Shown here piece by piece: positions 1 through 32,000 of a stretch of DNA of 32,000 bases (positions within the stretch are counted from its first letter, which is position 1; every line of letters begins with the position of its first letter). This stretch comes from Ignicoccus hospitalis KIN4/I (GTDB lineage Archaea > Thermoproteota > Thermoprotei_A > Sulfolobales > Ignicoccaceae): positions 660,001-692,000 of the forward strand of contig NC_009776.1 in assembly GCF_000017945.1 (NCBI RefSeq). The letters are read 5' to 3'. Both the position numbers and the translations under genes were made by a program. A model generated the notes under the pieces. That model saw only the letters and a program-made list of their open reading frames with translations, did no database searches and was not told where the DNA came from.

Positions 1-815
1 TCGGCAAGCACTTCCATTATGTCGCCCGTGCACGGCTTTTTGGGTTTCCTAAACTTGTTAGGGCCCTTCCTCCTAAGGGCGGCACAGTCCTCTTGCTTTG
101 AGTAGAAACACGGGTAGGAGAAGAGGTAGAACGGGCTCACGCCCTCCTCCGCCGCCGCGTAGAGCGCCTTTATCGAGCCCAAGGGGACCTTAGCATATAC
201 GTAATCTATCAGTCTCTTGAACTGTTCCCACGCCTCGACGCTGACGTACCTCTTCCCCAGGTAACACTCCTTCGCTTTCAACAGCCTCTCTGCCACACAA
301 GCCGGGTCCGCGGGGGGCCTCCCCGGGTAGGCGACCACCATTTCTCCCCTTCTCTTGCCTAAAGCCGCCATAGCCAAGAAAGAGGCAAAACACTCTGCGG
401 GCTGCGGCGAAGCGGCGCAGAACGCGTCCCCTACCACCAACTCCTTGTCCCCGAGGACCTTGTCGACGCTGTCCAACACCATAGGCCAGGGGTCTCTGAG
501 ACAAATTACAAACGTCTTAAACCCCTTCCCGGCTAACTGACTCTCGGGCAGGGGCCCTTTCTTCAACCTGCTCGAGGGGTTCAACAGAAAGGCGGAGTCG
601 TATACCCTCTTGGCGTCCACGACTTCGCCCTTCTTACAAGGCCTCAACGAGACTACGTCGAAAGTTCTACGGGCCTTACCCTTTCCGCCGACCTCCTCTG
701 AGCCCCCTTCTCCCTTTTTCGAAGCGTCGTATTCGGTGGTTATCAAATATCCCAACGCGACGAGCGTTGAGCTAATTCCGCCTAAGCCGACCGCTACTCT
801 TCCCACGTCCCCCAT
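1..815 (-). CDS. hypothetical protein, 3'-truncated by the window edge; start overlaps the stop of the upstream HerA-like gene
   Basis: Absent from the ORF track because there is no stop inside the window. Hand translation of the minus strand from ATG 815..813 stays open to position 1, giving at least 271 codons (MGDVGRVAVGLGGISSTLVALGYLITTEYD...FYLFSYPCFYSKQEDCAALRRKG...). Composition is protein-like, unlike the Gly/Arg-rich 190..504 ORF in another frame. The 22-nt overlap with gene 794..2551 suggests co-transcription. No family recognised. Confidence 0.55.
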   Translation of the reverse strand, partial: MGDVGRVAVGLGGISSTLVALGYLITTEYDASKKGEGGSEEVGGKGKARRTFDVVSLRPCKKGEVVDAKRVYDSAFLLNPSSRLKKGPLPESQLAGKGFKTFVICLRDPWPMVLDSVDKVLGDKELVVGDAFCAASPQPAECFASFLAMAALGKRRGEMVVAYPGRPPADPACVAERLLKAKECYLGKRYVSVEAWEQFKRLIDYVYAKVPLGSIKALYAAAEEGVSPFYLFSYPCFYSKQEDCAALRRKGPNKFRKPKKPCTGDIMEVLA

Positions 816-2551
816 TCTTCATCGTCCCTCGTGGCGTGGTACTTCTCCCACTCGTCCACCGCGTCGATGTCTTGTCCGACTTTCTTTATTTCGGCGTGGT
901 CCACCTTCACTATAGCCGGCAACGGCGCCAAAGGGCCTAGGACTAGGGCCTCTCCCACCGAGAGCGAAGGCAAGTGTTTGACCAGCTCCTCGCTCAAGCC
1001 CTCGCTGCTGGCTTGTACGTGCCTCTGGTCTCCGGGTTCGACCAGCTTAAGCACTATCAGATTGTTGGCTTGACTCAAGGCGTCTTGGTCCAAGCCCTTA
1101 GGCCTCTGGGAGACCATAACTAGGCCTACGCCGAACTTCCTCCCTTCCCTAGTTATTCTCGACACCCAGTACTTGGTCAAGGTCCTCCTGTTAGCGGGCG
1201 CGAGTATGTGGGCCTCTTCCAGCACCAAGAGGATAGGAACTTTTAGGACTGCTTTACCCTTAGAGCCGGCCTCCCCCAAGACCTTCCTCTTCCTCGCGTT
1301 CAATATACTCTTTAGAGATACACTTACAATTATATCGGCCATATCTTCGTCCAGCGAGTGTAAGTCCATCACGTTCAGCGAGGCCGGCTTTATCCTTTCC
1401 ACTACGTCGGAGGCGTCAAAGTCAAATATTTCCTTGTATTTCTGTTCTGCATCTTGGATCTTTACCAACAAGTTAGGTATGGCAGAGTTGACGTCGCTCT
1501 TCGCGTCTATTACAGTGTACAAGTCAGAGCAGTCGTTCTTCTCACAGACTTTCGTCTTGTTCGCATTCTTTAAAGCAATCTTTATTGACGTCAACGGCGT
1601 CGTGGGGTTGAACTTACCGTACTCCCTTAGAATCTGCGCCGCCAACGCGATGTTATCGTAGTGGATAACGGGCATCTCTTTGGTGTGCATTAGCTCAATC
1701 AACATGTTTTGTAATATTCTGAAGAACTTTTCTTTACTCTCGACGACGTTGCTGTTCTCTATCACTTTCCATAAGGTTAACACGTTACGGAGGTAAAGCT
1801 CTTGTTTATGTGCGTCCTTGCTGAGGCCGATGAGCTTGGAGAAGGAGTCCGCGTCCAGCTTCGTAGGGTCGAGCTTAGGCTCTATGACGTTTACGTACTC
1901 CGCGTCGAGCCTCGAGTACTCGCCGTGCATGTCAAAGATGAGAACGCATCCATTCTTTTCTTTAACTATTCTGGTCGTTAGGACGGTAACGGTGTTACTC
2001 TTCCCCGCTCCGGTAACTGCTACCACCGCCATGTGGCGCGAGACTATTTGGGTGACGTCGACGTAGAACCCCACGCCCGGATGTGCGGCCAACTCGCCTA
2101 ACTTGATAAACCTCTTATCTCCTTCTCGTGAGAATATCTTCACAAGAGCTTCTTTGCTAGCCTTGTAAACTTCGGAGCCGGGGTCTATGGCTACCCGGGG
2201 CGGCTCTTGTTTCCCCATCTTAATTAACGGTTTTATTTTGGTGAGTACCTTAACTATTGCAAAGTACTTAGTGTTAGACTGGCCGAACATGAGCGTTCTT
2301 AATATGGTGCCGGCCAAGTGGGGGTTCTCGAGGTCGGCTAAGTCCCCTAACAGCTCGTTCCTAGCTATGCTCTCTTCAACCCAACCGAGCACCTCCTCAT
2401 TGGAGTTCAACGGCTTTATTATCACGTATTCGCCGACCTTGAGCGGCTCTTTTGTCCTGACCGTGACCTTAGAAGACGTCGCCTCATCAACCACGTAGCC
2501 TATCGCTCCCCCGTAACTTTCAACCATCTCTTGAGAGCTCATTAGTACCAT
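794..2551 (-). CDS. herA: HerA-like (DUF87) FtsK/HerA-class P-loop ATPase/translocase
   Basis: 585-aa ORF. Walker A is VAVTGAGKSNTV and Walker B is ILLVLEEAH. It carries the HerA-type signature ITREGRKFGVGLVMVSQRP and an N-terminal barrel-like region. It is paired divergently with a NurA-like gene. Confidence 0.85.
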   Translation of the reverse strand: MVLMSSQEMVESYGGAIGYVVDEATSSKVTVRTKEPLKVGEYVIIKPLNSNEEVLGWVEESIARNELLGDLADLENPHLAGTILRTLMFGQSNTKYFAIVKVLTKIKPLIKMGKQEPPRVAIDPGSEVYKASKEALVKIFSREGDKRFIKLGELAAHPGVGFYVDVTQIVSRHMAVVAVTGAGKSNTVTVLTTRIVKEKNGCVLIFDMHGEYSRLDAEYVNVIEPKLDPTKLDADSFSKLIGLSKDAHKQELYLRNVLTLWKVIENSNVVESKEKFFRILQNMLIELMHTKEMPVIHYDNIALAAQILREYGKFNPTTPLTSIKIALKNANKTKVCEKNDCSDLYTVIDAKSDVNSAIPNLLVKIQDAEQKYKEIFDFDASDVVERIKPASLNVMDLHSLDEDMADIIVSVSLKSILNARKRKVLGEAGSKGKAVLKVPILLVLEEAHILAPANRRTLTKYWVSRITREGRKFGVGLVMVSQRPKGLDQDALSQANNLIVLKLVEPGDQRHVQASSEGLSEELVKHLPSLSVGEALVLGPLAPLPAIVKVDHAEIKKVGQDIDAVDEWEKYHATRDDEEWGTWEE

Positions 2552-2574
2552 CGTCAGAACCCCTTTCGAAATAG

Positions 2575-3612
2575 GTGAAAAGTTTGAGCCGCCAAGAAGG
2601 CAGCCCCCTCTCAGACTTGATATCTATGAGGGATTACGCAATTAGAAAAATGTTTGTCGCCGCCGACGAGTATAAAGACTACGTAAAGGAAGTCTGGTAC
2701 ACAATCGAGGAGGCCGAGCGCTCTCCGAAAGTGAGCTTCGACAAGGTATTTTCTGTAGACGGGTCGAAGTTTCATATAGAATTCCAGTCCTTGTCGCTCT
2801 TCCTCGTGCGCGCCCTCTCGTTCCTCATAGACTTTAAGGGCAAGAGCGGGGTACACAAGGTCAAGAGCCTTTACGGGACGGTGACCCCTCCGTACAAGTC
2901 TAACGATAGGAGCATACTGTACATGGAAGCGTTGGAACTAGAGCTTGTAAACGAACTACTAGAAGAGGTCGGGTACTCCGACGACGCGTTAATCCTAGCG
3001 GACGGCGCCATGAGCACTATAGGTCAATGTAGGACTTACGAGGGGAGCAAATGCGGTTGTGCGCTAAGACACGGGTCCGTATCTGAAGTGCTCAACGACG
3101 GGGGCCTCGACGGGAGGTGTAAGGTATGCCTCGAGTGTGCAGTAAAACAAAACAACCTTCGAAAGGTCATAGAAAGAAGGTCGCCTAACTTATTCTATGT
3201 TGCAAAGAAATATCACTCCAACGCCCTCTTCCAAGACGAGGAGCTGGACGACCTCACCATCCTATTCTTGGTAACTACGTACTTGAGCAGCGATATGGAC
3301 GGTGCCGGCGTAACTATACCAATGAGAAAGACTATCAAGTTACCCTTGATAGGTAGGGAAGAGGAGGTCTGGTTCTTTTATGCTAAGTTCAAGAGGGGCG
3401 GGAACTTGTACTACATCGAAGTACCCAGAGAGATAGGCTTGGAAGACGCCATGAACTTCGTTAAAGAGGTCTCGCCCCTGTGTACTAAGGGCGTCGGCTA
3501 CCCCCTCCCCCTGATATGGGCCCACAAGAGCGTAGAGTTGCCGGAGAAGACAATCAGGCCCATAATCGAGCAAGCGTACGCGTTCTTCAGAAGCGGCAGA
3601 GAGGGGCTATGA
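2575..3612 (+). CDS. nurA: NurA-like nuclease (RNase H-fold, NurA domain) with an inserted Cys cluster
   Basis: 345-aa ORF. FSVDGSKF and LILADGAMS resemble the two catalytic Asp motifs of NurA-family nucleases. A Cys-rich insertion is present (SKCGCALRHG...RCKVCLEC). It is the genomic partner of a HerA-like ATPase. Start is uncertain: GTG 2575 or in-frame ATG 2626. Confidence 0.65.
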   Translation: MKSLSRQEGSPLSDLISMRDYAIRKMFVAADEYKDYVKEVWYTIEEAERSPKVSFDKVFSVDGSKFHIEFQSLSLFLVRALSFLIDFKGKSGVHKVKSLYGTVTPPYKSNDRSILYMEALELELVNELLEEVGYSDDALILADGAMSTIGQCRTYEGSKCGCALRHGSVSEVLNDGGLDGRCKVCLECAVKQNNLRKVIERRSPNLFYVAKKYHSNALFQDEELDDLTILFLVTTYLSSDMDGAGVTIPMRKTIKLPLIGREEEVWFFYAKFKRGGNLYYIEVPREIGLEDAMNFVKEVSPLCTKGVGYPLPLIWAHKSVELPEKTIRPIIEQAYAFFRSGREGL

Positions 3613-3614
3613 CC

Positions 3615-3624
3615 AAAATATAAG
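3615..3624 (+). promoter_or_regulatory. TATA-box-like element upstream of 3659..3970
   Basis: AAAATATAAG lies about 35-45 nt upstream of the GTG start at 3659, just after the NurA-like stop. This matches the geometry of archaeal TATA boxes with short leaders. Confidence 0.35.
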
Positions 3625-3658
3625 TGGCCCGAGGCCCTCGCCTCCGGGTGGGCTAGGA

Positions 3659-3970
3659 GTGTTCAAGCCGGTGGACGTCGACGTCTTCGTAGTAGAGGCC
3701 GAAAGGGGGCTGGCGGGCAACGTATACGTAGCGGTAGCCATGGGCAGAGTGCCCTCAGAACAGAAGCCCAAGCTCACATTCTTCGTCGTCCCCCCTTCAG
3801 AGATACAAAAAAACATAAACAAGTACAAGGAAGTAGTTAAGTTCGTTAATGTAGAGAGTGAGGAATTCAAGAAGCTGAGGCCCGAGCTCAGGAGGCTGGC
3901 AAGGGAAGCCATCCGGTCGCCCTCCTCCTATATACCCCCAGAAGTGGTGGAGGAACTGAGGAAGAAATGA
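3659..3970 (+). CDS. hypothetical small protein (103 aa)
   Basis: ORF with balanced, Lys/Glu/Val-rich composition typical of a thermophile. It follows the NurA-like gene on the same strand. Its stop overlaps the ATG of the next micro-ORF (ATGA). No family recognised. Confidence 0.5.
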   Translation: MFKPVDVDVFVVEAERGLAGNVYVAVAMGRVPSEQKPKLTFFVVPPSEIQKNINKYKEVVKFVNVESEEFKKLRPELRRLAREAIRSPSSYIPPEVVEELRKK

Positions 3971-4110
3971 GTGAGGTCCTAATAAGCGACGTGGAGAGCG
4001 AAGAGGAATGCCTCTCGGCGTGCGAGGCGAGGTTTTGTCACGGAGCCTTGTACTCACCCTCCGAGAGGCTCTGTAAGTGTCTGCTCTGCACTGGGCCCCT
4101 TCGGGAGTGA
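3967..4110 (+). CDS. possible 47-aa Cys-rich micro-protein (zinc-ribbon-like)
   Basis: Hand translation gives MSEVLISDVESEEECLSACEARFCHGALYSPSERLCKCLLCTGPLRE. It has six Cys in CxxxC...C...CxCxxC spacing. Its ATG overlaps the upstream stop (ATGA coupling). It is too short for the ORF track and rests only on Cys spacing and coupling. Confidence 0.3.
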   Translation: MSEVLISDVESEEECLSACEARFCHGALYSPSERLCKCLLCTGPLRE

Positions 4111-4175
4111 TGTGAAACCCCCGGCCGACCTCCTCGCGGCGGGGCATGAGGAGGCTCGGCGCAACTGACCTCGAT

Positions 4176-4239
4176 GCGACTCAGCGTAACTCTGATTCCT
4201 CACCCGAGAGCCTCGGGCTTGCCGAGTTATCATCATCGC
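4176..4239 (-). ncRNA. candidate C/D-box sRNA (2'-O-methylation guide)
   Basis: Minus strand reads GCG-ATGATGA(C box)-13 nt-CCGA(degenerate D')-9 nt-GTGAGGA(C', one mismatch)-ATCAGAGTTACG(12 nt)-CTGA(D box)-GTCGC. Short terminal complementarity (GCG/CGC) is present. Box order and the 12-nt C'-to-D spacing fit archaeal C/D sRNAs. It lies in a 157-bp gap lacking a convincing ORF. Confidence 0.4.
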
Positions 4240-4266
4240 CCTTAACTCTCCCCTCCCACTGTATGC

Positions 4267-5628
4267 TTGGCGGAGAGGTTGCTGAGGCTTAAACTAACAG
4301 ACGTTCCTCCGGAAAGGTTAGTAGGCGTAAAGGTTAAAATATTTAAGAACAAGGATGACTTCGTAGAATTCGCCTCCCCCTTCTATACGGTAGAGGAAGT
4401 TAAGCCTAACAGCGTCGTAAAGGTGAAGAAGGACGGAGAAGGTTACGTGGCCGCCTTCTGTGAGGACGACTTCGAGTGTGCCACATCGCTGGGAAAGGTA
4501 CTAAAGCAGCTGAGGACCAGCGTAGTCGACCTAACGAACGTCGAAGACCCTTACCCCTACATAACCGGCATAGCACTGACTGCCTGGGAGTTTGACAAGT
4601 ACAAGTCCGAGAAGAGGGAAGTGGAGATAGTTTTCAGTACGCCTAACAAGGAAGTGGCGCAAGAGGCGTTAAGGCACGCGGAAGCGCAGATGTTCGCCAG
4701 AGATCTCGCTTCCGAGCCTCCTAACGTTCTGAACCCCAAAACCTTCCCGGAGAGAGTAATGGAAAAGGTCAAGGGCTTACCAATAGAGGTAGAAGTCTTA
4801 GATGAGAACGACCTCAAGAAGGAAGGACTGGAGCTACTCTTGGCGGTCGGCAAGGGTTCCGACGTACCCCCGAGGTTGCTAATAATGAGGTACTACGGAG
4901 GCGGGGAGAAGCTCGCAATGGTAGGAAAGGGAGTCACCTTTGACGCCGGCGGATATAACTTGAAGCCGGCAAATTACATGAAAAACATGCACGCCGACAT
5001 GAGCGGCGCTGCTGCAGTCGCCGCTGCGACGCTCTACGCAGCAAAACTGAACTTAAACGTCAACTTAGAGTCATATATTCCGTTAGCAGAGAACCTAATA
5101 TCCGGGAGGGCCTACAAAATGGAAGATATCATAAGGAGTTACAGTGGCAAGTACGTCCACATAGGCAACACCGACGCGGAAGGCAGGCTTATCTTGGCCG
5201 ACGCCCTAGCTTACGCTAAACGCTCGTCGCCCAAGGTGACTTTTACCTTAGCGACTTTGACGGGCGCCCAGATAATCGCCCTCGGGTACGACATAGCTGC
5301 GCTGTACGCCACCCACGACGAGGACGCCGAGAAGGTGGAGGAGGCCTCGAAGCGTACGAAGGAGCTGGTGTGGAGAATGCCTCTATACGAGAAGTATAAA
5401 GAAGAATTAAAGCATCCAAGTGCGGACTTGAGCAACGTGGGGAAGGGCAGGGGAGCCGGAAGCATAATCGGTGCGCTGTTCCTAAAGGAGTTCGCGCCGG
5501 AGAGGTGGGTGTACTTAGACATAGCCGGTCCAGCCATGGCCCACGAGGCCAACGCTTGGTGGTGCTCTCCCTACCCCACCGGTTGGGGCGCCAGGCTGAT
5601 GTTAGCGACCTTGAAGGAGTACCAGTAG
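4267..5628 (+). CDS. pepA: leucyl aminopeptidase, peptidase family M17
   Basis: 453-aa ORF with the M17 hallmark NTDAEGRL (IGNTDAEGRLILADAL) and VGKGVTFDAGGYNLKP. Start is TTG. Confidence 0.9.
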   Translation: MAERLLRLKLTDVPPERLVGVKVKIFKNKDDFVEFASPFYTVEEVKPNSVVKVKKDGEGYVAAFCEDDFECATSLGKVLKQLRTSVVDLTNVEDPYPYITGIALTAWEFDKYKSEKREVEIVFSTPNKEVAQEALRHAEAQMFARDLASEPPNVLNPKTFPERVMEKVKGLPIEVEVLDENDLKKEGLELLLAVGKGSDVPPRLLIMRYYGGGEKLAMVGKGVTFDAGGYNLKPANYMKNMHADMSGAAAVAAATLYAAKLNLNVNLESYIPLAENLISGRAYKMEDIIRSYSGKYVHIGNTDAEGRLILADALAYAKRSSPKVTFTLATLTGAQIIALGYDIAALYATHDEDAEKVEEASKRTKELVWRMPLYEKYKEELKHPSADLSNVGKGRGAGSIIGALFLKEFAPERWVYLDIAGPAMAHEANAWWCSPYPTGWGARLMLATLKEYQ

Positions 5629-5640
5629 GGTGAGGCGGCC

Positions 5641-6009
5641 GTGCCGGTTAGGGTGAGCGAGTACAAGTCGTTTAAGGAGTTGTTAGACGACATGAACAGA
5701 GAGTTAGAACTGAACTTGGAGGGCCTTAGAGGGATACTGAAGATTCTGTTAGAGGAACAGTGGAGGGGGAGTGGAGAGGGGTCAGCGTCATATCCGCGAA
5801 TGAGGATCTTGGTTGACCCTAACGACGAGTTGATAAAAAACCAAGTGATCCCGGTATTATCAGAAGTGGTTAACAACGTGAGGGCCTTGAGATCTTCCAT
5901 TGCAATCTTCAAAACGCTCTTCTCGAAGAGTGAGCTGGAGACCGAACTCAAGCTGAAAGCTATATGGGACGGCTCCCACGTCAGGGTGGTAATAGTATCT
6001 ACGACCTAA
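5641..6009 (+). CDS. hypothetical protein (122 aa), coiled-coil N-terminus and beta-rich C-terminus
   Basis: GTG-started ORF 13 nt after pepA with protein-like composition. No family recognised. Confidence 0.55.
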   Translation: MPVRVSEYKSFKELLDDMNRELELNLEGLRGILKILLEEQWRGSGEGSASYPRMRILVDPNDELIKNQVIPVLSEVVNNVRALRSSIAIFKTLFSKSELETELKLKAIWDGSHVRVVIVSTT

Positions 6010-6021
6010 GCACGTCAAGCG

Positions 6022-6348
6022 CTACTCCACCTTCTTCAAGCCGGCCATAACTAGGACGCTGTCGGCGACGAAACTCATGCTTATGTAGCCCCCCTCAGCC
6101 TTAACCACCACGTCTAACTGTCTCTTCTCGGCACTGTAGGCCCTCAACTCCTTTTCGGATATGCTCTTCAAGTCGTGGAATATATTTATCGCTATCTCAT
6201 AAATCTCGTTGATCTTTTCTGGCCTTATGTTTTCGTAGTCAACCACCTCTAGCTTAGTCCCTTTCAGCTCGTAAACCACGTACCAGTCGACCTTGTAGCC
6301 GGGCACTTCTTGTACCTTCCACTTCTTCTGTGCCATCTTCGGAATCAC
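6022..6348 (-). CDS. small protein, last gene of the ParA-like operon; possibly Roadblock/LC7-like or SegB-like
   Basis: 108-aa ORF 4 nt downstream of the ParA-like stop. A GAGGAGG Shine-Dalgarno-like run at 6349..6355 abuts GTG 6348, so ATG 6336 (MAQKKWKVQ...) is the more likely start. The C-terminal LDVVVKAEGGYISMSFVADSVLVMAGL resembles the last strands of Roadblock-fold proteins, but this resemblance is weak. Confidence 0.6.
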   Translation of the reverse strand: MIPKMAQKKWKVQEVPGYKVDWYVVYELKGTKLEVVDYENIRPEKINEIYEIAINIFHDLKSISEKELRAYSAEKRQLDVVVKAEGGYISMSFVADSVLVMAGLKKVE

Positions 6349-6352
6349 CTCC

Positions 6353-7270
6353 TCAGAGAACCTTTAAGTGTAGAGCTACACACCCTACCGGCTTGTCTCC
6401 CCTAGCGATCCTCATCGCGGCGTCCCTCAAGACCTTCAAAGCGGCCGACTCGGTGGGCTTGTAGTTTATGCTAGCGGGAGGGGCCGCGCCGGAGACCTTG
6501 ACGTCGTAGAGCTTGCCGTCGAAGGGTACGAAGACTACGTAGCGGGCAGCGAACTTCTTACAGAGCTCCGGAGCCTTAGCGACTGCCGCCCTGTACTCGT
6601 GGTGGACGGGCTTTATCATGTTAACGAACACCATGTATATGGGTAGGCTAGGGTAGAACATTTCCACGTATCTGGCCGCGTACTCAGCAGTAGTCGGGAC
6701 GGCGTCTATCACTATGTTTAGCCAGTGGGTAGCGCTGGCCGCCACCCTGTGGAAGGGGGCGGGCGCGGGTCCGCTCGGGACGGGGTAGTCGTTGAACACG
6801 ACGTCGTGCGTGTTTGACAAGTAATTAACCAAGCTTACGGCCCTCTCCCTTATTTTGTTGTAGTTGTCCTCGAGTTCTTCGGCTAACCTCTTTACCTTCC
6901 CCCTCACCAAGGCCTCCTTGTCCGATGCAGGGACCAAATCAACTTCTATCACCTTTCCTTCTGCCGTGGTGAAGCTCACCTTTCTGACTACTTCGTCTGG
7001 GCTGGCTTCTCCCATCAACAGCTCCAAGAGGCCCGGCCCTTCTGACGAACCCAGCAACCTGGACGTTAGCCTGGGCGACCACAAGTCCCAGTCTATCATA
7101 GCTACCTTGTAGTCCCTCTGTGCTATCAAGAACGCTATCTCTACGGTTATGCTAGTCTTACCGACGCCTCCCTTGGGGCTCATAGTGCCGTAGACGTTCT
7201 CCTTTTCTATGCCAACGACTATTTCTTCTCCTTTCTTCTTCTTCTTGAAGAAGAGTATCATGGCTATCAC
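6353..7270 (-). CDS. ParA/MinD-family P-loop ATPase (deviant Walker A)
   Basis: 305-aa ORF with the deviant Walker A MSPKGGVGKTS followed by VAMIDWDLWSP. Its start overlaps the stop of the upstream 199-aa gene. The N-terminus has a Lys run (FFKKKKKGEE), and the true start may be ATG 7261. Confidence 0.85.
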   Translation of the reverse strand: MIAMILFFKKKKKGEEIVVGIEKENVYGTMSPKGGVGKTSITVEIAFLIAQRDYKVAMIDWDLWSPRLTSRLLGSSEGPGLLELLMGEASPDEVVRKVSFTTAEGKVIEVDLVPASDKEALVRGKVKRLAEELEDNYNKIRERAVSLVNYLSNTHDVVFNDYPVPSGPAPAPFHRVAASATHWLNIVIDAVPTTAEYAARYVEMFYPSLPIYMVFVNMIKPVHHEYRAAVAKAPELCKKFAARYVVFVPFDGKLYDVKVSGAAPPASINYKPTESAALKVLRDAAMRIARGDKPVGCVALHLKVL

Positions 7271-7866
7271 CCGGGAACTACTTTTACCTTGAACAGGTCA
7301 CCTACCCTACTCTCCAACATCTTCTGTAACTGCTCCATGATACGCTTGGGAACCCTCTTGCTTACTATGACAATCAGTTCATGGTTGCTCAACTTCGCCT
7401 CACCTTCCACGCCTAGCTCTCTGATTATATTTTCTATAACGTTTGCTACCTCGTTCATTATTTCGTCGGGCGGTATTACTGTCTCGCTCACGCCCGCCTC
7501 CACGAGCTCCTTGTCCGGTATGAAGAGCTCTATTCCGGGGATTAGTTGGACCAACTTCTTAACGTCTTCCGGCAACGCGGAGACGTCGAGGCCCGCGCTC
7601 TCCATGACAGACTCCACGCCTCCCTCGACCATAGTAGTGTGGGGTATGACCAACAAAGCTAGGATGGCGTCCTTGAAGTCCGCCTCCGAGGGTAGTTTGG
7701 GCTCGCCGGCAACCACCCTGTTGTTTTCAACAGTAAGTATGAATTTGTTCCACTTTAGATCCTTCTTGAGTATCAGGAGTATGGCTTTCCCGCTCTTTAT
7801 TTTCTTGGCCTCAATCATTACCTCCTCTGGGTGTCGTATTTTCTTAATATTCTTCTCCTCAGGCAC
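7267..7866 (-). CDS. hypothetical protein (199 aa), first gene of the ParA-like operon
   Basis: GTG-started ORF with acidic, protein-like composition. Its N-terminal segment IKSGKAILLILKKDLKWNKFILTVENNRVVAGE resembles the motif shared by the divergent-operon proteins. The antisense frame (7289..) is low-complexity Ser/Thr/Leu, which supports this strand as coding. Confidence 0.7.
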   Translation of the reverse strand: MPEEKNIKKIRHPEEVMIEAKKIKSGKAILLILKKDLKWNKFILTVENNRVVAGEPKLPSEADFKDAILALLVIPHTTMVEGGVESVMESAGLDVSALPEDVKKLVQLIPGIELFIPDKELVEAGVSETVIPPDEIMNEVANVIENIIRELGVEGEAKLSNHELIVIVSKRVPKRIMEQLQKMLESRVGDLFKVKVVPG

Positions 7867-7898
7867 CCCGTTGAGCCCCGTGTGTGAGGCCTACGGAA

Positions 7899-7910
7899 GC
7901 TTTAATTTTC
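7899..7910. promoter_or_regulatory. AT-rich TATA-like element in the 79-bp divergent spacer; possible bidirectional promoter
   Basis: GCTTTAATTTTC is the only AT-rich block between GTG 7866 (minus operon) and TTG 7946 (plus operon). It lies about 35-45 nt from each start. A GGAGGT motif at 7930..7935 precedes the plus-strand start. Confidence 0.3.
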
Positions 7911-7945
7911 TAGTACTAGTTCCACAAACGGAGGTCCTAGAGTAC

Positions 7946-8509
7946 TTGGCGCAATCAACAGAATTGCCAAAGGGCTATTCTATTGTTAAGGGAGAATGTG
8001 GAGTTAACGCGCTAAAGAAGGTCCTCAACAACCTTTGTACGAGGCTGAGCGTAAGGAGTGGAGGCTCCAAGGGGAGCTTCGTCCTATGTAAGGGAAAGGT
8101 CGTAGAGGGCTCGTGGAGGGGGCTCCAAGGGGTCGAAGCTTGGAACGCGCTACTGGAGGACGTATCCCGAGCGTCGAGCGAATTTCACTTGACCTTTTAT
8201 CAACCTCCCTCTTCCTTGACTTTTACCGAAGACCTCGAAGTGGCAACCGAGGTCGCGTTGGAGGAGACCGAAGCCAGTTACTTTTCCGGGGTGAGCGTGG
8301 TCGCTTTGGGCAAACACGTGTTGGCCATACTCCACAAGCTCGAGAGCTTGGGGTACGAGGTGGAAGACATGAAGATAAAGGTAGATAAAAAGGTCGCGTA
8401 CGTGTCGCTGGCCGCCCGGGAGTATGACCCGGAGCTCGTAAGGAGGATCGCGCTTGAGTACTTGGAGCCGCTGGGCATCAAAGAGGTGAGGGTAGAGAGC
8501 CTTGGCTGA
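7946..8509 (+). CDS. hypothetical protein, first gene of the plus operon; PATAN/DUF4388-like N-terminal motif
   Basis: This is the 3' part of track ORF 7289..8509. The 5' 650 nt of that ORF are a low-complexity shadow of the minus-strand gene. The proposed TTG 7946 follows GGAGGT, and GTG 7880 is an alternative start. The motif is GVNALKKVLNNLCTRLSVRSGGSKGSFVLCKGKVVEGSWRGLQGVEAWNALLE. Confidence 0.6.
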   Translation: MAQSTELPKGYSIVKGECGVNALKKVLNNLCTRLSVRSGGSKGSFVLCKGKVVEGSWRGLQGVEAWNALLEDVSRASSEFHLTFYQPPSSLTFTEDLEVATEVALEETEASYFSGVSVVALGKHVLAILHKLESLGYEVEDMKIKVDKKVAYVSLAAREYDPELVRRIALEYLEPLGIKEVRVESLG

Positions 8510-9236
8510 GTTCTGTTGGTCCCTTGGCGACCCGATCAAGAGCGGTCCGGACTTGCTGAGCCTAATAAATTACGTGGCCTCGAAGGGCCTCAACTGTAGG
8601 ATAAGCGTCGTCTGGCCTCCTCTGGACCTTCTCTTCGCCGAGGGTCACATCATGGGTTACAGAGGCGACCTAAGCAGTTTCTCTTTGCCAAAGAAGCTCG
8701 AAATAAATGTATACGAACTAACTGACGAAGAGATACTCGTTGAACTTGAAGATAAAGATTACATTAAATTAGATTCCATAGAGAGCTTGATCTCGCTCAT
8801 AAAGGAAATTGTGGTGAGGGAAGCGTTAGTAATTAAGGGGAAAGTGTATCCCGTCGCCCAACTAATAGATCCGTCGTCCGTAAGCGTGGATACCGAAACG
8901 TGGGAGAGCGTCTCAGTTACCGTCGAAGAGCCGAAGGAATTCTTGGGAACGCTGATAAGTGGAGGACACAAAGCAATCAACGTTGTTTCGCTCACTGAGA
9001 GGTGGACCTTGGACGTTCTCGCATGTGACGACAAAATATTGGGAGCGAGCCTCTACATGCCGGAGAGCGTGGAAACCATAAAGGGCTCAGACGCGTTCGT
9101 CTTTCCCCTAGAAAGCCCTGGTAAGTGGATAGTTACGATGGCGAAGCCGTTCTTGTGTCCAAAGGTCTCGCTCGTACTGGACCCGAGGCTTGATGAACGG
9201 CTCAAAGGCGTTGAAACGGGGGTAGTAAAGCTATGA
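8502..9236 (+). CDS. hypothetical protein (244 aa) with a paralogous N-terminal motif
   Basis: TTG start overlaps the upstream stop by 8 nt and is preceded by GAGGTGAGGG. The N-terminus GPDLLSLINYVASKGLNCRISVVWPPLDLLFAEGHIMGY resembles the motif in 7946..8509 and 9692..10354. Confidence 0.7.
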   Translation: MAEFCWSLGDPIKSGPDLLSLINYVASKGLNCRISVVWPPLDLLFAEGHIMGYRGDLSSFSLPKKLEINVYELTDEEILVELEDKDYIKLDSIESLISLIKEIVVREALVIKGKVYPVAQLIDPSSVSVDTETWESVSVTVEEPKEFLGTLISGGHKAINVVSLTERWTLDVLACDDKILGASLYMPESVETIKGSDAFVFPLESPGKWIVTMAKPFLCPKVSLVLDPRLDERLKGVETGVVKL

Positions 9237-9688
9237 TAATTGTGGCTGTGGGCGCGGATTCGTTAATAAACAAGCTCAAAAGAGAAGTAGAGGAAGTAGA
9301 GAAAGAGCTGGCCGACTACGGGAACGCCTTGTCGGTCGTGATGGACCAGGGAAGGAAAGAGCTGGTAAGGTATAAGCTCCTAGGGTTCAAGACGAAACCC
9401 CCGGAAAAGGAAGTTATCTCAGAAAAGCCTTTGACCGTCCTCCACCGCTCCCTCTTAGTCTTCTCAAAGGACTTCGAGAGGGAGGTCGCGTCTACCTTCA
9501 AGGAGTACAAAGAGGAGATCCAGAGCTTGATAGATAAATTAAACGCCCAACGCGAGGAGTTCAAAGATCACATATTCTTCGTCTTCACCAAGGGTGCAAA
9601 AATAGTCGCTATTTACGTGCTCCCGCCTACGGTCCCGGGCTATGAGACAATTAGGGCCGAGCTAGAGAGGTTGGAGGGAGGGCGCTAG
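9233..9688 (+). CDS. hypothetical coiled-coil protein (151 aa)
   Basis: ATGA start/stop overlap with the upstream gene. The N-terminus is predicted coiled coil (LINKLKREVEEVEKELADYG) and the C-terminus is beta-rich (HIFFVFTKGAKIVAIYVLPP). Confidence 0.7.
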   Translation: MIIVAVGADSLINKLKREVEEVEKELADYGNALSVVMDQGRKELVRYKLLGFKTKPPEKEVISEKPLTVLHRSLLVFSKDFEREVASTFKEYKEEIQSLIDKLNAQREEFKDHIFFVFTKGAKIVAIYVLPPTVPGYETIRAELERLEGGR

Positions 9689-9691
9689 GCC

Positions 9692-10354
9692 GTGCCTTTC
9701 ATAAGTAGGGGCAGAACAATCGGCTTCCGAAGGGTAAACAAGTACTCCCCTTTGGAGAGTATACTGAGGGAATTCGCGAAAAAGGGGTTCATCGGTAGGT
9801 TCGTGTTCGACGGCACTTGCAAGAACGTGGGAAACGTCATATTGAGGATTGAAGTCATAAGCGAAAAGATAGTAGCAATGGAGGCCGAGGCCGGCGGGAA
9901 ACTCCTCAAAGGGAGGGAGGCCCTCGAGGTCTTCGAAGCGTGTAAAGAGGAGGCCGAAGGCTTCGTAGAAATAATAGAGCTAGACAGCGACAAAGTCCTC
10001 ATCGATTTGGAAGACAACCCCGACGCGAGGGTCAACTTAGTAATAGAGATGCCTACGTTAACATTAAAGATAGCAGCACTGCACGTTGCCGCGAAGGGCT
10101 CCGGGCTTGCCCTAGTAGGAACCATGCTCAAGGACGTCGCCTTGTCGGAGTGCTTGGTGGCAGAAGGCCTCATAGACGGGCGCTGTGACGGAGTAATAAA
10201 GGGTGAGATGTGTCCCGACAAAATAGATCTGGTTATTGCCGTAAAGGAGAGCATCGTTCACATGAGCAGGCCGGAGGAGGTTGAGGGCTCCTTCGTAGCT
10301 ATATCAGAGAAGTGTAAGATGGCCGAGTTCGTTATGAAAGCTACTAAGAGGTGA
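9692..10354 (+). CDS. hypothetical protein (220 aa) with a PATAN/DUF4388-like N-terminal motif
   Basis: GTG start lies 3 nt after the upstream stop and is preceded by GGAGGGAGG. The motif is LESILREFAKKGFIGRFVFDGTCKNVGNVILRIEVISEKIVAMEAEAGGKLLKGREALEVFEAC. Confidence 0.7.
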   Translation: MPFISRGRTIGFRRVNKYSPLESILREFAKKGFIGRFVFDGTCKNVGNVILRIEVISEKIVAMEAEAGGKLLKGREALEVFEACKEEAEGFVEIIELDSDKVLIDLEDNPDARVNLVIEMPTLTLKIAALHVAAKGSGLALVGTMLKDVALSECLVAEGLIDGRCDGVIKGEMCPDKIDLVIAVKESIVHMSRPEEVEGSFVAISEKCKMAEFVMKATKR

Positions 10355-10356
10355 GG

Positions 10357-11391
10357 TCACTCCTCGTAACCCAGCTCTTTCCTCACTTCCTTAGTCGCTT
10401 CGACCATAACCTTCAGCTTGTTGAAAGCTATGTCTCTATCCCCGAGGATCTTTAGCCCGCAGTCCGGCTTGACGTAGACCTTCTCTGGCGGCATTATTTC
10501 TAATACTTTGTATATCGCGTTCTTCACGAAGTCTTTGCTCTCCACCTTCTTAGAGTGTATATCTATCACGCCGTATCCTAACTCCTTTCCGCTCGAGGCA
10601 TAATCGTACTCCTTTATCGCTTCCAGTAACTTAAAGTTGTTATTGACAAATTCTAGGTCGAACTGGTCTACCGGGAACTCCAGTAGGTCGGGGAAGAGCT
10701 TCTCTACCCGGCCGTGGCATATGTGGACGATCTTCTTTGCGTCGTCCATCCCTTGGAACACGATCGAGAGGGCTTCCTTAGTTATCTCTATGTCCTCCTT
10801 GTAGGGGTGCGTCGAGAGCGCGGGCTCATCCACTTGAAGGTACCTCGCGCCCGCGTCGTAAAGGGCCTTGAGTTCCTTGTGAAGCTCTTTCGCCAAGTCT
10901 ATTATGAGCTCCTTCTTGTCCCCGTAGTATTCGTTAAAGGCCCAGTCGGCCATAGTGTAGGGACCTGTTATTATCGCCTTTACCGGCCTTCCTTGAGCGT
11001 ACTCGGTCGCGTACTTCCAGTCCGTTAAAGTCATTGGCCCTTTCCACCTTATCTTACCCACGACCACGGGCTTCCTGTAGTGGACGTTGTCAAATATTCT
11101 GACCCAGTCCTCCGGTTTGTTGCCTACGACAAACCCTTCCATCCTCTCGGCGAAGTACACCTCCATGTCTTCCCTTCTCTGCTCCCCGTCGGAGATGATG
11201 TCGACGCCGGCCTTAATTTGATCCTCGACCGCCAGCCTTATCGCTTCCTTAATCATCTTTTCGAACTCTTCGCTGGATATTTCGCCTTTGTAGTGCTTCT
11301 TTAAGGCCTCTTTAGCTATGGGGAACTTCGGGTAACTGCCGACAACTGTCGTGGGAAGCACTTTAGGCACTCTATAGCTCATAGAACTCAC
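10357..11391 (-). CDS. metE: cobalamin-independent methionine synthase, catalytic (MetE C-terminal-like) protein
   Basis: 344-aa ORF. The N-terminus is [10 protein letters not shown]. Zn-ligand motifs are VHICHG and KPDCGLK, and YLQVDEPAL is present. These are typical of short archaeal MetE. Confidence 0.85.
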
Positions 11392-12386
11392 CCCTCGTTA
11401 ACAAGTTCCCTCAACTTAAAGGCTATCTCAGCCAGTCTCCTCATTTTCTTCCTAATGTAAGAATATGGCAACACGTCATATCTATAGCTAGCACTCACGT
11501 GTACCTCATTGGCGTCGACCTCTTCTATCAAATTCAACGTCTTTGCGGCAGTTTCCTCTATGTGCTCCAATTTCACGTTTAAAGCGTCCGTCACGCCAAA
11601 CTCTATTATCGGGTAGGGGTATCCGTACTCAGAGAAGGTAGCTTTAGCGTCGTCATAGTTCCACGAAGTCATGTCAAATCCGATACCATCTACTGATAAG
11701 TCCAACAACATTTCGTAGACGTTCTCGGGGTTCTTGAAGTACGTTTTCACGACTACGGGGACGTCGACCGCTTGTGCGATTACGTTTATGTACTCTATCC
11801 CCAACTGCTTCGCTTCGGCTGGGACCTCGGGGTCCACGAGGGCGGGCTCTTCCAAGTATATGTAGTCCACGTACTGGCTCAAGGCCACGGCCTCGTACGC
11901 CAAAGCGGACGTTAGATCAGACATGAGCTCTTCCATCCTCTCGTAGTACTGGTTGTCCACGTGAAGGGCGAAGGTTAGGGGACCGGGCAAGTGAGCTTTG
12001 AGGGGCCTCGGGCTAACTTGGTACGCCAGCCTGTGCTCCCCCAAGGTCACGGGCCTTAAGGGGTAGATCGGGCCCTTGACCTTAGCTCGCTTGTAATAGA
12101 AGTTGAGCTCGTAAAACCTGTAGTAACCGCCAACTTCCGGGAGCTCGAAGCCTTCCCACGTGGACACGAAGGGACGGAACACGTCGTCCCAAAGCAAGTG
12201 GCCGGTGGTGAGGAGGTCCAGCCCCTCTTCGACTTGTTCCATTATGACCCTCTTGGTGCTCCTCTCCCAAGCGCTCCGGAGGGAGGTGAAGTCGAGCTTG
12301 CCGGCGTTATAGGCGTCGATGCTCTTCCGCAGCTCCGGCGGCCGCGGGTAGCCTCCGGGATGGGAGGCAACTACCTTCAGCCTCAC
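11388..12386 (-). CDS. MetE N-terminal-domain-like protein (non-catalytic half of a split methionine synthase)
   Basis: 332-aa ORF with a 4-nt overlap with the metE-like gene. It has the same (beta/alpha)8-type pattern ([19 protein letters not shown]) but lacks the His/Cys zinc motifs. Confidence 0.7.
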
Positions 12387-12426
12387 GTCTCTTTCCCTAA
12401 CGGCCCCGGGGCGGGCCGCACAATAT

Positions 12427-13053
12427 TTACGTTCTCTCCGCCCTCCCGAAGATCAAACAGAAGCCTCCCATGTCGTGCCACTCGCGTACCTTCAATCCGG
12501 CCCTTTCTATTATTTCCTTTCTAATCAGCTTCTTCGAGCCTATTATTTTGAGGAGGACCGCGGACCAGCAAGCGTTCTTGCCTACCTCCCCGAACAAGTA
12601 GGTCGGGGAGACTCGGGCTATCTCCTTCAAGGCTGTGACCTTTTCTTGGTCGGTTAAGTGGTGCATCATAGTGAACGTGACCACAGCTTTGAAAGAGTTT
12701 GAACGGAACGGTAAGGCGGTCGCCGTCCCCAACACGCAGTCAAACGGGTGCTCTTCCAACCTCTCCTTAGCTATACGTAAGAGCTTGTCGGATATGTCCA
12801 GACCGATGCCATAGCACTTTTCCGTAACTGTTTGAATAAACCGGCCCGTGCCGCAACCCACTTCTAGGATGCGAGATCCTTCCTCTAACTCGCGCGCTAC
12901 CTTCTGGTAGTACCCTCGTTCTACGAACTTTACGGCAACCACCTCGTCGTGAAGCGGGTATATCCTCTCTAACACTCTAGTGATAAGCTTCTTCCCCGCG
13001 TGCACCCCTTCCTTCCCTGCAGGAGACTTGGACAAACCACTATTACAGTACAA
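12427..13053 (-). CDS. class I SAM-dependent methyltransferase
   Basis: Motif I is ILEVGCGTGRF, followed by GLDIS and a later acidic loop. The TTG start at 13053 is doubtful, and GTG 13005 (VHAGKK...) is an alternative that would lengthen the intergenic region. Confidence 0.8.
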   Translation of the reverse strand: MYCNSGLSKSPAGKEGVHAGKKLITRVLERIYPLHDEVVAVKFVERGYYQKVARELEEGSRILEVGCGTGRFIQTVTEKCYGIGLDISDKLLRIAKERLEEHPFDCVLGTATALPFRSNSFKAVVTFTMMHHLTDQEKVTALKEIARVSPTYLFGEVGKNACWSAVLLKIIGSKKLIRKEIIERAGLKVREWHDMGGFCLIFGRAERT

Positions 13054-13085
13054 CTGCGCAGTTCATCCAACGTCCTCTCTCACCG

Positions 13086-13171
13086 TTTGGACTGCTAGGC
13101 GTTCTGTCCAAATGCCTCGTACAGCTGTCCAAACAAGCCCCCCACTCTGCTTTATCTTTCTGGACTGCTAG
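13086..13171. repeat. upstream array of TTGGAC/GTCCAA motifs plus an 11-nt exact direct repeat
   Basis: TTTGGAC lies at 13086..13092. CTGTCCAAA lies at 13104..13112 and 13125..13133, 21 bp apart. TGGACTGCTAG lies at 13088..13098 and 13161..13171. An extra TTGGACA lies at 13028..13034. Confidence 0.75.
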
Positions 13172-13193
13172 ATCTAATCCGGGTACCACACCA

Positions 13194-14405
13194 GTGACCC
13201 CGGCCGAGTTCTACGAACTCATCAAGAGGTTCGAACCAGTGCCGTTGGACGGCGACATGTTAAAGTACTACGTAAAGAGGTACGAGCCGGACGAGCTCTT
13301 CGAGAAGCTAGCCTACGAAAAGGTCATGTCGGACAGAGGCACGTCGAAGGTAACCGTGGTAGGTAGCTACGGGCTCGGGAAGACCACGTTCTTAAACTTC
13401 TGGAGGACCCGCTTTGACGTTCCCTACCCCCGATCTCCCCTAGAAGCATCAATGAAGAAGTATATACCAATTGTAGTTAAAGTAACTTACGACGACAACC
13501 CTCAGAAGTTATTCTACAGCTTGCTAAAAGGCATTGAAAAGGGGTTCAAGAAGCCTGGGTGGATATATTACGTCAGCGTAAACCAAGAGTACGAAAAGTT
13601 GTTCAAGTACATAACCCAAGTCGTGGAAAACGTCCTAACGAGGTACGAGAGGTTAGGTCGGGTAGACATAGAAACGATGAAGTCTGCAATAGGTTTCATA
13701 TTGGAGAATACAAACGTACCTATAGTATTCATGATAGACGGGTTCGTAGTCTCCGAGTCGTTCGAGGCCATTGCGTTTTGGTTCGACAACATCCTCCAAG
13801 GGCAGAACAAGGCAAGCTTCATAATAACGCTGACCCCAGACGCGCTTCAATCCTTCAGGATGAGGTATCCCTTCATTGTTAGTAAATTCATTGAGATACG
13901 CATTCCGGGCTACACAGCGGAAGAAGTGAAAGAGGTGTTCCGAAGGCGTGTGGAAGGCTTCGCGACCCCCGAGAACCCCTACTTCCCCTTTAGGGAGGAA
14001 TGGATCGAAACTATTTGGTCCCACTTCCCGATACTCAGAGATGCAATCAAGGTTGCCCAGAGGGCTCTCACGTACGCGGCCAAGGAGGGAGTTCTCTTGG
14101 AGAAGCACATAGAGCTTGCAATAAAGGAGGCAGAAAGAGCAATGGAGACCACAGTCCTCTTCGAGTTAGACGAGTTAGACAGGATGATCTTGAAGGCCCT
14201 CACAGAGCTCGGCGAAGCGGGTCCTAGCGACGTCACTAAGTGGCTAAAGGCGCAAGGCTACGACGTGGCGAAGAGTACCGTACACTACAGGCTGAAGGAG
14301 CCCTTGTCAAAGAAGGGACTGGTCGAAAAGGTGGGCAAGAGCGGGAAGAGGGGGAAGTACAGGATAGCTGACCGCCGCTTAGTAGACTTACTCAAATATC
14401 TCTAG
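13194..14405 (+). CDS. divergent Orc1/Cdc6-like AAA+ ATPase with a C-terminal winged-helix domain
   Basis: 403-aa ORF with a GTG start. Walker A is VVGSYGLGKTTFL and the Walker B-like strand is PIVFMIDGF. FIITLTPDALQSFRMRYPFIVSKFIEIRIPGYTAEEVKEVFRRRVEGF resembles the Orc1/Cdc6 sensor-1/lid pattern (...Sr...i.F.pYt.eEl.dIl..R). The C-terminal wHTH is SDVTKWLKAQGYDVAKSTVHYRLKEPLSKKGLVEKVGKSGKRGKYRI. Confidence 0.7.
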   Translation: MTPAEFYELIKRFEPVPLDGDMLKYYVKRYEPDELFEKLAYEKVMSDRGTSKVTVVGSYGLGKTTFLNFWRTRFDVPYPRSPLEASMKKYIPIVVKVTYDDNPQKLFYSLLKGIEKGFKKPGWIYYVSVNQEYEKLFKYITQVVENVLTRYERLGRVDIETMKSAIGFILENTNVPIVFMIDGFVVSESFEAIAFWFDNILQGQNKASFIITLTPDALQSFRMRYPFIVSKFIEIRIPGYTAEEVKEVFRRRVEGFATPENPYFPFREEWIETIWSHFPILRDAIKVAQRALTYAAKEGVLLEKHIELAIKEAERAMETTVLFELDELDRMILKALTELGEAGPSDVTKWLKAQGYDVAKSTVHYRLKEPLSKKGLVEKVGKSGKRGKYRIADRRLVDLLKYL

Positions 14406-14411
14406 ACAGCG

Positions 14412-14475
14412 TTTGGACGGGATTTGGACAAGTTGGGACGAGTCCTTGGACTCACCCTCGTCCGCGCGGTTGGAT
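14412..14475. repeat. downstream array of phased TTGGAC motifs
   Basis: TTTGGAC lies at 14412..14418 and 14423..14429. TTGGGAC lies at 14433..14439, CTTGGAC at 14445..14451 and GTTGGAT at 14469..14475. Spacing of the first four is about 10-12 bp. Confidence 0.75.
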
Positions 14476-14530
14476 TTCCCCTAACGTTGCTACTTCCTCT
14501 GCTCTTTACTCACTACCCTTACCTACAGAG

Positions 14531-14585
14531 TTTTGCGTATTTGAATAGAATCATTATACAAAACCAGATGAACATAGAGTTAGAG
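14531..14585. other. AT-rich segment between the inverted repeat arrays (candidate unwinding element)
   Basis: The sequence is TTTTGCGTATTTGAATAGAATCATTATACAAAACCAGATGAACATAGAG.... It is roughly 70% A+T by hand count, clearly above the rest of the window. It lies midway between the TTGGAC array and the GTCCAA array. Confidence 0.5.
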
Positions 14586-14634
14586 CGAGTATCTGAAAGA
14601 CAGAACGAAGCTCGTTGGGGTCGTTCAAATCAAT

Positions 14635-14687
14635 ATCCAACAAGCCGTACGAGCTCTGTCCAAACGCTGTCCAACTCTTGTCCAAAA
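14635..14687. repeat. inverted-orientation array of phased GTCCAA motifs
   Basis: ATCCAAC lies at 14635..14641. TGTCCAAA lies at 14657..14664, TGTCCAAC at 14668..14675 and TGTCCAAAA at 14679..14687. The last three have exact 11-bp spacing. The array ends 12 nt before the stop of the convergent gene 14699..15550. Confidence 0.75.
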
Positions 14688-14698
14688 TACGTCAAGAT

Positions 14699-15550
14699 CT
14701 AGCGCGTTTCACAGAGCCCGCCTTCGAGGGAGTTCCACAACGCCGCGAAGCCCCATACCGCCTCTTCGAGTCTAACCGTCCTGACGCCTTGACAGGGGAA
14801 CAAGTTGACGAGCGCGTCCAACTCCAGATCCGGGTACTTGTCCAGCAAGCCCTTGTCGGGGGAGCCGAATAAGACCCCTACGTTAGAGCCCAAGTAATCC
14901 CTCAGCTTGCCGGGCCACGTCCCGCGGCGGCTGGTGCCCAAGGCCTTGAAGCCGGCGCCCTTGTAGAACTCTACTAACTCGTAAATGTTGTCGAAATAGT
15001 TCACCTCGAACCCTAAGTACTCTCCGCGCCATATGCCCCTCTTCGCCGGCAAGACTTTGACTACTCTCTTCTTGTCGTTGAACCCTACCAACACTAGGAC
15101 GTTTTTCTTACATTTCTTTACGTTGTGCGTCACCCTCTCCGGTTCGCCCACGTCTATTGTTGCGATCGAACCCCTCTTACACTCTACTATCAGACCGAAC
15201 TTAAAGAACAACCCTTCTTCCCTGTCCTTGAAGCCTTCGTTCAACGCCTTAACGGCCAGCGGTGGCAACACGCCCGCGTACTTGAGCTCCGGCTTAAGGG
15301 GGACGATTAATTTCCTCAAATAAGTGGGGTAGGACAAGTATTCTAATACGGACATCAACACGTCGGAGCCGGGCCCCTCGGGGCCGTAAACGTCCACGCT
15401 TTCCGCCCTAGCCGCAGCGGCGGCCCGCGCCAAGTACCCGGCAACCAGCGTCTTTTCCCTTAAGGAGGGGTTACTCGAGAGGGCGTCGGCGGGAATAGCT
15501 ATTCGAAGGCGTCTGAACGGACACTTCAATTCCAAACCCGCCGACTCCAT
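14699..15550 (-). CDS. putative SPOUT-class RNA methyltransferase (DUF171/UPF0106-like)
   Basis: 283-aa ORF. LRIAIPADALSSNPSLREKTLVAGYLARAAAAARAESVDVYGP matches my recollection of the DUF171 N-terminal pattern (iPsS.l......l..kT..vg.iaRaa.iF.v.ei.vy). Confidence 0.65.
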   Translation of the reverse strand: MESAGLELKCPFRRLRIAIPADALSSNPSLREKTLVAGYLARAAAAARAESVDVYGPEGPGSDVLMSVLEYLSYPTYLRKLIVPLKPELKYAGVLPPLAVKALNEGFKDREEGLFFKFGLIVECKRGSIATIDVGEPERVTHNVKKCKKNVLVLVGFNDKKRVVKVLPAKRGIWRGEYLGFEVNYFDNIYELVEFYKGAGFKALGTSRRGTWPGKLRDYLGSNVGVLFGSPDKGLLDKYPDLELDALVNLFPCQGVRTVRLEEAVWGFAALWNSLEGGLCETR

Positions 15551-15573
15551 AAAAATGTGATATTTAAAGGGAG

Positions 15574-15666
15574 TTACTTCTTACCCTTCTTCTGCATCTT
15601 CTTCTCTACCTTACTCCTGTCCGAGCTCCTTTCCATGAACAAGCTAGTCCTCTGCCTACCTCCCAT
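15574..15666 (-). CDS. possible 30-aa basic micro-protein
   Basis: Hand translation gives MGGRQRTSLFMERSSDRSKVEKKMQKKGKK. It lies in the 160-bp gap between the SPOUT-like gene and asd, on the same strand as and upstream of the SPOUT-like gene. No family recognised, and it rests only on an open frame and basic composition. Confidence 0.25.
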   Translation of the reverse strand: MGGRQRTSLFMERSSDRSKVEKKMQKKGKK

Positions 15667-15710
15667 CCGTCACACCCCGGGAGCCCTAAGGGGACGGGGA
15701 TTAAAGGCCC

Positions 15711-16790
15711 ATGCCCCTAAAGACTAGGGGAAAGGACGTGGACAAGCTCAAGGTTGCTGTCCTAGGGGCTACTGGAATGGCCGGTCAGTGGTTCGCGTCG
15801 TTGCTCGAGGATCACCCTTACTTCGAGTTAGTGGCCTTGGGGGCTTCCAAGAGGTCGGCCGGCAAGAAGTATAAGGAAGCTGTAAGGTGGGTCATCCCCC
15901 GTCCTTTCCCTACTAAGTTCTCCGACTACGTCGTGTTCGACGCCTCCGATCCCGATGCGCTGCCCGAGAAGGTGGACTTGGTGTTCTCCGCGCTCCCCAG
16001 CGAAGTGGCAGGAGAAATAGAGTTGAAGTACTTGAAGAAGGGATTCAACGTAGTTTCGAACGCCTCACCGTTCAGACTCGAACCCGACGTACCCCTCATG
16101 AATCCCGAGATCAACTGGGATCACTTAGAACTCTTGAAGAAACAAGAGAGGTGGGGCGGCAAGCTGGTCAAGAACCCCAACTGTACTACGGCCGTCTTGA
16201 CGTTACCACTCAAACCGATTATGGATGAGTTCGGTATAAAGGAGATAACTGTAACTACGCTGCAAGCTATAAGCGGGGCGGGGTTCGCCGGACTCACGGC
16301 TTACTCTATAGTTGACAACGTAATTCCTTATATCGCGAAAGAGGAGTACAAAGTCAAAGTAGAGTCCAAGAAGATGTTAGGTAAGTTGGAAGGGGACTCT
16401 ATAAGGCCCGCTGACTTTGTGGTCGAAGCTACGACGACCAGGGTTCCAGTCTTAGACGGCCACACGGAAGTGGTTTACATAACTACGAAGAGGAGCGTGG
16501 ACGTCGAGCAAGTAAAGGACGTGCTGAAGAGTTTCGAAAGCGAACCCCAGCGTTTGGGGTTACCTACTGCCCCGCCCAAGCCCGTGATCGTGATGGAACA
16601 AGAGGACCGTCCGCAGCCTAGGTTGGACAGAATGAACGGCAACGGGATGGCTGTTACTGTCGGAAGGATAGAGATAACCGAAACTAATAGAGTTAGGATG
16701 GTGATGGTTGGACATAACCTCCTAAGGGGCGCCTCCGGGGTCAGCCTCCTAACGGCGGAACTCATGTACAAGAAAGGTTACATAACGTAG
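15711..16790 (+). CDS. asd: aspartate-semialdehyde dehydrogenase
   Basis: 359-aa ORF. The N-terminal Rossmann motif is VAVLGATGMAGQ, the active-site Cys context is KNPNCTT, and LQAISGAG is present. Confidence 0.9.
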   Translation: MPLKTRGKDVDKLKVAVLGATGMAGQWFASLLEDHPYFELVALGASKRSAGKKYKEAVRWVIPRPFPTKFSDYVVFDASDPDALPEKVDLVFSALPSEVAGEIELKYLKKGFNVVSNASPFRLEPDVPLMNPEINWDHLELLKKQERWGGKLVKNPNCTTAVLTLPLKPIMDEFGIKEITVTTLQAISGAGFAGLTAYSIVDNVIPYIAKEEYKVKVESKKMLGKLEGDSIRPADFVVEATTTRVPVLDGHTEVVYITTKRSVDVEQVKDVLKSFESEPQRLGLPTAPPKPVIVMEQEDRPQPRLDRMNGNGMAVTVGRIEITETNRVRMVMVGHNLLRGASGVSLLTAELMYKKGYIT

Positions 16791-17536
16791 TACTTGCTAT
16801 AATCTTCGTCCTCTTCGGAGCGCTTGAACAGCTGGGGGCAGAGAGGCTCTTCCTCCTTAACTTTTTTCCTCTTCTTCTTGGGCCTAACGTCCGGGTAGAA
16901 GTAAGCGGTCTTCCCTACTATCATGTACCTCACGAGGCGGTACTTGTCCTTTATCCACGGGAACAGCGTCCTCCATTCCTTAAATACGTCGTTACTGACC
17001 ACTATTCCATACTCCCGGTCGGCGACCGACAGTATGAAATAATCGGCCGGCGTGCTGGCCGGGGCTTGGAGTACAACCCCTTTGGCTATGAGCCTCTCTA
17101 GAACTTCGGGCTTGTCCACTTTGTGGCGTAAGGAGGCGTCGGCGATGGCGTAAACCTCGAAGCCCCTCTCCCTGAGGGCATTAATGACTACTAATAAGTT
17201 CTCTATCCTACCCTTCTTTCCAACCTTCGGACCGTGCATAACTACGTTGGAGGCATCAACTACTGCTACGTCTTGAGGGACTCGTACCTTAACTCGTCTA
17301 GGCTGGAGCCTCTTTTCAACAATCCTTCTCATTTTTGGGTATAGCGCGTTCGTGAGTAAGGCTAACGCGGCCGCCACGAGCGCCGTTGTAAGATATTCTG
17401 ACAACGCTCCTTCGAGACGCGTTCGTTTAGCGATCTTTTTAGTTTGCCCCACTTTGGTAGTGCTAATTTTCTTGCCCCTTGGACGCGGACTTCGGAGAGC
17501 CGTGAGGTTCGTAATACCGAGTAAGGGCAGACTCAA
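16778..17536 (-). CDS. NYN/Zc3h12a-like PIN-fold ribonuclease domain protein
   Basis: VAVVDASNVVMHG...IENLLVVINALRERGFEVYAIADASLRHK...LQAPASTPADYFILSVADREYGIVVSNDVFKEW fits the Zc3h12a-like NYN pattern (DGsNV ... aD..il..A ... vSND.f). The start is uncertain. The long form (17536) adds a hydrophobic segment but overlaps hisG, and ATG 17332 (MRRIVEKRL...) would give 184 aa. Confidence 0.7.
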   Translation of the reverse strand: MSLPLLGITNLTALRSPRPRGKKISTTKVGQTKKIAKRTRLEGALSEYLTTALVAAALALLTNALYPKMRRIVEKRLQPRRVKVRVPQDVAVVDASNVVMHGPKVGKKGRIENLLVVINALRERGFEVYAIADASLRHKVDKPEVLERLIAKGVVLQAPASTPADYFILSVADREYGIVVSNDVFKEWRTLFPWIKDKYRLVRYMIVGKTAYFYPDVRPKKKRKKVKEEEPLCPQLFKRSEEDEDYSKYYVM

Positions 17537-18353
17537 GGACGCTACACTGGAGCTCTTAGAGAGGGCCGGGATCAGGCCGTCTTACCTCGACTCGCGCGCC
17601 TTGATAGTGCCATCTAACAAACCGAATCTGGACCTCGTCTTTGCTAGGCCGGAGGACATACCTTGGATAGTCGAGAGCGGCGCGGCTGAGGTGGGGATAA
17701 CAGGTCACGACTACGTCCTTGAGTCTGGAAGGGACGTCGCAGAGATCCTTGATCTGAATTACGGTCGCTCGAAGCTCGTCTTGGCGGTTCCCCGAGATTC
17801 CGGAATAAAAAGGCCGGAGGAGCTACCCAAGGGCTTCAGGATAGCTACTAAATTCATCAATATAGCTACTGACTATTTCGAGAAGAAGGGGTTAGACGTG
17901 AAGATCGTGAAGGTCAGCGGCTCGGCTGAGGTGATGCCAGGCATCGGGGCAGCGGACGGGATAATAGACGTAATGTCGACTGGTACGACGCTTAAGCTGC
18001 ACGGCTTGACGCCCATAGACGTGATATTGAGTAGCAGCGCCAGATTGATAGTTAGGAAGGACTTGCTTGACGACCCTCGCGTGGAAACGATAAAGTTAAT
18101 GCTTGAGTCAGTTCTACGGGCATCTAAGAAAAAGTTGGTTATGATGAACGTACCAGACGAAGCGTTGGACGACGTACTCAAAGTGTTGCCGGCCATGTCG
18201 GGTCCTACCATAAGCAAAGTGAAGAGTGAGAAGCCTATGTGGGAGGTCATTGCGGCTGTAGACGAAGACGAGATAGCTGACATAATAGTAAAGTTGAAGA
18301 ACGCAGGAGCAAAGGACATATTAGTTCTTAATGTTGAGAGACTAATCCCTTAG
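17502..18353 (+). CDS. hisG: ATP phosphoribosyltransferase, long form with C-terminal regulatory domain
   Basis: In-frame GTG 17502 gives VRFVIPSKGRLKDATLELLERAGI, the canonical HisG N-terminus. The 150-nt upstream extension in track ORF 17352.. is not HisG-like. The C-terminal HisG_C-like segment is MMNVPDEALDDVLKVLPAMSGPTISKV. Confidence 0.9.
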   Translation: MRFVIPSKGRLKDATLELLERAGIRPSYLDSRALIVPSNKPNLDLVFARPEDIPWIVESGAAEVGITGHDYVLESGRDVAEILDLNYGRSKLVLAVPRDSGIKRPEELPKGFRIATKFINIATDYFEKKGLDVKIVKVSGSAEVMPGIGAADGIIDVMSTGTTLKLHGLTPIDVILSSSARLIVRKDLLDDPRVETIKLMLESVLRASKKKLVMMNVPDEALDDVLKVLPAMSGPTISKVKSEKPMWEVIAAVDEDEIADIIVKLKNAGAKDILVLNVERLIP

Positions 18354-19196
18354 CCGGACGATTTTCTGCAAGAGGTCTACAGCTGCCACTAACAAGGGGA
18401 CACCTAGAATTATGGCTAAGGTTTTATCGTTTATCTTTACTATTATATAACTATACAACGTGTCGCCGCTTAACACGACGACCTCGTTCTCGCTCGTTAT
18501 CCCTACGGCGTCAACGCCCCTCTCGAAACTCAACCTTTGGATGATCTCGGTGCCGTTGTATATGAACAAGTTCGAGCCTCGGGAGAAGACTAAGGTTCCG
18601 CCCTCCGCGTCTACGCGCTCGCAGCCTCCTTGCGAGATCAGCTCTACTTCGTTTCCATTATTAACCGCATAGAGACCGTCCTCCGTGCAGACGTATAGGA
18701 GATGATCCAAGTCCACGTCGTTTACGCGGCTCTTGAAGGTAACGTTAAACCCGCCGAGGAGTTTGTGCACCTCCACCTCTTTGTTCCTGACCACTACTAT
18801 TATTCCGTCGTAAACCTTTACAAAGTTCGATTGAGGCATAACGTACGTTATGTTATTTACGAGGTCCAGTATCACCGACACGTTGCTCTCTTGCGACGCC
18901 AGCGCCAACATACCTTCATCGGCGTGACAGCGCGAGGGCACGAACCAGACCTCTCCGACCCTCACCGGATCGAGAGGTTTAAGGTAGTATATCGAAACGC
19001 CCCCGTCGTGGGGAACGACGGCGTAAGGTCCGGCCAAACACGCCGGCGTCCCGGGGAGCTCGAGGAAGGCCTCCAGCGCGCCGCCTTGTCCGTAGAGTTG
19101 GACGGAGCCTCCGTAGAGGGCTACAACTACCCAGTGAGTGTATATGGAAAAGCAACAGACGTGGTGAACTGACATTAATAGAGTAGTTAGTATCAT
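18342..19196 (-). CDS. hypothetical protein, repetitive beta-rich (propeller-like) with a C-terminal transmembrane anchor
   Basis: 284-aa ORF. It has recurring short Gly/Tyr/Val beta-strand motifs (GGSVQLYGQGG, DGGVSIYYL, DGLYAVNNG, SNLFIYNG, GDTLYSYI). The C-terminus is hydrophobic (LAIILGVPLLVAAVDLL) followed by basic residues. Confidence 0.6.
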   Translation of the reverse strand: MILTTLLMSVHHVCCFSIYTHWVVVALYGGSVQLYGQGGALEAFLELPGTPACLAGPYAVVPHDGGVSIYYLKPLDPVRVGEVWFVPSRCHADEGMLALASQESNVSVILDLVNNITYVMPQSNFVKVYDGIIVVVRNKEVEVHKLLGGFNVTFKSRVNDVDLDHLLYVCTEDGLYAVNNGNEVELISQGGCERVDAEGGTLVFSRGSNLFIYNGTEIIQRLSFERGVDAVGITSENEVVVLSGDTLYSYIIVKINDKTLAIILGVPLLVAAVDLLQKIVRLRD

Positions 19197-19214
19197 CGGA
19201 GGGCCGCGAAAGGC

Positions 19215-19733
19215 GTGACGGTTGTAGTAATAAGTGGACCACCCGGTAGCGGGAAGAGTACTGTGGCAAAGAAGCTGGCCTCGGAGCTCGGCTTGAGGTT
19301 CGTCTCCGCGGGATCCGTGTTCAGAAAGCTAGCTGAGGAGATCGGCGTATCGCTCTTGGAGTTGAACGAGATGGCGCTCAAGGATCCAGAAATAGACTTG
19401 AGGATAGACAGAATGGTACTCGAGGAGGCTAGGAGGGGGAATGTCGTAATAGAGGCCCACTTGGGCGGCTGGGTCGCCGCCCCTTACGCGGACGTGAACG
19501 TTTACTTGACGGCCCCTCTGGAAGAGAGGGCTAAGAGAATAGCCCGTCGCGATGGCATAAGTTACGAAGAAGCGTTGGAGGAGATCCTCTCGAGGGAGGA
19601 GGTGCAGTGGATAAGGTTCAGAAAGCTTTACGGGTTTGACGTAGCGAGCTTGGAAATATTTGACTTAGTCGTCAACACTGCGTTGATGGGACCCGAGGCC
19701 GTGGTCGAGACAATCAAGAGGATGTTACTTTAG
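19215..19733 (+). CDS. cmk: cytidylate kinase, archaeal type
   Basis: 172-aa ORF. The P-loop is VVISGPPGSGKSTVAKKLA followed by GLRFVSAGSVFR. Length and pattern are typical of archaeal Cmk. Confidence 0.85.
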   Translation: MTVVVISGPPGSGKSTVAKKLASELGLRFVSAGSVFRKLAEEIGVSLLELNEMALKDPEIDLRIDRMVLEEARRGNVVIEAHLGGWVAAPYADVNVYLTAPLEERAKRIARRDGISYEEALEEILSREEVQWIRFRKLYGFDVASLEIFDLVVNTALMGPEAVVETIKRMLL

Positions 19734-20568
19734 CCTTTTCAACCTTTTCGACGATTTTGTCGGCTATCTTTAGGAACGCCTTCGCGGCTGGCGTATCGGG
19801 GTACTCTACGAAGAACGGTATGCCCTTGTCGTTGCTCTCCGATATCCTCGGGTCGAGGGGTATGGAGCCCAAGAAGTCCACGCCGGCTCTCTCTGCGACC
19901 CTCTTGCCCCCTCCGCTGCCGAATATCGGGTAGGTCTTCCCGTCGCACGGGCAAGTGAAGCCCGACATGTTCTCTACAATGCCGAGTATGGGCACGTTCA
20001 ACCTCTTAGCGAAGTTTACGGATTTCATCACCACTTTTTGAGACACTTCCGACGGTATAGTAACTATTATCGCGCCCGTCAGGTTAGGGATCATTTGGGC
20101 CACCGTCAAGGGGGCGTCGCCCGTTCCCGGAGGCAAGTCTATTAGCATGTAGTCGGCCTCTCCCCACAAGACGTTCTCGAGGAGCTCCAGCATGGCATTG
20201 GTGAGCATCGGTCCCCTCCAAATGACTGGGGCTTCGTCGTCGGGGAGCATGAAGTCTACGCTTACTATCTTCACTCCGAGGGGTCCGGTAACCGGAATTA
20301 GGCCTTCGGGGGTGGCGTAAACCCTCTGTCCCTCTACACCCATCATTTTTGGGATGCTGGGGCCGTAGAAGTCCGCGTCCAGCACGACAACTTTCTTACC
20401 CCTGTAGGCCAAGGCAAACGCTAGGTTTGCCGTGACGAACGACTTGCCGACCCCTCCCTTACCGCTCATTACGGCTATCTTGTACTTTATTCCGCTTAAT
20501 CTATCAGCAATACTCTTCTGTATCTCTTGAATGGGCCTGAAGGGAAGCTTCTTCTGAGGTGCGCTCAA
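19714..20568 (-). CDS. Mrp/NBP35 (ApbC-like) Fe-S cluster carrier ATPase
   Basis: The deviant Walker A is IAVMSGKGGVGKS. DADFYGPSIP is present, along with the conserved CPxC-type motif GFTCPCDGKTYPIFG. Confidence 0.9.
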   Translation of the reverse strand: MSAPQKKLPFRPIQEIQKSIADRLSGIKYKIAVMSGKGGVGKSFVTANLAFALAYRGKKVVVLDADFYGPSIPKMMGVEGQRVYATPEGLIPVTGPLGVKIVSVDFMLPDDEAPVIWRGPMLTNAMLELLENVLWGEADYMLIDLPPGTGDAPLTVAQMIPNLTGAIIVTIPSEVSQKVVMKSVNFAKRLNVPILGIVENMSGFTCPCDGKTYPIFGSGGGKRVAERAGVDFLGSIPLDPRISESNDKGIPFFVEYPDTPAAKAFLKIADKIVEKVEKAKVTSS

Positions 20569-20599
20569 CTCCCTAAAACCCCGCGCAACTCAGCATTAC

Positions 20600-20611
20600 A
20601 AAAATAAAAAG
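20600..20611. promoter_or_regulatory. AT-rich TATA-like element in the divergent spacer between the Mrp-like gene and mvk
   Basis: AAAAATAAAAAG lies about 30 nt upstream of TTG 20638 (mvk) and about 35-40 nt from ATG 20568 on the other strand. Confidence 0.3.
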
Positions 20612-20637
20612 TCTAATAGAGTGGCTTCGGGCAAAAT

Positions 20638-21603
20638 TTGAGCGTCTCGGCTAGAGCGCCAACCAAAGTTACCTTGTTCGGGGAACACTCAGTAGTCTAC
20701 GGCAAGCCGGCCATAGTATTCTCTATGCCGATTTACATAAATGTGAAGCTGAGCCTCAGCGACGATCTAATGGTAATAACTGGCCCTGTGAGCCTTAGAA
20801 GCGTAGATTTAGTGATTTCCAAGGACAAAATAGAGGTCGGCGACTTGGTGAGGAAACAAATGGAGAAGTACGTTTCATACGTCGTTGAAGCCTTGCAAAC
20901 CATTGGGGTGGAAGGCGCGAGGGTGGAGATAGAGTCGCCCATGCCGGTGGGCGCGGGAGTCGGCACCAGCGCGGCAGTAACTGTCGGTACGATAGCGGCG
21001 GCGTGTGCCCTAAAGAGGTGCGGGCTGAACAAGGAGGGAATCGCCAAGCTCGCTTGGGAGGTCGAAAAGAAGGTTCAAGGGAAGGCCAGCCCTATGGATA
21101 CTTTCGCTTCGGCCTTGGGCGGCGTTTTATGGATAGAGAAGGAGGACAGCGGGTGGAAAATAGAGCGGTTAAGCGTGGACCAGCTCCCGCTAGTCGTCGG
21201 GATTTTTGAGAAGAGGAAGACGACAGCTGAGCTCGTGAGGGAAGTGGCCTTAAAGGTTCAACGATCCGAGATCTATAAGGACATAATCGAGCTTATGGGA
21301 AAAATAGCCAGGGAAGCCCGTGAGGCCTTGATCAAGGGAGACCTCAAGGAGCTGGGGGAGCTTATGAAGCTAAACAACGCCATGCTCGAGGCGTTAGGAC
21401 TGGTGACCAAAGAAGTATCGAATGCGATACACGCGGCCGAGTTAGCTGGGGCTTACGGCGCGAAAGCGTCGGGCGCGGGGAGCGGCGGGGCAGTCGTAGC
21501 GCTGGCCGAGGACGTTAAAGCGGTGAGGGCAGCGCTCTTGGCCTCCGGGGCCAAGAAGGTCTTCATCGTAGAGAACCCCTCCCGAGGTGTCGAACTTATA
21601 TAG
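20638..21603 (+). CDS. mvk: mevalonate kinase (GHMP family)
   Basis: KVTLFGEHSVVYGKPAI is present. GHMP motif II is PVGAGVGTSAA, and the C-terminal motif is KASGAGSGGAV. Confidence 0.9.
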   Translation: MSVSARAPTKVTLFGEHSVVYGKPAIVFSMPIYINVKLSLSDDLMVITGPVSLRSVDLVISKDKIEVGDLVRKQMEKYVSYVVEALQTIGVEGARVEIESPMPVGAGVGTSAAVTVGTIAAACALKRCGLNKEGIAKLAWEVEKKVQGKASPMDTFASALGGVLWIEKEDSGWKIERLSVDQLPLVVGIFEKRKTTAELVREVALKVQRSEIYKDIIELMGKIAREAREALIKGDLKELGELMKLNNAMLEALGLVTKEVSNAIHAAELAGAYGAKASGAGSGGAVVALAEDVKAVRAALLASGAKKVFIVENPSRGVELI

Positions 21604-21623
21604 ATATCGCTATATTTACGCCG

Positions 21624-21633
21624 TTTTTAAAAA
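21624..21633 (+). promoter_or_regulatory. TATA-like element upstream of 21667..22275; its T-run may also terminate mvk
   Basis: TTTTTAAAAA lies 34-43 nt upstream of ATG 21667 and 20 nt after the mvk stop. Confidence 0.3.
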
Positions 21634-21666
21634 CCAGACGGGTGAGCAAGACACGGGAAGGGCGTC

Positions 21667-22275
21667 ATGAAGAAAACCTCACTATTCCTCCTCGCGCTCC
21701 TAGCTGCGCCGCTCTTCGCAATGTCCAACGGCGCCCCCAACTTTGGGTGTACCATGTGCCACCAAGACGCGAAGCCTCTCAGCCCTCAACACATAGTAAT
21801 CAAGGGCCTCCCCCAGTACTACGAGCCCGGTAAGAGCTACCGCATAACTATTGAGGTAACCGACGCTAACGAGTGCACCCCCGCCATGACCGCTTGCGGC
21901 GGCTTCGCGCTCCAAGCGAACGCCGGCGAGTTCAAGGTAGTTGATCCTACTAACACCTTCATAGCTCACCCCACGCCCACTGAGTCGTTTGTGACCCACA
22001 CTAAGGAAGGTAGCATGAAGAGGACTTGGACCGTCGAGTGGGTCGCCCCCAAGGAGAGGAAGCCCGTAACCTTTAGGGTGGCAGTAATAGCGGCCAACGG
22101 CGACGGCAGCCCCTTCGGCGACTACTTCGGCATGAAGACTTTCGTCTTACAGCCGGCGGTCCCCGGAGTGAACCCCACGGTAACTACCACCCAAGGTAAC
22201 GTGATAACCATAACCAAGACCGTTTGGGTAACTGTTACTATAACTAAGACCATAACTGTGACTCTGAGCGGCTAA
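21667..22275 (+). CDS. secreted protein with a CxxCH motif, a beta-sandwich (DOMON/Reeler-like?) domain and a Thr/Val-rich C-terminal tail
   Basis: The signal peptide is MKKTSLFLLALLAAPLFA. GAPNFGCTMCHQ contains CxxCH. The pattern YYEPGKSYRITIEV...CGGFALQANAGEF...VTHT...WTVEWVAPKERKPVTFRVAVIAANGDGSPFGD looks like a beta-sandwich. The tail is TVTTTQGNVITITKTVWVTVTITKTITVTLSG. Confidence 0.7.
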   Translation: MKKTSLFLLALLAAPLFAMSNGAPNFGCTMCHQDAKPLSPQHIVIKGLPQYYEPGKSYRITIEVTDANECTPAMTACGGFALQANAGEFKVVDPTNTFIAHPTPTESFVTHTKEGSMKRTWTVEWVAPKERKPVTFRVAVIAANGDGSPFGDYFGMKTFVLQPAVPGVNPTVTTTQGNVITITKTVWVTVTITKTITVTLSG

Positions 22276-22281
22276 AGGTAA

Positions 22282-22286
22282 TTTTT
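22282..22286 (+). terminator. oligo-T run after 21667..22275
   Basis: TTTTT lies 7 nt after the TAA stop. Archaeal termination commonly uses oligo-T tracts. Confidence 0.3.
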
Positions 22287-22339
22287 GTACTCTTTCGTCT
22301 CTCGCTTCACGACACGCTTCCCTTACCCTTAAATTTAGG

Positions 22340-22362
22340 CCTTCGTTCGTGGCGAACGAAGG
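22340..22362. promoter_or_regulatory. perfect 10-bp inverted repeat (hairpin or palindromic operator) upstream of the UPF0147 gene
   Basis: CCTTCGTTCG-TGG-CGAACGAAGG ends 9 nt before GTG 22372. Its 3' arm runs into the GGGGTGA Shine-Dalgarno-like motif. Confidence 0.4.
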
Positions 22363-22371
22363 GGTGAGATC

Positions 22372-22644
22372 GTGAGCGCGGCTAGCTATGATAACGAGGC
22401 TAAGATCAGGCAAGCGAAGACCATGCTTATGAGGGTGATAAACGACCCGGCCGTCCCCAGGAACATCCGGAGGGCTTGTATAGAAGCCGTGAGGCACTTA
22501 GAGAACGAGCGCTTGAGCCCGGGCGTGAGGGCGGCCAACGCGATAAGTGCTTTGGACGAGATAGTGCAAGACCCCAACATGCCTATACATACGAGAATAA
22601 CTATATGGAACGTCGTAACCCTCCTCGAGACAGTGAAGGACTAA
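22372..22644 (+). CDS. UPF0147 family protein
   Basis: 90-aa [24 protein letters not shown]...[34 protein letters not shown] matches the conserved UPF0147 pattern (D..VPRNIRR ... DPNMP.H.R..iW). Confidence 0.85.
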
Positions 22645-22655
22645 AGGGGTCGATA

Positions 22656-24065
22656 ATGGAAAAACCTAGGGTCAGGGTAAGAGGTATCTACGCAACGGCT
22701 GTAGCTAAGGTTTTATTGGACGAGGGGCTCGAGCTGAGTGACCTCTCGAAGAAGCTCAAGGAGAGAATAGGACACGAGGGCTCTCCCGAGCCTCCTCACG
22801 TAACTGTCAAGCAGTCGGATGACAACCCTGACCAATTGGTTATCATCGGGTTTCCCGAGGAGACGGATAAGGTTATTCAAACGCTCAGAAAGAGCATGCC
22901 CTATTCTGTACACCACTTAGCGAGGCCTAACCTCCACAGCGCTTATGTGGTCGAGGTGGACGAGGAGTGTAGGACTAAACTAGGCGAAGAGGAAGTGAGG
23001 GTTAAGGCGAAGGAGTGTTACGACGGAAAAAAGTTAATAGCTGAGGTCGTGCGTTCCAGGGTCTTCCCGACCGATAAATTGGTGATGGAAGAGGGCTTCC
23101 GGGTGATAGGGCTCTATGCAGAACTAGTGATCGGCAGGGGGAGCGGAGTAACTTTCTCTAAGCATATTACAGACTTGGAGACCAAGATGTTACTAATGAA
23201 CTTGGCTGCTGAGGTCGTCAGGAGGGGGGTAAAAGTCCACTGGAGGAGCTCAGCCAAGAAGGCCGAACCTCAAGTCCTCCTCGAGGAGCTCGAGAAGCTT
23301 TACGACGAGGCCACGAAGATAATGGTAAAGGCGAGGGACGCCGACCACGGGACCGAAGTCTATCCCGGCGAGAGGCTGGACGTGGTCGAGCTGACCTTAG
23401 AAGACAAGGTAATCCTGGACGAAATCCGGTCGAAGGTGGTGCCCACGATGCCTTACCATCACAGCCTCAAGTCCGGGGGCGACCGCATGGCCGCTGCCGT
23501 CGAGTTGGGCGATAAGATAGCAGCGAGTAGCGAGGTTAAGGCAGAGAGCGTCATAGACTACATAATTGACTTAGCAAGGGATATGAAGTACCTTAACATA
23601 ATCCACAAGAAGGTTGACGGCGCCGAGTACTCGTTGGGCAGGGCAAGGGTTAGGGGGAACGTAGATAACTACTTGGTCTTAGAGAGGAGGAGCAAGGACT
23701 ATGGAAAGTACGACGGCTTGGACGTGGTGAAGGAGCCGGGGGACCTCATGATCACGCTGGTAAGCCCGTTCTCGAGGTACCTAATACACGCGTACTACGA
23801 CCAGTACGGCAACGAGAAGGGAATTTACGTTAACGTAAACACCGGTGTGGAGGTGGGGGAAGGCAACGTGAGGTACATAGACTTGGAAGTTGATATAATA
23901 CACAAGGACGGGGAGTGGAGTGTAATAGACGAAGACGGGCTGGACCGCTTACCCGCCCCCTTGCGCGAGCTCGCAGTGGCTGAGGTTGAAAAGCTCCTCT
24001 CGCACCCCGACCGGATAAAAGAAGTTGTCGCGAATGCACGAGAGCTGCTCTCTGCTCAACTCTAA
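22656..24065 (+). CDS. fau-1: probable ribonuclease FAU-1 (RNA-binding, C-terminal DUF402 domain)
   Basis: In-frame ATG 22656 follows GGGGT and gives MEKPRVRVRGIYATAVAKVLLDEGLEL, the typical FAU-1 N-terminus. The C-terminal part is DUF402-like (GIYVNVNTGVEVGEGNVRYIDLEVDIIH). The upstream 180 nt of track ORF 22476.. overlap the UPF0147 gene and are rejected. Confidence 0.85.
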   Translation: MEKPRVRVRGIYATAVAKVLLDEGLELSDLSKKLKERIGHEGSPEPPHVTVKQSDDNPDQLVIIGFPEETDKVIQTLRKSMPYSVHHLARPNLHSAYVVEVDEECRTKLGEEEVRVKAKECYDGKKLIAEVVRSRVFPTDKLVMEEGFRVIGLYAELVIGRGSGVTFSKHITDLETKMLLMNLAAEVVRRGVKVHWRSSAKKAEPQVLLEELEKLYDEATKIMVKARDADHGTEVYPGERLDVVELTLEDKVILDEIRSKVVPTMPYHHSLKSGGDRMAAAVELGDKIAASSEVKAESVIDYIIDLARDMKYLNIIHKKVDGAEYSLGRARVRGNVDNYLVLERRSKDYGKYDGLDVVKEPGDLMITLVSPFSRYLIHAYYDQYGNEKGIYVNVNTGVEVGEGNVRYIDLEVDIIHKDGEWSVIDEDGLDRLPAPLRELAVAEVEKLLSHPDRIKEVVANARELLSAQL

Positions 24066-24534
24066 AGTTGCCTTGGCCTACGGAGAGCCGTTCAAGAAAC
24101 TCTACTTGCTGCCATCCCTCTTGGGCTGCGACGAAGAGACGGTGTATCTGATACCTTCTCACTTAGCTTACTTGGAGTACTTCGTAGAGAAGGGGTTGGT
24201 GACTGAAGTCAATAACGCGAGAGAGTTGATAATAAAGCTGAACGAGGCCATGAGGAGAAAGATGAACGTCGCGGTGGTAGAGCCGGAGGAGCTCCAAGGT
24301 ATTAAGAACGTTCGGAAGATGATGGCGTTTGTATCTTGGTACTTGAAGGAGTACACGGCGAGGAGTGGGAGGAGGGCCTTCATCTTGCTGAGGACGAGCG
24401 GTTTCACGGAAAGGCCGCCCTTCTTTAACTACGTAGAGCCGTGGGCCGGAGTAGTGATTGAAGTTATCTTCAAGCGCGGGAAAGTGTTAATGAATGTGGA
24501 CTACGGCGGAGGTGTGGAGGTTTGGACTATCTAA
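24034..24534 (+). CDS. hypothetical protein (about 166 aa)
   Basis: The ORF overlaps the FAU-1 stop by about 30 nt (ATG 24034 or TTG 24025) and overlaps the carS start by 13 nt. Composition is protein-like. No family recognised. Confidence 0.55.
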   Translation: MHESCSLLNSKVALAYGEPFKKLYLLPSLLGCDEETVYLIPSHLAYLEYFVEKGLVTEVNNARELIIKLNEAMRRKMNVAVVEPEELQGIKNVRKMMAFVSWYLKEYTARSGRRAFILLRTSGFTERPPFFNYVEPWAGVVIEVIFKRGKVLMNVDYGGGVEVWTI

Positions 24535-25037
24535 ACGCAATAGTACAAGTGATAACGTATCTCGTCATGTATTACGCCCCAGCTATGGTGGCCAACGCTT
24601 CTCCGGTCTTCGTGGGGAGGGGCACTCCTCTCGACTTCGGGAAGAGGTTCTGGGACGGGAGGCGCTTGCTAGGTGACGGCAAGACGTGGGAGGGACTAAT
24701 GGTCGGAATGTTGTTCGGTTCGACTATAGCGTGCGCAGAGTCAGTCCTATTGGACTCGCCCGCCTTGTACGTGTACGGCCTAATGGCGGTCCTCGGGGCT
24801 CTAATAGGGGATATAGTCTCTTCATTCTTTAAAAGGAGAATCGGCTTGGAGAGGGGCGCTCCCCTACCTCTGGTCGACCAACTCGACTTCTACGTAGGAG
24901 CTACTGCCTTCATGATTGCAGTCGGGTGGAAGCCCGAGTGGAAGCTGGTGGCGCTGGGTGCAATAATAATAGTTATACTACACAAGCTGACTAACTTGAT
25001 AGCGTACTACCTTCACTTGAAGGACGTTCCTTGGTAA
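24522..25037 (+). CDS. carS: CDP-archaeol synthase (CarS, DUF46 family)
   Basis: 171-aa membrane protein. [13 protein letters not shown]...[23 protein letters not shown]...[15 protein letters not shown]...PLVDQLDF matches the CarS pattern. Confidence 0.85.
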
Positions 25038-25185
25038 GCTTGGCTAGGACTCTGTACTTAACGTACTTGTCTTCTGGACTGAACCTCGGCGGGTGGGGTA
25101 CTGTCGTCTGTCCGTTACACACCGGGCAGACGTCCTTGAAGGTGTACCTGCCACACCTCACACACTTCTTCATTAAGAACTTCAT
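24991..25185 (-). CDS. nop10: H/ACA RNP protein Nop10
   Basis: The Zn ribbon is [20 protein letters not shown], followed by [15 protein letters not shown]. It has a 4-nt overlap with the upstream aIF2-alpha gene, a conserved archaeal gene pair. Confidence 0.9.
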
Positions 25186-25979
25186 TTCCTTCCCACCTGT
25201 TCGAACTTAGCCACTTCTAACCCCTCTGCTTTCGCCTCTTCAAGGATCTTCTCTCCCACGGCCTCGAGCGTCTTCCCCGCGGTCTTGTAATCTAAAGCCG
25301 TCACCTCTACCATGTACCTAGGCGCCCCCACAGTATACACCCTCACGTTTATCTCGTCACCCTTGATGAAGTCGTAAGCGCTCATGAGGGTCCTCCTGAT
25401 ACGGTCGACTCCGTCCGGCGCGAAGGACTGCAATATGGCCATGCCTACTACTTTCGCCGGCTTTATCTTTATGTGAGTCTTCGCAACTTCTGTTATAGCC
25501 TTTGCCACTTCTTCCGGAATGCCCAGCTTGGTTAGCACTTCCTCCCCTCCTAAGGCGGCCTCCTCAAACACTCCCAGCAAGTCACCGAAGTGCTTCTGGA
25601 TGTGGGGTTCCAACATGTTGTATAACTTGTCGTAGTCCTCGCCGAGAGCTTCGGCTACCAACTTCAACAAGTTTTCTCCTTTCTTAAACCTCTTATACAT
25701 GTACATCTTTCTCTTTCGTTCGGAATCCGTCACCTTCTTTAGCGAGAGGTCGACCGTCCCCCTCTTCTTATTTACCCTTATGACTTTGCAAACTATCTTT
25801 TGGTTTTCCTTCAAGACTTGCCTTATGTTCCTAACCCACCTGGACGCCACTTCGCTCCAAGGGAGGTAAGCTTCCAAGTCGTCATACTCGTCCAGGGTGA
25901 CGTAAGCGCCGTAGTCGAACACCTCTCTGACTGTCGCGACGACTAGTTCTCCCACTCTGGGCAACCTCTTCTTGGGCAT
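25182..25979 (-). CDS. eif2a: translation initiation factor aIF2 alpha subunit
   Basis: The S1 domain is [55 protein letters not shown]...VDLSLKKV. The length of 265 aa is typical. Confidence 0.92.
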
Positions 25980-26023
25980 TTTACCTCCTCGTCTCCTTCG
26001 TGGTTTACGGGGTTAAATGGTAG

Positions 26024-26578
26024 TTACGCGTCACAAGCTTCCTTGAGAACGCCCTTCAAGAGGAGCTTCGCCCGCTCTACGAAGTCCTCTACGTCCCTAG
26101 TGTTAGGAATTATGAAATCTGCCATCTCCATGATTTTCTTGACGCCAAGCTCTATCTCCTTTTCGTCTCTCTTTTTTAATATTTCCACTACGTTCCCTCG
26201 GTCGTCCGCGCGCGCCCTGGAGGAGAGCCTTTCCGCCCTCAGCTCGAAGGGCGCTTCGATGGCGACGACTATCACCTTTGTGTACCTCTTAAACGTCTCC
26301 AGTTCTTCGGGGGCTCTACAACCGTCCACGAGGACTACGCAGCTCTCTTTGTATTCTCTCTCTATTCTGTCAATCACCAATTTGGCCAGTACGTCCTTGC
26401 CGTGCTTAGCCCTCAATTCAGCGGCTACCTTGGCCAAGTTGTCGGATGTGAGCTCCAAATTCCTTTTCTTCGCCTCTTCCCTTACTATGTCGCCCATAAC
26501 TATTACTGGTATGCCCAACGCTTTAGCGACCTCGGCGAAGGTGCCCTTCCCGGACCCCGGGAGGCCGGCCGTCACCAC
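26024..26578 (-). CDS. UPF0200-family P-loop nucleotide kinase-like protein
   Basis: VTAGLPGSGKGTFAEVAKALGIPVIVMGDIVREEAKKRNL...AAELRAKHGKD matches the UPF0200 pattern (GmPGSGK...MGDviRee). Confidence 0.8.
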   Translation of the reverse strand: MVTAGLPGSGKGTFAEVAKALGIPVIVMGDIVREEAKKRNLELTSDNLAKVAAELRAKHGKDVLAKLVIDRIEREYKESCVVLVDGCRAPEELETFKRYTKVIVVAIEAPFELRAERLSSRARADDRGNVVEILKKRDEKEIELGVKKIMEMADFIIPNTRDVEDFVERAKLLLKGVLKEACDA

Positions 26579-26624
26579 GAGTAAGCGTGTTATGTTCGGC
26601 CCCCGCTGACAGCCGCGCGAGAGT

Positions 26625-26636
26625 GAAAAAATAAAG
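26625..26636 (+). promoter_or_regulatory. TATA-like element upstream of rps8e
   Basis: GAAAAAATAAAG lies about 32-43 nt upstream of TTG 26668 in the divergent spacer. Confidence 0.3.
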
Positions 26637-26667
26637 CGCTCGCTGGGGGCGCAACGGGGACGCGACG

Positions 26668-27060
26668 TTGGGCGTGTACCACGGCCCGGACTTGAAGAAG
26701 ATAACTGGCGGCAAGAAGAGGAGACACAGAAAGGTCAAGAGGAAGTACTGGATGGGTCGTTACCCAACCAACACTACCTTAGCTGAGAACGAGAAGAGAA
26801 AGATAGAGAGGGTAAGGGGAGGTAACATCAAGGTGAGGCTCAGGTATGCCGCCTATGCTAACGTGGTTGACCCCAACGAAAACGTCGCGAAAAAGGTGAA
26901 GATACTGAGAGTTCTAGAAACTCCAGCCAATAAGGAGTTAGCGAGACACGGCATCATTGTTAAAGGAACCAAGATAGAGACCGAGCTGGGCGTCGCGGTG
27001 GTCACCTCCCGGCCGGGTCAAGACGGAGTGATTAACGCAGTGTTAATAGAGAGGAAGTGA
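26668..27060 (+). CDS. rps8e: 30S ribosomal protein S8e
   Basis: GVYHGPDLKKITGGKKRRHRKVKRKY... and the 130-aa length are typical of S8e. Confidence 0.92.
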   Translation: MGVYHGPDLKKITGGKKRRHRKVKRKYWMGRYPTNTTLAENEKRKIERVRGGNIKVRLRYAAYANVVDPNENVAKKVKILRVLETPANKELARHGIIVKGTKIETELGVAVVTSRPGQDGVINAVLIERK

Positions 27061-27067
27061 GGCGTAT

Positions 27068-27367
27068 ATGACGTTAAAGAAGTATAAGGGGAAGTACGTT
27101 ATTTTATGGCCACAGTACTTCGATTCCTCCTTGAGCCGGAAGGAGGGACGTCGGGTCCCCCGGGAGCTCGCGGTGGCGAGGCCCTCCCAGAAGGAACTGT
27201 TAGAGGTCGCCGCTGCCTTGGGTTTGGAAGCCAAGCCGCTGGAGGGTAAGTACCCTAGAGAGTGGTGGAACAAGGAGGGCCCCGTCTTAGTTGAGAAGAG
27301 GGGGAGCAAGCGCGAGGTGATAACGTTACTGGCCAAGGAACTGCGGAGGAGGAGGTACGGGAAGTAG
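27068..27367 (+). CDS. srp19: signal recognition particle protein SRP19
   Basis: YVILWPQYFDSSLSRKEGRRVPRELAV...ELLEVAAALGL is the canonical SRP19 pattern. Confidence 0.9.
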   Translation: MTLKKYKGKYVILWPQYFDSSLSRKEGRRVPRELAVARPSQKELLEVAAALGLEAKPLEGKYPREWWNKEGPVLVEKRGSKREVITLLAKELRRRRYGK

Positions 27368-27431
27368 ACGAACAGTTTCAACCGAATAATAAGTGGGAGC
27401 GGTAATACCTACATAACACGGGGGCCGGGTA

Positions 27432-27632
27432 GTGAAGTTTCATGTGTACAAGGTTACGCGTACCGGAATCTACGTCCTCAAACTCGAAGACAAGGTACTC
27501 CCCAGGATAGGCGACAAGATAAAGGTAGATAACAAGATCATGAAAGTTTTAGACATCATTGGGCCGGTACAAGAGCCTTTCGTCGTAGCTAAAGCCCTCG
27601 GAGAAACCCGAAAGAGCAACACTACGGGGTGA
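27432..27632 (+). CDS. gar1: H/ACA RNP protein Gar1
   Basis: 66-aa ORF. LPRIGDKIKVDNKIMKVLDIIGPVQEPFVVAK matches the archaeal Gar1 pattern (...G.V.diiGpv..Py..vk). It sits immediately upstream of tfb, as in many archaea. Confidence 0.8.
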   Translation: MKFHVYKVTRTGIYVLKLEDKVLPRIGDKIKVDNKIMKVLDIIGPVQEPFVVAKALGETRKSNTTG

Positions 27633-27638
27633 TAGTCC

Positions 27639-28712
27639 ATGAGCGCGATCGCCGGAGGCGGTACCCTCAAGTGCCCCGTCTGTGGGAGTACCTACGTAGT
27701 TCAAAACGAGATGGGCGATTTGGTCTGCGCTAGCTGCGGGACAGTGTTGCAAGAGTCGCGCGAAGTCAGCTTCGATTCGTTCGAGGGGTACGGGAGCGAT
27801 AACAAACCGATAGTCAGCAGGGGCGCTCTGACCGTTAGCCTCCATGACAAGGGCTTGGGAAGTGTCATAGATATTAAGGATATACACAACTTCAGATTCA
27901 AGAAAATGGCAAAGCTCCATAGCCGCTTGAAGATAGGCGATGACAAGGAGAGCTTCATAGCGGATGTCAAGAAGGGTATTGAAGAATACTCTTCGCTCAT
28001 AGCGAGGACTTTCGGAACTCCCCTCGGTAAGCAGATAGTTGCGAACGCACACGCCGTTTCCGACAAGATATATGACTTGCTCCCGAAAGAATACAGGAAG
28101 AAGGATATAGAGTACAGGAGGAAGGTAGGGCTCGCCATAATATTAGCCGTGATAAAGGAGTGCGGCTCTTATATACCTCCGGAAGTGGTGCTTAACAAGC
28201 TCGGCTTGGACTCTGAAGAGCAGAAAACGGTCAAGGAGCTCTACGTATTAGTGCACGACGCCATAGTCCACGGCGGGACGAAGGGGAGCAAGGAGAAGGT
28301 GTTGAAATGTAATACTACGACGAGAGAGAAGTTAACCAAAGTAACAGAAGCCTTGCTCAACTTCCTCGAGCTGCACTCCGGGCTGCAGCTCCCGAGGAAG
28401 ACTCTCGCGCTGGAAACTATACATAAGATTTCCAACGCTTTCATAAAAGCGAAGAAGGACAGCCTGGGGAGTAAGTACATTAGCTCATACGTGGGCGGCG
28501 CGATCTATTTGACGTTGCGCATCTTAGCCATAGACCAAAAGTCCATGCTGACCCAAGAAGAGATAGCGAAGGCTTTGGGTAGGGGCTCGAACGCTATCAG
28601 AAACGCGTACACGGAGATAGTCGACAACGTTCTAGTAATTGTGGAAGTGCCGGCGAAGCCCGCGAAAAATAAATCTAGGAAGTCCGGGAAGGCAGACGGG
28701 TCGCGGCGTTGA
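27639..28712 (+). CDS. tfb: transcription initiation factor TFB (TFIIB homologue)
   Basis: The N-terminal Zn ribbon is CPVCGSTYVVQNEMGDLVCASCGTVL and the B-reader/linker is SLHDKGLGSVI. About 250 aa of cyclin-like repeats follow. There is an unusual basic C-terminal tail (PAKPAKNKSRKSGKADGSRR). Confidence 0.88.
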   Translation: MSAIAGGGTLKCPVCGSTYVVQNEMGDLVCASCGTVLQESREVSFDSFEGYGSDNKPIVSRGALTVSLHDKGLGSVIDIKDIHNFRFKKMAKLHSRLKIGDDKESFIADVKKGIEEYSSLIARTFGTPLGKQIVANAHAVSDKIYDLLPKEYRKKDIEYRRKVGLAIILAVIKECGSYIPPEVVLNKLGLDSEEQKTVKELYVLVHDAIVHGGTKGSKEKVLKCNTTTREKLTKVTEALLNFLELHSGLQLPRKTLALETIHKISNAFIKAKKDSLGSKYISSYVGGAIYLTLRILAIDQKSMLTQEEIAKALGRGSNAIRNAYTEIVDNVLVIVEVPAKPAKNKSRKSGKADGSRR

Positions 28713-28993
28713 ACGAGAACGAGGCAATAAACGCTCTAATAAACGTAATCGGGACCCTCTTCGCAAGGCTCCGCGAGGTCGTAGCTCACTACCTCCAACT
28801 TTACGTCTTCTCTAAGAACCCTTCTCTAGCATCCAAATACGGCGATTTCATAATATTTATGGTTACCTTAACTGTACTCTATGCCCTAATAGAGATCCTC
28901 GAAGGTTTTAAGAAATTCTTCAAGGTGATCCTAGCGTTGGGTTGGACCTTGTTGGCGGTACTTATAGCATTAAACTACTTGGTGAACAGATAA
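28709..28993 (+). CDS. small membrane protein (94 aa, about 2 TM helices)
   Basis: The TTG start overlaps the tfb stop (TTGA). Hydrophobic helices are FIIFMVTLTVLYALIEIL and VILALGWTLLAVLIALNYL. Confidence 0.55.
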   Translation: MNENEAINALINVIGTLFARLREVVAHYLQLYVFSKNPSLASKYGDFIIFMVTLTVLYALIEILEGFKKFFKVILALGWTLLAVLIALNYLVNR

Positions 28994-29051
28994 GGTTCTC
29001 ATTACGAGTAAGATAAAAGGAGGGTGTTTGTTCCCATACCGGAGAGGACCT

Positions 29052-29747
29052 ATGAACAAAAGGGCGTTCCTGACCATACTGTCCATATTGCCTCTGCTGT
29101 TAGCTCAGACCACTGTGTATACCACCGTTACCAGCACCACCTACACCACGACCACCGTGACCGCCACTCTGATACCGAACAATCCTTCTACCTTAATAGT
29201 GCCGGTAACTAATACCACCTATACTACGGTGTACACCACGGTCACTGTGGCTCCTCAAGGGCAAAAGGTGGTGTACACTACAGTAACTAAGACTACCTAT
29301 ACGACCGTGTTCACTACAATAACCGCTATAATAAAGACGGTCTACAGCACCGTCACGACCACTCTCTACCGCGATGTCTACCATCCCATCACCTTCTACA
29401 TAACTAAGACTGTCGTCTCCACGCTGACCGTACCAACTACTGTCTTGTCGACGGTAACTAAAACCTTGACCAAGGTTATGACAGTAACCAGCACTATAAT
29501 CGACGTCTTCACGATTAGGTTCACAGAGACCGTCACGTCAACTAAGAGCACGGTGTTGACGAGTACATTCACCGCCTTCAAGGCTATAACCGTGACCACT
29601 ACAACATTCATAACCAAGCACATAACTGACATAATAACGACCACTATAGAGAACGTCGCTGCAGTATACGTCCCCGCGGGGCTGGCGGCGGGCCTAATGG
29701 TGATACTGGCTGTATTGGCGTTAATATTTAGGAAGGTGGGCGAGTAA
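29052..29747 (+). CDS. Thr/Val/Tyr-rich secreted protein with a C-terminal TM anchor
   Basis: ATG 29052 gives the signal peptide [20 protein letters not shown]. The mature region of about 190 aa has about 70 Thr by hand count. The C-terminus is [29 protein letters not shown]. The 8-codon extension in the track (TTG 29028) is less likely. Confidence 0.75.
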
Positions 29748-29752
29748 ACTCG

Positions 29753-29757
29753 TTTTT
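29753..29757 (+). terminator. oligo-T run after the Thr-rich gene
   Basis: TTTTT lies 6 nt after the TAA stop. Confidence 0.3.
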
Positions 29758-29797
29758 AGCGTTCTACCTCCCGTCCCCGTCCTCGGAGGATCTCGCT

Positions 29798-30565
29798 TTG
29801 CCGCTAACTAAGAGAATAATCCCTTGTTTGGACGTAAAGGACGGTAGGGTCGTGAAGGGCGTGAGCTTCCAGAACTTGAGGGACGCCGGGGACCCGGTAG
29901 AGCTGGCCGCGTACTATCAAGAACAAGGCGCCGACGAGATAGTCTTCTTGGACATATCCGCCACCCCCGAAGGGAGGGAAACGATGATTGAGGTAGTAAG
30001 GAGGACTGCGGAAAACCTCAGCATTCCCCTGACCGTCGGCGGAGGGGTCCGGAGCTTGGAGCATATAGAAAAACTGCTCAAGGCCGGCGCGGACAAAGTA
30101 AGCATAAACACCGCCGCCGTGAAGAACCCCTTGCTAATAACTGCGGCCGCGGAGGAGTTCGGCTCCCAAGCAGTGGTCGTCGCGATAGACGCTAAAAGAA
30201 AGGGAAACGGGTGGGAGGTTTACGTCAGCGCGGGCAAGGTGCCTACGGGGCTGGACGCAGTCGAGTGGGCGAAGAAGGCGGAGGAGTTAGGGGCCGGTGA
30301 GATACTCCTTACCTCAATAGACTACGACGGGACCCAGAACGGGTACGACTTAGAACTGACGAGGGCGGTAAGCGAGGCAGTCAAGATACCGGTAATAGCT
30401 TCTGGAGGCGCCGGCGAGCTCGAACACTTCTACGCAGTTCTAACTGAAGGGAAGGCTGACGCGGCACTGGCGGCGAGCGTTTTCCACTACGGTAAGTTCA
30501 CCGTCGGAGATGTCAAAAAATACCTAATTCAGCGCGGAGTGCCGGTAAGGCCTTGTTGTTGGTAG
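29798..30565 (+). CDS. hisF: imidazole glycerol phosphate synthase, cyclase subunit
   Basis: [36 protein letters not shown]...[12 protein letters not shown] and the remainder are canonical HisF. Confidence 0.93.
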
Positions 30566-30912
30566 GCTGCGTAGAGCTCCTTCATAGTCTTAGTTACTAG
30601 GAAGTACTCAAACGCGTACGACGCGCTGATAGGGAGGGACATCAGCATTTTGTGAACGAAGCCAACGAAGGCTAAAACTAGCAGAAGGAAGAGCGAACCT
30701 ATCGCGGGCCCCGCCTCATCAACTACAAAAGAAGCGACGACGCCTACTACGGTATAGTAAAGGCTCCACGAAATGAGGGTAGCTACGAGCAGCATGGGAT
30801 TATAGACAATACCGAAGTAGACGCCCATGCCTAGCGCTAGGGGGAGAGAAAGTGAAAACGATATGATTAACCTGCCTCCGGCCCCCCACGGGACGCGGAC
30901 CTTTGACGCCAA
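30529..30912 (-). CDS. hypothetical integral membrane protein (127 aa, about 3-4 TM)
   Basis: The ORF consists of successive hydrophobic helices. It is convergent with hisF with a 37-nt overlap and divergent from the GT4 gene. No family recognised. Confidence 0.5.
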
Positions 30913-31907
30913 CGCTGTTCGCCGGCACGTCCTTCTTGGTGGCGCTTATAACGTCATACTTCGTAACGTTGAAGTGGATAGACGCCGCCAAGAGGAGGGA
31001 CTTGGTAGGCCGCGACGTCAACAAGCCTTACACCGTCTACGTCCCGGAGGCCGGCGGAGTGGGCTTCGTAATGGGGTTCTCCATGGGCGCGCTGGCGTCG
31101 GTCGCTCTAGGGACGTTCTTAGTCGATAGGAGCTCTTGGTGCCTATACGTCTTAGCGGCGCTCAACACGGTTCTGATGGCAGCGTTCATAGGTTTTATTG
31201 ACGATGTCTTGGGGTGGAAGAAGGGATTAAGTCATAGGGCTAAGGTCCTCTCAACCCTTCCCATAGCTATACCTTTAATGGCAATAAAGGCGGGCGTCAG
31301 CGTTATGTGTTTGCCCTTGATAGGTTGTTTGAACTTAGGGATCTTGTACCCCCTCTTGATCGTCCCCGTCGGCGTGGTGGGCGCCACTAACGCGTTTAAC
31401 ATGATAGCAGGGCTCAACGGGTTGGAAGCTGGAATGGCCTTAATAATACTCTCAACTTTGGGTGTTTTAGCCTATACCCACGGAAACCTCGCAGCTTTAA
31501 TTATATCCATATCAGCAGTAGGAGCTGCCTTGGGCTTTTTGAAGCTAAATTGGTACCCGGCGAGGGTGTTCCCGGGCGACGTCTTAACGTATTCAGTGGG
31601 CTCCGTCATAGCTACCGTAGCCGTAGTAGGGAACATGGAGGGCCCGGCGCTAATACTCTTCTTACCCTACTTCTTGGAGCTTGCGCTATACTTATACGGA
31701 AAGAAGAATGGAGTAGAGAAGGAGAGTTGGGGAAGGCCAGTGGGCGAATGCCTAGAGGTTCCGTACGACAAGCCCTACAGCGTGACGCACCTCGCTATGA
31801 AGGCTCTAAAAGCCTTGAAGGGGTGCGCGAAGGAAAAGGAGGTCGTTGAGCTCATACTTCTCGTCGAAGCAGCGCTAGCCGTTATAGTGTTGTACCTATA
31901 CAGTTAA
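30903..31907 (+). CDS. aglH: glycosyltransferase family 4 (MraY/WecA/AglH-like), probable dolichyl-phosphate GlcNAc-1-phosphate transferase
   Basis: It is polytopic. FIGFIDDVLGW and ATNAFNMIAGLNGLEAG are the conserved GT4/MraY-family motifs. The TTG start is uncertain. Confidence 0.85.
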   Translation: MTPTLFAGTSFLVALITSYFVTLKWIDAAKRRDLVGRDVNKPYTVYVPEAGGVGFVMGFSMGALASVALGTFLVDRSSWCLYVLAALNTVLMAAFIGFIDDVLGWKKGLSHRAKVLSTLPIAIPLMAIKAGVSVMCLPLIGCLNLGILYPLLIVPVGVVGATNAFNMIAGLNGLEAGMALIILSTLGVLAYTHGNLAALIISISAVGAALGFLKLNWYPARVFPGDVLTYSVGSVIATVAVVGNMEGPALILFLPYFLELALYLYGKKNGVEKESWGRPVGECLEVPYDKPYSVTHLAMKALKALKGCAKEKEVVELILLVEAALAVIVLYLYS

Positions 31908-31920
31908 CCCCGGGTCGCCC

Positions 31921-32000
31921 TTGGATGAGGAGAAGCTAAACGAAATCAGAAAGAAAATGTTAATAAATGCGCTGAAGAAGTCGTTCGAGTATTTCCCAAT
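31921..32000 (+). CDS. possible 5' end of a gene running off the window
   Basis: The frame is open from TTG 31921 (LDEEKLNEIRKKMLINALKKSFEYFP...), with an alternative ATG at 31957. Only 26 codons are visible. Confidence 0.2.
   Translation, partial: MDEEKLNEIRKKMLINALKKSFEYFP

Follow-up and report, generated by a model that had tools for sequence, protein, structure and literature searches.

The window analysed here (the whole stretch of DNA, 32 000 nucleotides) carries a divergent locus of Ignicoccus hospitalis KIN4/I with the architecture first described: a minus and a plus operon lying back to back, separated by a spacer of 79 bp (7867–7945) that forms a putative divergent promoter region. 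The minus operon begins with g3 (7866–7267, minus strand; 199 aa, ABU81924), which encodes an acidic protein, and continues with g2 (7270 or 7261–6353, minus strand; 305 or 302 aa, ABU81923), which encodes a divergent P-loop ATPase of the ParA/MinD class, and with g1 (6348 or 6336–6022, minus strand; 108 or 104 aa, Igni_0740) directly downstream of it. The plus operon comprises g4 (7946–8509, plus strand; 187 aa, ABU81925), with a predicted N-terminal PATAN-like module and a C-terminal alpha/beta domain, g5 (8502–9236, plus strand; 244 aa, ABU81926), with two beta-alpha-beta3-alpha-beta modules, g6 (9233–9688, plus strand; 151 aa, ABU81927), with two heptad-like helical segments, and g7 (9692–10354, plus strand; 220 aa, ABU81928), with tandem beta-alpha-beta4-alpha-beta modules. 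The ORFs and junctions of the original prediction match these coordinates, and all seven of its genes are present; an eighth, co-conserved gene was missed, namely g0 (5641–6009, plus strand; 122 aa, ABU81921), which encodes an acidic helical protein and is convergent with g1. The block of eight genes (g0–g7) is a conserved module in Ignicoccus and a few close relatives.

In the plus operon, g4 and g5 overlap by 8 nt, g5 and g6 share an ATGA overlap, and g6 and g7 are 3 nt apart. The predicted GGAGG-like motifs were found upstream of g4, g5, g6 and g7, and another stands before the start codon of the shorter, 104-aa version of g1 (ATG at 6336), with GAGGAGGTGA just upstream. Orthologue alignments prefer the shorter starts of the ATPase (302 aa) and of g1 (104 aa) and back the start of g4 at 7946. 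Judged from the overlapping or 3–4-nt junctions and the SD motifs, both operons are translationally coupled. The spacer holds the single AT-rich block that had been announced for it, at 7898–7909 (AGCTTTAATTTT). This box is kept as A(A/G)G(C/T)TTTA(A/T)TTT in 8 of 8 orthologous spacers, its consensus occurs just twice in the 32-kb window, and it resembles the BRE/TATA elements of archaea; both operons would be expressed from this common, putative BRE/TATA-like box.

Co-conservation of the genes, which had been proposed as a check, was found: the order g0–g7 is identical in seven comparison loci (I. islandicus, I. pacificus and five MAG or metagenome contigs), a tight synteny that is documented within one genus-level clade and may partly reflect short divergence time. 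An orthologue of g0 is adjacent in all seven. One of these loci, L090, retains the whole block with 69% identity in the ATPase and about 37% in g4, and the flanks on both sides are replaced; the block therefore appears to move as a unit. This retention despite divergence and replaced flanks speaks against the view that the two operons are functionally unrelated, have separate roles, share a promoter region and are adjacent through recent common ancestry. That view draws on the restriction of complete synteny to Ignicoccus-level relatives, on the neighbourhood of the Pyrofollis g7 homologue, near which no ATPase of the g2 family lies, and on L088, where homology of the ATPase neighbours to g4 or g5 could not be demonstrated. 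We regard it as unlikely, given also the one conserved box for both operons and two bridges that join the families in other lineages.

The first bridge is a Zn-ribbon membrane protein. In Pyrofollis japonicus the gene for this protein and a Robl_LC7 gene flank a full-length homologue of g7 (HHalign 98.8%), and an orthologue of the membrane protein (BLASTP 2e-20) is encoded in L088 two genes downstream of an ATPase homologue (41% identical); between these two is a 131-aa ORF in the opposite orientation. The second is PINA: a 375-aa g7-like protein is encoded directly before PINA-Hjc in L097, and a paralogous Ignicoccus ATPase directly after PINA in L087. By these neighbourhoods the Zn-ribbon membrane protein and PINA would be independent links between the ATPase and g7 families. 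A Roadblock link, raised in the original prediction, is seen in relatives: in Pyrofollis and in two metagenome contigs the g7 homologue has a Roadblock/LC7 gene immediately 5′ of it. The locus proteins themselves yielded no Roadblock domain.

Among the eight locus proteins the ATPase alone reaches a Pfam/NCBIfam threshold. The predicted ParA/MinD class was borne out by CbiA (39.3 bits, cut-off 25.4), and the cut-offs of ParA and AAA_31 are exceeded as well. The motifs SPKGGxGKT, DWD, FNDYPVP, NM..P and PFD are invariant across 16 family members; with all nucleotide motifs kept, g2 is predicted to be a catalytically intact, very divergent ParA/MinD-class ATPase. The ATPase family is very small: 5.8 billion proteins yielded just 20 clusters, and Ignicoccus has two paralogue groups of it. 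Among PDB sequences the top matches, such as BceF (4e-6) and MinD (2e-4), are weak and confined to the N-terminal third.

Because the best matches include MrpORP, ApbC and CFD1 as well as the BY-kinases BceF, Etk and Wzc, the ATPase could be an Mrp/NBP35-like Fe-S carrier or a BY-kinase-like enzyme with its cysteine-rich neighbours as clients, and the role one of metabolism or assembly, not positioning. Cysteines are indeed invariant in the ATPase (C237; C297 nearly so), in the g7 C-module (C154, C165, C174, C208), in g5 and in g4, and SufC-SufBD adjoins the block in L090 and lies near the ATPase paralogue in L087. We hold this to be very improbable: the matches span the P-loop third only, with scores far under the family cut-offs (34 versus 450 bits; 27–29 versus 108–314 bits), a CxxC motif, tyrosine cluster and polysaccharide genes are lacking, and the window shows no Suf linkage. 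A further point against it is that hyperthermophilic Crenarchaeota commonly have intracellular disulfides.

The protein g1 occupies the slot of a MinE/ParB/SegB-type partner, just 3′ of the ATPase. This order, an ATPase followed by a protein of about 105 aa, mimics segAB; the size of g1 is near that of SegB (109 aa), and the ATPase is basic (pI 8.9), as would suit a SegA/SegB-type chromosome segregation pair (g2 and g1) set among unrelated genes, the alternative offered with the original prediction. SegA, however, has 220 aa and is Soj-like (28–32% identity to Soj). With SegA/SegB structures in the PDB since 2021 (7DUT, 7DV3, 7DWR, 7DUV, 7DV2), g2 was rejected as SegA because a PDB sequence search with the ATPase brought up no SegA at E<=0.01, and g1 was rejected as SegB because its profile matched no SegB (7DUV) among PDB sequences at E<=10; MglB was not matched there either. 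Furthermore, g1 has a pI of 6.6, without a Pfam, RHH or HTH match, HHalign against real Roadblock proteins gave no signal, and the surrounding genes are conserved together with g2 and g1, not unrelated to them. SegB is reported missing in Thermoproteota outside Sulfolobaceae (PMC12139799), which also counts against such a pair. On these comparisons the alternative is largely refuted, and we give it hardly any credence.

A common N-terminal pattern had been proposed for g4, g5, g7 and arguably g3, and all four peptide strings quoted for it are present in the translations. Comparison with the g7 N-module family by HHalign upheld it in part, with scores that for g4 and the g5 C-module are weak and calibrated by column shuffles only. 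The g5 N-module scored 80% (E 1.4e-5, shuffle z 10.1) and the g5 C-module gave a shuffle z of 3.6; the g4 N-module (residues ~10–85) aligned co-linearly over 84 columns, G-x-E-A-W included, with a score of 17.4 versus 9.7 ± 1.7 for shuffled columns (z 4.4; 0 of 60 shuffles reached 17.4), g4 being the fastest-evolving gene of the block (30–46% identity). For g3 the relationship was not detectable (z 1.8), and the g7 C-module matches by topology alone, with no sequence signal for kinship (z 0.2). Kinship to the g7 N-module thus appears strong for g5, moderate for g4 and unsupported for g3. AlphaFold2 models, suggested as a further check, revealed the repeated modules in g5 (pLDDT 90.9, pTM 0.84; about 10–72 and 129–216, with a helical and beta-meander insert between them) and in g7 (pLDDT 80.5; 7–97 and 129–217), and no fold match in the PDB was obtained for g7 or, by Foldseek, for g5 (best E 5e-3, TM 0.13).

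The pointer to PATAN/DUF4388 in the original prediction proved useful as a lead, and no locus protein matches DUF4388 or Robl_LC7 directly. An exhaustive g7 profile search gave 22 matches, in which the N-module aligns with the N-termini of archaeal proteins of 238–466 aa; one relative passes Pfam DUF2226 (30.3 bits, GA 22), and four have co-linear DUF4388 matches (best 19.5 bits, GA 25), so that the link of the locus to DUF4388 is transitive and sub-threshold. The module of g4, g5 and g7 would accordingly fall, distantly, in the neighbourhood of archaeal DUF2226 and bacterial PATAN. PATAN, a domain that localises to membranes and mediates protein interactions, reportedly binds PilB1, an ATPase of the T2SSE family, at its N-terminal domain (bioRxiv 10.1101/2021.06.11.447907). 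A literature search found no mention of the locus genes or of DUF2226.

For g0, g1, g3 and g6, relatives were detected only within orthologous loci. No Pfam or NCBIfam match was found for g0, which has a weak heptad-like segment at residues 67–101. The protein g3, also without a family match, has a mean column identity of 70% over 8 aligned sequences; its basic N-terminal peptide (GKxIKKV) is conserved, and its core, ESAGLD..LPEDV..L.QLIPGIELFIPDK, strongly so. The expected coiled-coil partners are represented by g6: a crude heptad scan gave helical segments at about 8–40 and 75–118, followed by a short C-terminal beta region, and the sub-threshold matches are to coiled-coil families only, besides one to LmuB (0.003). 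Orthologues of g6, which is probably a helical, coiled-coil-like protein, occur in all loci whose plus operon is complete.

The ATPase begins with a hydrophobic and polybasic tail, MILFFKKKKK (family consensus LLxLLFxRKKPK, F8 invariant), which at a muH of 0.30 is not clearly amphipathic. The resemblance of such tails to membrane-targeting sequences favours the membrane over the nucleoid as the site of action. A nucleoid-based, ParA-like DNA system, in which PATAN-like adaptors would serve DNA-processing ATPases such as PINA in partition or in the handling of chromosomes or recombination intermediates, is improbable in our estimation, although the ATPase is basic, its Ignicoccus paralogue directly follows PINA, a g7-like protein immediately precedes PINA-Hjc in L097, and in Ignicoccus genomes the block has HerA-NurA at a distance of 2–5 kb. 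PINA also shows the signature of a T2SSE-like ATPase, from weak precomputed matches to Pfam T2SSE, which counts for this system in view of the reported binding of PATAN to PilB1. A DNA-binding domain was nevertheless detected in none of the eight proteins, the HerA/NurA linkage is lost in L090, and the PINA adjacency belongs to the ATPase paralogue, not to this locus.

The reading that we prefer, with a probability of roughly one half, is that of a ParA/MinD switch at the membrane, partnered by PATAN-like adaptors; the locus probably encodes an undescribed cell-organising machine. In a polarity module of this kind the ATPase might, as the original prediction proposed, stand in for a small GTPase. 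Membrane binding, dimerisation, stimulation by a partner and the cargo of the ATPase are all what we infer. The ATPase, which has the signature lysine in SPKGGVGKT, would form an ATP-dependent sandwich dimer that uses the N-terminal tail to dock on the cytoplasmic membrane. The multi-module PATAN-like proteins would be protein–protein adaptors between the ATPase and a membrane-proximal cargo or scaffold; g6 is a candidate for the scaffold. A partner peptide, possibly the basic N-terminus of g3 or the co-translated g1, would trigger ATP hydrolysis and release, and the outcome may be spatial patterning as in MinD/ParA systems or a polarity switch.

Compared with known systems, the small domain repeated in the locus proteins would be a distant relative of the bacterial PATAN polarity domain. 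The N-terminal tail of the ATPase, which is GILDRLFGRKKRR in the L088 homologue, resembles the amphipathic tails of the MinD type that remote g7 homologues carry at their C-termini (GLLSRLFGRRSS, GILGRLKKLFGGE).

Two divergent operons were identified by ORF listing and by direct reading, with the gene layout and junctions of the original prediction. The minus-strand operon comprises g3 (7866–7267; 199 aa), the ATPase gene g2 (7270 or 7261–6353; 305 or 302 aa) and g1 (6348 or 6336–6022; 108 or 104 aa, the 108-aa form being Igni_0740). The plus-strand operon comprises g4 (7946–8509; 187 aa), g5 (8502–9236; 244 aa, 8-nt overlap with g4), g6 (9233–9688; 151 aa, 4-nt overlap with g5) and g7 (9692–10354; 220 aa, 3-nt gap after g6). 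An eighth gene, g0 (5641–6009; 122 aa), lies beside g1 and is convergent with it. The products of g0–g7 are ABU81921–ABU81928; g2 is annotated in the databases as a P-loop NTPase and the other seven as hypothetical. GGAGG-like motifs were found 5′ of g4, g5, g6 and g7 and of the ATG for the 104-aa form of g1. The GenBank call for g4 (ABU81925; start 7871, 212 aa) is probably 25 codons overlong, as judged from orthologue alignments. Two spurious frames were noted, one of 406 aa (7289–8509, plus strand) that runs antisense through g3 and on into g4, and one of 189 aa (9685–10254, minus strand) antisense to g7.

The 79-bp divergent spacer contains a single AT-rich box, AGCTTTAATTTT (7898–7909). 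This box was the sole element conserved on comparison with the spacers of seven other loci (A(A/G)G(C/T)TTTA(A/T)TTT) and resembles an archaeal BRE/TATA element in its form, from which a shared or bidirectional promoter for both operons may reasonably be inferred. Rfam and tRNA scans gave no RNA genes in the window; a promoter and terminator scan with bacterial models, which are unsuited to an archaeon, gave counts at chance level.

The g2 product scored above the Pfam cut-offs for CbiA (39.3 bits; cut-off 25.4), ParA and AAA_31. In an alignment of 16 family members, the deviant Walker A motif with the signature lysine (SPKGGVGKT, S31–T39) was invariant save at position 36 (V/I), and Walker A′ (D60-W61-D62), Walker B (F159-N160-D161-Y162-P163; FNDYPVP) and the NM..P and PFD motifs were invariant throughout, which bears out the ParA/MinD class originally assigned. 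With these nucleotide motifs invariant, ATPase activity and ATP-dependent dimerisation are expected of g2. Matches to NCBIfam models and PDB sequences were weak and confined to the P-loop third of the protein (KGGVGR-variant AAA, Mrp-type, BY-kinase and MinD). A reading of g2 as an Fe–S carrier or a BY-kinase draws only on this P-loop similarity, which lies far below the family cut-offs. The product is intact as a ParA/MinD-class ATPase and belongs to an orphan lineage; the family amounted to 20 clusters among 5.8 billion proteins, from Ignicoccus-like archaea.

The N-terminus of every member of the ATPase family combines a hydrophobic stretch with an invariant Phe and four or five basic residues (Lys or Arg): MILFFKKKKK in the window ATPase, MVNLLKLLKLLFLRRR in its paralogues (LLKLLFxRRR, a tail of the same kind) and GILDRLFGRKKRR in a 41 %-identical protein from comparison locus L088. 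The tail of the window ATPase is hydrophobic and polybasic, not strongly amphipathic, and the C-terminus of the protein (CVALHLKVL) is not MTS-like.

Two groups of ATPase paralogues are present in Ignicoccus genomes, the second being 33–38 % identical to the first (BLASTP). Ignicoccus ATPases of the EYM_02425 type were considered as orthologues of g2 and rejected, as they form the second group, beside PINA and Usp. A contig scan with the ATPase alignment was dominated by the generic Walker A pattern and returned only two genuine relatives, each of them a paralogue-type ATPase. In I. islandicus (locus L087; CP006867, 6413–8954), the paralogue lies between two genes, with that of a PINA-like PIN/T2SSE-type ATPase directly upstream and Usp downstream; no PINA was seen beside the paralogous ATPase in loci L008 and L007. 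By eye, an amino-acid-kinase-like ORF precedes the L008 paralogue, and Usp-like and radical-SAM-like ORFs follow it. A protein of ∼235–241 aa followed by SufC-SufBD was observed both beside the eight-gene block in locus L090 (9675–12487) and near the paralogous ATPase in L087 (2748–5605); this shared arrangement hints that the two ATPase loci may have been derived by duplication in a Suf-adjacent region.

A ParA-superfamily ATPase gene followed by a gene for a protein of ∼105 aa in one crenarchaeal operon resembles the SegA/SegB chromosome segregation pair of Sulfolobales, which had been proposed as the alternative identity of g2 and g1. SegA (220 aa) is Soj-like, SegB (109 aa) belongs to the RHH proteins, and PDB structures exist for both (PMC8682754). 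SegB binds DNA at specific sites, and its N-terminus, which is unstructured, stimulates the ATPase. With 302–305 aa, g2 is 80 aa longer than SegA and is not Soj-like, and a phmmer search of the PDB sequences, which should include 7DUT, 7DV3 and 7DWR, returned no SegA at E≤0.01. At E≤10, neither 7DUV nor 7DV2 was retrieved from the PDB sequences by the g1 profile; eight g1 orthologues gave no Pfam match of the RHH or HTH type; and g1 (pI 6.6) is not basic. SegB is, moreover, reported to be absent from Thermoproteota outside Sulfolobaceae (PMC12139799). The SegA/SegB identity was rejected.

The order and orientation of g0–g7 were identical in I. islandicus (L093), I. pacificus (L094) and four MAG or metagenome contigs (L091, L092, L095 and L096). 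All six loci are flanked by HerA, NurA and an M17 peptidase on one side and by a split MetE pair on the other. Locus L090 retains all eight genes, with an ATPase 69 % identical to that of the window; both of its flanks are replaced, by a ribosomal/RNAP cluster and an ABC transporter on one side and by SufC-SufBD on the opposite side. The eight-gene block thus moves as a unit, and this includes g0, which was found next to g1 in every comparison locus. The predicted co-conservation of the genes therefore held in seven comparison loci, the tight synteny being documented in a narrow clade only. Identity to the window orthologue differed from gene to gene: ATPase, 71–85 % (MAFFT alignment; 69–85 % by BLASTP); g3, 49–76 %; g5, 47–64 %; g7, 48–61 %; g1, 31–74 %; and g4, 30–46 %. 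HMMs of g0, g1, g3, g4, g5 and g6 gave no match beyond the orthologous loci in 1.7 Mb of fetched sequence.

In the window, divergent genes for HerA (585 aa, minus strand) and NurA (345 aa, plus strand) are located at 794–3612, 2–5 kb from the block, and the interval up to the block holds an M17 leucyl aminopeptidase gene (4267–5628) as well as a 103-aa ORF; this synteny is kept in the Ignicoccus species and lost in L090. Directly after g7, on the minus strand (10357–12386), lie two MetE-type genes (Meth_synt_1/2; 344 and 332 aa), and this split methionine synthase pair is kept in all Ignicoccus loci. In L096 (3828–4738; JGI Ga0072504_123346), the ATPase gene is called in two pieces (173 and 142 aa); the split is due to a frameshift or to misassembly, or marks a pseudogene in this population.

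The AlphaFold2 model of g7 (pLDDT 80.5) consists of tandem modules of identical β-α-β4-α-β topology (residues 7–97 and 129–217); that of g5 (pLDDT 90.9, pTM 0.84) contains two β-α-β3-α-β modules (residues 10–72 and 129–216) with a central insert between them. Foldseek searches of the PDB with both models gave no significant match (best E 5e-3 to 1e-2), the TM-scores being ≤0.27 for all matches listed and 0.11–0.18 for nearly all. The only matches returned, to PCNA/β-clamp and USP, were non-significant and were discarded as noise; no solved PATAN structure came up.

No paralogy signal within the locus was obtained by all-against-all BLASTP or by HHalign with profiles of 3–4 sequences; it appeared only after the g7 N-module profile had been broadened by exhaustive search. 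When the g7 profile was run with HMMER against 1.84 billion representative proteins, 22 were returned; besides the orthologues, they include proteins of 238–466 aa with N-termini that match the g7 N-module (residues 1–115; E 1e-15 to 5e-4). One of these, P0048, was matched by the g7 profile at E 5.8e-7 (1.84e9 proteins) and itself passes Pfam DUF2226 (30.3 bits; gathering score 22), and P0054, P0049 and P0041 match DUF2226 below threshold in the same register (20.4, 16.8 and 15.3 bits, respectively). P0040–P0043 show co-linear matches to DUF4388 (PATAN) of 13–19.5 bits (gathering score 25; best E 0.0011); the sub-threshold matches of the remote g7 relatives, at 13.4–19.5 bits, are co-linear with profile positions 6–76. 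Through such relatives, the g7 N-module would be a transitive member of a superfamily comprising DUF2226 and bordering on PATAN. Searched directly, g7 gave no match to DUF2226 (PF09987), and g3, g4, g5 and g7, with their orthologue sets, gave none to PATAN/DUF4388 (PF14332). No bona fide DUF4388 proteins were found by regular-expression search of the 1.7 Mb of fetched loci.

Paralogy was assessed by HHalign of each module against a 26-sequence profile of the g7 N-module family, with 60 column shuffles. The g5 N-module scored at z 10.1 (80 % probability, E 1.4e-5) and the g4 N-module at z 4.4, and no shuffle reached the real score in either case (0/60 each). The g5 C-module followed at z 3.6 (1/60). 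Lower values were obtained for the g3 N-terminal region (z 1.8; 5/60), for the g7 C-module (z 0.2; 21/60) and for the controls, namely the C-terminal parts of g4 and g3 together with g1, g6 and g0 (z≤1.0; 8–25/60). The alignments of the g4 N-module and g5 C-module were co-linear, with the motifs originally noted, G-x-[IV]-[IV]-x-[AG] and G-x-[ED]-A-[LWF], superposed. At the level of profile comparison, the shuffle-calibrated scores show g4, g5 and g7 to share one module. This module is related to DUF2226 and PATAN by transitive links, that to PATAN being also sub-threshold. The N-terminal pattern originally proposed for three or four products is thus retained for these three and not detectably for g3; of the PATAN/DUF4388 identity suggested for it, what stands is the sub-threshold similarity of the remote g7 relatives.

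Four cysteines are invariant in the g7 C-module (residues 154, 165, 174 and 208; ECL..EG..D..C.GV.KGE.CPD ... C.M) and could form a metal site or intracellular disulfides. Invariant cysteines were also observed in g5 (C175, C219) and g4 (C31, C48).

When the eight proteins, together with orthologue sets of g1, g3, g4 and g5, were scanned against Pfam, NCBIfam and PADLOC, only the ATPase gave matches; the Pfam families suggested for the other products (DUF4388, Robl_LC7 and a SegB type) were not recovered. A reading as a defence system was rejected because the only matches, to PDC-M28B and LmuB, were a generic P-loop match and a coiled-coil match, respectively. Profile searches of PDB sequences with g1, g3, g4, g5 and the g7 N-module family gave nothing meaningful, a match to the designed repeat 7rdr being a compositional artefact. 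Two heptad-like helical segments were found in g6, with sub-threshold matches to coiled-coil families only; the heptad signal of g0 was weaker. A Roadblock-like nature of g1 and of the g6 C-terminus was considered and found no support: neither matched Roadblock/LC7 (PF03259) in Pfam and HHalign against a profile of three real Roadblock proteins gave probabilities of ≤0.7 %.

A full-length g7 homologue was found in Pyrofollis japonicus (L098; BLASTP 1e-16, HHalign 98.8 %). A Robl_LC7 gene lies directly upstream of it on the same strand (28-nt gap), and a gene for a Zn-ribbon membrane protein follows. The order of Roadblock and g7-like genes recurs in two short metagenome loci (L099 and L100), which were obtained from a metagenome scan with a narrower g7 N-module alignment. 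The Robl_LC7 assignment is based on 54 bits in L100, on near-identity to the L100 gene in L099 and on precomputed Pfam data in L098; the window locus gave no Robl_LC7 Pfam match.

In L088, the second gene downstream of the ATPase homologue with 41 % identity encodes an orthologue of the Zn-ribbon membrane protein (2e-20); a 131-aa opposite-strand ORF lies between the two. In L097, a gene for a 375-aa g7-like protein precedes PINA-Hjc, and in L087 it is the paralogous ATPase that follows PINA. The Zn-ribbon and PINA neighbourhoods are two indirect bridges between the ATPase and g7 families, beyond their operonic coupling in Ignicoccus. That the locus consists of two unrelated operons that are merely adjacent is less likely, because L090 keeps the whole block, the conserved promoter box is shared and these two bridges link the families. 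Proteins of 196 and 233 aa in L088, which resemble g4 and g5 by eye, found no support as homologues by HMM or HHalign.

Many of the remote g7-like proteins end in GILGRLKKLFGGE, GLLSRLFGRRSS or CRFLLFFRR. These C-terminal peptides resemble the N-terminal tail of the ATPase family and, presumably, the membrane-targeting sequence of MinD. Six proteins of 300–470 aa (P0050, P0051, P0053, P0055, P0056 and P0040) carry, by eye, PATAN-like modules at both ends, with long charged linkers and with such a peptide at the C-terminus. In L098 (9637–12872; AP028634) and L100 (50–3154), genes for a 179–201-aa protein, Robl_LC7, the g7-like protein and the Zn-ribbon membrane protein follow one another, a g7 neighbourhood conserved in Pyrodictiaceae-like archaea. 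The 179–201-aa protein is Pfam MJ0207 in L098 and was placed in the same family in L100 by eye only; L100 encodes a further 203-aa protein with a C-terminal half that appears PATAN-like by eye.

The neighbourhoods of PINA, Hjc, HerA and NurA keep alive a nucleoid or DNA-linked role of the locus, against which it counts that no DNA-binding domain was found in its proteins and that the HerA/NurA linkage is broken in L090. We class the locus as a putative ParA/MinD positioning system with a previously undescribed partner set. The ATPase would alternate between a free monomer and an ATP-bound dimer that is held on the membrane by the tail. Adaptors to a cargo or scaffold would be provided by the multi-module PATAN-like proteins, and the trigger for hydrolysis may come from g1 or from the conserved basic N-terminus of g3. 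A bolder reading, to which we assign a probability of about 0.2, is that Ignicoccus and its relatives possess an archaeal polarity or positioning system composed of a membrane-tethered ParA/MinD-class ATPase and multi-module PATAN/DUF2226-like adaptors. A SIMIBI ATPase would here act as the switch, in place of the Ras-like MglA that partners Roadblock and PATAN proteins in bacteria, with versions containing Roadblock surviving in Pyrodictiaceae. Possible cargoes are elements of the unusual endomembrane and division apparatus of Ignicoccus, or a T2SSE/PilT-like ATPase machine, whether PINA-like or a fibre or secretion ATPase.

Among prokaryotes, the cell plan of Ignicoccus is very unusual: the cells have two membranes that enclose a huge intermembrane compartment, and their endomembrane system is dynamic (PMC5468417). 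Next to nothing is known of how these cells are organised or divide, and a genus-wide module that couples a ParA/MinD-class ATPase to PATAN-like proteins is a concrete, testable candidate for their spatial organisation. It would also give the orphan archaeal DUF2226 a first functional context and carry the PATAN/Roadblock theme over from the GTPase polarity modules of bacteria to a SIMIBI ATPase of archaea. Should the proteins prove to be unrelated neighbours, what is left is another orphan ParA-like ATPase. No mention of the locus tags, of DUF2226 or of a pairing of ParA/MinD with PATAN was found in the literature and supplements searched.

Among known systems, MinD/MinE and archaeal MinD share with g2 the deviant Walker A motif with its signature lysine, Walker A′ (DxD) and Walker B. 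Further likenesses are a small partner gene directly downstream, as g1 follows g2, a hydrophobic and basic terminal tail like a membrane-targeting sequence, and the dimer–monomer cycle predicted for g2. However, g2 scored 27.4 and 24.0 bits against the MinD models TIGR01968 and TIGR01969 (cut-offs 212.9 and 201.75, respectively), and its tail is N-terminal whereas the amphipathic membrane-targeting helix of MinD is C-terminal. The locus has no MinE, MinC or FtsZ context, with no MinE or MinC match among the neighbours in Pfam and NCBIfam; I. hospitalis is not known to encode FtsZ.

The PomXYZ system of Myxococcus, in which a ParA/MinD ATPase has two activating or scaffold partners, one of them coiled-coil, offers a conceptual analogy: in both systems several partners accompany such an ATPase, among them a coiled-coil-type protein and at least two candidate activators. 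Its partners are without homology to the locus proteins, and PomZ patterns on the nucleoid and positions FtsZ. DUF2226 (PF09987) is an uncharacterised archaeal family; the relatives that match it are 240–470 aa long, with long linkers and C-terminal amphipathic tails, whereas g7 accommodates two modules in 220 aa.

In size and in the order of its motifs (a helix, then G-x-hydrophobic strand, then G-x-[IV]-[IV]-x-A and last G-x-[ED]-A-[LW]), the module of the locus is similar to PATAN (DUF4388), and it is present in several copies per locus. Bacterial PATAN is linked to MglA/MglB(Roadblock) polarity modules; in three loci of relatives, a Roadblock gene adjoins the g7 homologue. The locus differs from PATAN systems in that REC, HTH and a small GTPase are missing and the searches detected no Roadblock domain. 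PATAN is reported to mediate protein interactions, to localise to the membrane and to bind the T4P ATPase PilB1 at the N-terminal domain of the latter (bioRxiv 10.1101/2021.06.11.447907), which fits the adaptor role proposed here. The partners of PATAN are a Ras-like GTPase or a PilB-type ATPase, whereas the candidate partner NTPase of the locus is a SIMIBI-class ParA/MinD protein.

Follow-up and report, generated by a model that had tools for sequence, protein, structure and literature searches.

A putative replication origin and initiator cassette with phased TTGGAC boxes in Ignicoccus hospitalis

A segment of the Ignicoccus hospitalis KIN4/I chromosome (13016-14698; Table 1) is, in the interpretation that we favour as the probable one, a replication origin joined to the gene for its cognate initiator, the two forming a cassette of a new specificity type. 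The original prediction had proposed an origin or initiator module here, and this reading gains support from arrays of short boxes conserved between species, from matches of the encoded protein to Orc1/Cdc6, and from a ucm motif in the AT-rich core. That the origin fires is a strong prediction, with no replication data behind it.

Table 1. Features of the putative cassette, in window coordinates
Feature	Position	Strand	Description
Whole cassette	13016-14698, ~1.7 kb		I. hospitalis chromosome; gene plus both non-coding flanks
Palindromic octamer CCTGCAGG	13016..13023	.	immediately outside box U1; conserved
Box U1, TTGGACAA	13028..13035	+	conserved in nine-locus alignment A4
ucm-like element ATTACAGTACAAC	13042..13054	+	between U1(+) and U2(-); conserved
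Box U2, ATCCAA	13065..13070	-	degenerate GTCCAA
Box U3, TTTGGAC	13086..13092	+	in A4 alignment
Boxes U4 and U5, CTGTCCAAA twice	13104-13112, 13125-13133	-	21 bp apart; both conserved in A4
Putative promoter	13150..13171	+	TATA-like CTTTATCTTT, then box U6 (TGGAC, 13161-13165), ~30 nt 5' of GTG start
Gene for 403-aa AAA+/lid/winged-helix protein	13194..14405	+	ABU81932.1 / WP_012122896.1 / A8AAI0
Convergent spacer	14406-14698, 293 bp		between gene ends; two inverted arms around AT-rich core
Left arm	14412..14475	+	TTGGAC 14413, 14424, 14446; TGGGAC 14434; TTGGAT 14470; 11-12 bp spacing; as heptamers TTTGGAC 14412 and 14423, TTGGGAC 14433, CTTGGAC 14445, GTTGGAT 14469
Central spacer, putative DNA-unwinding element	14476..14622	.	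58.5% A+T; 71% A+T core 14531-14585
ucm-type motif ATTATACAAAAC	14553..14564	+	spacer centre; invariant core TTATACAAAA
Right arm	14623..14686	-	GTTCAA 14623, ATCCAA 14635, GTACGA 14647, GTCCAA 14658, 14669, 14680; 11-12 bp spacing; as heptamers ATCCAAC 14635 and TGTCCAA 14657, 14668, 14679, the last three exactly 11 bp apart

Box arrays and the centre of the spacer

Counting both strands, TTGGAC occurs 35 times in the window, by which we mean the whole 32-kb stretch of DNA analysed, where dinucleotide shuffles give 13.8 +/- 3.8. Ten exact TTGGAC/GTCCAA cores fall within the 466 bp of non-coding flank, where the rate in the rest of the window would give 0.37 (Poisson P = 9e-12). The pile-up originally claimed for both flanks is thus far beyond chance (P ~1e-11), and all motif coordinates given with that claim proved correct when rechecked on the sequence. 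The gene is, as had been stated, a plus-strand ORF between two minus-strand genes, which encode a SAM methyltransferase and a PF02598 RNA methyltransferase. Because convergent genes border the downstream spacer, neither neighbour requires a promoter there. The skew profile of the window tracks gene orientation and is uninformative with regard to an origin.

Within this spacer, the left arm begins 7 bp past the stop codon of the 403-aa gene, and the right arm stops 12 bp short of the stop codon of the RNA methyltransferase gene. The earlier positions of these arrays stand, but the count of three to five boxes does not: each arm has ~6-7 phased boxes, perfect at the outermost positions and degrading inward. 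Mean core match along the lattice runs 6.0, 5.7, 4.7-5.0, 4.2-4.3, 3.3-4.8, 4.0-4.6, 3.4-3.8 and then ~2.6, with a background of 2.36. Both arms are kept in all nine orthologous loci, whose encoded proteins share 62-85% identity with the query, and the left arm reaches up to 7 phased boxes.

Between the arms, the stretch 14531-14585, previously put at ~70% A+T, was computed at 70.9%, and the richest 40-bp stretch (75%, from 14539) belongs to the top 0.2% of the window. The central spacer cannot be aligned between species except for the ucm-type motif, which is the sole long invariant block in the nine-locus spacer alignment (A3). This motif had gone unrecognised in the original prediction. Its core at 14554-14563, within the A+T-rich core, matches the Sulfolobus ucm TTATACAAAC (preprint 10.64898/2026.08.15.744077) at 9 of 10 positions; the final base is A in Ignicoccus and C in Sulfolobus. 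There is a single exact TTATACAAA in the window, and across ~132 kb from nine genomes this string is confined to the orthologous spacer, always on the gene strand.

The ucm, also given as ATTATACAAAC (oligo UCM30TOP in PMC12141716), is bound in Sulfolobus by the protein UBP, and oriC1 there cannot function without this element. The same work reports that UBP/ucm occupy more than 300 sites in Sulfolobus, so that a ucm alone is not diagnostic of an origin, and that ubp is distributed in the Desulfurococcales and Sulfolobales (PMC12141716); Ignicoccus is not mentioned in its supplements. Two criteria of crenarchaeal ucm-containing origins are met by the spacer, namely a ucm inside a central A+T-rich region and an unwinding region flanked by inverted elements, which are conserved in 9/9 loci. 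It had been claimed that the motif lacks the classical ORB dyad, and by eye we found neither a classical ORB (dyad and G-string) nor the TACTAC-type WhiP inverted repeat TACTACTACTAC in the spacer or upstream sequence.

Upstream of the gene, the octamer CCTGCAGG was found in all nine aligned regions, including a locus (L007) with a different genomic context; its columns are not all scored invariant because MAFFT shifts one row (L002). It also directly precedes the start codon of a distant homologue (P0016 in L013). Box U2 is an exact GTCCAA in some orthologues. The GTACAA core of ATTACAGTACAAC is almost invariant in A4 and was recovered by pattern search in 8/9 loci; the resemblance of this element to the ucm is our own reading, for which no test was run. 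The direct repeat TGGACTGCTAG occurs at 13088-13098 and 13161-13171. In 8/9 loci, TTTATC or TTTTTACATT is followed by TGGAC, TGTAC or GGAC, and the U6 region is likely an autoregulatory operator of the gene; both this role and that of the TATA-like element are inferences from the geometry of archaeal promoters.

This arrangement raises the possibility that the protein is an ordinary transcription factor with its operators, and that TTATACAAAA is the TATA-type promoter of an unannotated small RNA in the spacer. The overlap of upstream boxes with the TATA-like element would fit autoregulation, the central motif does look like an archaeal TATA box, and Sulfolobus UBP sites are enriched in intergenic regions (PMC12141716). 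The spacer, however, gave no Rfam match at E <= 1, and RNAalifold found no conserved RNA structure in its centre, only trivial arm-arm pairing (-11 kcal/mol, the covariation term being unfavourable). Beyond the 10-bp motif, the region that would be transcribed cannot be aligned from one species to another, and a terminator-like site was looked for and not found. In addition, ~14 phased boxes in two inverted arms far exceed the needs of an operator, and an AAA+ ORC-like domain would be unusual in a simple repressor. We find this explanation scarcely plausible.

A divergent relative of Orc1/Cdc6

The encoded protein is identical to an I. hospitalis protein annotated merely as "winged-helix protein". 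Its sole Pfam match above threshold is an HTH_12 winged helix (E 1.8e-5); the Pfam search detected no Cdc6_lid (PF22703) or Cdc6_C (PF09079), and the protein stays below the curated Orc1/Cdc6 thresholds of TIGR02928 (21.2 bits, cutoff 181.3) and NF001624 (17.8, cutoff 354). The family profile (A2) was aligned end to end by hhalign with a Pfam-certified Cdc6 (L013 2829-3869; probability 95.8%, E 6.5e-9, 298 columns). Searched against the PDB with hmmsearch, the profile matched Sulfolobus Cdc6-1 (2qby_A, E 1.1e-11) in a single collinear stretch, 29-370 to 24-360; T. maritima RuvB (E 1.7e-14) slightly outscores Cdc6-1 there, in the lid and winged-helix part. All of the first 20 ranks of a Foldseek search of the PDB are ORC or Cdc6. 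The Orc1/Cdc6-like identity originally proposed is thus upheld with the curated thresholds unmet: as judged from sequence profiles and a predicted model, the protein is a very divergent Orc1/Cdc6 relative, with full-length homology and the same domain order.

In common with archaeal Orc1/Cdc6 proteins (2qby_A; A. pernix ORC1, 2v1u_A), it has the order AAA+ base, lid and C-terminal winged helix, together with a Walker A and, ahead of the lid, the motif 'I-x-I-P-x-Y-t-x-e-E'; within the lid, an arginine occupies a sensor-2-like position. Walker A is GLGKTT in the query and G-x-G-K-[TS]-[TS] is invariant in the family, as is R282. Identity to these proteins is ~16%. Walker B is D-G where Orc1/Cdc6 has D-E: the family shows I-D-G (I-D-S in one member), with D182 invariant and no following glutamate, and the Cdc6 aligned by hhalign has LDEVD. 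The Orc1/Cdc6 criterion of an intact Walker A and Walker B (hhhhDE) is therefore not met, and the D-G found throughout the Ignicoccus clade makes a normal ATPase cycle doubtful. The helical insertion between beta-2 and beta-3 is longer (residues ~103-172); an AlphaFold model of moderate quality (pLDDT 67.7) predicts four helices between beta-2 (93-98) and beta-3 (177-184), where the initiator-specific motif, a DNA-contacting helical insertion after beta-2, would be expected. The family also has its own N-terminal motif, F-x-P-x-P-L-x-G-x-M-L, and its close homologues are confined to Ignicoccus-like genomes: there are 10 among 5.8 billion proteins, and the two with species names are Ignicoccus. 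In a 1.8-billion-protein library, no more than 18 representatives fall below E 1e-3.

Another possibility is that the arrays act like a centromere or help to organise the chromosome, with the protein as their adaptor, in a module for segregation or anchoring and not for replication. In plasmid parC/ParR, phased 11-bp iterons lie around a core. The boxes here are similarly 11-bp phased on one helix face in two arms around a core, the ATPase motifs are degenerate, and in the profile search the winged-helix part weakly matches AspA, a centromere-binding protein of archaea (5k1y, E 1.6e-4). We nevertheless consider this very unlikely. The module consists of one gene with methyltransferase neighbours, without a partner motor NTPase of the ParA/ParM type; the ParA-like ORFs in the vicinity lie several kb off, encode P-loop proteins of the NUBPL/Mrp type, and are unlinked in L007. 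The arms are inverted rather than all direct, the origin motif ucm lies at the centre, the fold and full-length homology indicate ORC/Cdc6, and relatives of the gene are paired with Cdc6-type genes.

Orthologous loci and distant relatives

According to the original prediction, absence of the arrays from otherwise syntenic relatives would have refuted it, as would profile searches that placed the protein in a non-initiator ATPase family; the outcome favoured the prediction on both counts. The box arrays and the architecture are conserved in 9/9 orthologous loci, including L007, where the gene and both flanks have been kept together at a different chromosomal site among unrelated metabolic and transport genes. 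At a relative's locus without the gene (L142), no arrays were found beside the RNA methyltransferase.

Four lineages of distant homologues were also identified, each gene being flanked on both sides by a repeat of its own: CTCGAA (L011), GGTTTAAAC (L013, L014; its upstream pair also in L138 and L140), TGTTCGG (L015, L016) and TTGGAGTAAC (L141). From the different repeat around each distant homologue it can be deduced that protein and site co-vary. Box binding by the 403-aa protein, the putative cognate initiator, is inferred from this co-variation alone, which is an indirect line of support. Two of the distant genes (L013, L015) lie upstream of a Cdc6-type gene, from which a spacer of ~590 bp separates them, and the contigs in question resemble mobile elements. 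The Cdc6-type gene of L013 passes the Pfam Cdc6_lid and Cdc6_C thresholds; that of L015 is just under threshold, its lid matches scoring 26.0 and 22.8 bits where the cutoff is 27.

In our best explanation, the cassette has long been passed down vertically within the Ignicoccus lineage. Since related repeat-bracketed modules lie on mobile-element-like contigs, its source was probably an extrachromosomal element that was captured. Of the alternatives originally posed, a chromosomal origin or the module of a domesticated element, the locus is probably both: a vertically inherited chromosomal cassette with relatives on mobile-element-like contigs.

A rival view is that the module is derived from an origin but is now dormant or a relic of a captured element. 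Its protein would then do no more than bind DNA under autoregulation, perhaps as a negative regulator or to organise chromatin locally, as thought for Sulfolobus Orc1-2. The Walker B would be consistent with this, being D-G without the glutamate in all Ignicoccus members and DE or DD in some distant relatives. Separate canonical orc1/cdc6 genes exist in I. hospitalis (PMC2614490), and since the distant relatives adjoin a Cdc6-type gene, the family may assist the true initiator without being it. Dormancy of archaeal origins has precedents, e.g. in Haloferax mediterranei (PMC4595724). A relic should decay, however, and here there is strong, specific selection on both arms, their phasing and the central invariant ucm, down to 62% protein identity and in the relocated copy; conservation of the protein is likewise high, with a mean column identity of 82%. 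We therefore judge dormancy unlikely, though it cannot be dismissed.

Comparison with known origins and proposed mechanism

The active origin that we favour can be set beside several known systems. Sulfolobus origins have a central AT-rich UCM with initiator sites around it (PMC3718332). With Sulfolobus oriC1 and oriC2 and the Aeropyrum pernix origins, the Ignicoccus locus shares inverted sites around an A+T-rich unwinding region (PMC3718332), a ucm (TTATACAAAC there, TTATACAAAA in Ignicoccus; PMC12141716) and an adjoining gene for an AAA+ and winged-helix initiator-type protein. It differs in that its sites are not ORBs, having no TCCA-N-TGGA dyad or G-string; they are short boxes of 6-9 bp that recur ~6-7 times in each arm at 11-12 bp intervals, with a graded match. 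Nor does the protein encoded alongside qualify as a canonical Orc1/Cdc6 (21 bits against the 181-bit cutoff).

The WhiP-type oriC3 of Sulfolobus shares the IR(+)/ucm/IR(-) layout (preprint 10.64898/2026.08.15.744077), and in both cases a non-canonical initiator is encoded nearby. That origin is thought to derive from a captured extrachromosomal element (PMC3914693; preprint 10.64898/2026.08.15.744077). Its repeat is TACTACTACTAC where Ignicoccus has TTGGAC, and WhiP is Cdt1-like, with winged helices and no AAA+, whereas the Ignicoccus protein has AAA+ and lid. A precedent for a lineage-restricted, divergent Cdc6-like protein that is missed by standard models and marks origins is the putative initiator Mc-pRIP of the Methanococcales (Ori-Finder-Arch preprint, 10.64898/2026.08.15.744077); its origins, however, retain ORB-type sites with dyad and G-rich element, according to that preprint.

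The layout of the arrays is also like that of bacterial origins, though as a functional analogy only, since the Ignicoccus protein is ORC-like and not DnaA/Rep and its setting is an archaeal chromosome with a ucm/UBP element. In bacterial oriC/DnaA and iteron plasmid origins, short initiator boxes are helically phased in two opposed arrays, with strong outer sites and weaker sites toward the unwinding element. Initiator sites there overlap the promoter of the initiator gene, leading to autoregulation, and the specificity of box and protein co-varies among related replicons.

We propose that the origin proper is the convergent spacer, in which two arms, each with ~6-7 (T)TTGGAC(AA) boxes spaced 11-12 bp apart, surround a ucm-bearing, A+T-rich unwinding region. 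By inference, the boxes would be recognised by the invariant C-terminal winged helix of the 403-aa protein, which would nucleate on the strong outer boxes and extend inward over the weaker ones by means of AAA+ contacts. Given the lack of a Walker B glutamate, such assembly would probably depend on ATP binding, with little ATP hydrolysis. The two opposed assemblies might then deliver or position MCM at both flanks of the putative ucm/UBP site. Expression of the gene may be autoregulated through the upstream boxes, one of which follows the TATA-like element and precedes the start codon. The canonical orc1/cdc6 genes of I. hospitalis are reported not to adjoin the predicted origin (PMC2614490), so a separation of origin and canonical initiator gene is already documented in this organism.

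A broader proposal can be made only tentatively, and we regard it as possible rather than probable: Ignicoccus would use an unrecognised class of origin specifier, in which a lineage-restricted Orc1-like protein with a degenerate Walker B polymerises on graded, phased iterons toward a ucm/UBP core, and the relatives of the module would be exchangeable cassettes. If this is true, the repeat-bracketed family would represent exchangeable "specificity cassettes" with which mobile elements found new chromosomal origins. Crenarchaeal origins would then combine a constant ucm/UBP and MCM core with a swappable specifier.

Box arrays and their gene setting

The original prediction placed copies of TTGGAC and its complement GTCCAA, here called boxes, in both non-coding flanks of the open reading frame for a 403-aa protein. 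When 12800-14900 was re-read and TTGGAC was searched for on both strands of the window, all of the box coordinates proved correct. The flanks, 466 bp in total, contain 10 exact cores where 0.37 would be predicted from the TTGGAC rate elsewhere in the window (Poisson P about 9e-12), which agrees with the claim that the pile-up is beyond chance. Over both strands of the whole window there are 35 copies against 13.8 +/- 3.8 in dinucleotide-preserving shuffles, none of which reached 35. Eleven matches at 22026-29953, all on the plus strand and dispersed in plus-strand coding regions, are probably due to codon or dipeptide bias, so the window count exceeds the shuffle mean even without the locus. 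The 403-aa gene is indeed the sole plus-strand gene between two minus-strand genes (see table), and the segment 14531-14585, predicted to be roughly 70% A+T, measures 70.9%. The richest 40-bp window of the downstream spacer reaches 75% A+T, within the top 0.2% among 40-bp windows of the 32 kb.

Features in and around the 403-aa gene, in window coordinates
Feature	Sequence	Position	Strand
HerA gene		794-2551	minus
NurA gene		2575-3612	plus
SAM-dependent methyltransferase gene, upstream neighbour		12427-13053	minus
Palindrome	CCTGCAGG	13016-13023
Box U1	TTGGACAA	13028	plus
ucm-like element (by eye)	ATTACAGTACAAC	13042-13054	plus
Box U2	ATCCAA	13065	minus
Box U3	TTTGGAC	13086	plus
Box U4	GTCCAAA	13106	minus
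Box U5	GTCCAAA	13127	minus
TATA-like element	CTTTATCTTT	13150-13159	plus
Box U6	TGGAC	13161-13165	plus
403-aa gene		13194-14405	plus
Left arm of boxes		14412-14475	plus
Invariant block, window version	ATTATACAAAAC	14553-14564
Right arm of boxes		14623-14686	minus
PF02598 RNA methyltransferase gene, downstream neighbour		14699-15550	minus

Absence of the arrays from syntenic relatives would have counted against the original prediction. They are conserved in 9/9 loci, namely the window and the orthologous loci L001, L002, L004 and L006-L010; a strict-pattern scan of genome contigs recovered just 3 loci and missed I. islandicus. Each of the nine has forward TTGGAC boxes starting 4-21 bp past the stop codon, an A+T-rich and poorly conserved middle, and then reverse GTCCAA boxes just ahead of the next gene. 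A lattice walk, moving inward in 11-bp steps from the outermost perfect box and scoring the mean match to the 6-mer (background 2.36), gave about 6-7 phased boxes per arm across the nine loci. At lattice positions 1-8 the means were 6.0, 5.7, 4.7, 4.2, 3.3, 4.0, 3.8 and 2.6 in the left arm and 6.0, 5.8, 5.0, 4.3, 4.8, 4.6, 3.4 and 2.7 in the right. Box strength thus peaks at the outer ends, next to the genes, and falls off toward the spacer centre, where TTGGAT, TTGAAC and TTGTAC are examples of decayed boxes. Extended, the box consensus reads tTTGGACaa.

The spacer might instead hold a non-coding RNA or a promoter, which is unlikely. Rfam returned nothing on 12900-14900 at E <= 1, and the spacer centre is unconserved beyond a 10-bp motif. 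The RNA reading was rejected because RNAalifold on the nine spacers found only the trivial pairing of one inverted arm with the other, with an unfavourable covariation term. The gap lies between convergent gene ends, so that neither neighbour needs a promoter there; a scan for bacterial-type promoters and terminators is uninformative for archaeal DNA. Two mechanical ORFs over the spacer, 14424-14702 and 14615-14872 (both plus strand; 92 and 85 aa), are almost certainly spurious, because the spacer sequence is unconserved between species.

The upstream elements in the table are conserved in an alignment of nine upstream regions. Box U6 follows directly after the TATA-like element, about 30 nt ahead of the GTG start. 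In archaea, a site that falls after the TATA element and before the transcription start is classically placed for autorepression. From this geometry alone, U6 is inferred to be the autorepression site of the 403-aa gene. The palindromic octamer CCTGCAGG is found directly outside U1 in 9/9 Ignicoccus-type loci, including a relocated copy (L007), and recurs at 1147-1154 of contig L013, just ahead of the start codon of a distant homologue, P0016. The window copy and the predicted 5' end of the divergent methyltransferase ORF overlap. It may be the site of a second factor.

The motif at the spacer centre

The sole long invariant block of the nine-way spacer alignment is TTATACAAAA. The Sulfolobus ucm ("uncharacterized motif") has the wild-type sequence ATTATACAAAC, which was replaced in a control oligo (PMC12141716), and the Ori-Finder-Arch preprint quotes it as TTATACAAAC (10.64898/2026.08.15.744077). 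Judged by sequence match, the central motif of the spacer is the crenarchaeal ucm. The sequence TTATACAAA has exactly one occurrence in the 32-kb window, and in some 132 kb taken from nine genomes it is confined to this spacer, on the gene strand every time. Its distance from the point midway between the arms is no more than about 10 bp. A chance origin of the arrays together with the ucm is excluded.

In Sulfolobus oriC1, the ucm lies in the unwinding element, between the initiator-binding repeats ORB2 and ORB3 (PMC12141716, 2025). Its mutation abolishes oriC1 firing, and the ucm-binding protein UBP both binds it and contacts the N-terminal domain of MCM (PMC12141716). The motif is also present in oriC2, oriC3 and both Aeropyrum pernix origins. 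The general origin plan has a central AT-rich UCM with initiator sites around it (PMC3718332). UBP occupies >300 ucm-like sites in Sulfolobus (PMC12141716), so the ucm is necessary for origin function there, yet not origin-specific. The supplements of the UBP paper (PMC12141716) make no mention of Ignicoccus. In the upstream region of the 403-aa gene, ATTACAGTACAAC lies between the outward-facing boxes U1(+) and U2(-) and resembles, by eye, a ucm interrupted by three bases; if it is one, the upstream region would be a miniature repeat / ucm-like / repeat unit.

The 403-aa protein and its relatives

The 403-aa protein (ABU81932.1 / WP_012122896.1 / A8AAI0) is named only "winged-helix domain-containing protein". 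The RNA methyltransferase encoded downstream of it matches its I. hospitalis counterpart at 100% identity. Its family is small and lineage-restricted: among 5.8 billion proteins there were ten clusters at 62-100% identity, all from Ignicoccus or Ignicoccus-like MAGs (for example, members at 75% identity from I. pacificus and 72% from I. islandicus), and an exhaustive HMM search yielded only 18 proteins below E 1e-3 among 1.8 billion representatives.

The gene had been called Orc1/Cdc6-like, a description that holds for remote homology and fails by curated standards. In direct scans, only the C-terminal winged helix was recognized (Pfam HTH_12, E 1.8e-5); AAA_22 and NACHT matches were sub-threshold, as were the Orc1/Cdc6 models TIGR02928 (21 bits vs 181) and NF001624 (over residues 232-394). 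In a shallow alignment of the close family (A1), the Walker A motif G-x-G-K-[TS]-[TS] is invariant, Walker B reads I-D-G without the glutamate, R282 never varies within ILRDAIKVAQRAL, a stretch similar to the Orc1 sensor-2/lid motif, and the recognition-helix region AKSTVHYRLKEPL shows almost no variation. Searches of the PDB with the single sequence or with a close-family profile found winged-helix regulators only, and hhalign of A1 against Cdc6 gave 6.6% probability. The Cdc6 relationship was revealed only by a deeper alignment that included distant members (A2). Against the PDB, A2 matched T. maritima RuvB (1.7e-14, in the lid and winged-helix region), S. solfataricus Cdc6-1 (1.1e-11, in one collinear stretch over the whole protein), SSO1545 (1e-10), ORC4 (1.8e-8) and A. 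pernix ORC1 (4e-8) and ORC2 (2e-6). It also aligned end to end with a Pfam-certified Cdc6 on contig L013 (hhalign, 95.8% probability, E 6.5e-9, 298 columns). When the AlphaFold2 model (pLDDT 67.7) was compared with the PDB by Foldseek, ranks 1-20 were all ORC1, Cdc6 or Orc1 (for example, 5zr1_A, 1.5e-10; 2qby_A, 2.1e-10; 2v1u_A, 4.5e-9; and 1fnn_A), followed by STAND NTPases, SSO1545, TnsC and RuvB. The TM-scores were low, 0.3-0.4, which is no surprise when three domains are joined by flexible hinges and the model is of moderate confidence. Foldseek against viral structures returned generic AAA+ matches only. We read the protein as a true, though highly diverged, offshoot of the Orc1/Cdc6-like proteins that combine AAA+ and winged-helix domains. 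It should be kept out of the Orc1/Cdc6 family proper, as it falls short of the curated thresholds and lacks the Walker B glutamate.

Eight loci have a common synteny, MetE-MetE-methyltransferase, 403-aa gene, RNA methyltransferase-asd. At L007 (62% protein identity) the gene has other neighbours, unrelated metabolic genes on one side and an ABC-transporter operon on the other, yet it retains CCTGCAGG-TTGGAC with additional boxes upstream, the two downstream arms and TTATACAAAA at the centre. In L142, a locus from a relative whose RNA methyltransferase is 54% identical, the RNA methyltransferase gene abuts its neighbour, with no spacer, arrays or ucm. It follows that the arrays go with the 403-aa gene, not with the genes beside it. 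That this module is a partition centromere is unsupported, as no motor gene travels with it.

Distant members from the HMM search (E < 1e-3) were located on their contigs, and a metagenome scan found four relatives of P0016. Each distant homologue has its own short repeat, present on both sides of the gene. P0012 (L011) has CTCGAA / TTCGAG, three times upstream, close to the start, and 2+2 times downstream, spanning the stop codon; P0016 (L013, L014) has three copies of GGTTTAAAC upstream and two downstream; P0013 (L015, L016) has TGTTCGG / CCGAACA, 5-6 upstream and 3 or more downstream; and a P0016 relative at 41% identity (L141) has four copies of TTGGAGTAAC upstream and three downstream. 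The upstream repeat pair of P0016 is retained in L138 and L140, with a single copy in L139. In the absence of binding data, this co-variation of repeat and lineage is the best available evidence that the family proteins may bind their own flanking repeats. L141 also has an 84-nt direct repeat (2534-2617 and 2839-2922, 80% identical) containing the member-specific TTGGAGTAAC box and, further downstream of the homologue, a 9-bp tandem array, TTGATTCAN x6, at 3111-3182.

Downstream of the homologue in L013 and L015, a spacer of about 590 bp leads to a Cdc6-type gene, which is above Pfam thresholds in L013 (Cdc6_lid E 1.5e-16, Cdc6_C E 2e-9) and just below them in L015 (Cdc6-ORC-like lid 26.0 and Cdc6_lid 22.8 bits, cutoff 27 bits for both). 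The pairing is not universal, being absent at L139 and L141. Neighbours in the L013 and L015 settings include MerR/HTH_17 and AbiEii-like genes, and another distant homologue, P0011, adjoins a resolvase; by these neighbours, the wider family occurs in replication-module settings resembling mobile elements. Both spacers (L013 2237-2828 and L015 2860-3449) contain G-rich tracts, and that of L013 has, around 2715-2735 on the reverse strand, an ORB-like dyad plus G-string, CTCCATGGATGGGGTGG; they are probably origins of mobile elements. Upstream of P0012 (L011 1140-1450), IS-like remnants could be discerned by eye, a MerR/excisionase-type HTH ORF and then a TnpB-like zinc-ribbon fragment.

The pattern TGTCCAA-N4-TGTCCAA had >120 matches in viral contigs, which, without inspection, were judged to be chance or unrelated repeats from their number and the 14 specified bases. 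TGTCCAA is present at least three times, at +11 and then +55 or +66, in viral contigs L021, L035, L049, L052, L055, L056, L063, L068 and others, and these were assumed to be unrelated to the Ignicoccus module.

An origin candidate in Ignicoccus

Taken as an origin, the locus remains a candidate: its architecture, conservation, ucm match, gene-array linkage, repeat/protein co-variation and ORC-like homology have been established, and a replication start has not. At scales of 200 bp and 2 kb, GC and AT skew follow the coding strand only, and the shallow minimum of the cumulative skew near 15-17 kb is uninterpretable within 32 kb. No mapped or described Ignicoccus origin was found in the literature searched, and the canonical orc1/cdc6 genes of I. 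hospitalis are not adjacent to the predicted origin (PMC2614490). In the model we infer, the winged helix would read TTGGAC and the strong outer boxes would nucleate an assembly, which AAA+ contacts would extend inward over the weak boxes along one helix face, with a period of 11-12 bp. The two inverted assemblies might then set the direction of MCM loading on each side of a ucm bound by UBP, with autorepression exerted through U6. The cassette itself may derive from a captured extrachromosomal element. A search for tRNA genes found none, and there was no integrase among 31 window ORFs scanned against Pfam, so there is no evidence for recent integration. Elsewhere in the window, the HerA and NurA genes form a divergent pair; the Pfam scan detected neither Mre11 nor Rad50 in the window ORFs that it covered.

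The main rival, which cannot be excluded, is that the locus derives from an origin but is now dormant or serves regulation only. It owes this standing to the degenerate Walker B motif, to the canonical orc1/cdc6 genes elsewhere in I. hospitalis (PMC2614490), and to the two distant relatives in which the family protein accompanies a Cdc6-type gene without replacing it.

The locus shares its overall plan with known ucm-type origins, which use an ORB/Orc1 or a TACTAC-IR/WhiP combination (10.64898/2026.08.15.744077; PMC3718332). Unlike in these, the boxes are of a new type, arranged as graded iterons, and the ORC-like protein is new and lineage-restricted. As a candidate origin it is concrete and testable: the cis-architecture is defined, and there is a candidate trans-factor, which annotation pipelines call merely a "winged-helix protein". 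The member-specific repeats around the distant homologues provide a natural system for the co-evolution of initiator and site specificity. If active, the locus would represent a third way to specify a ucm-type origin, in which bacterial-style graded iteron arrays work with an ORC-like protein, and would support the view that archaeal chromosomes gain origins via the capture of extrachromosomal replication cassettes.
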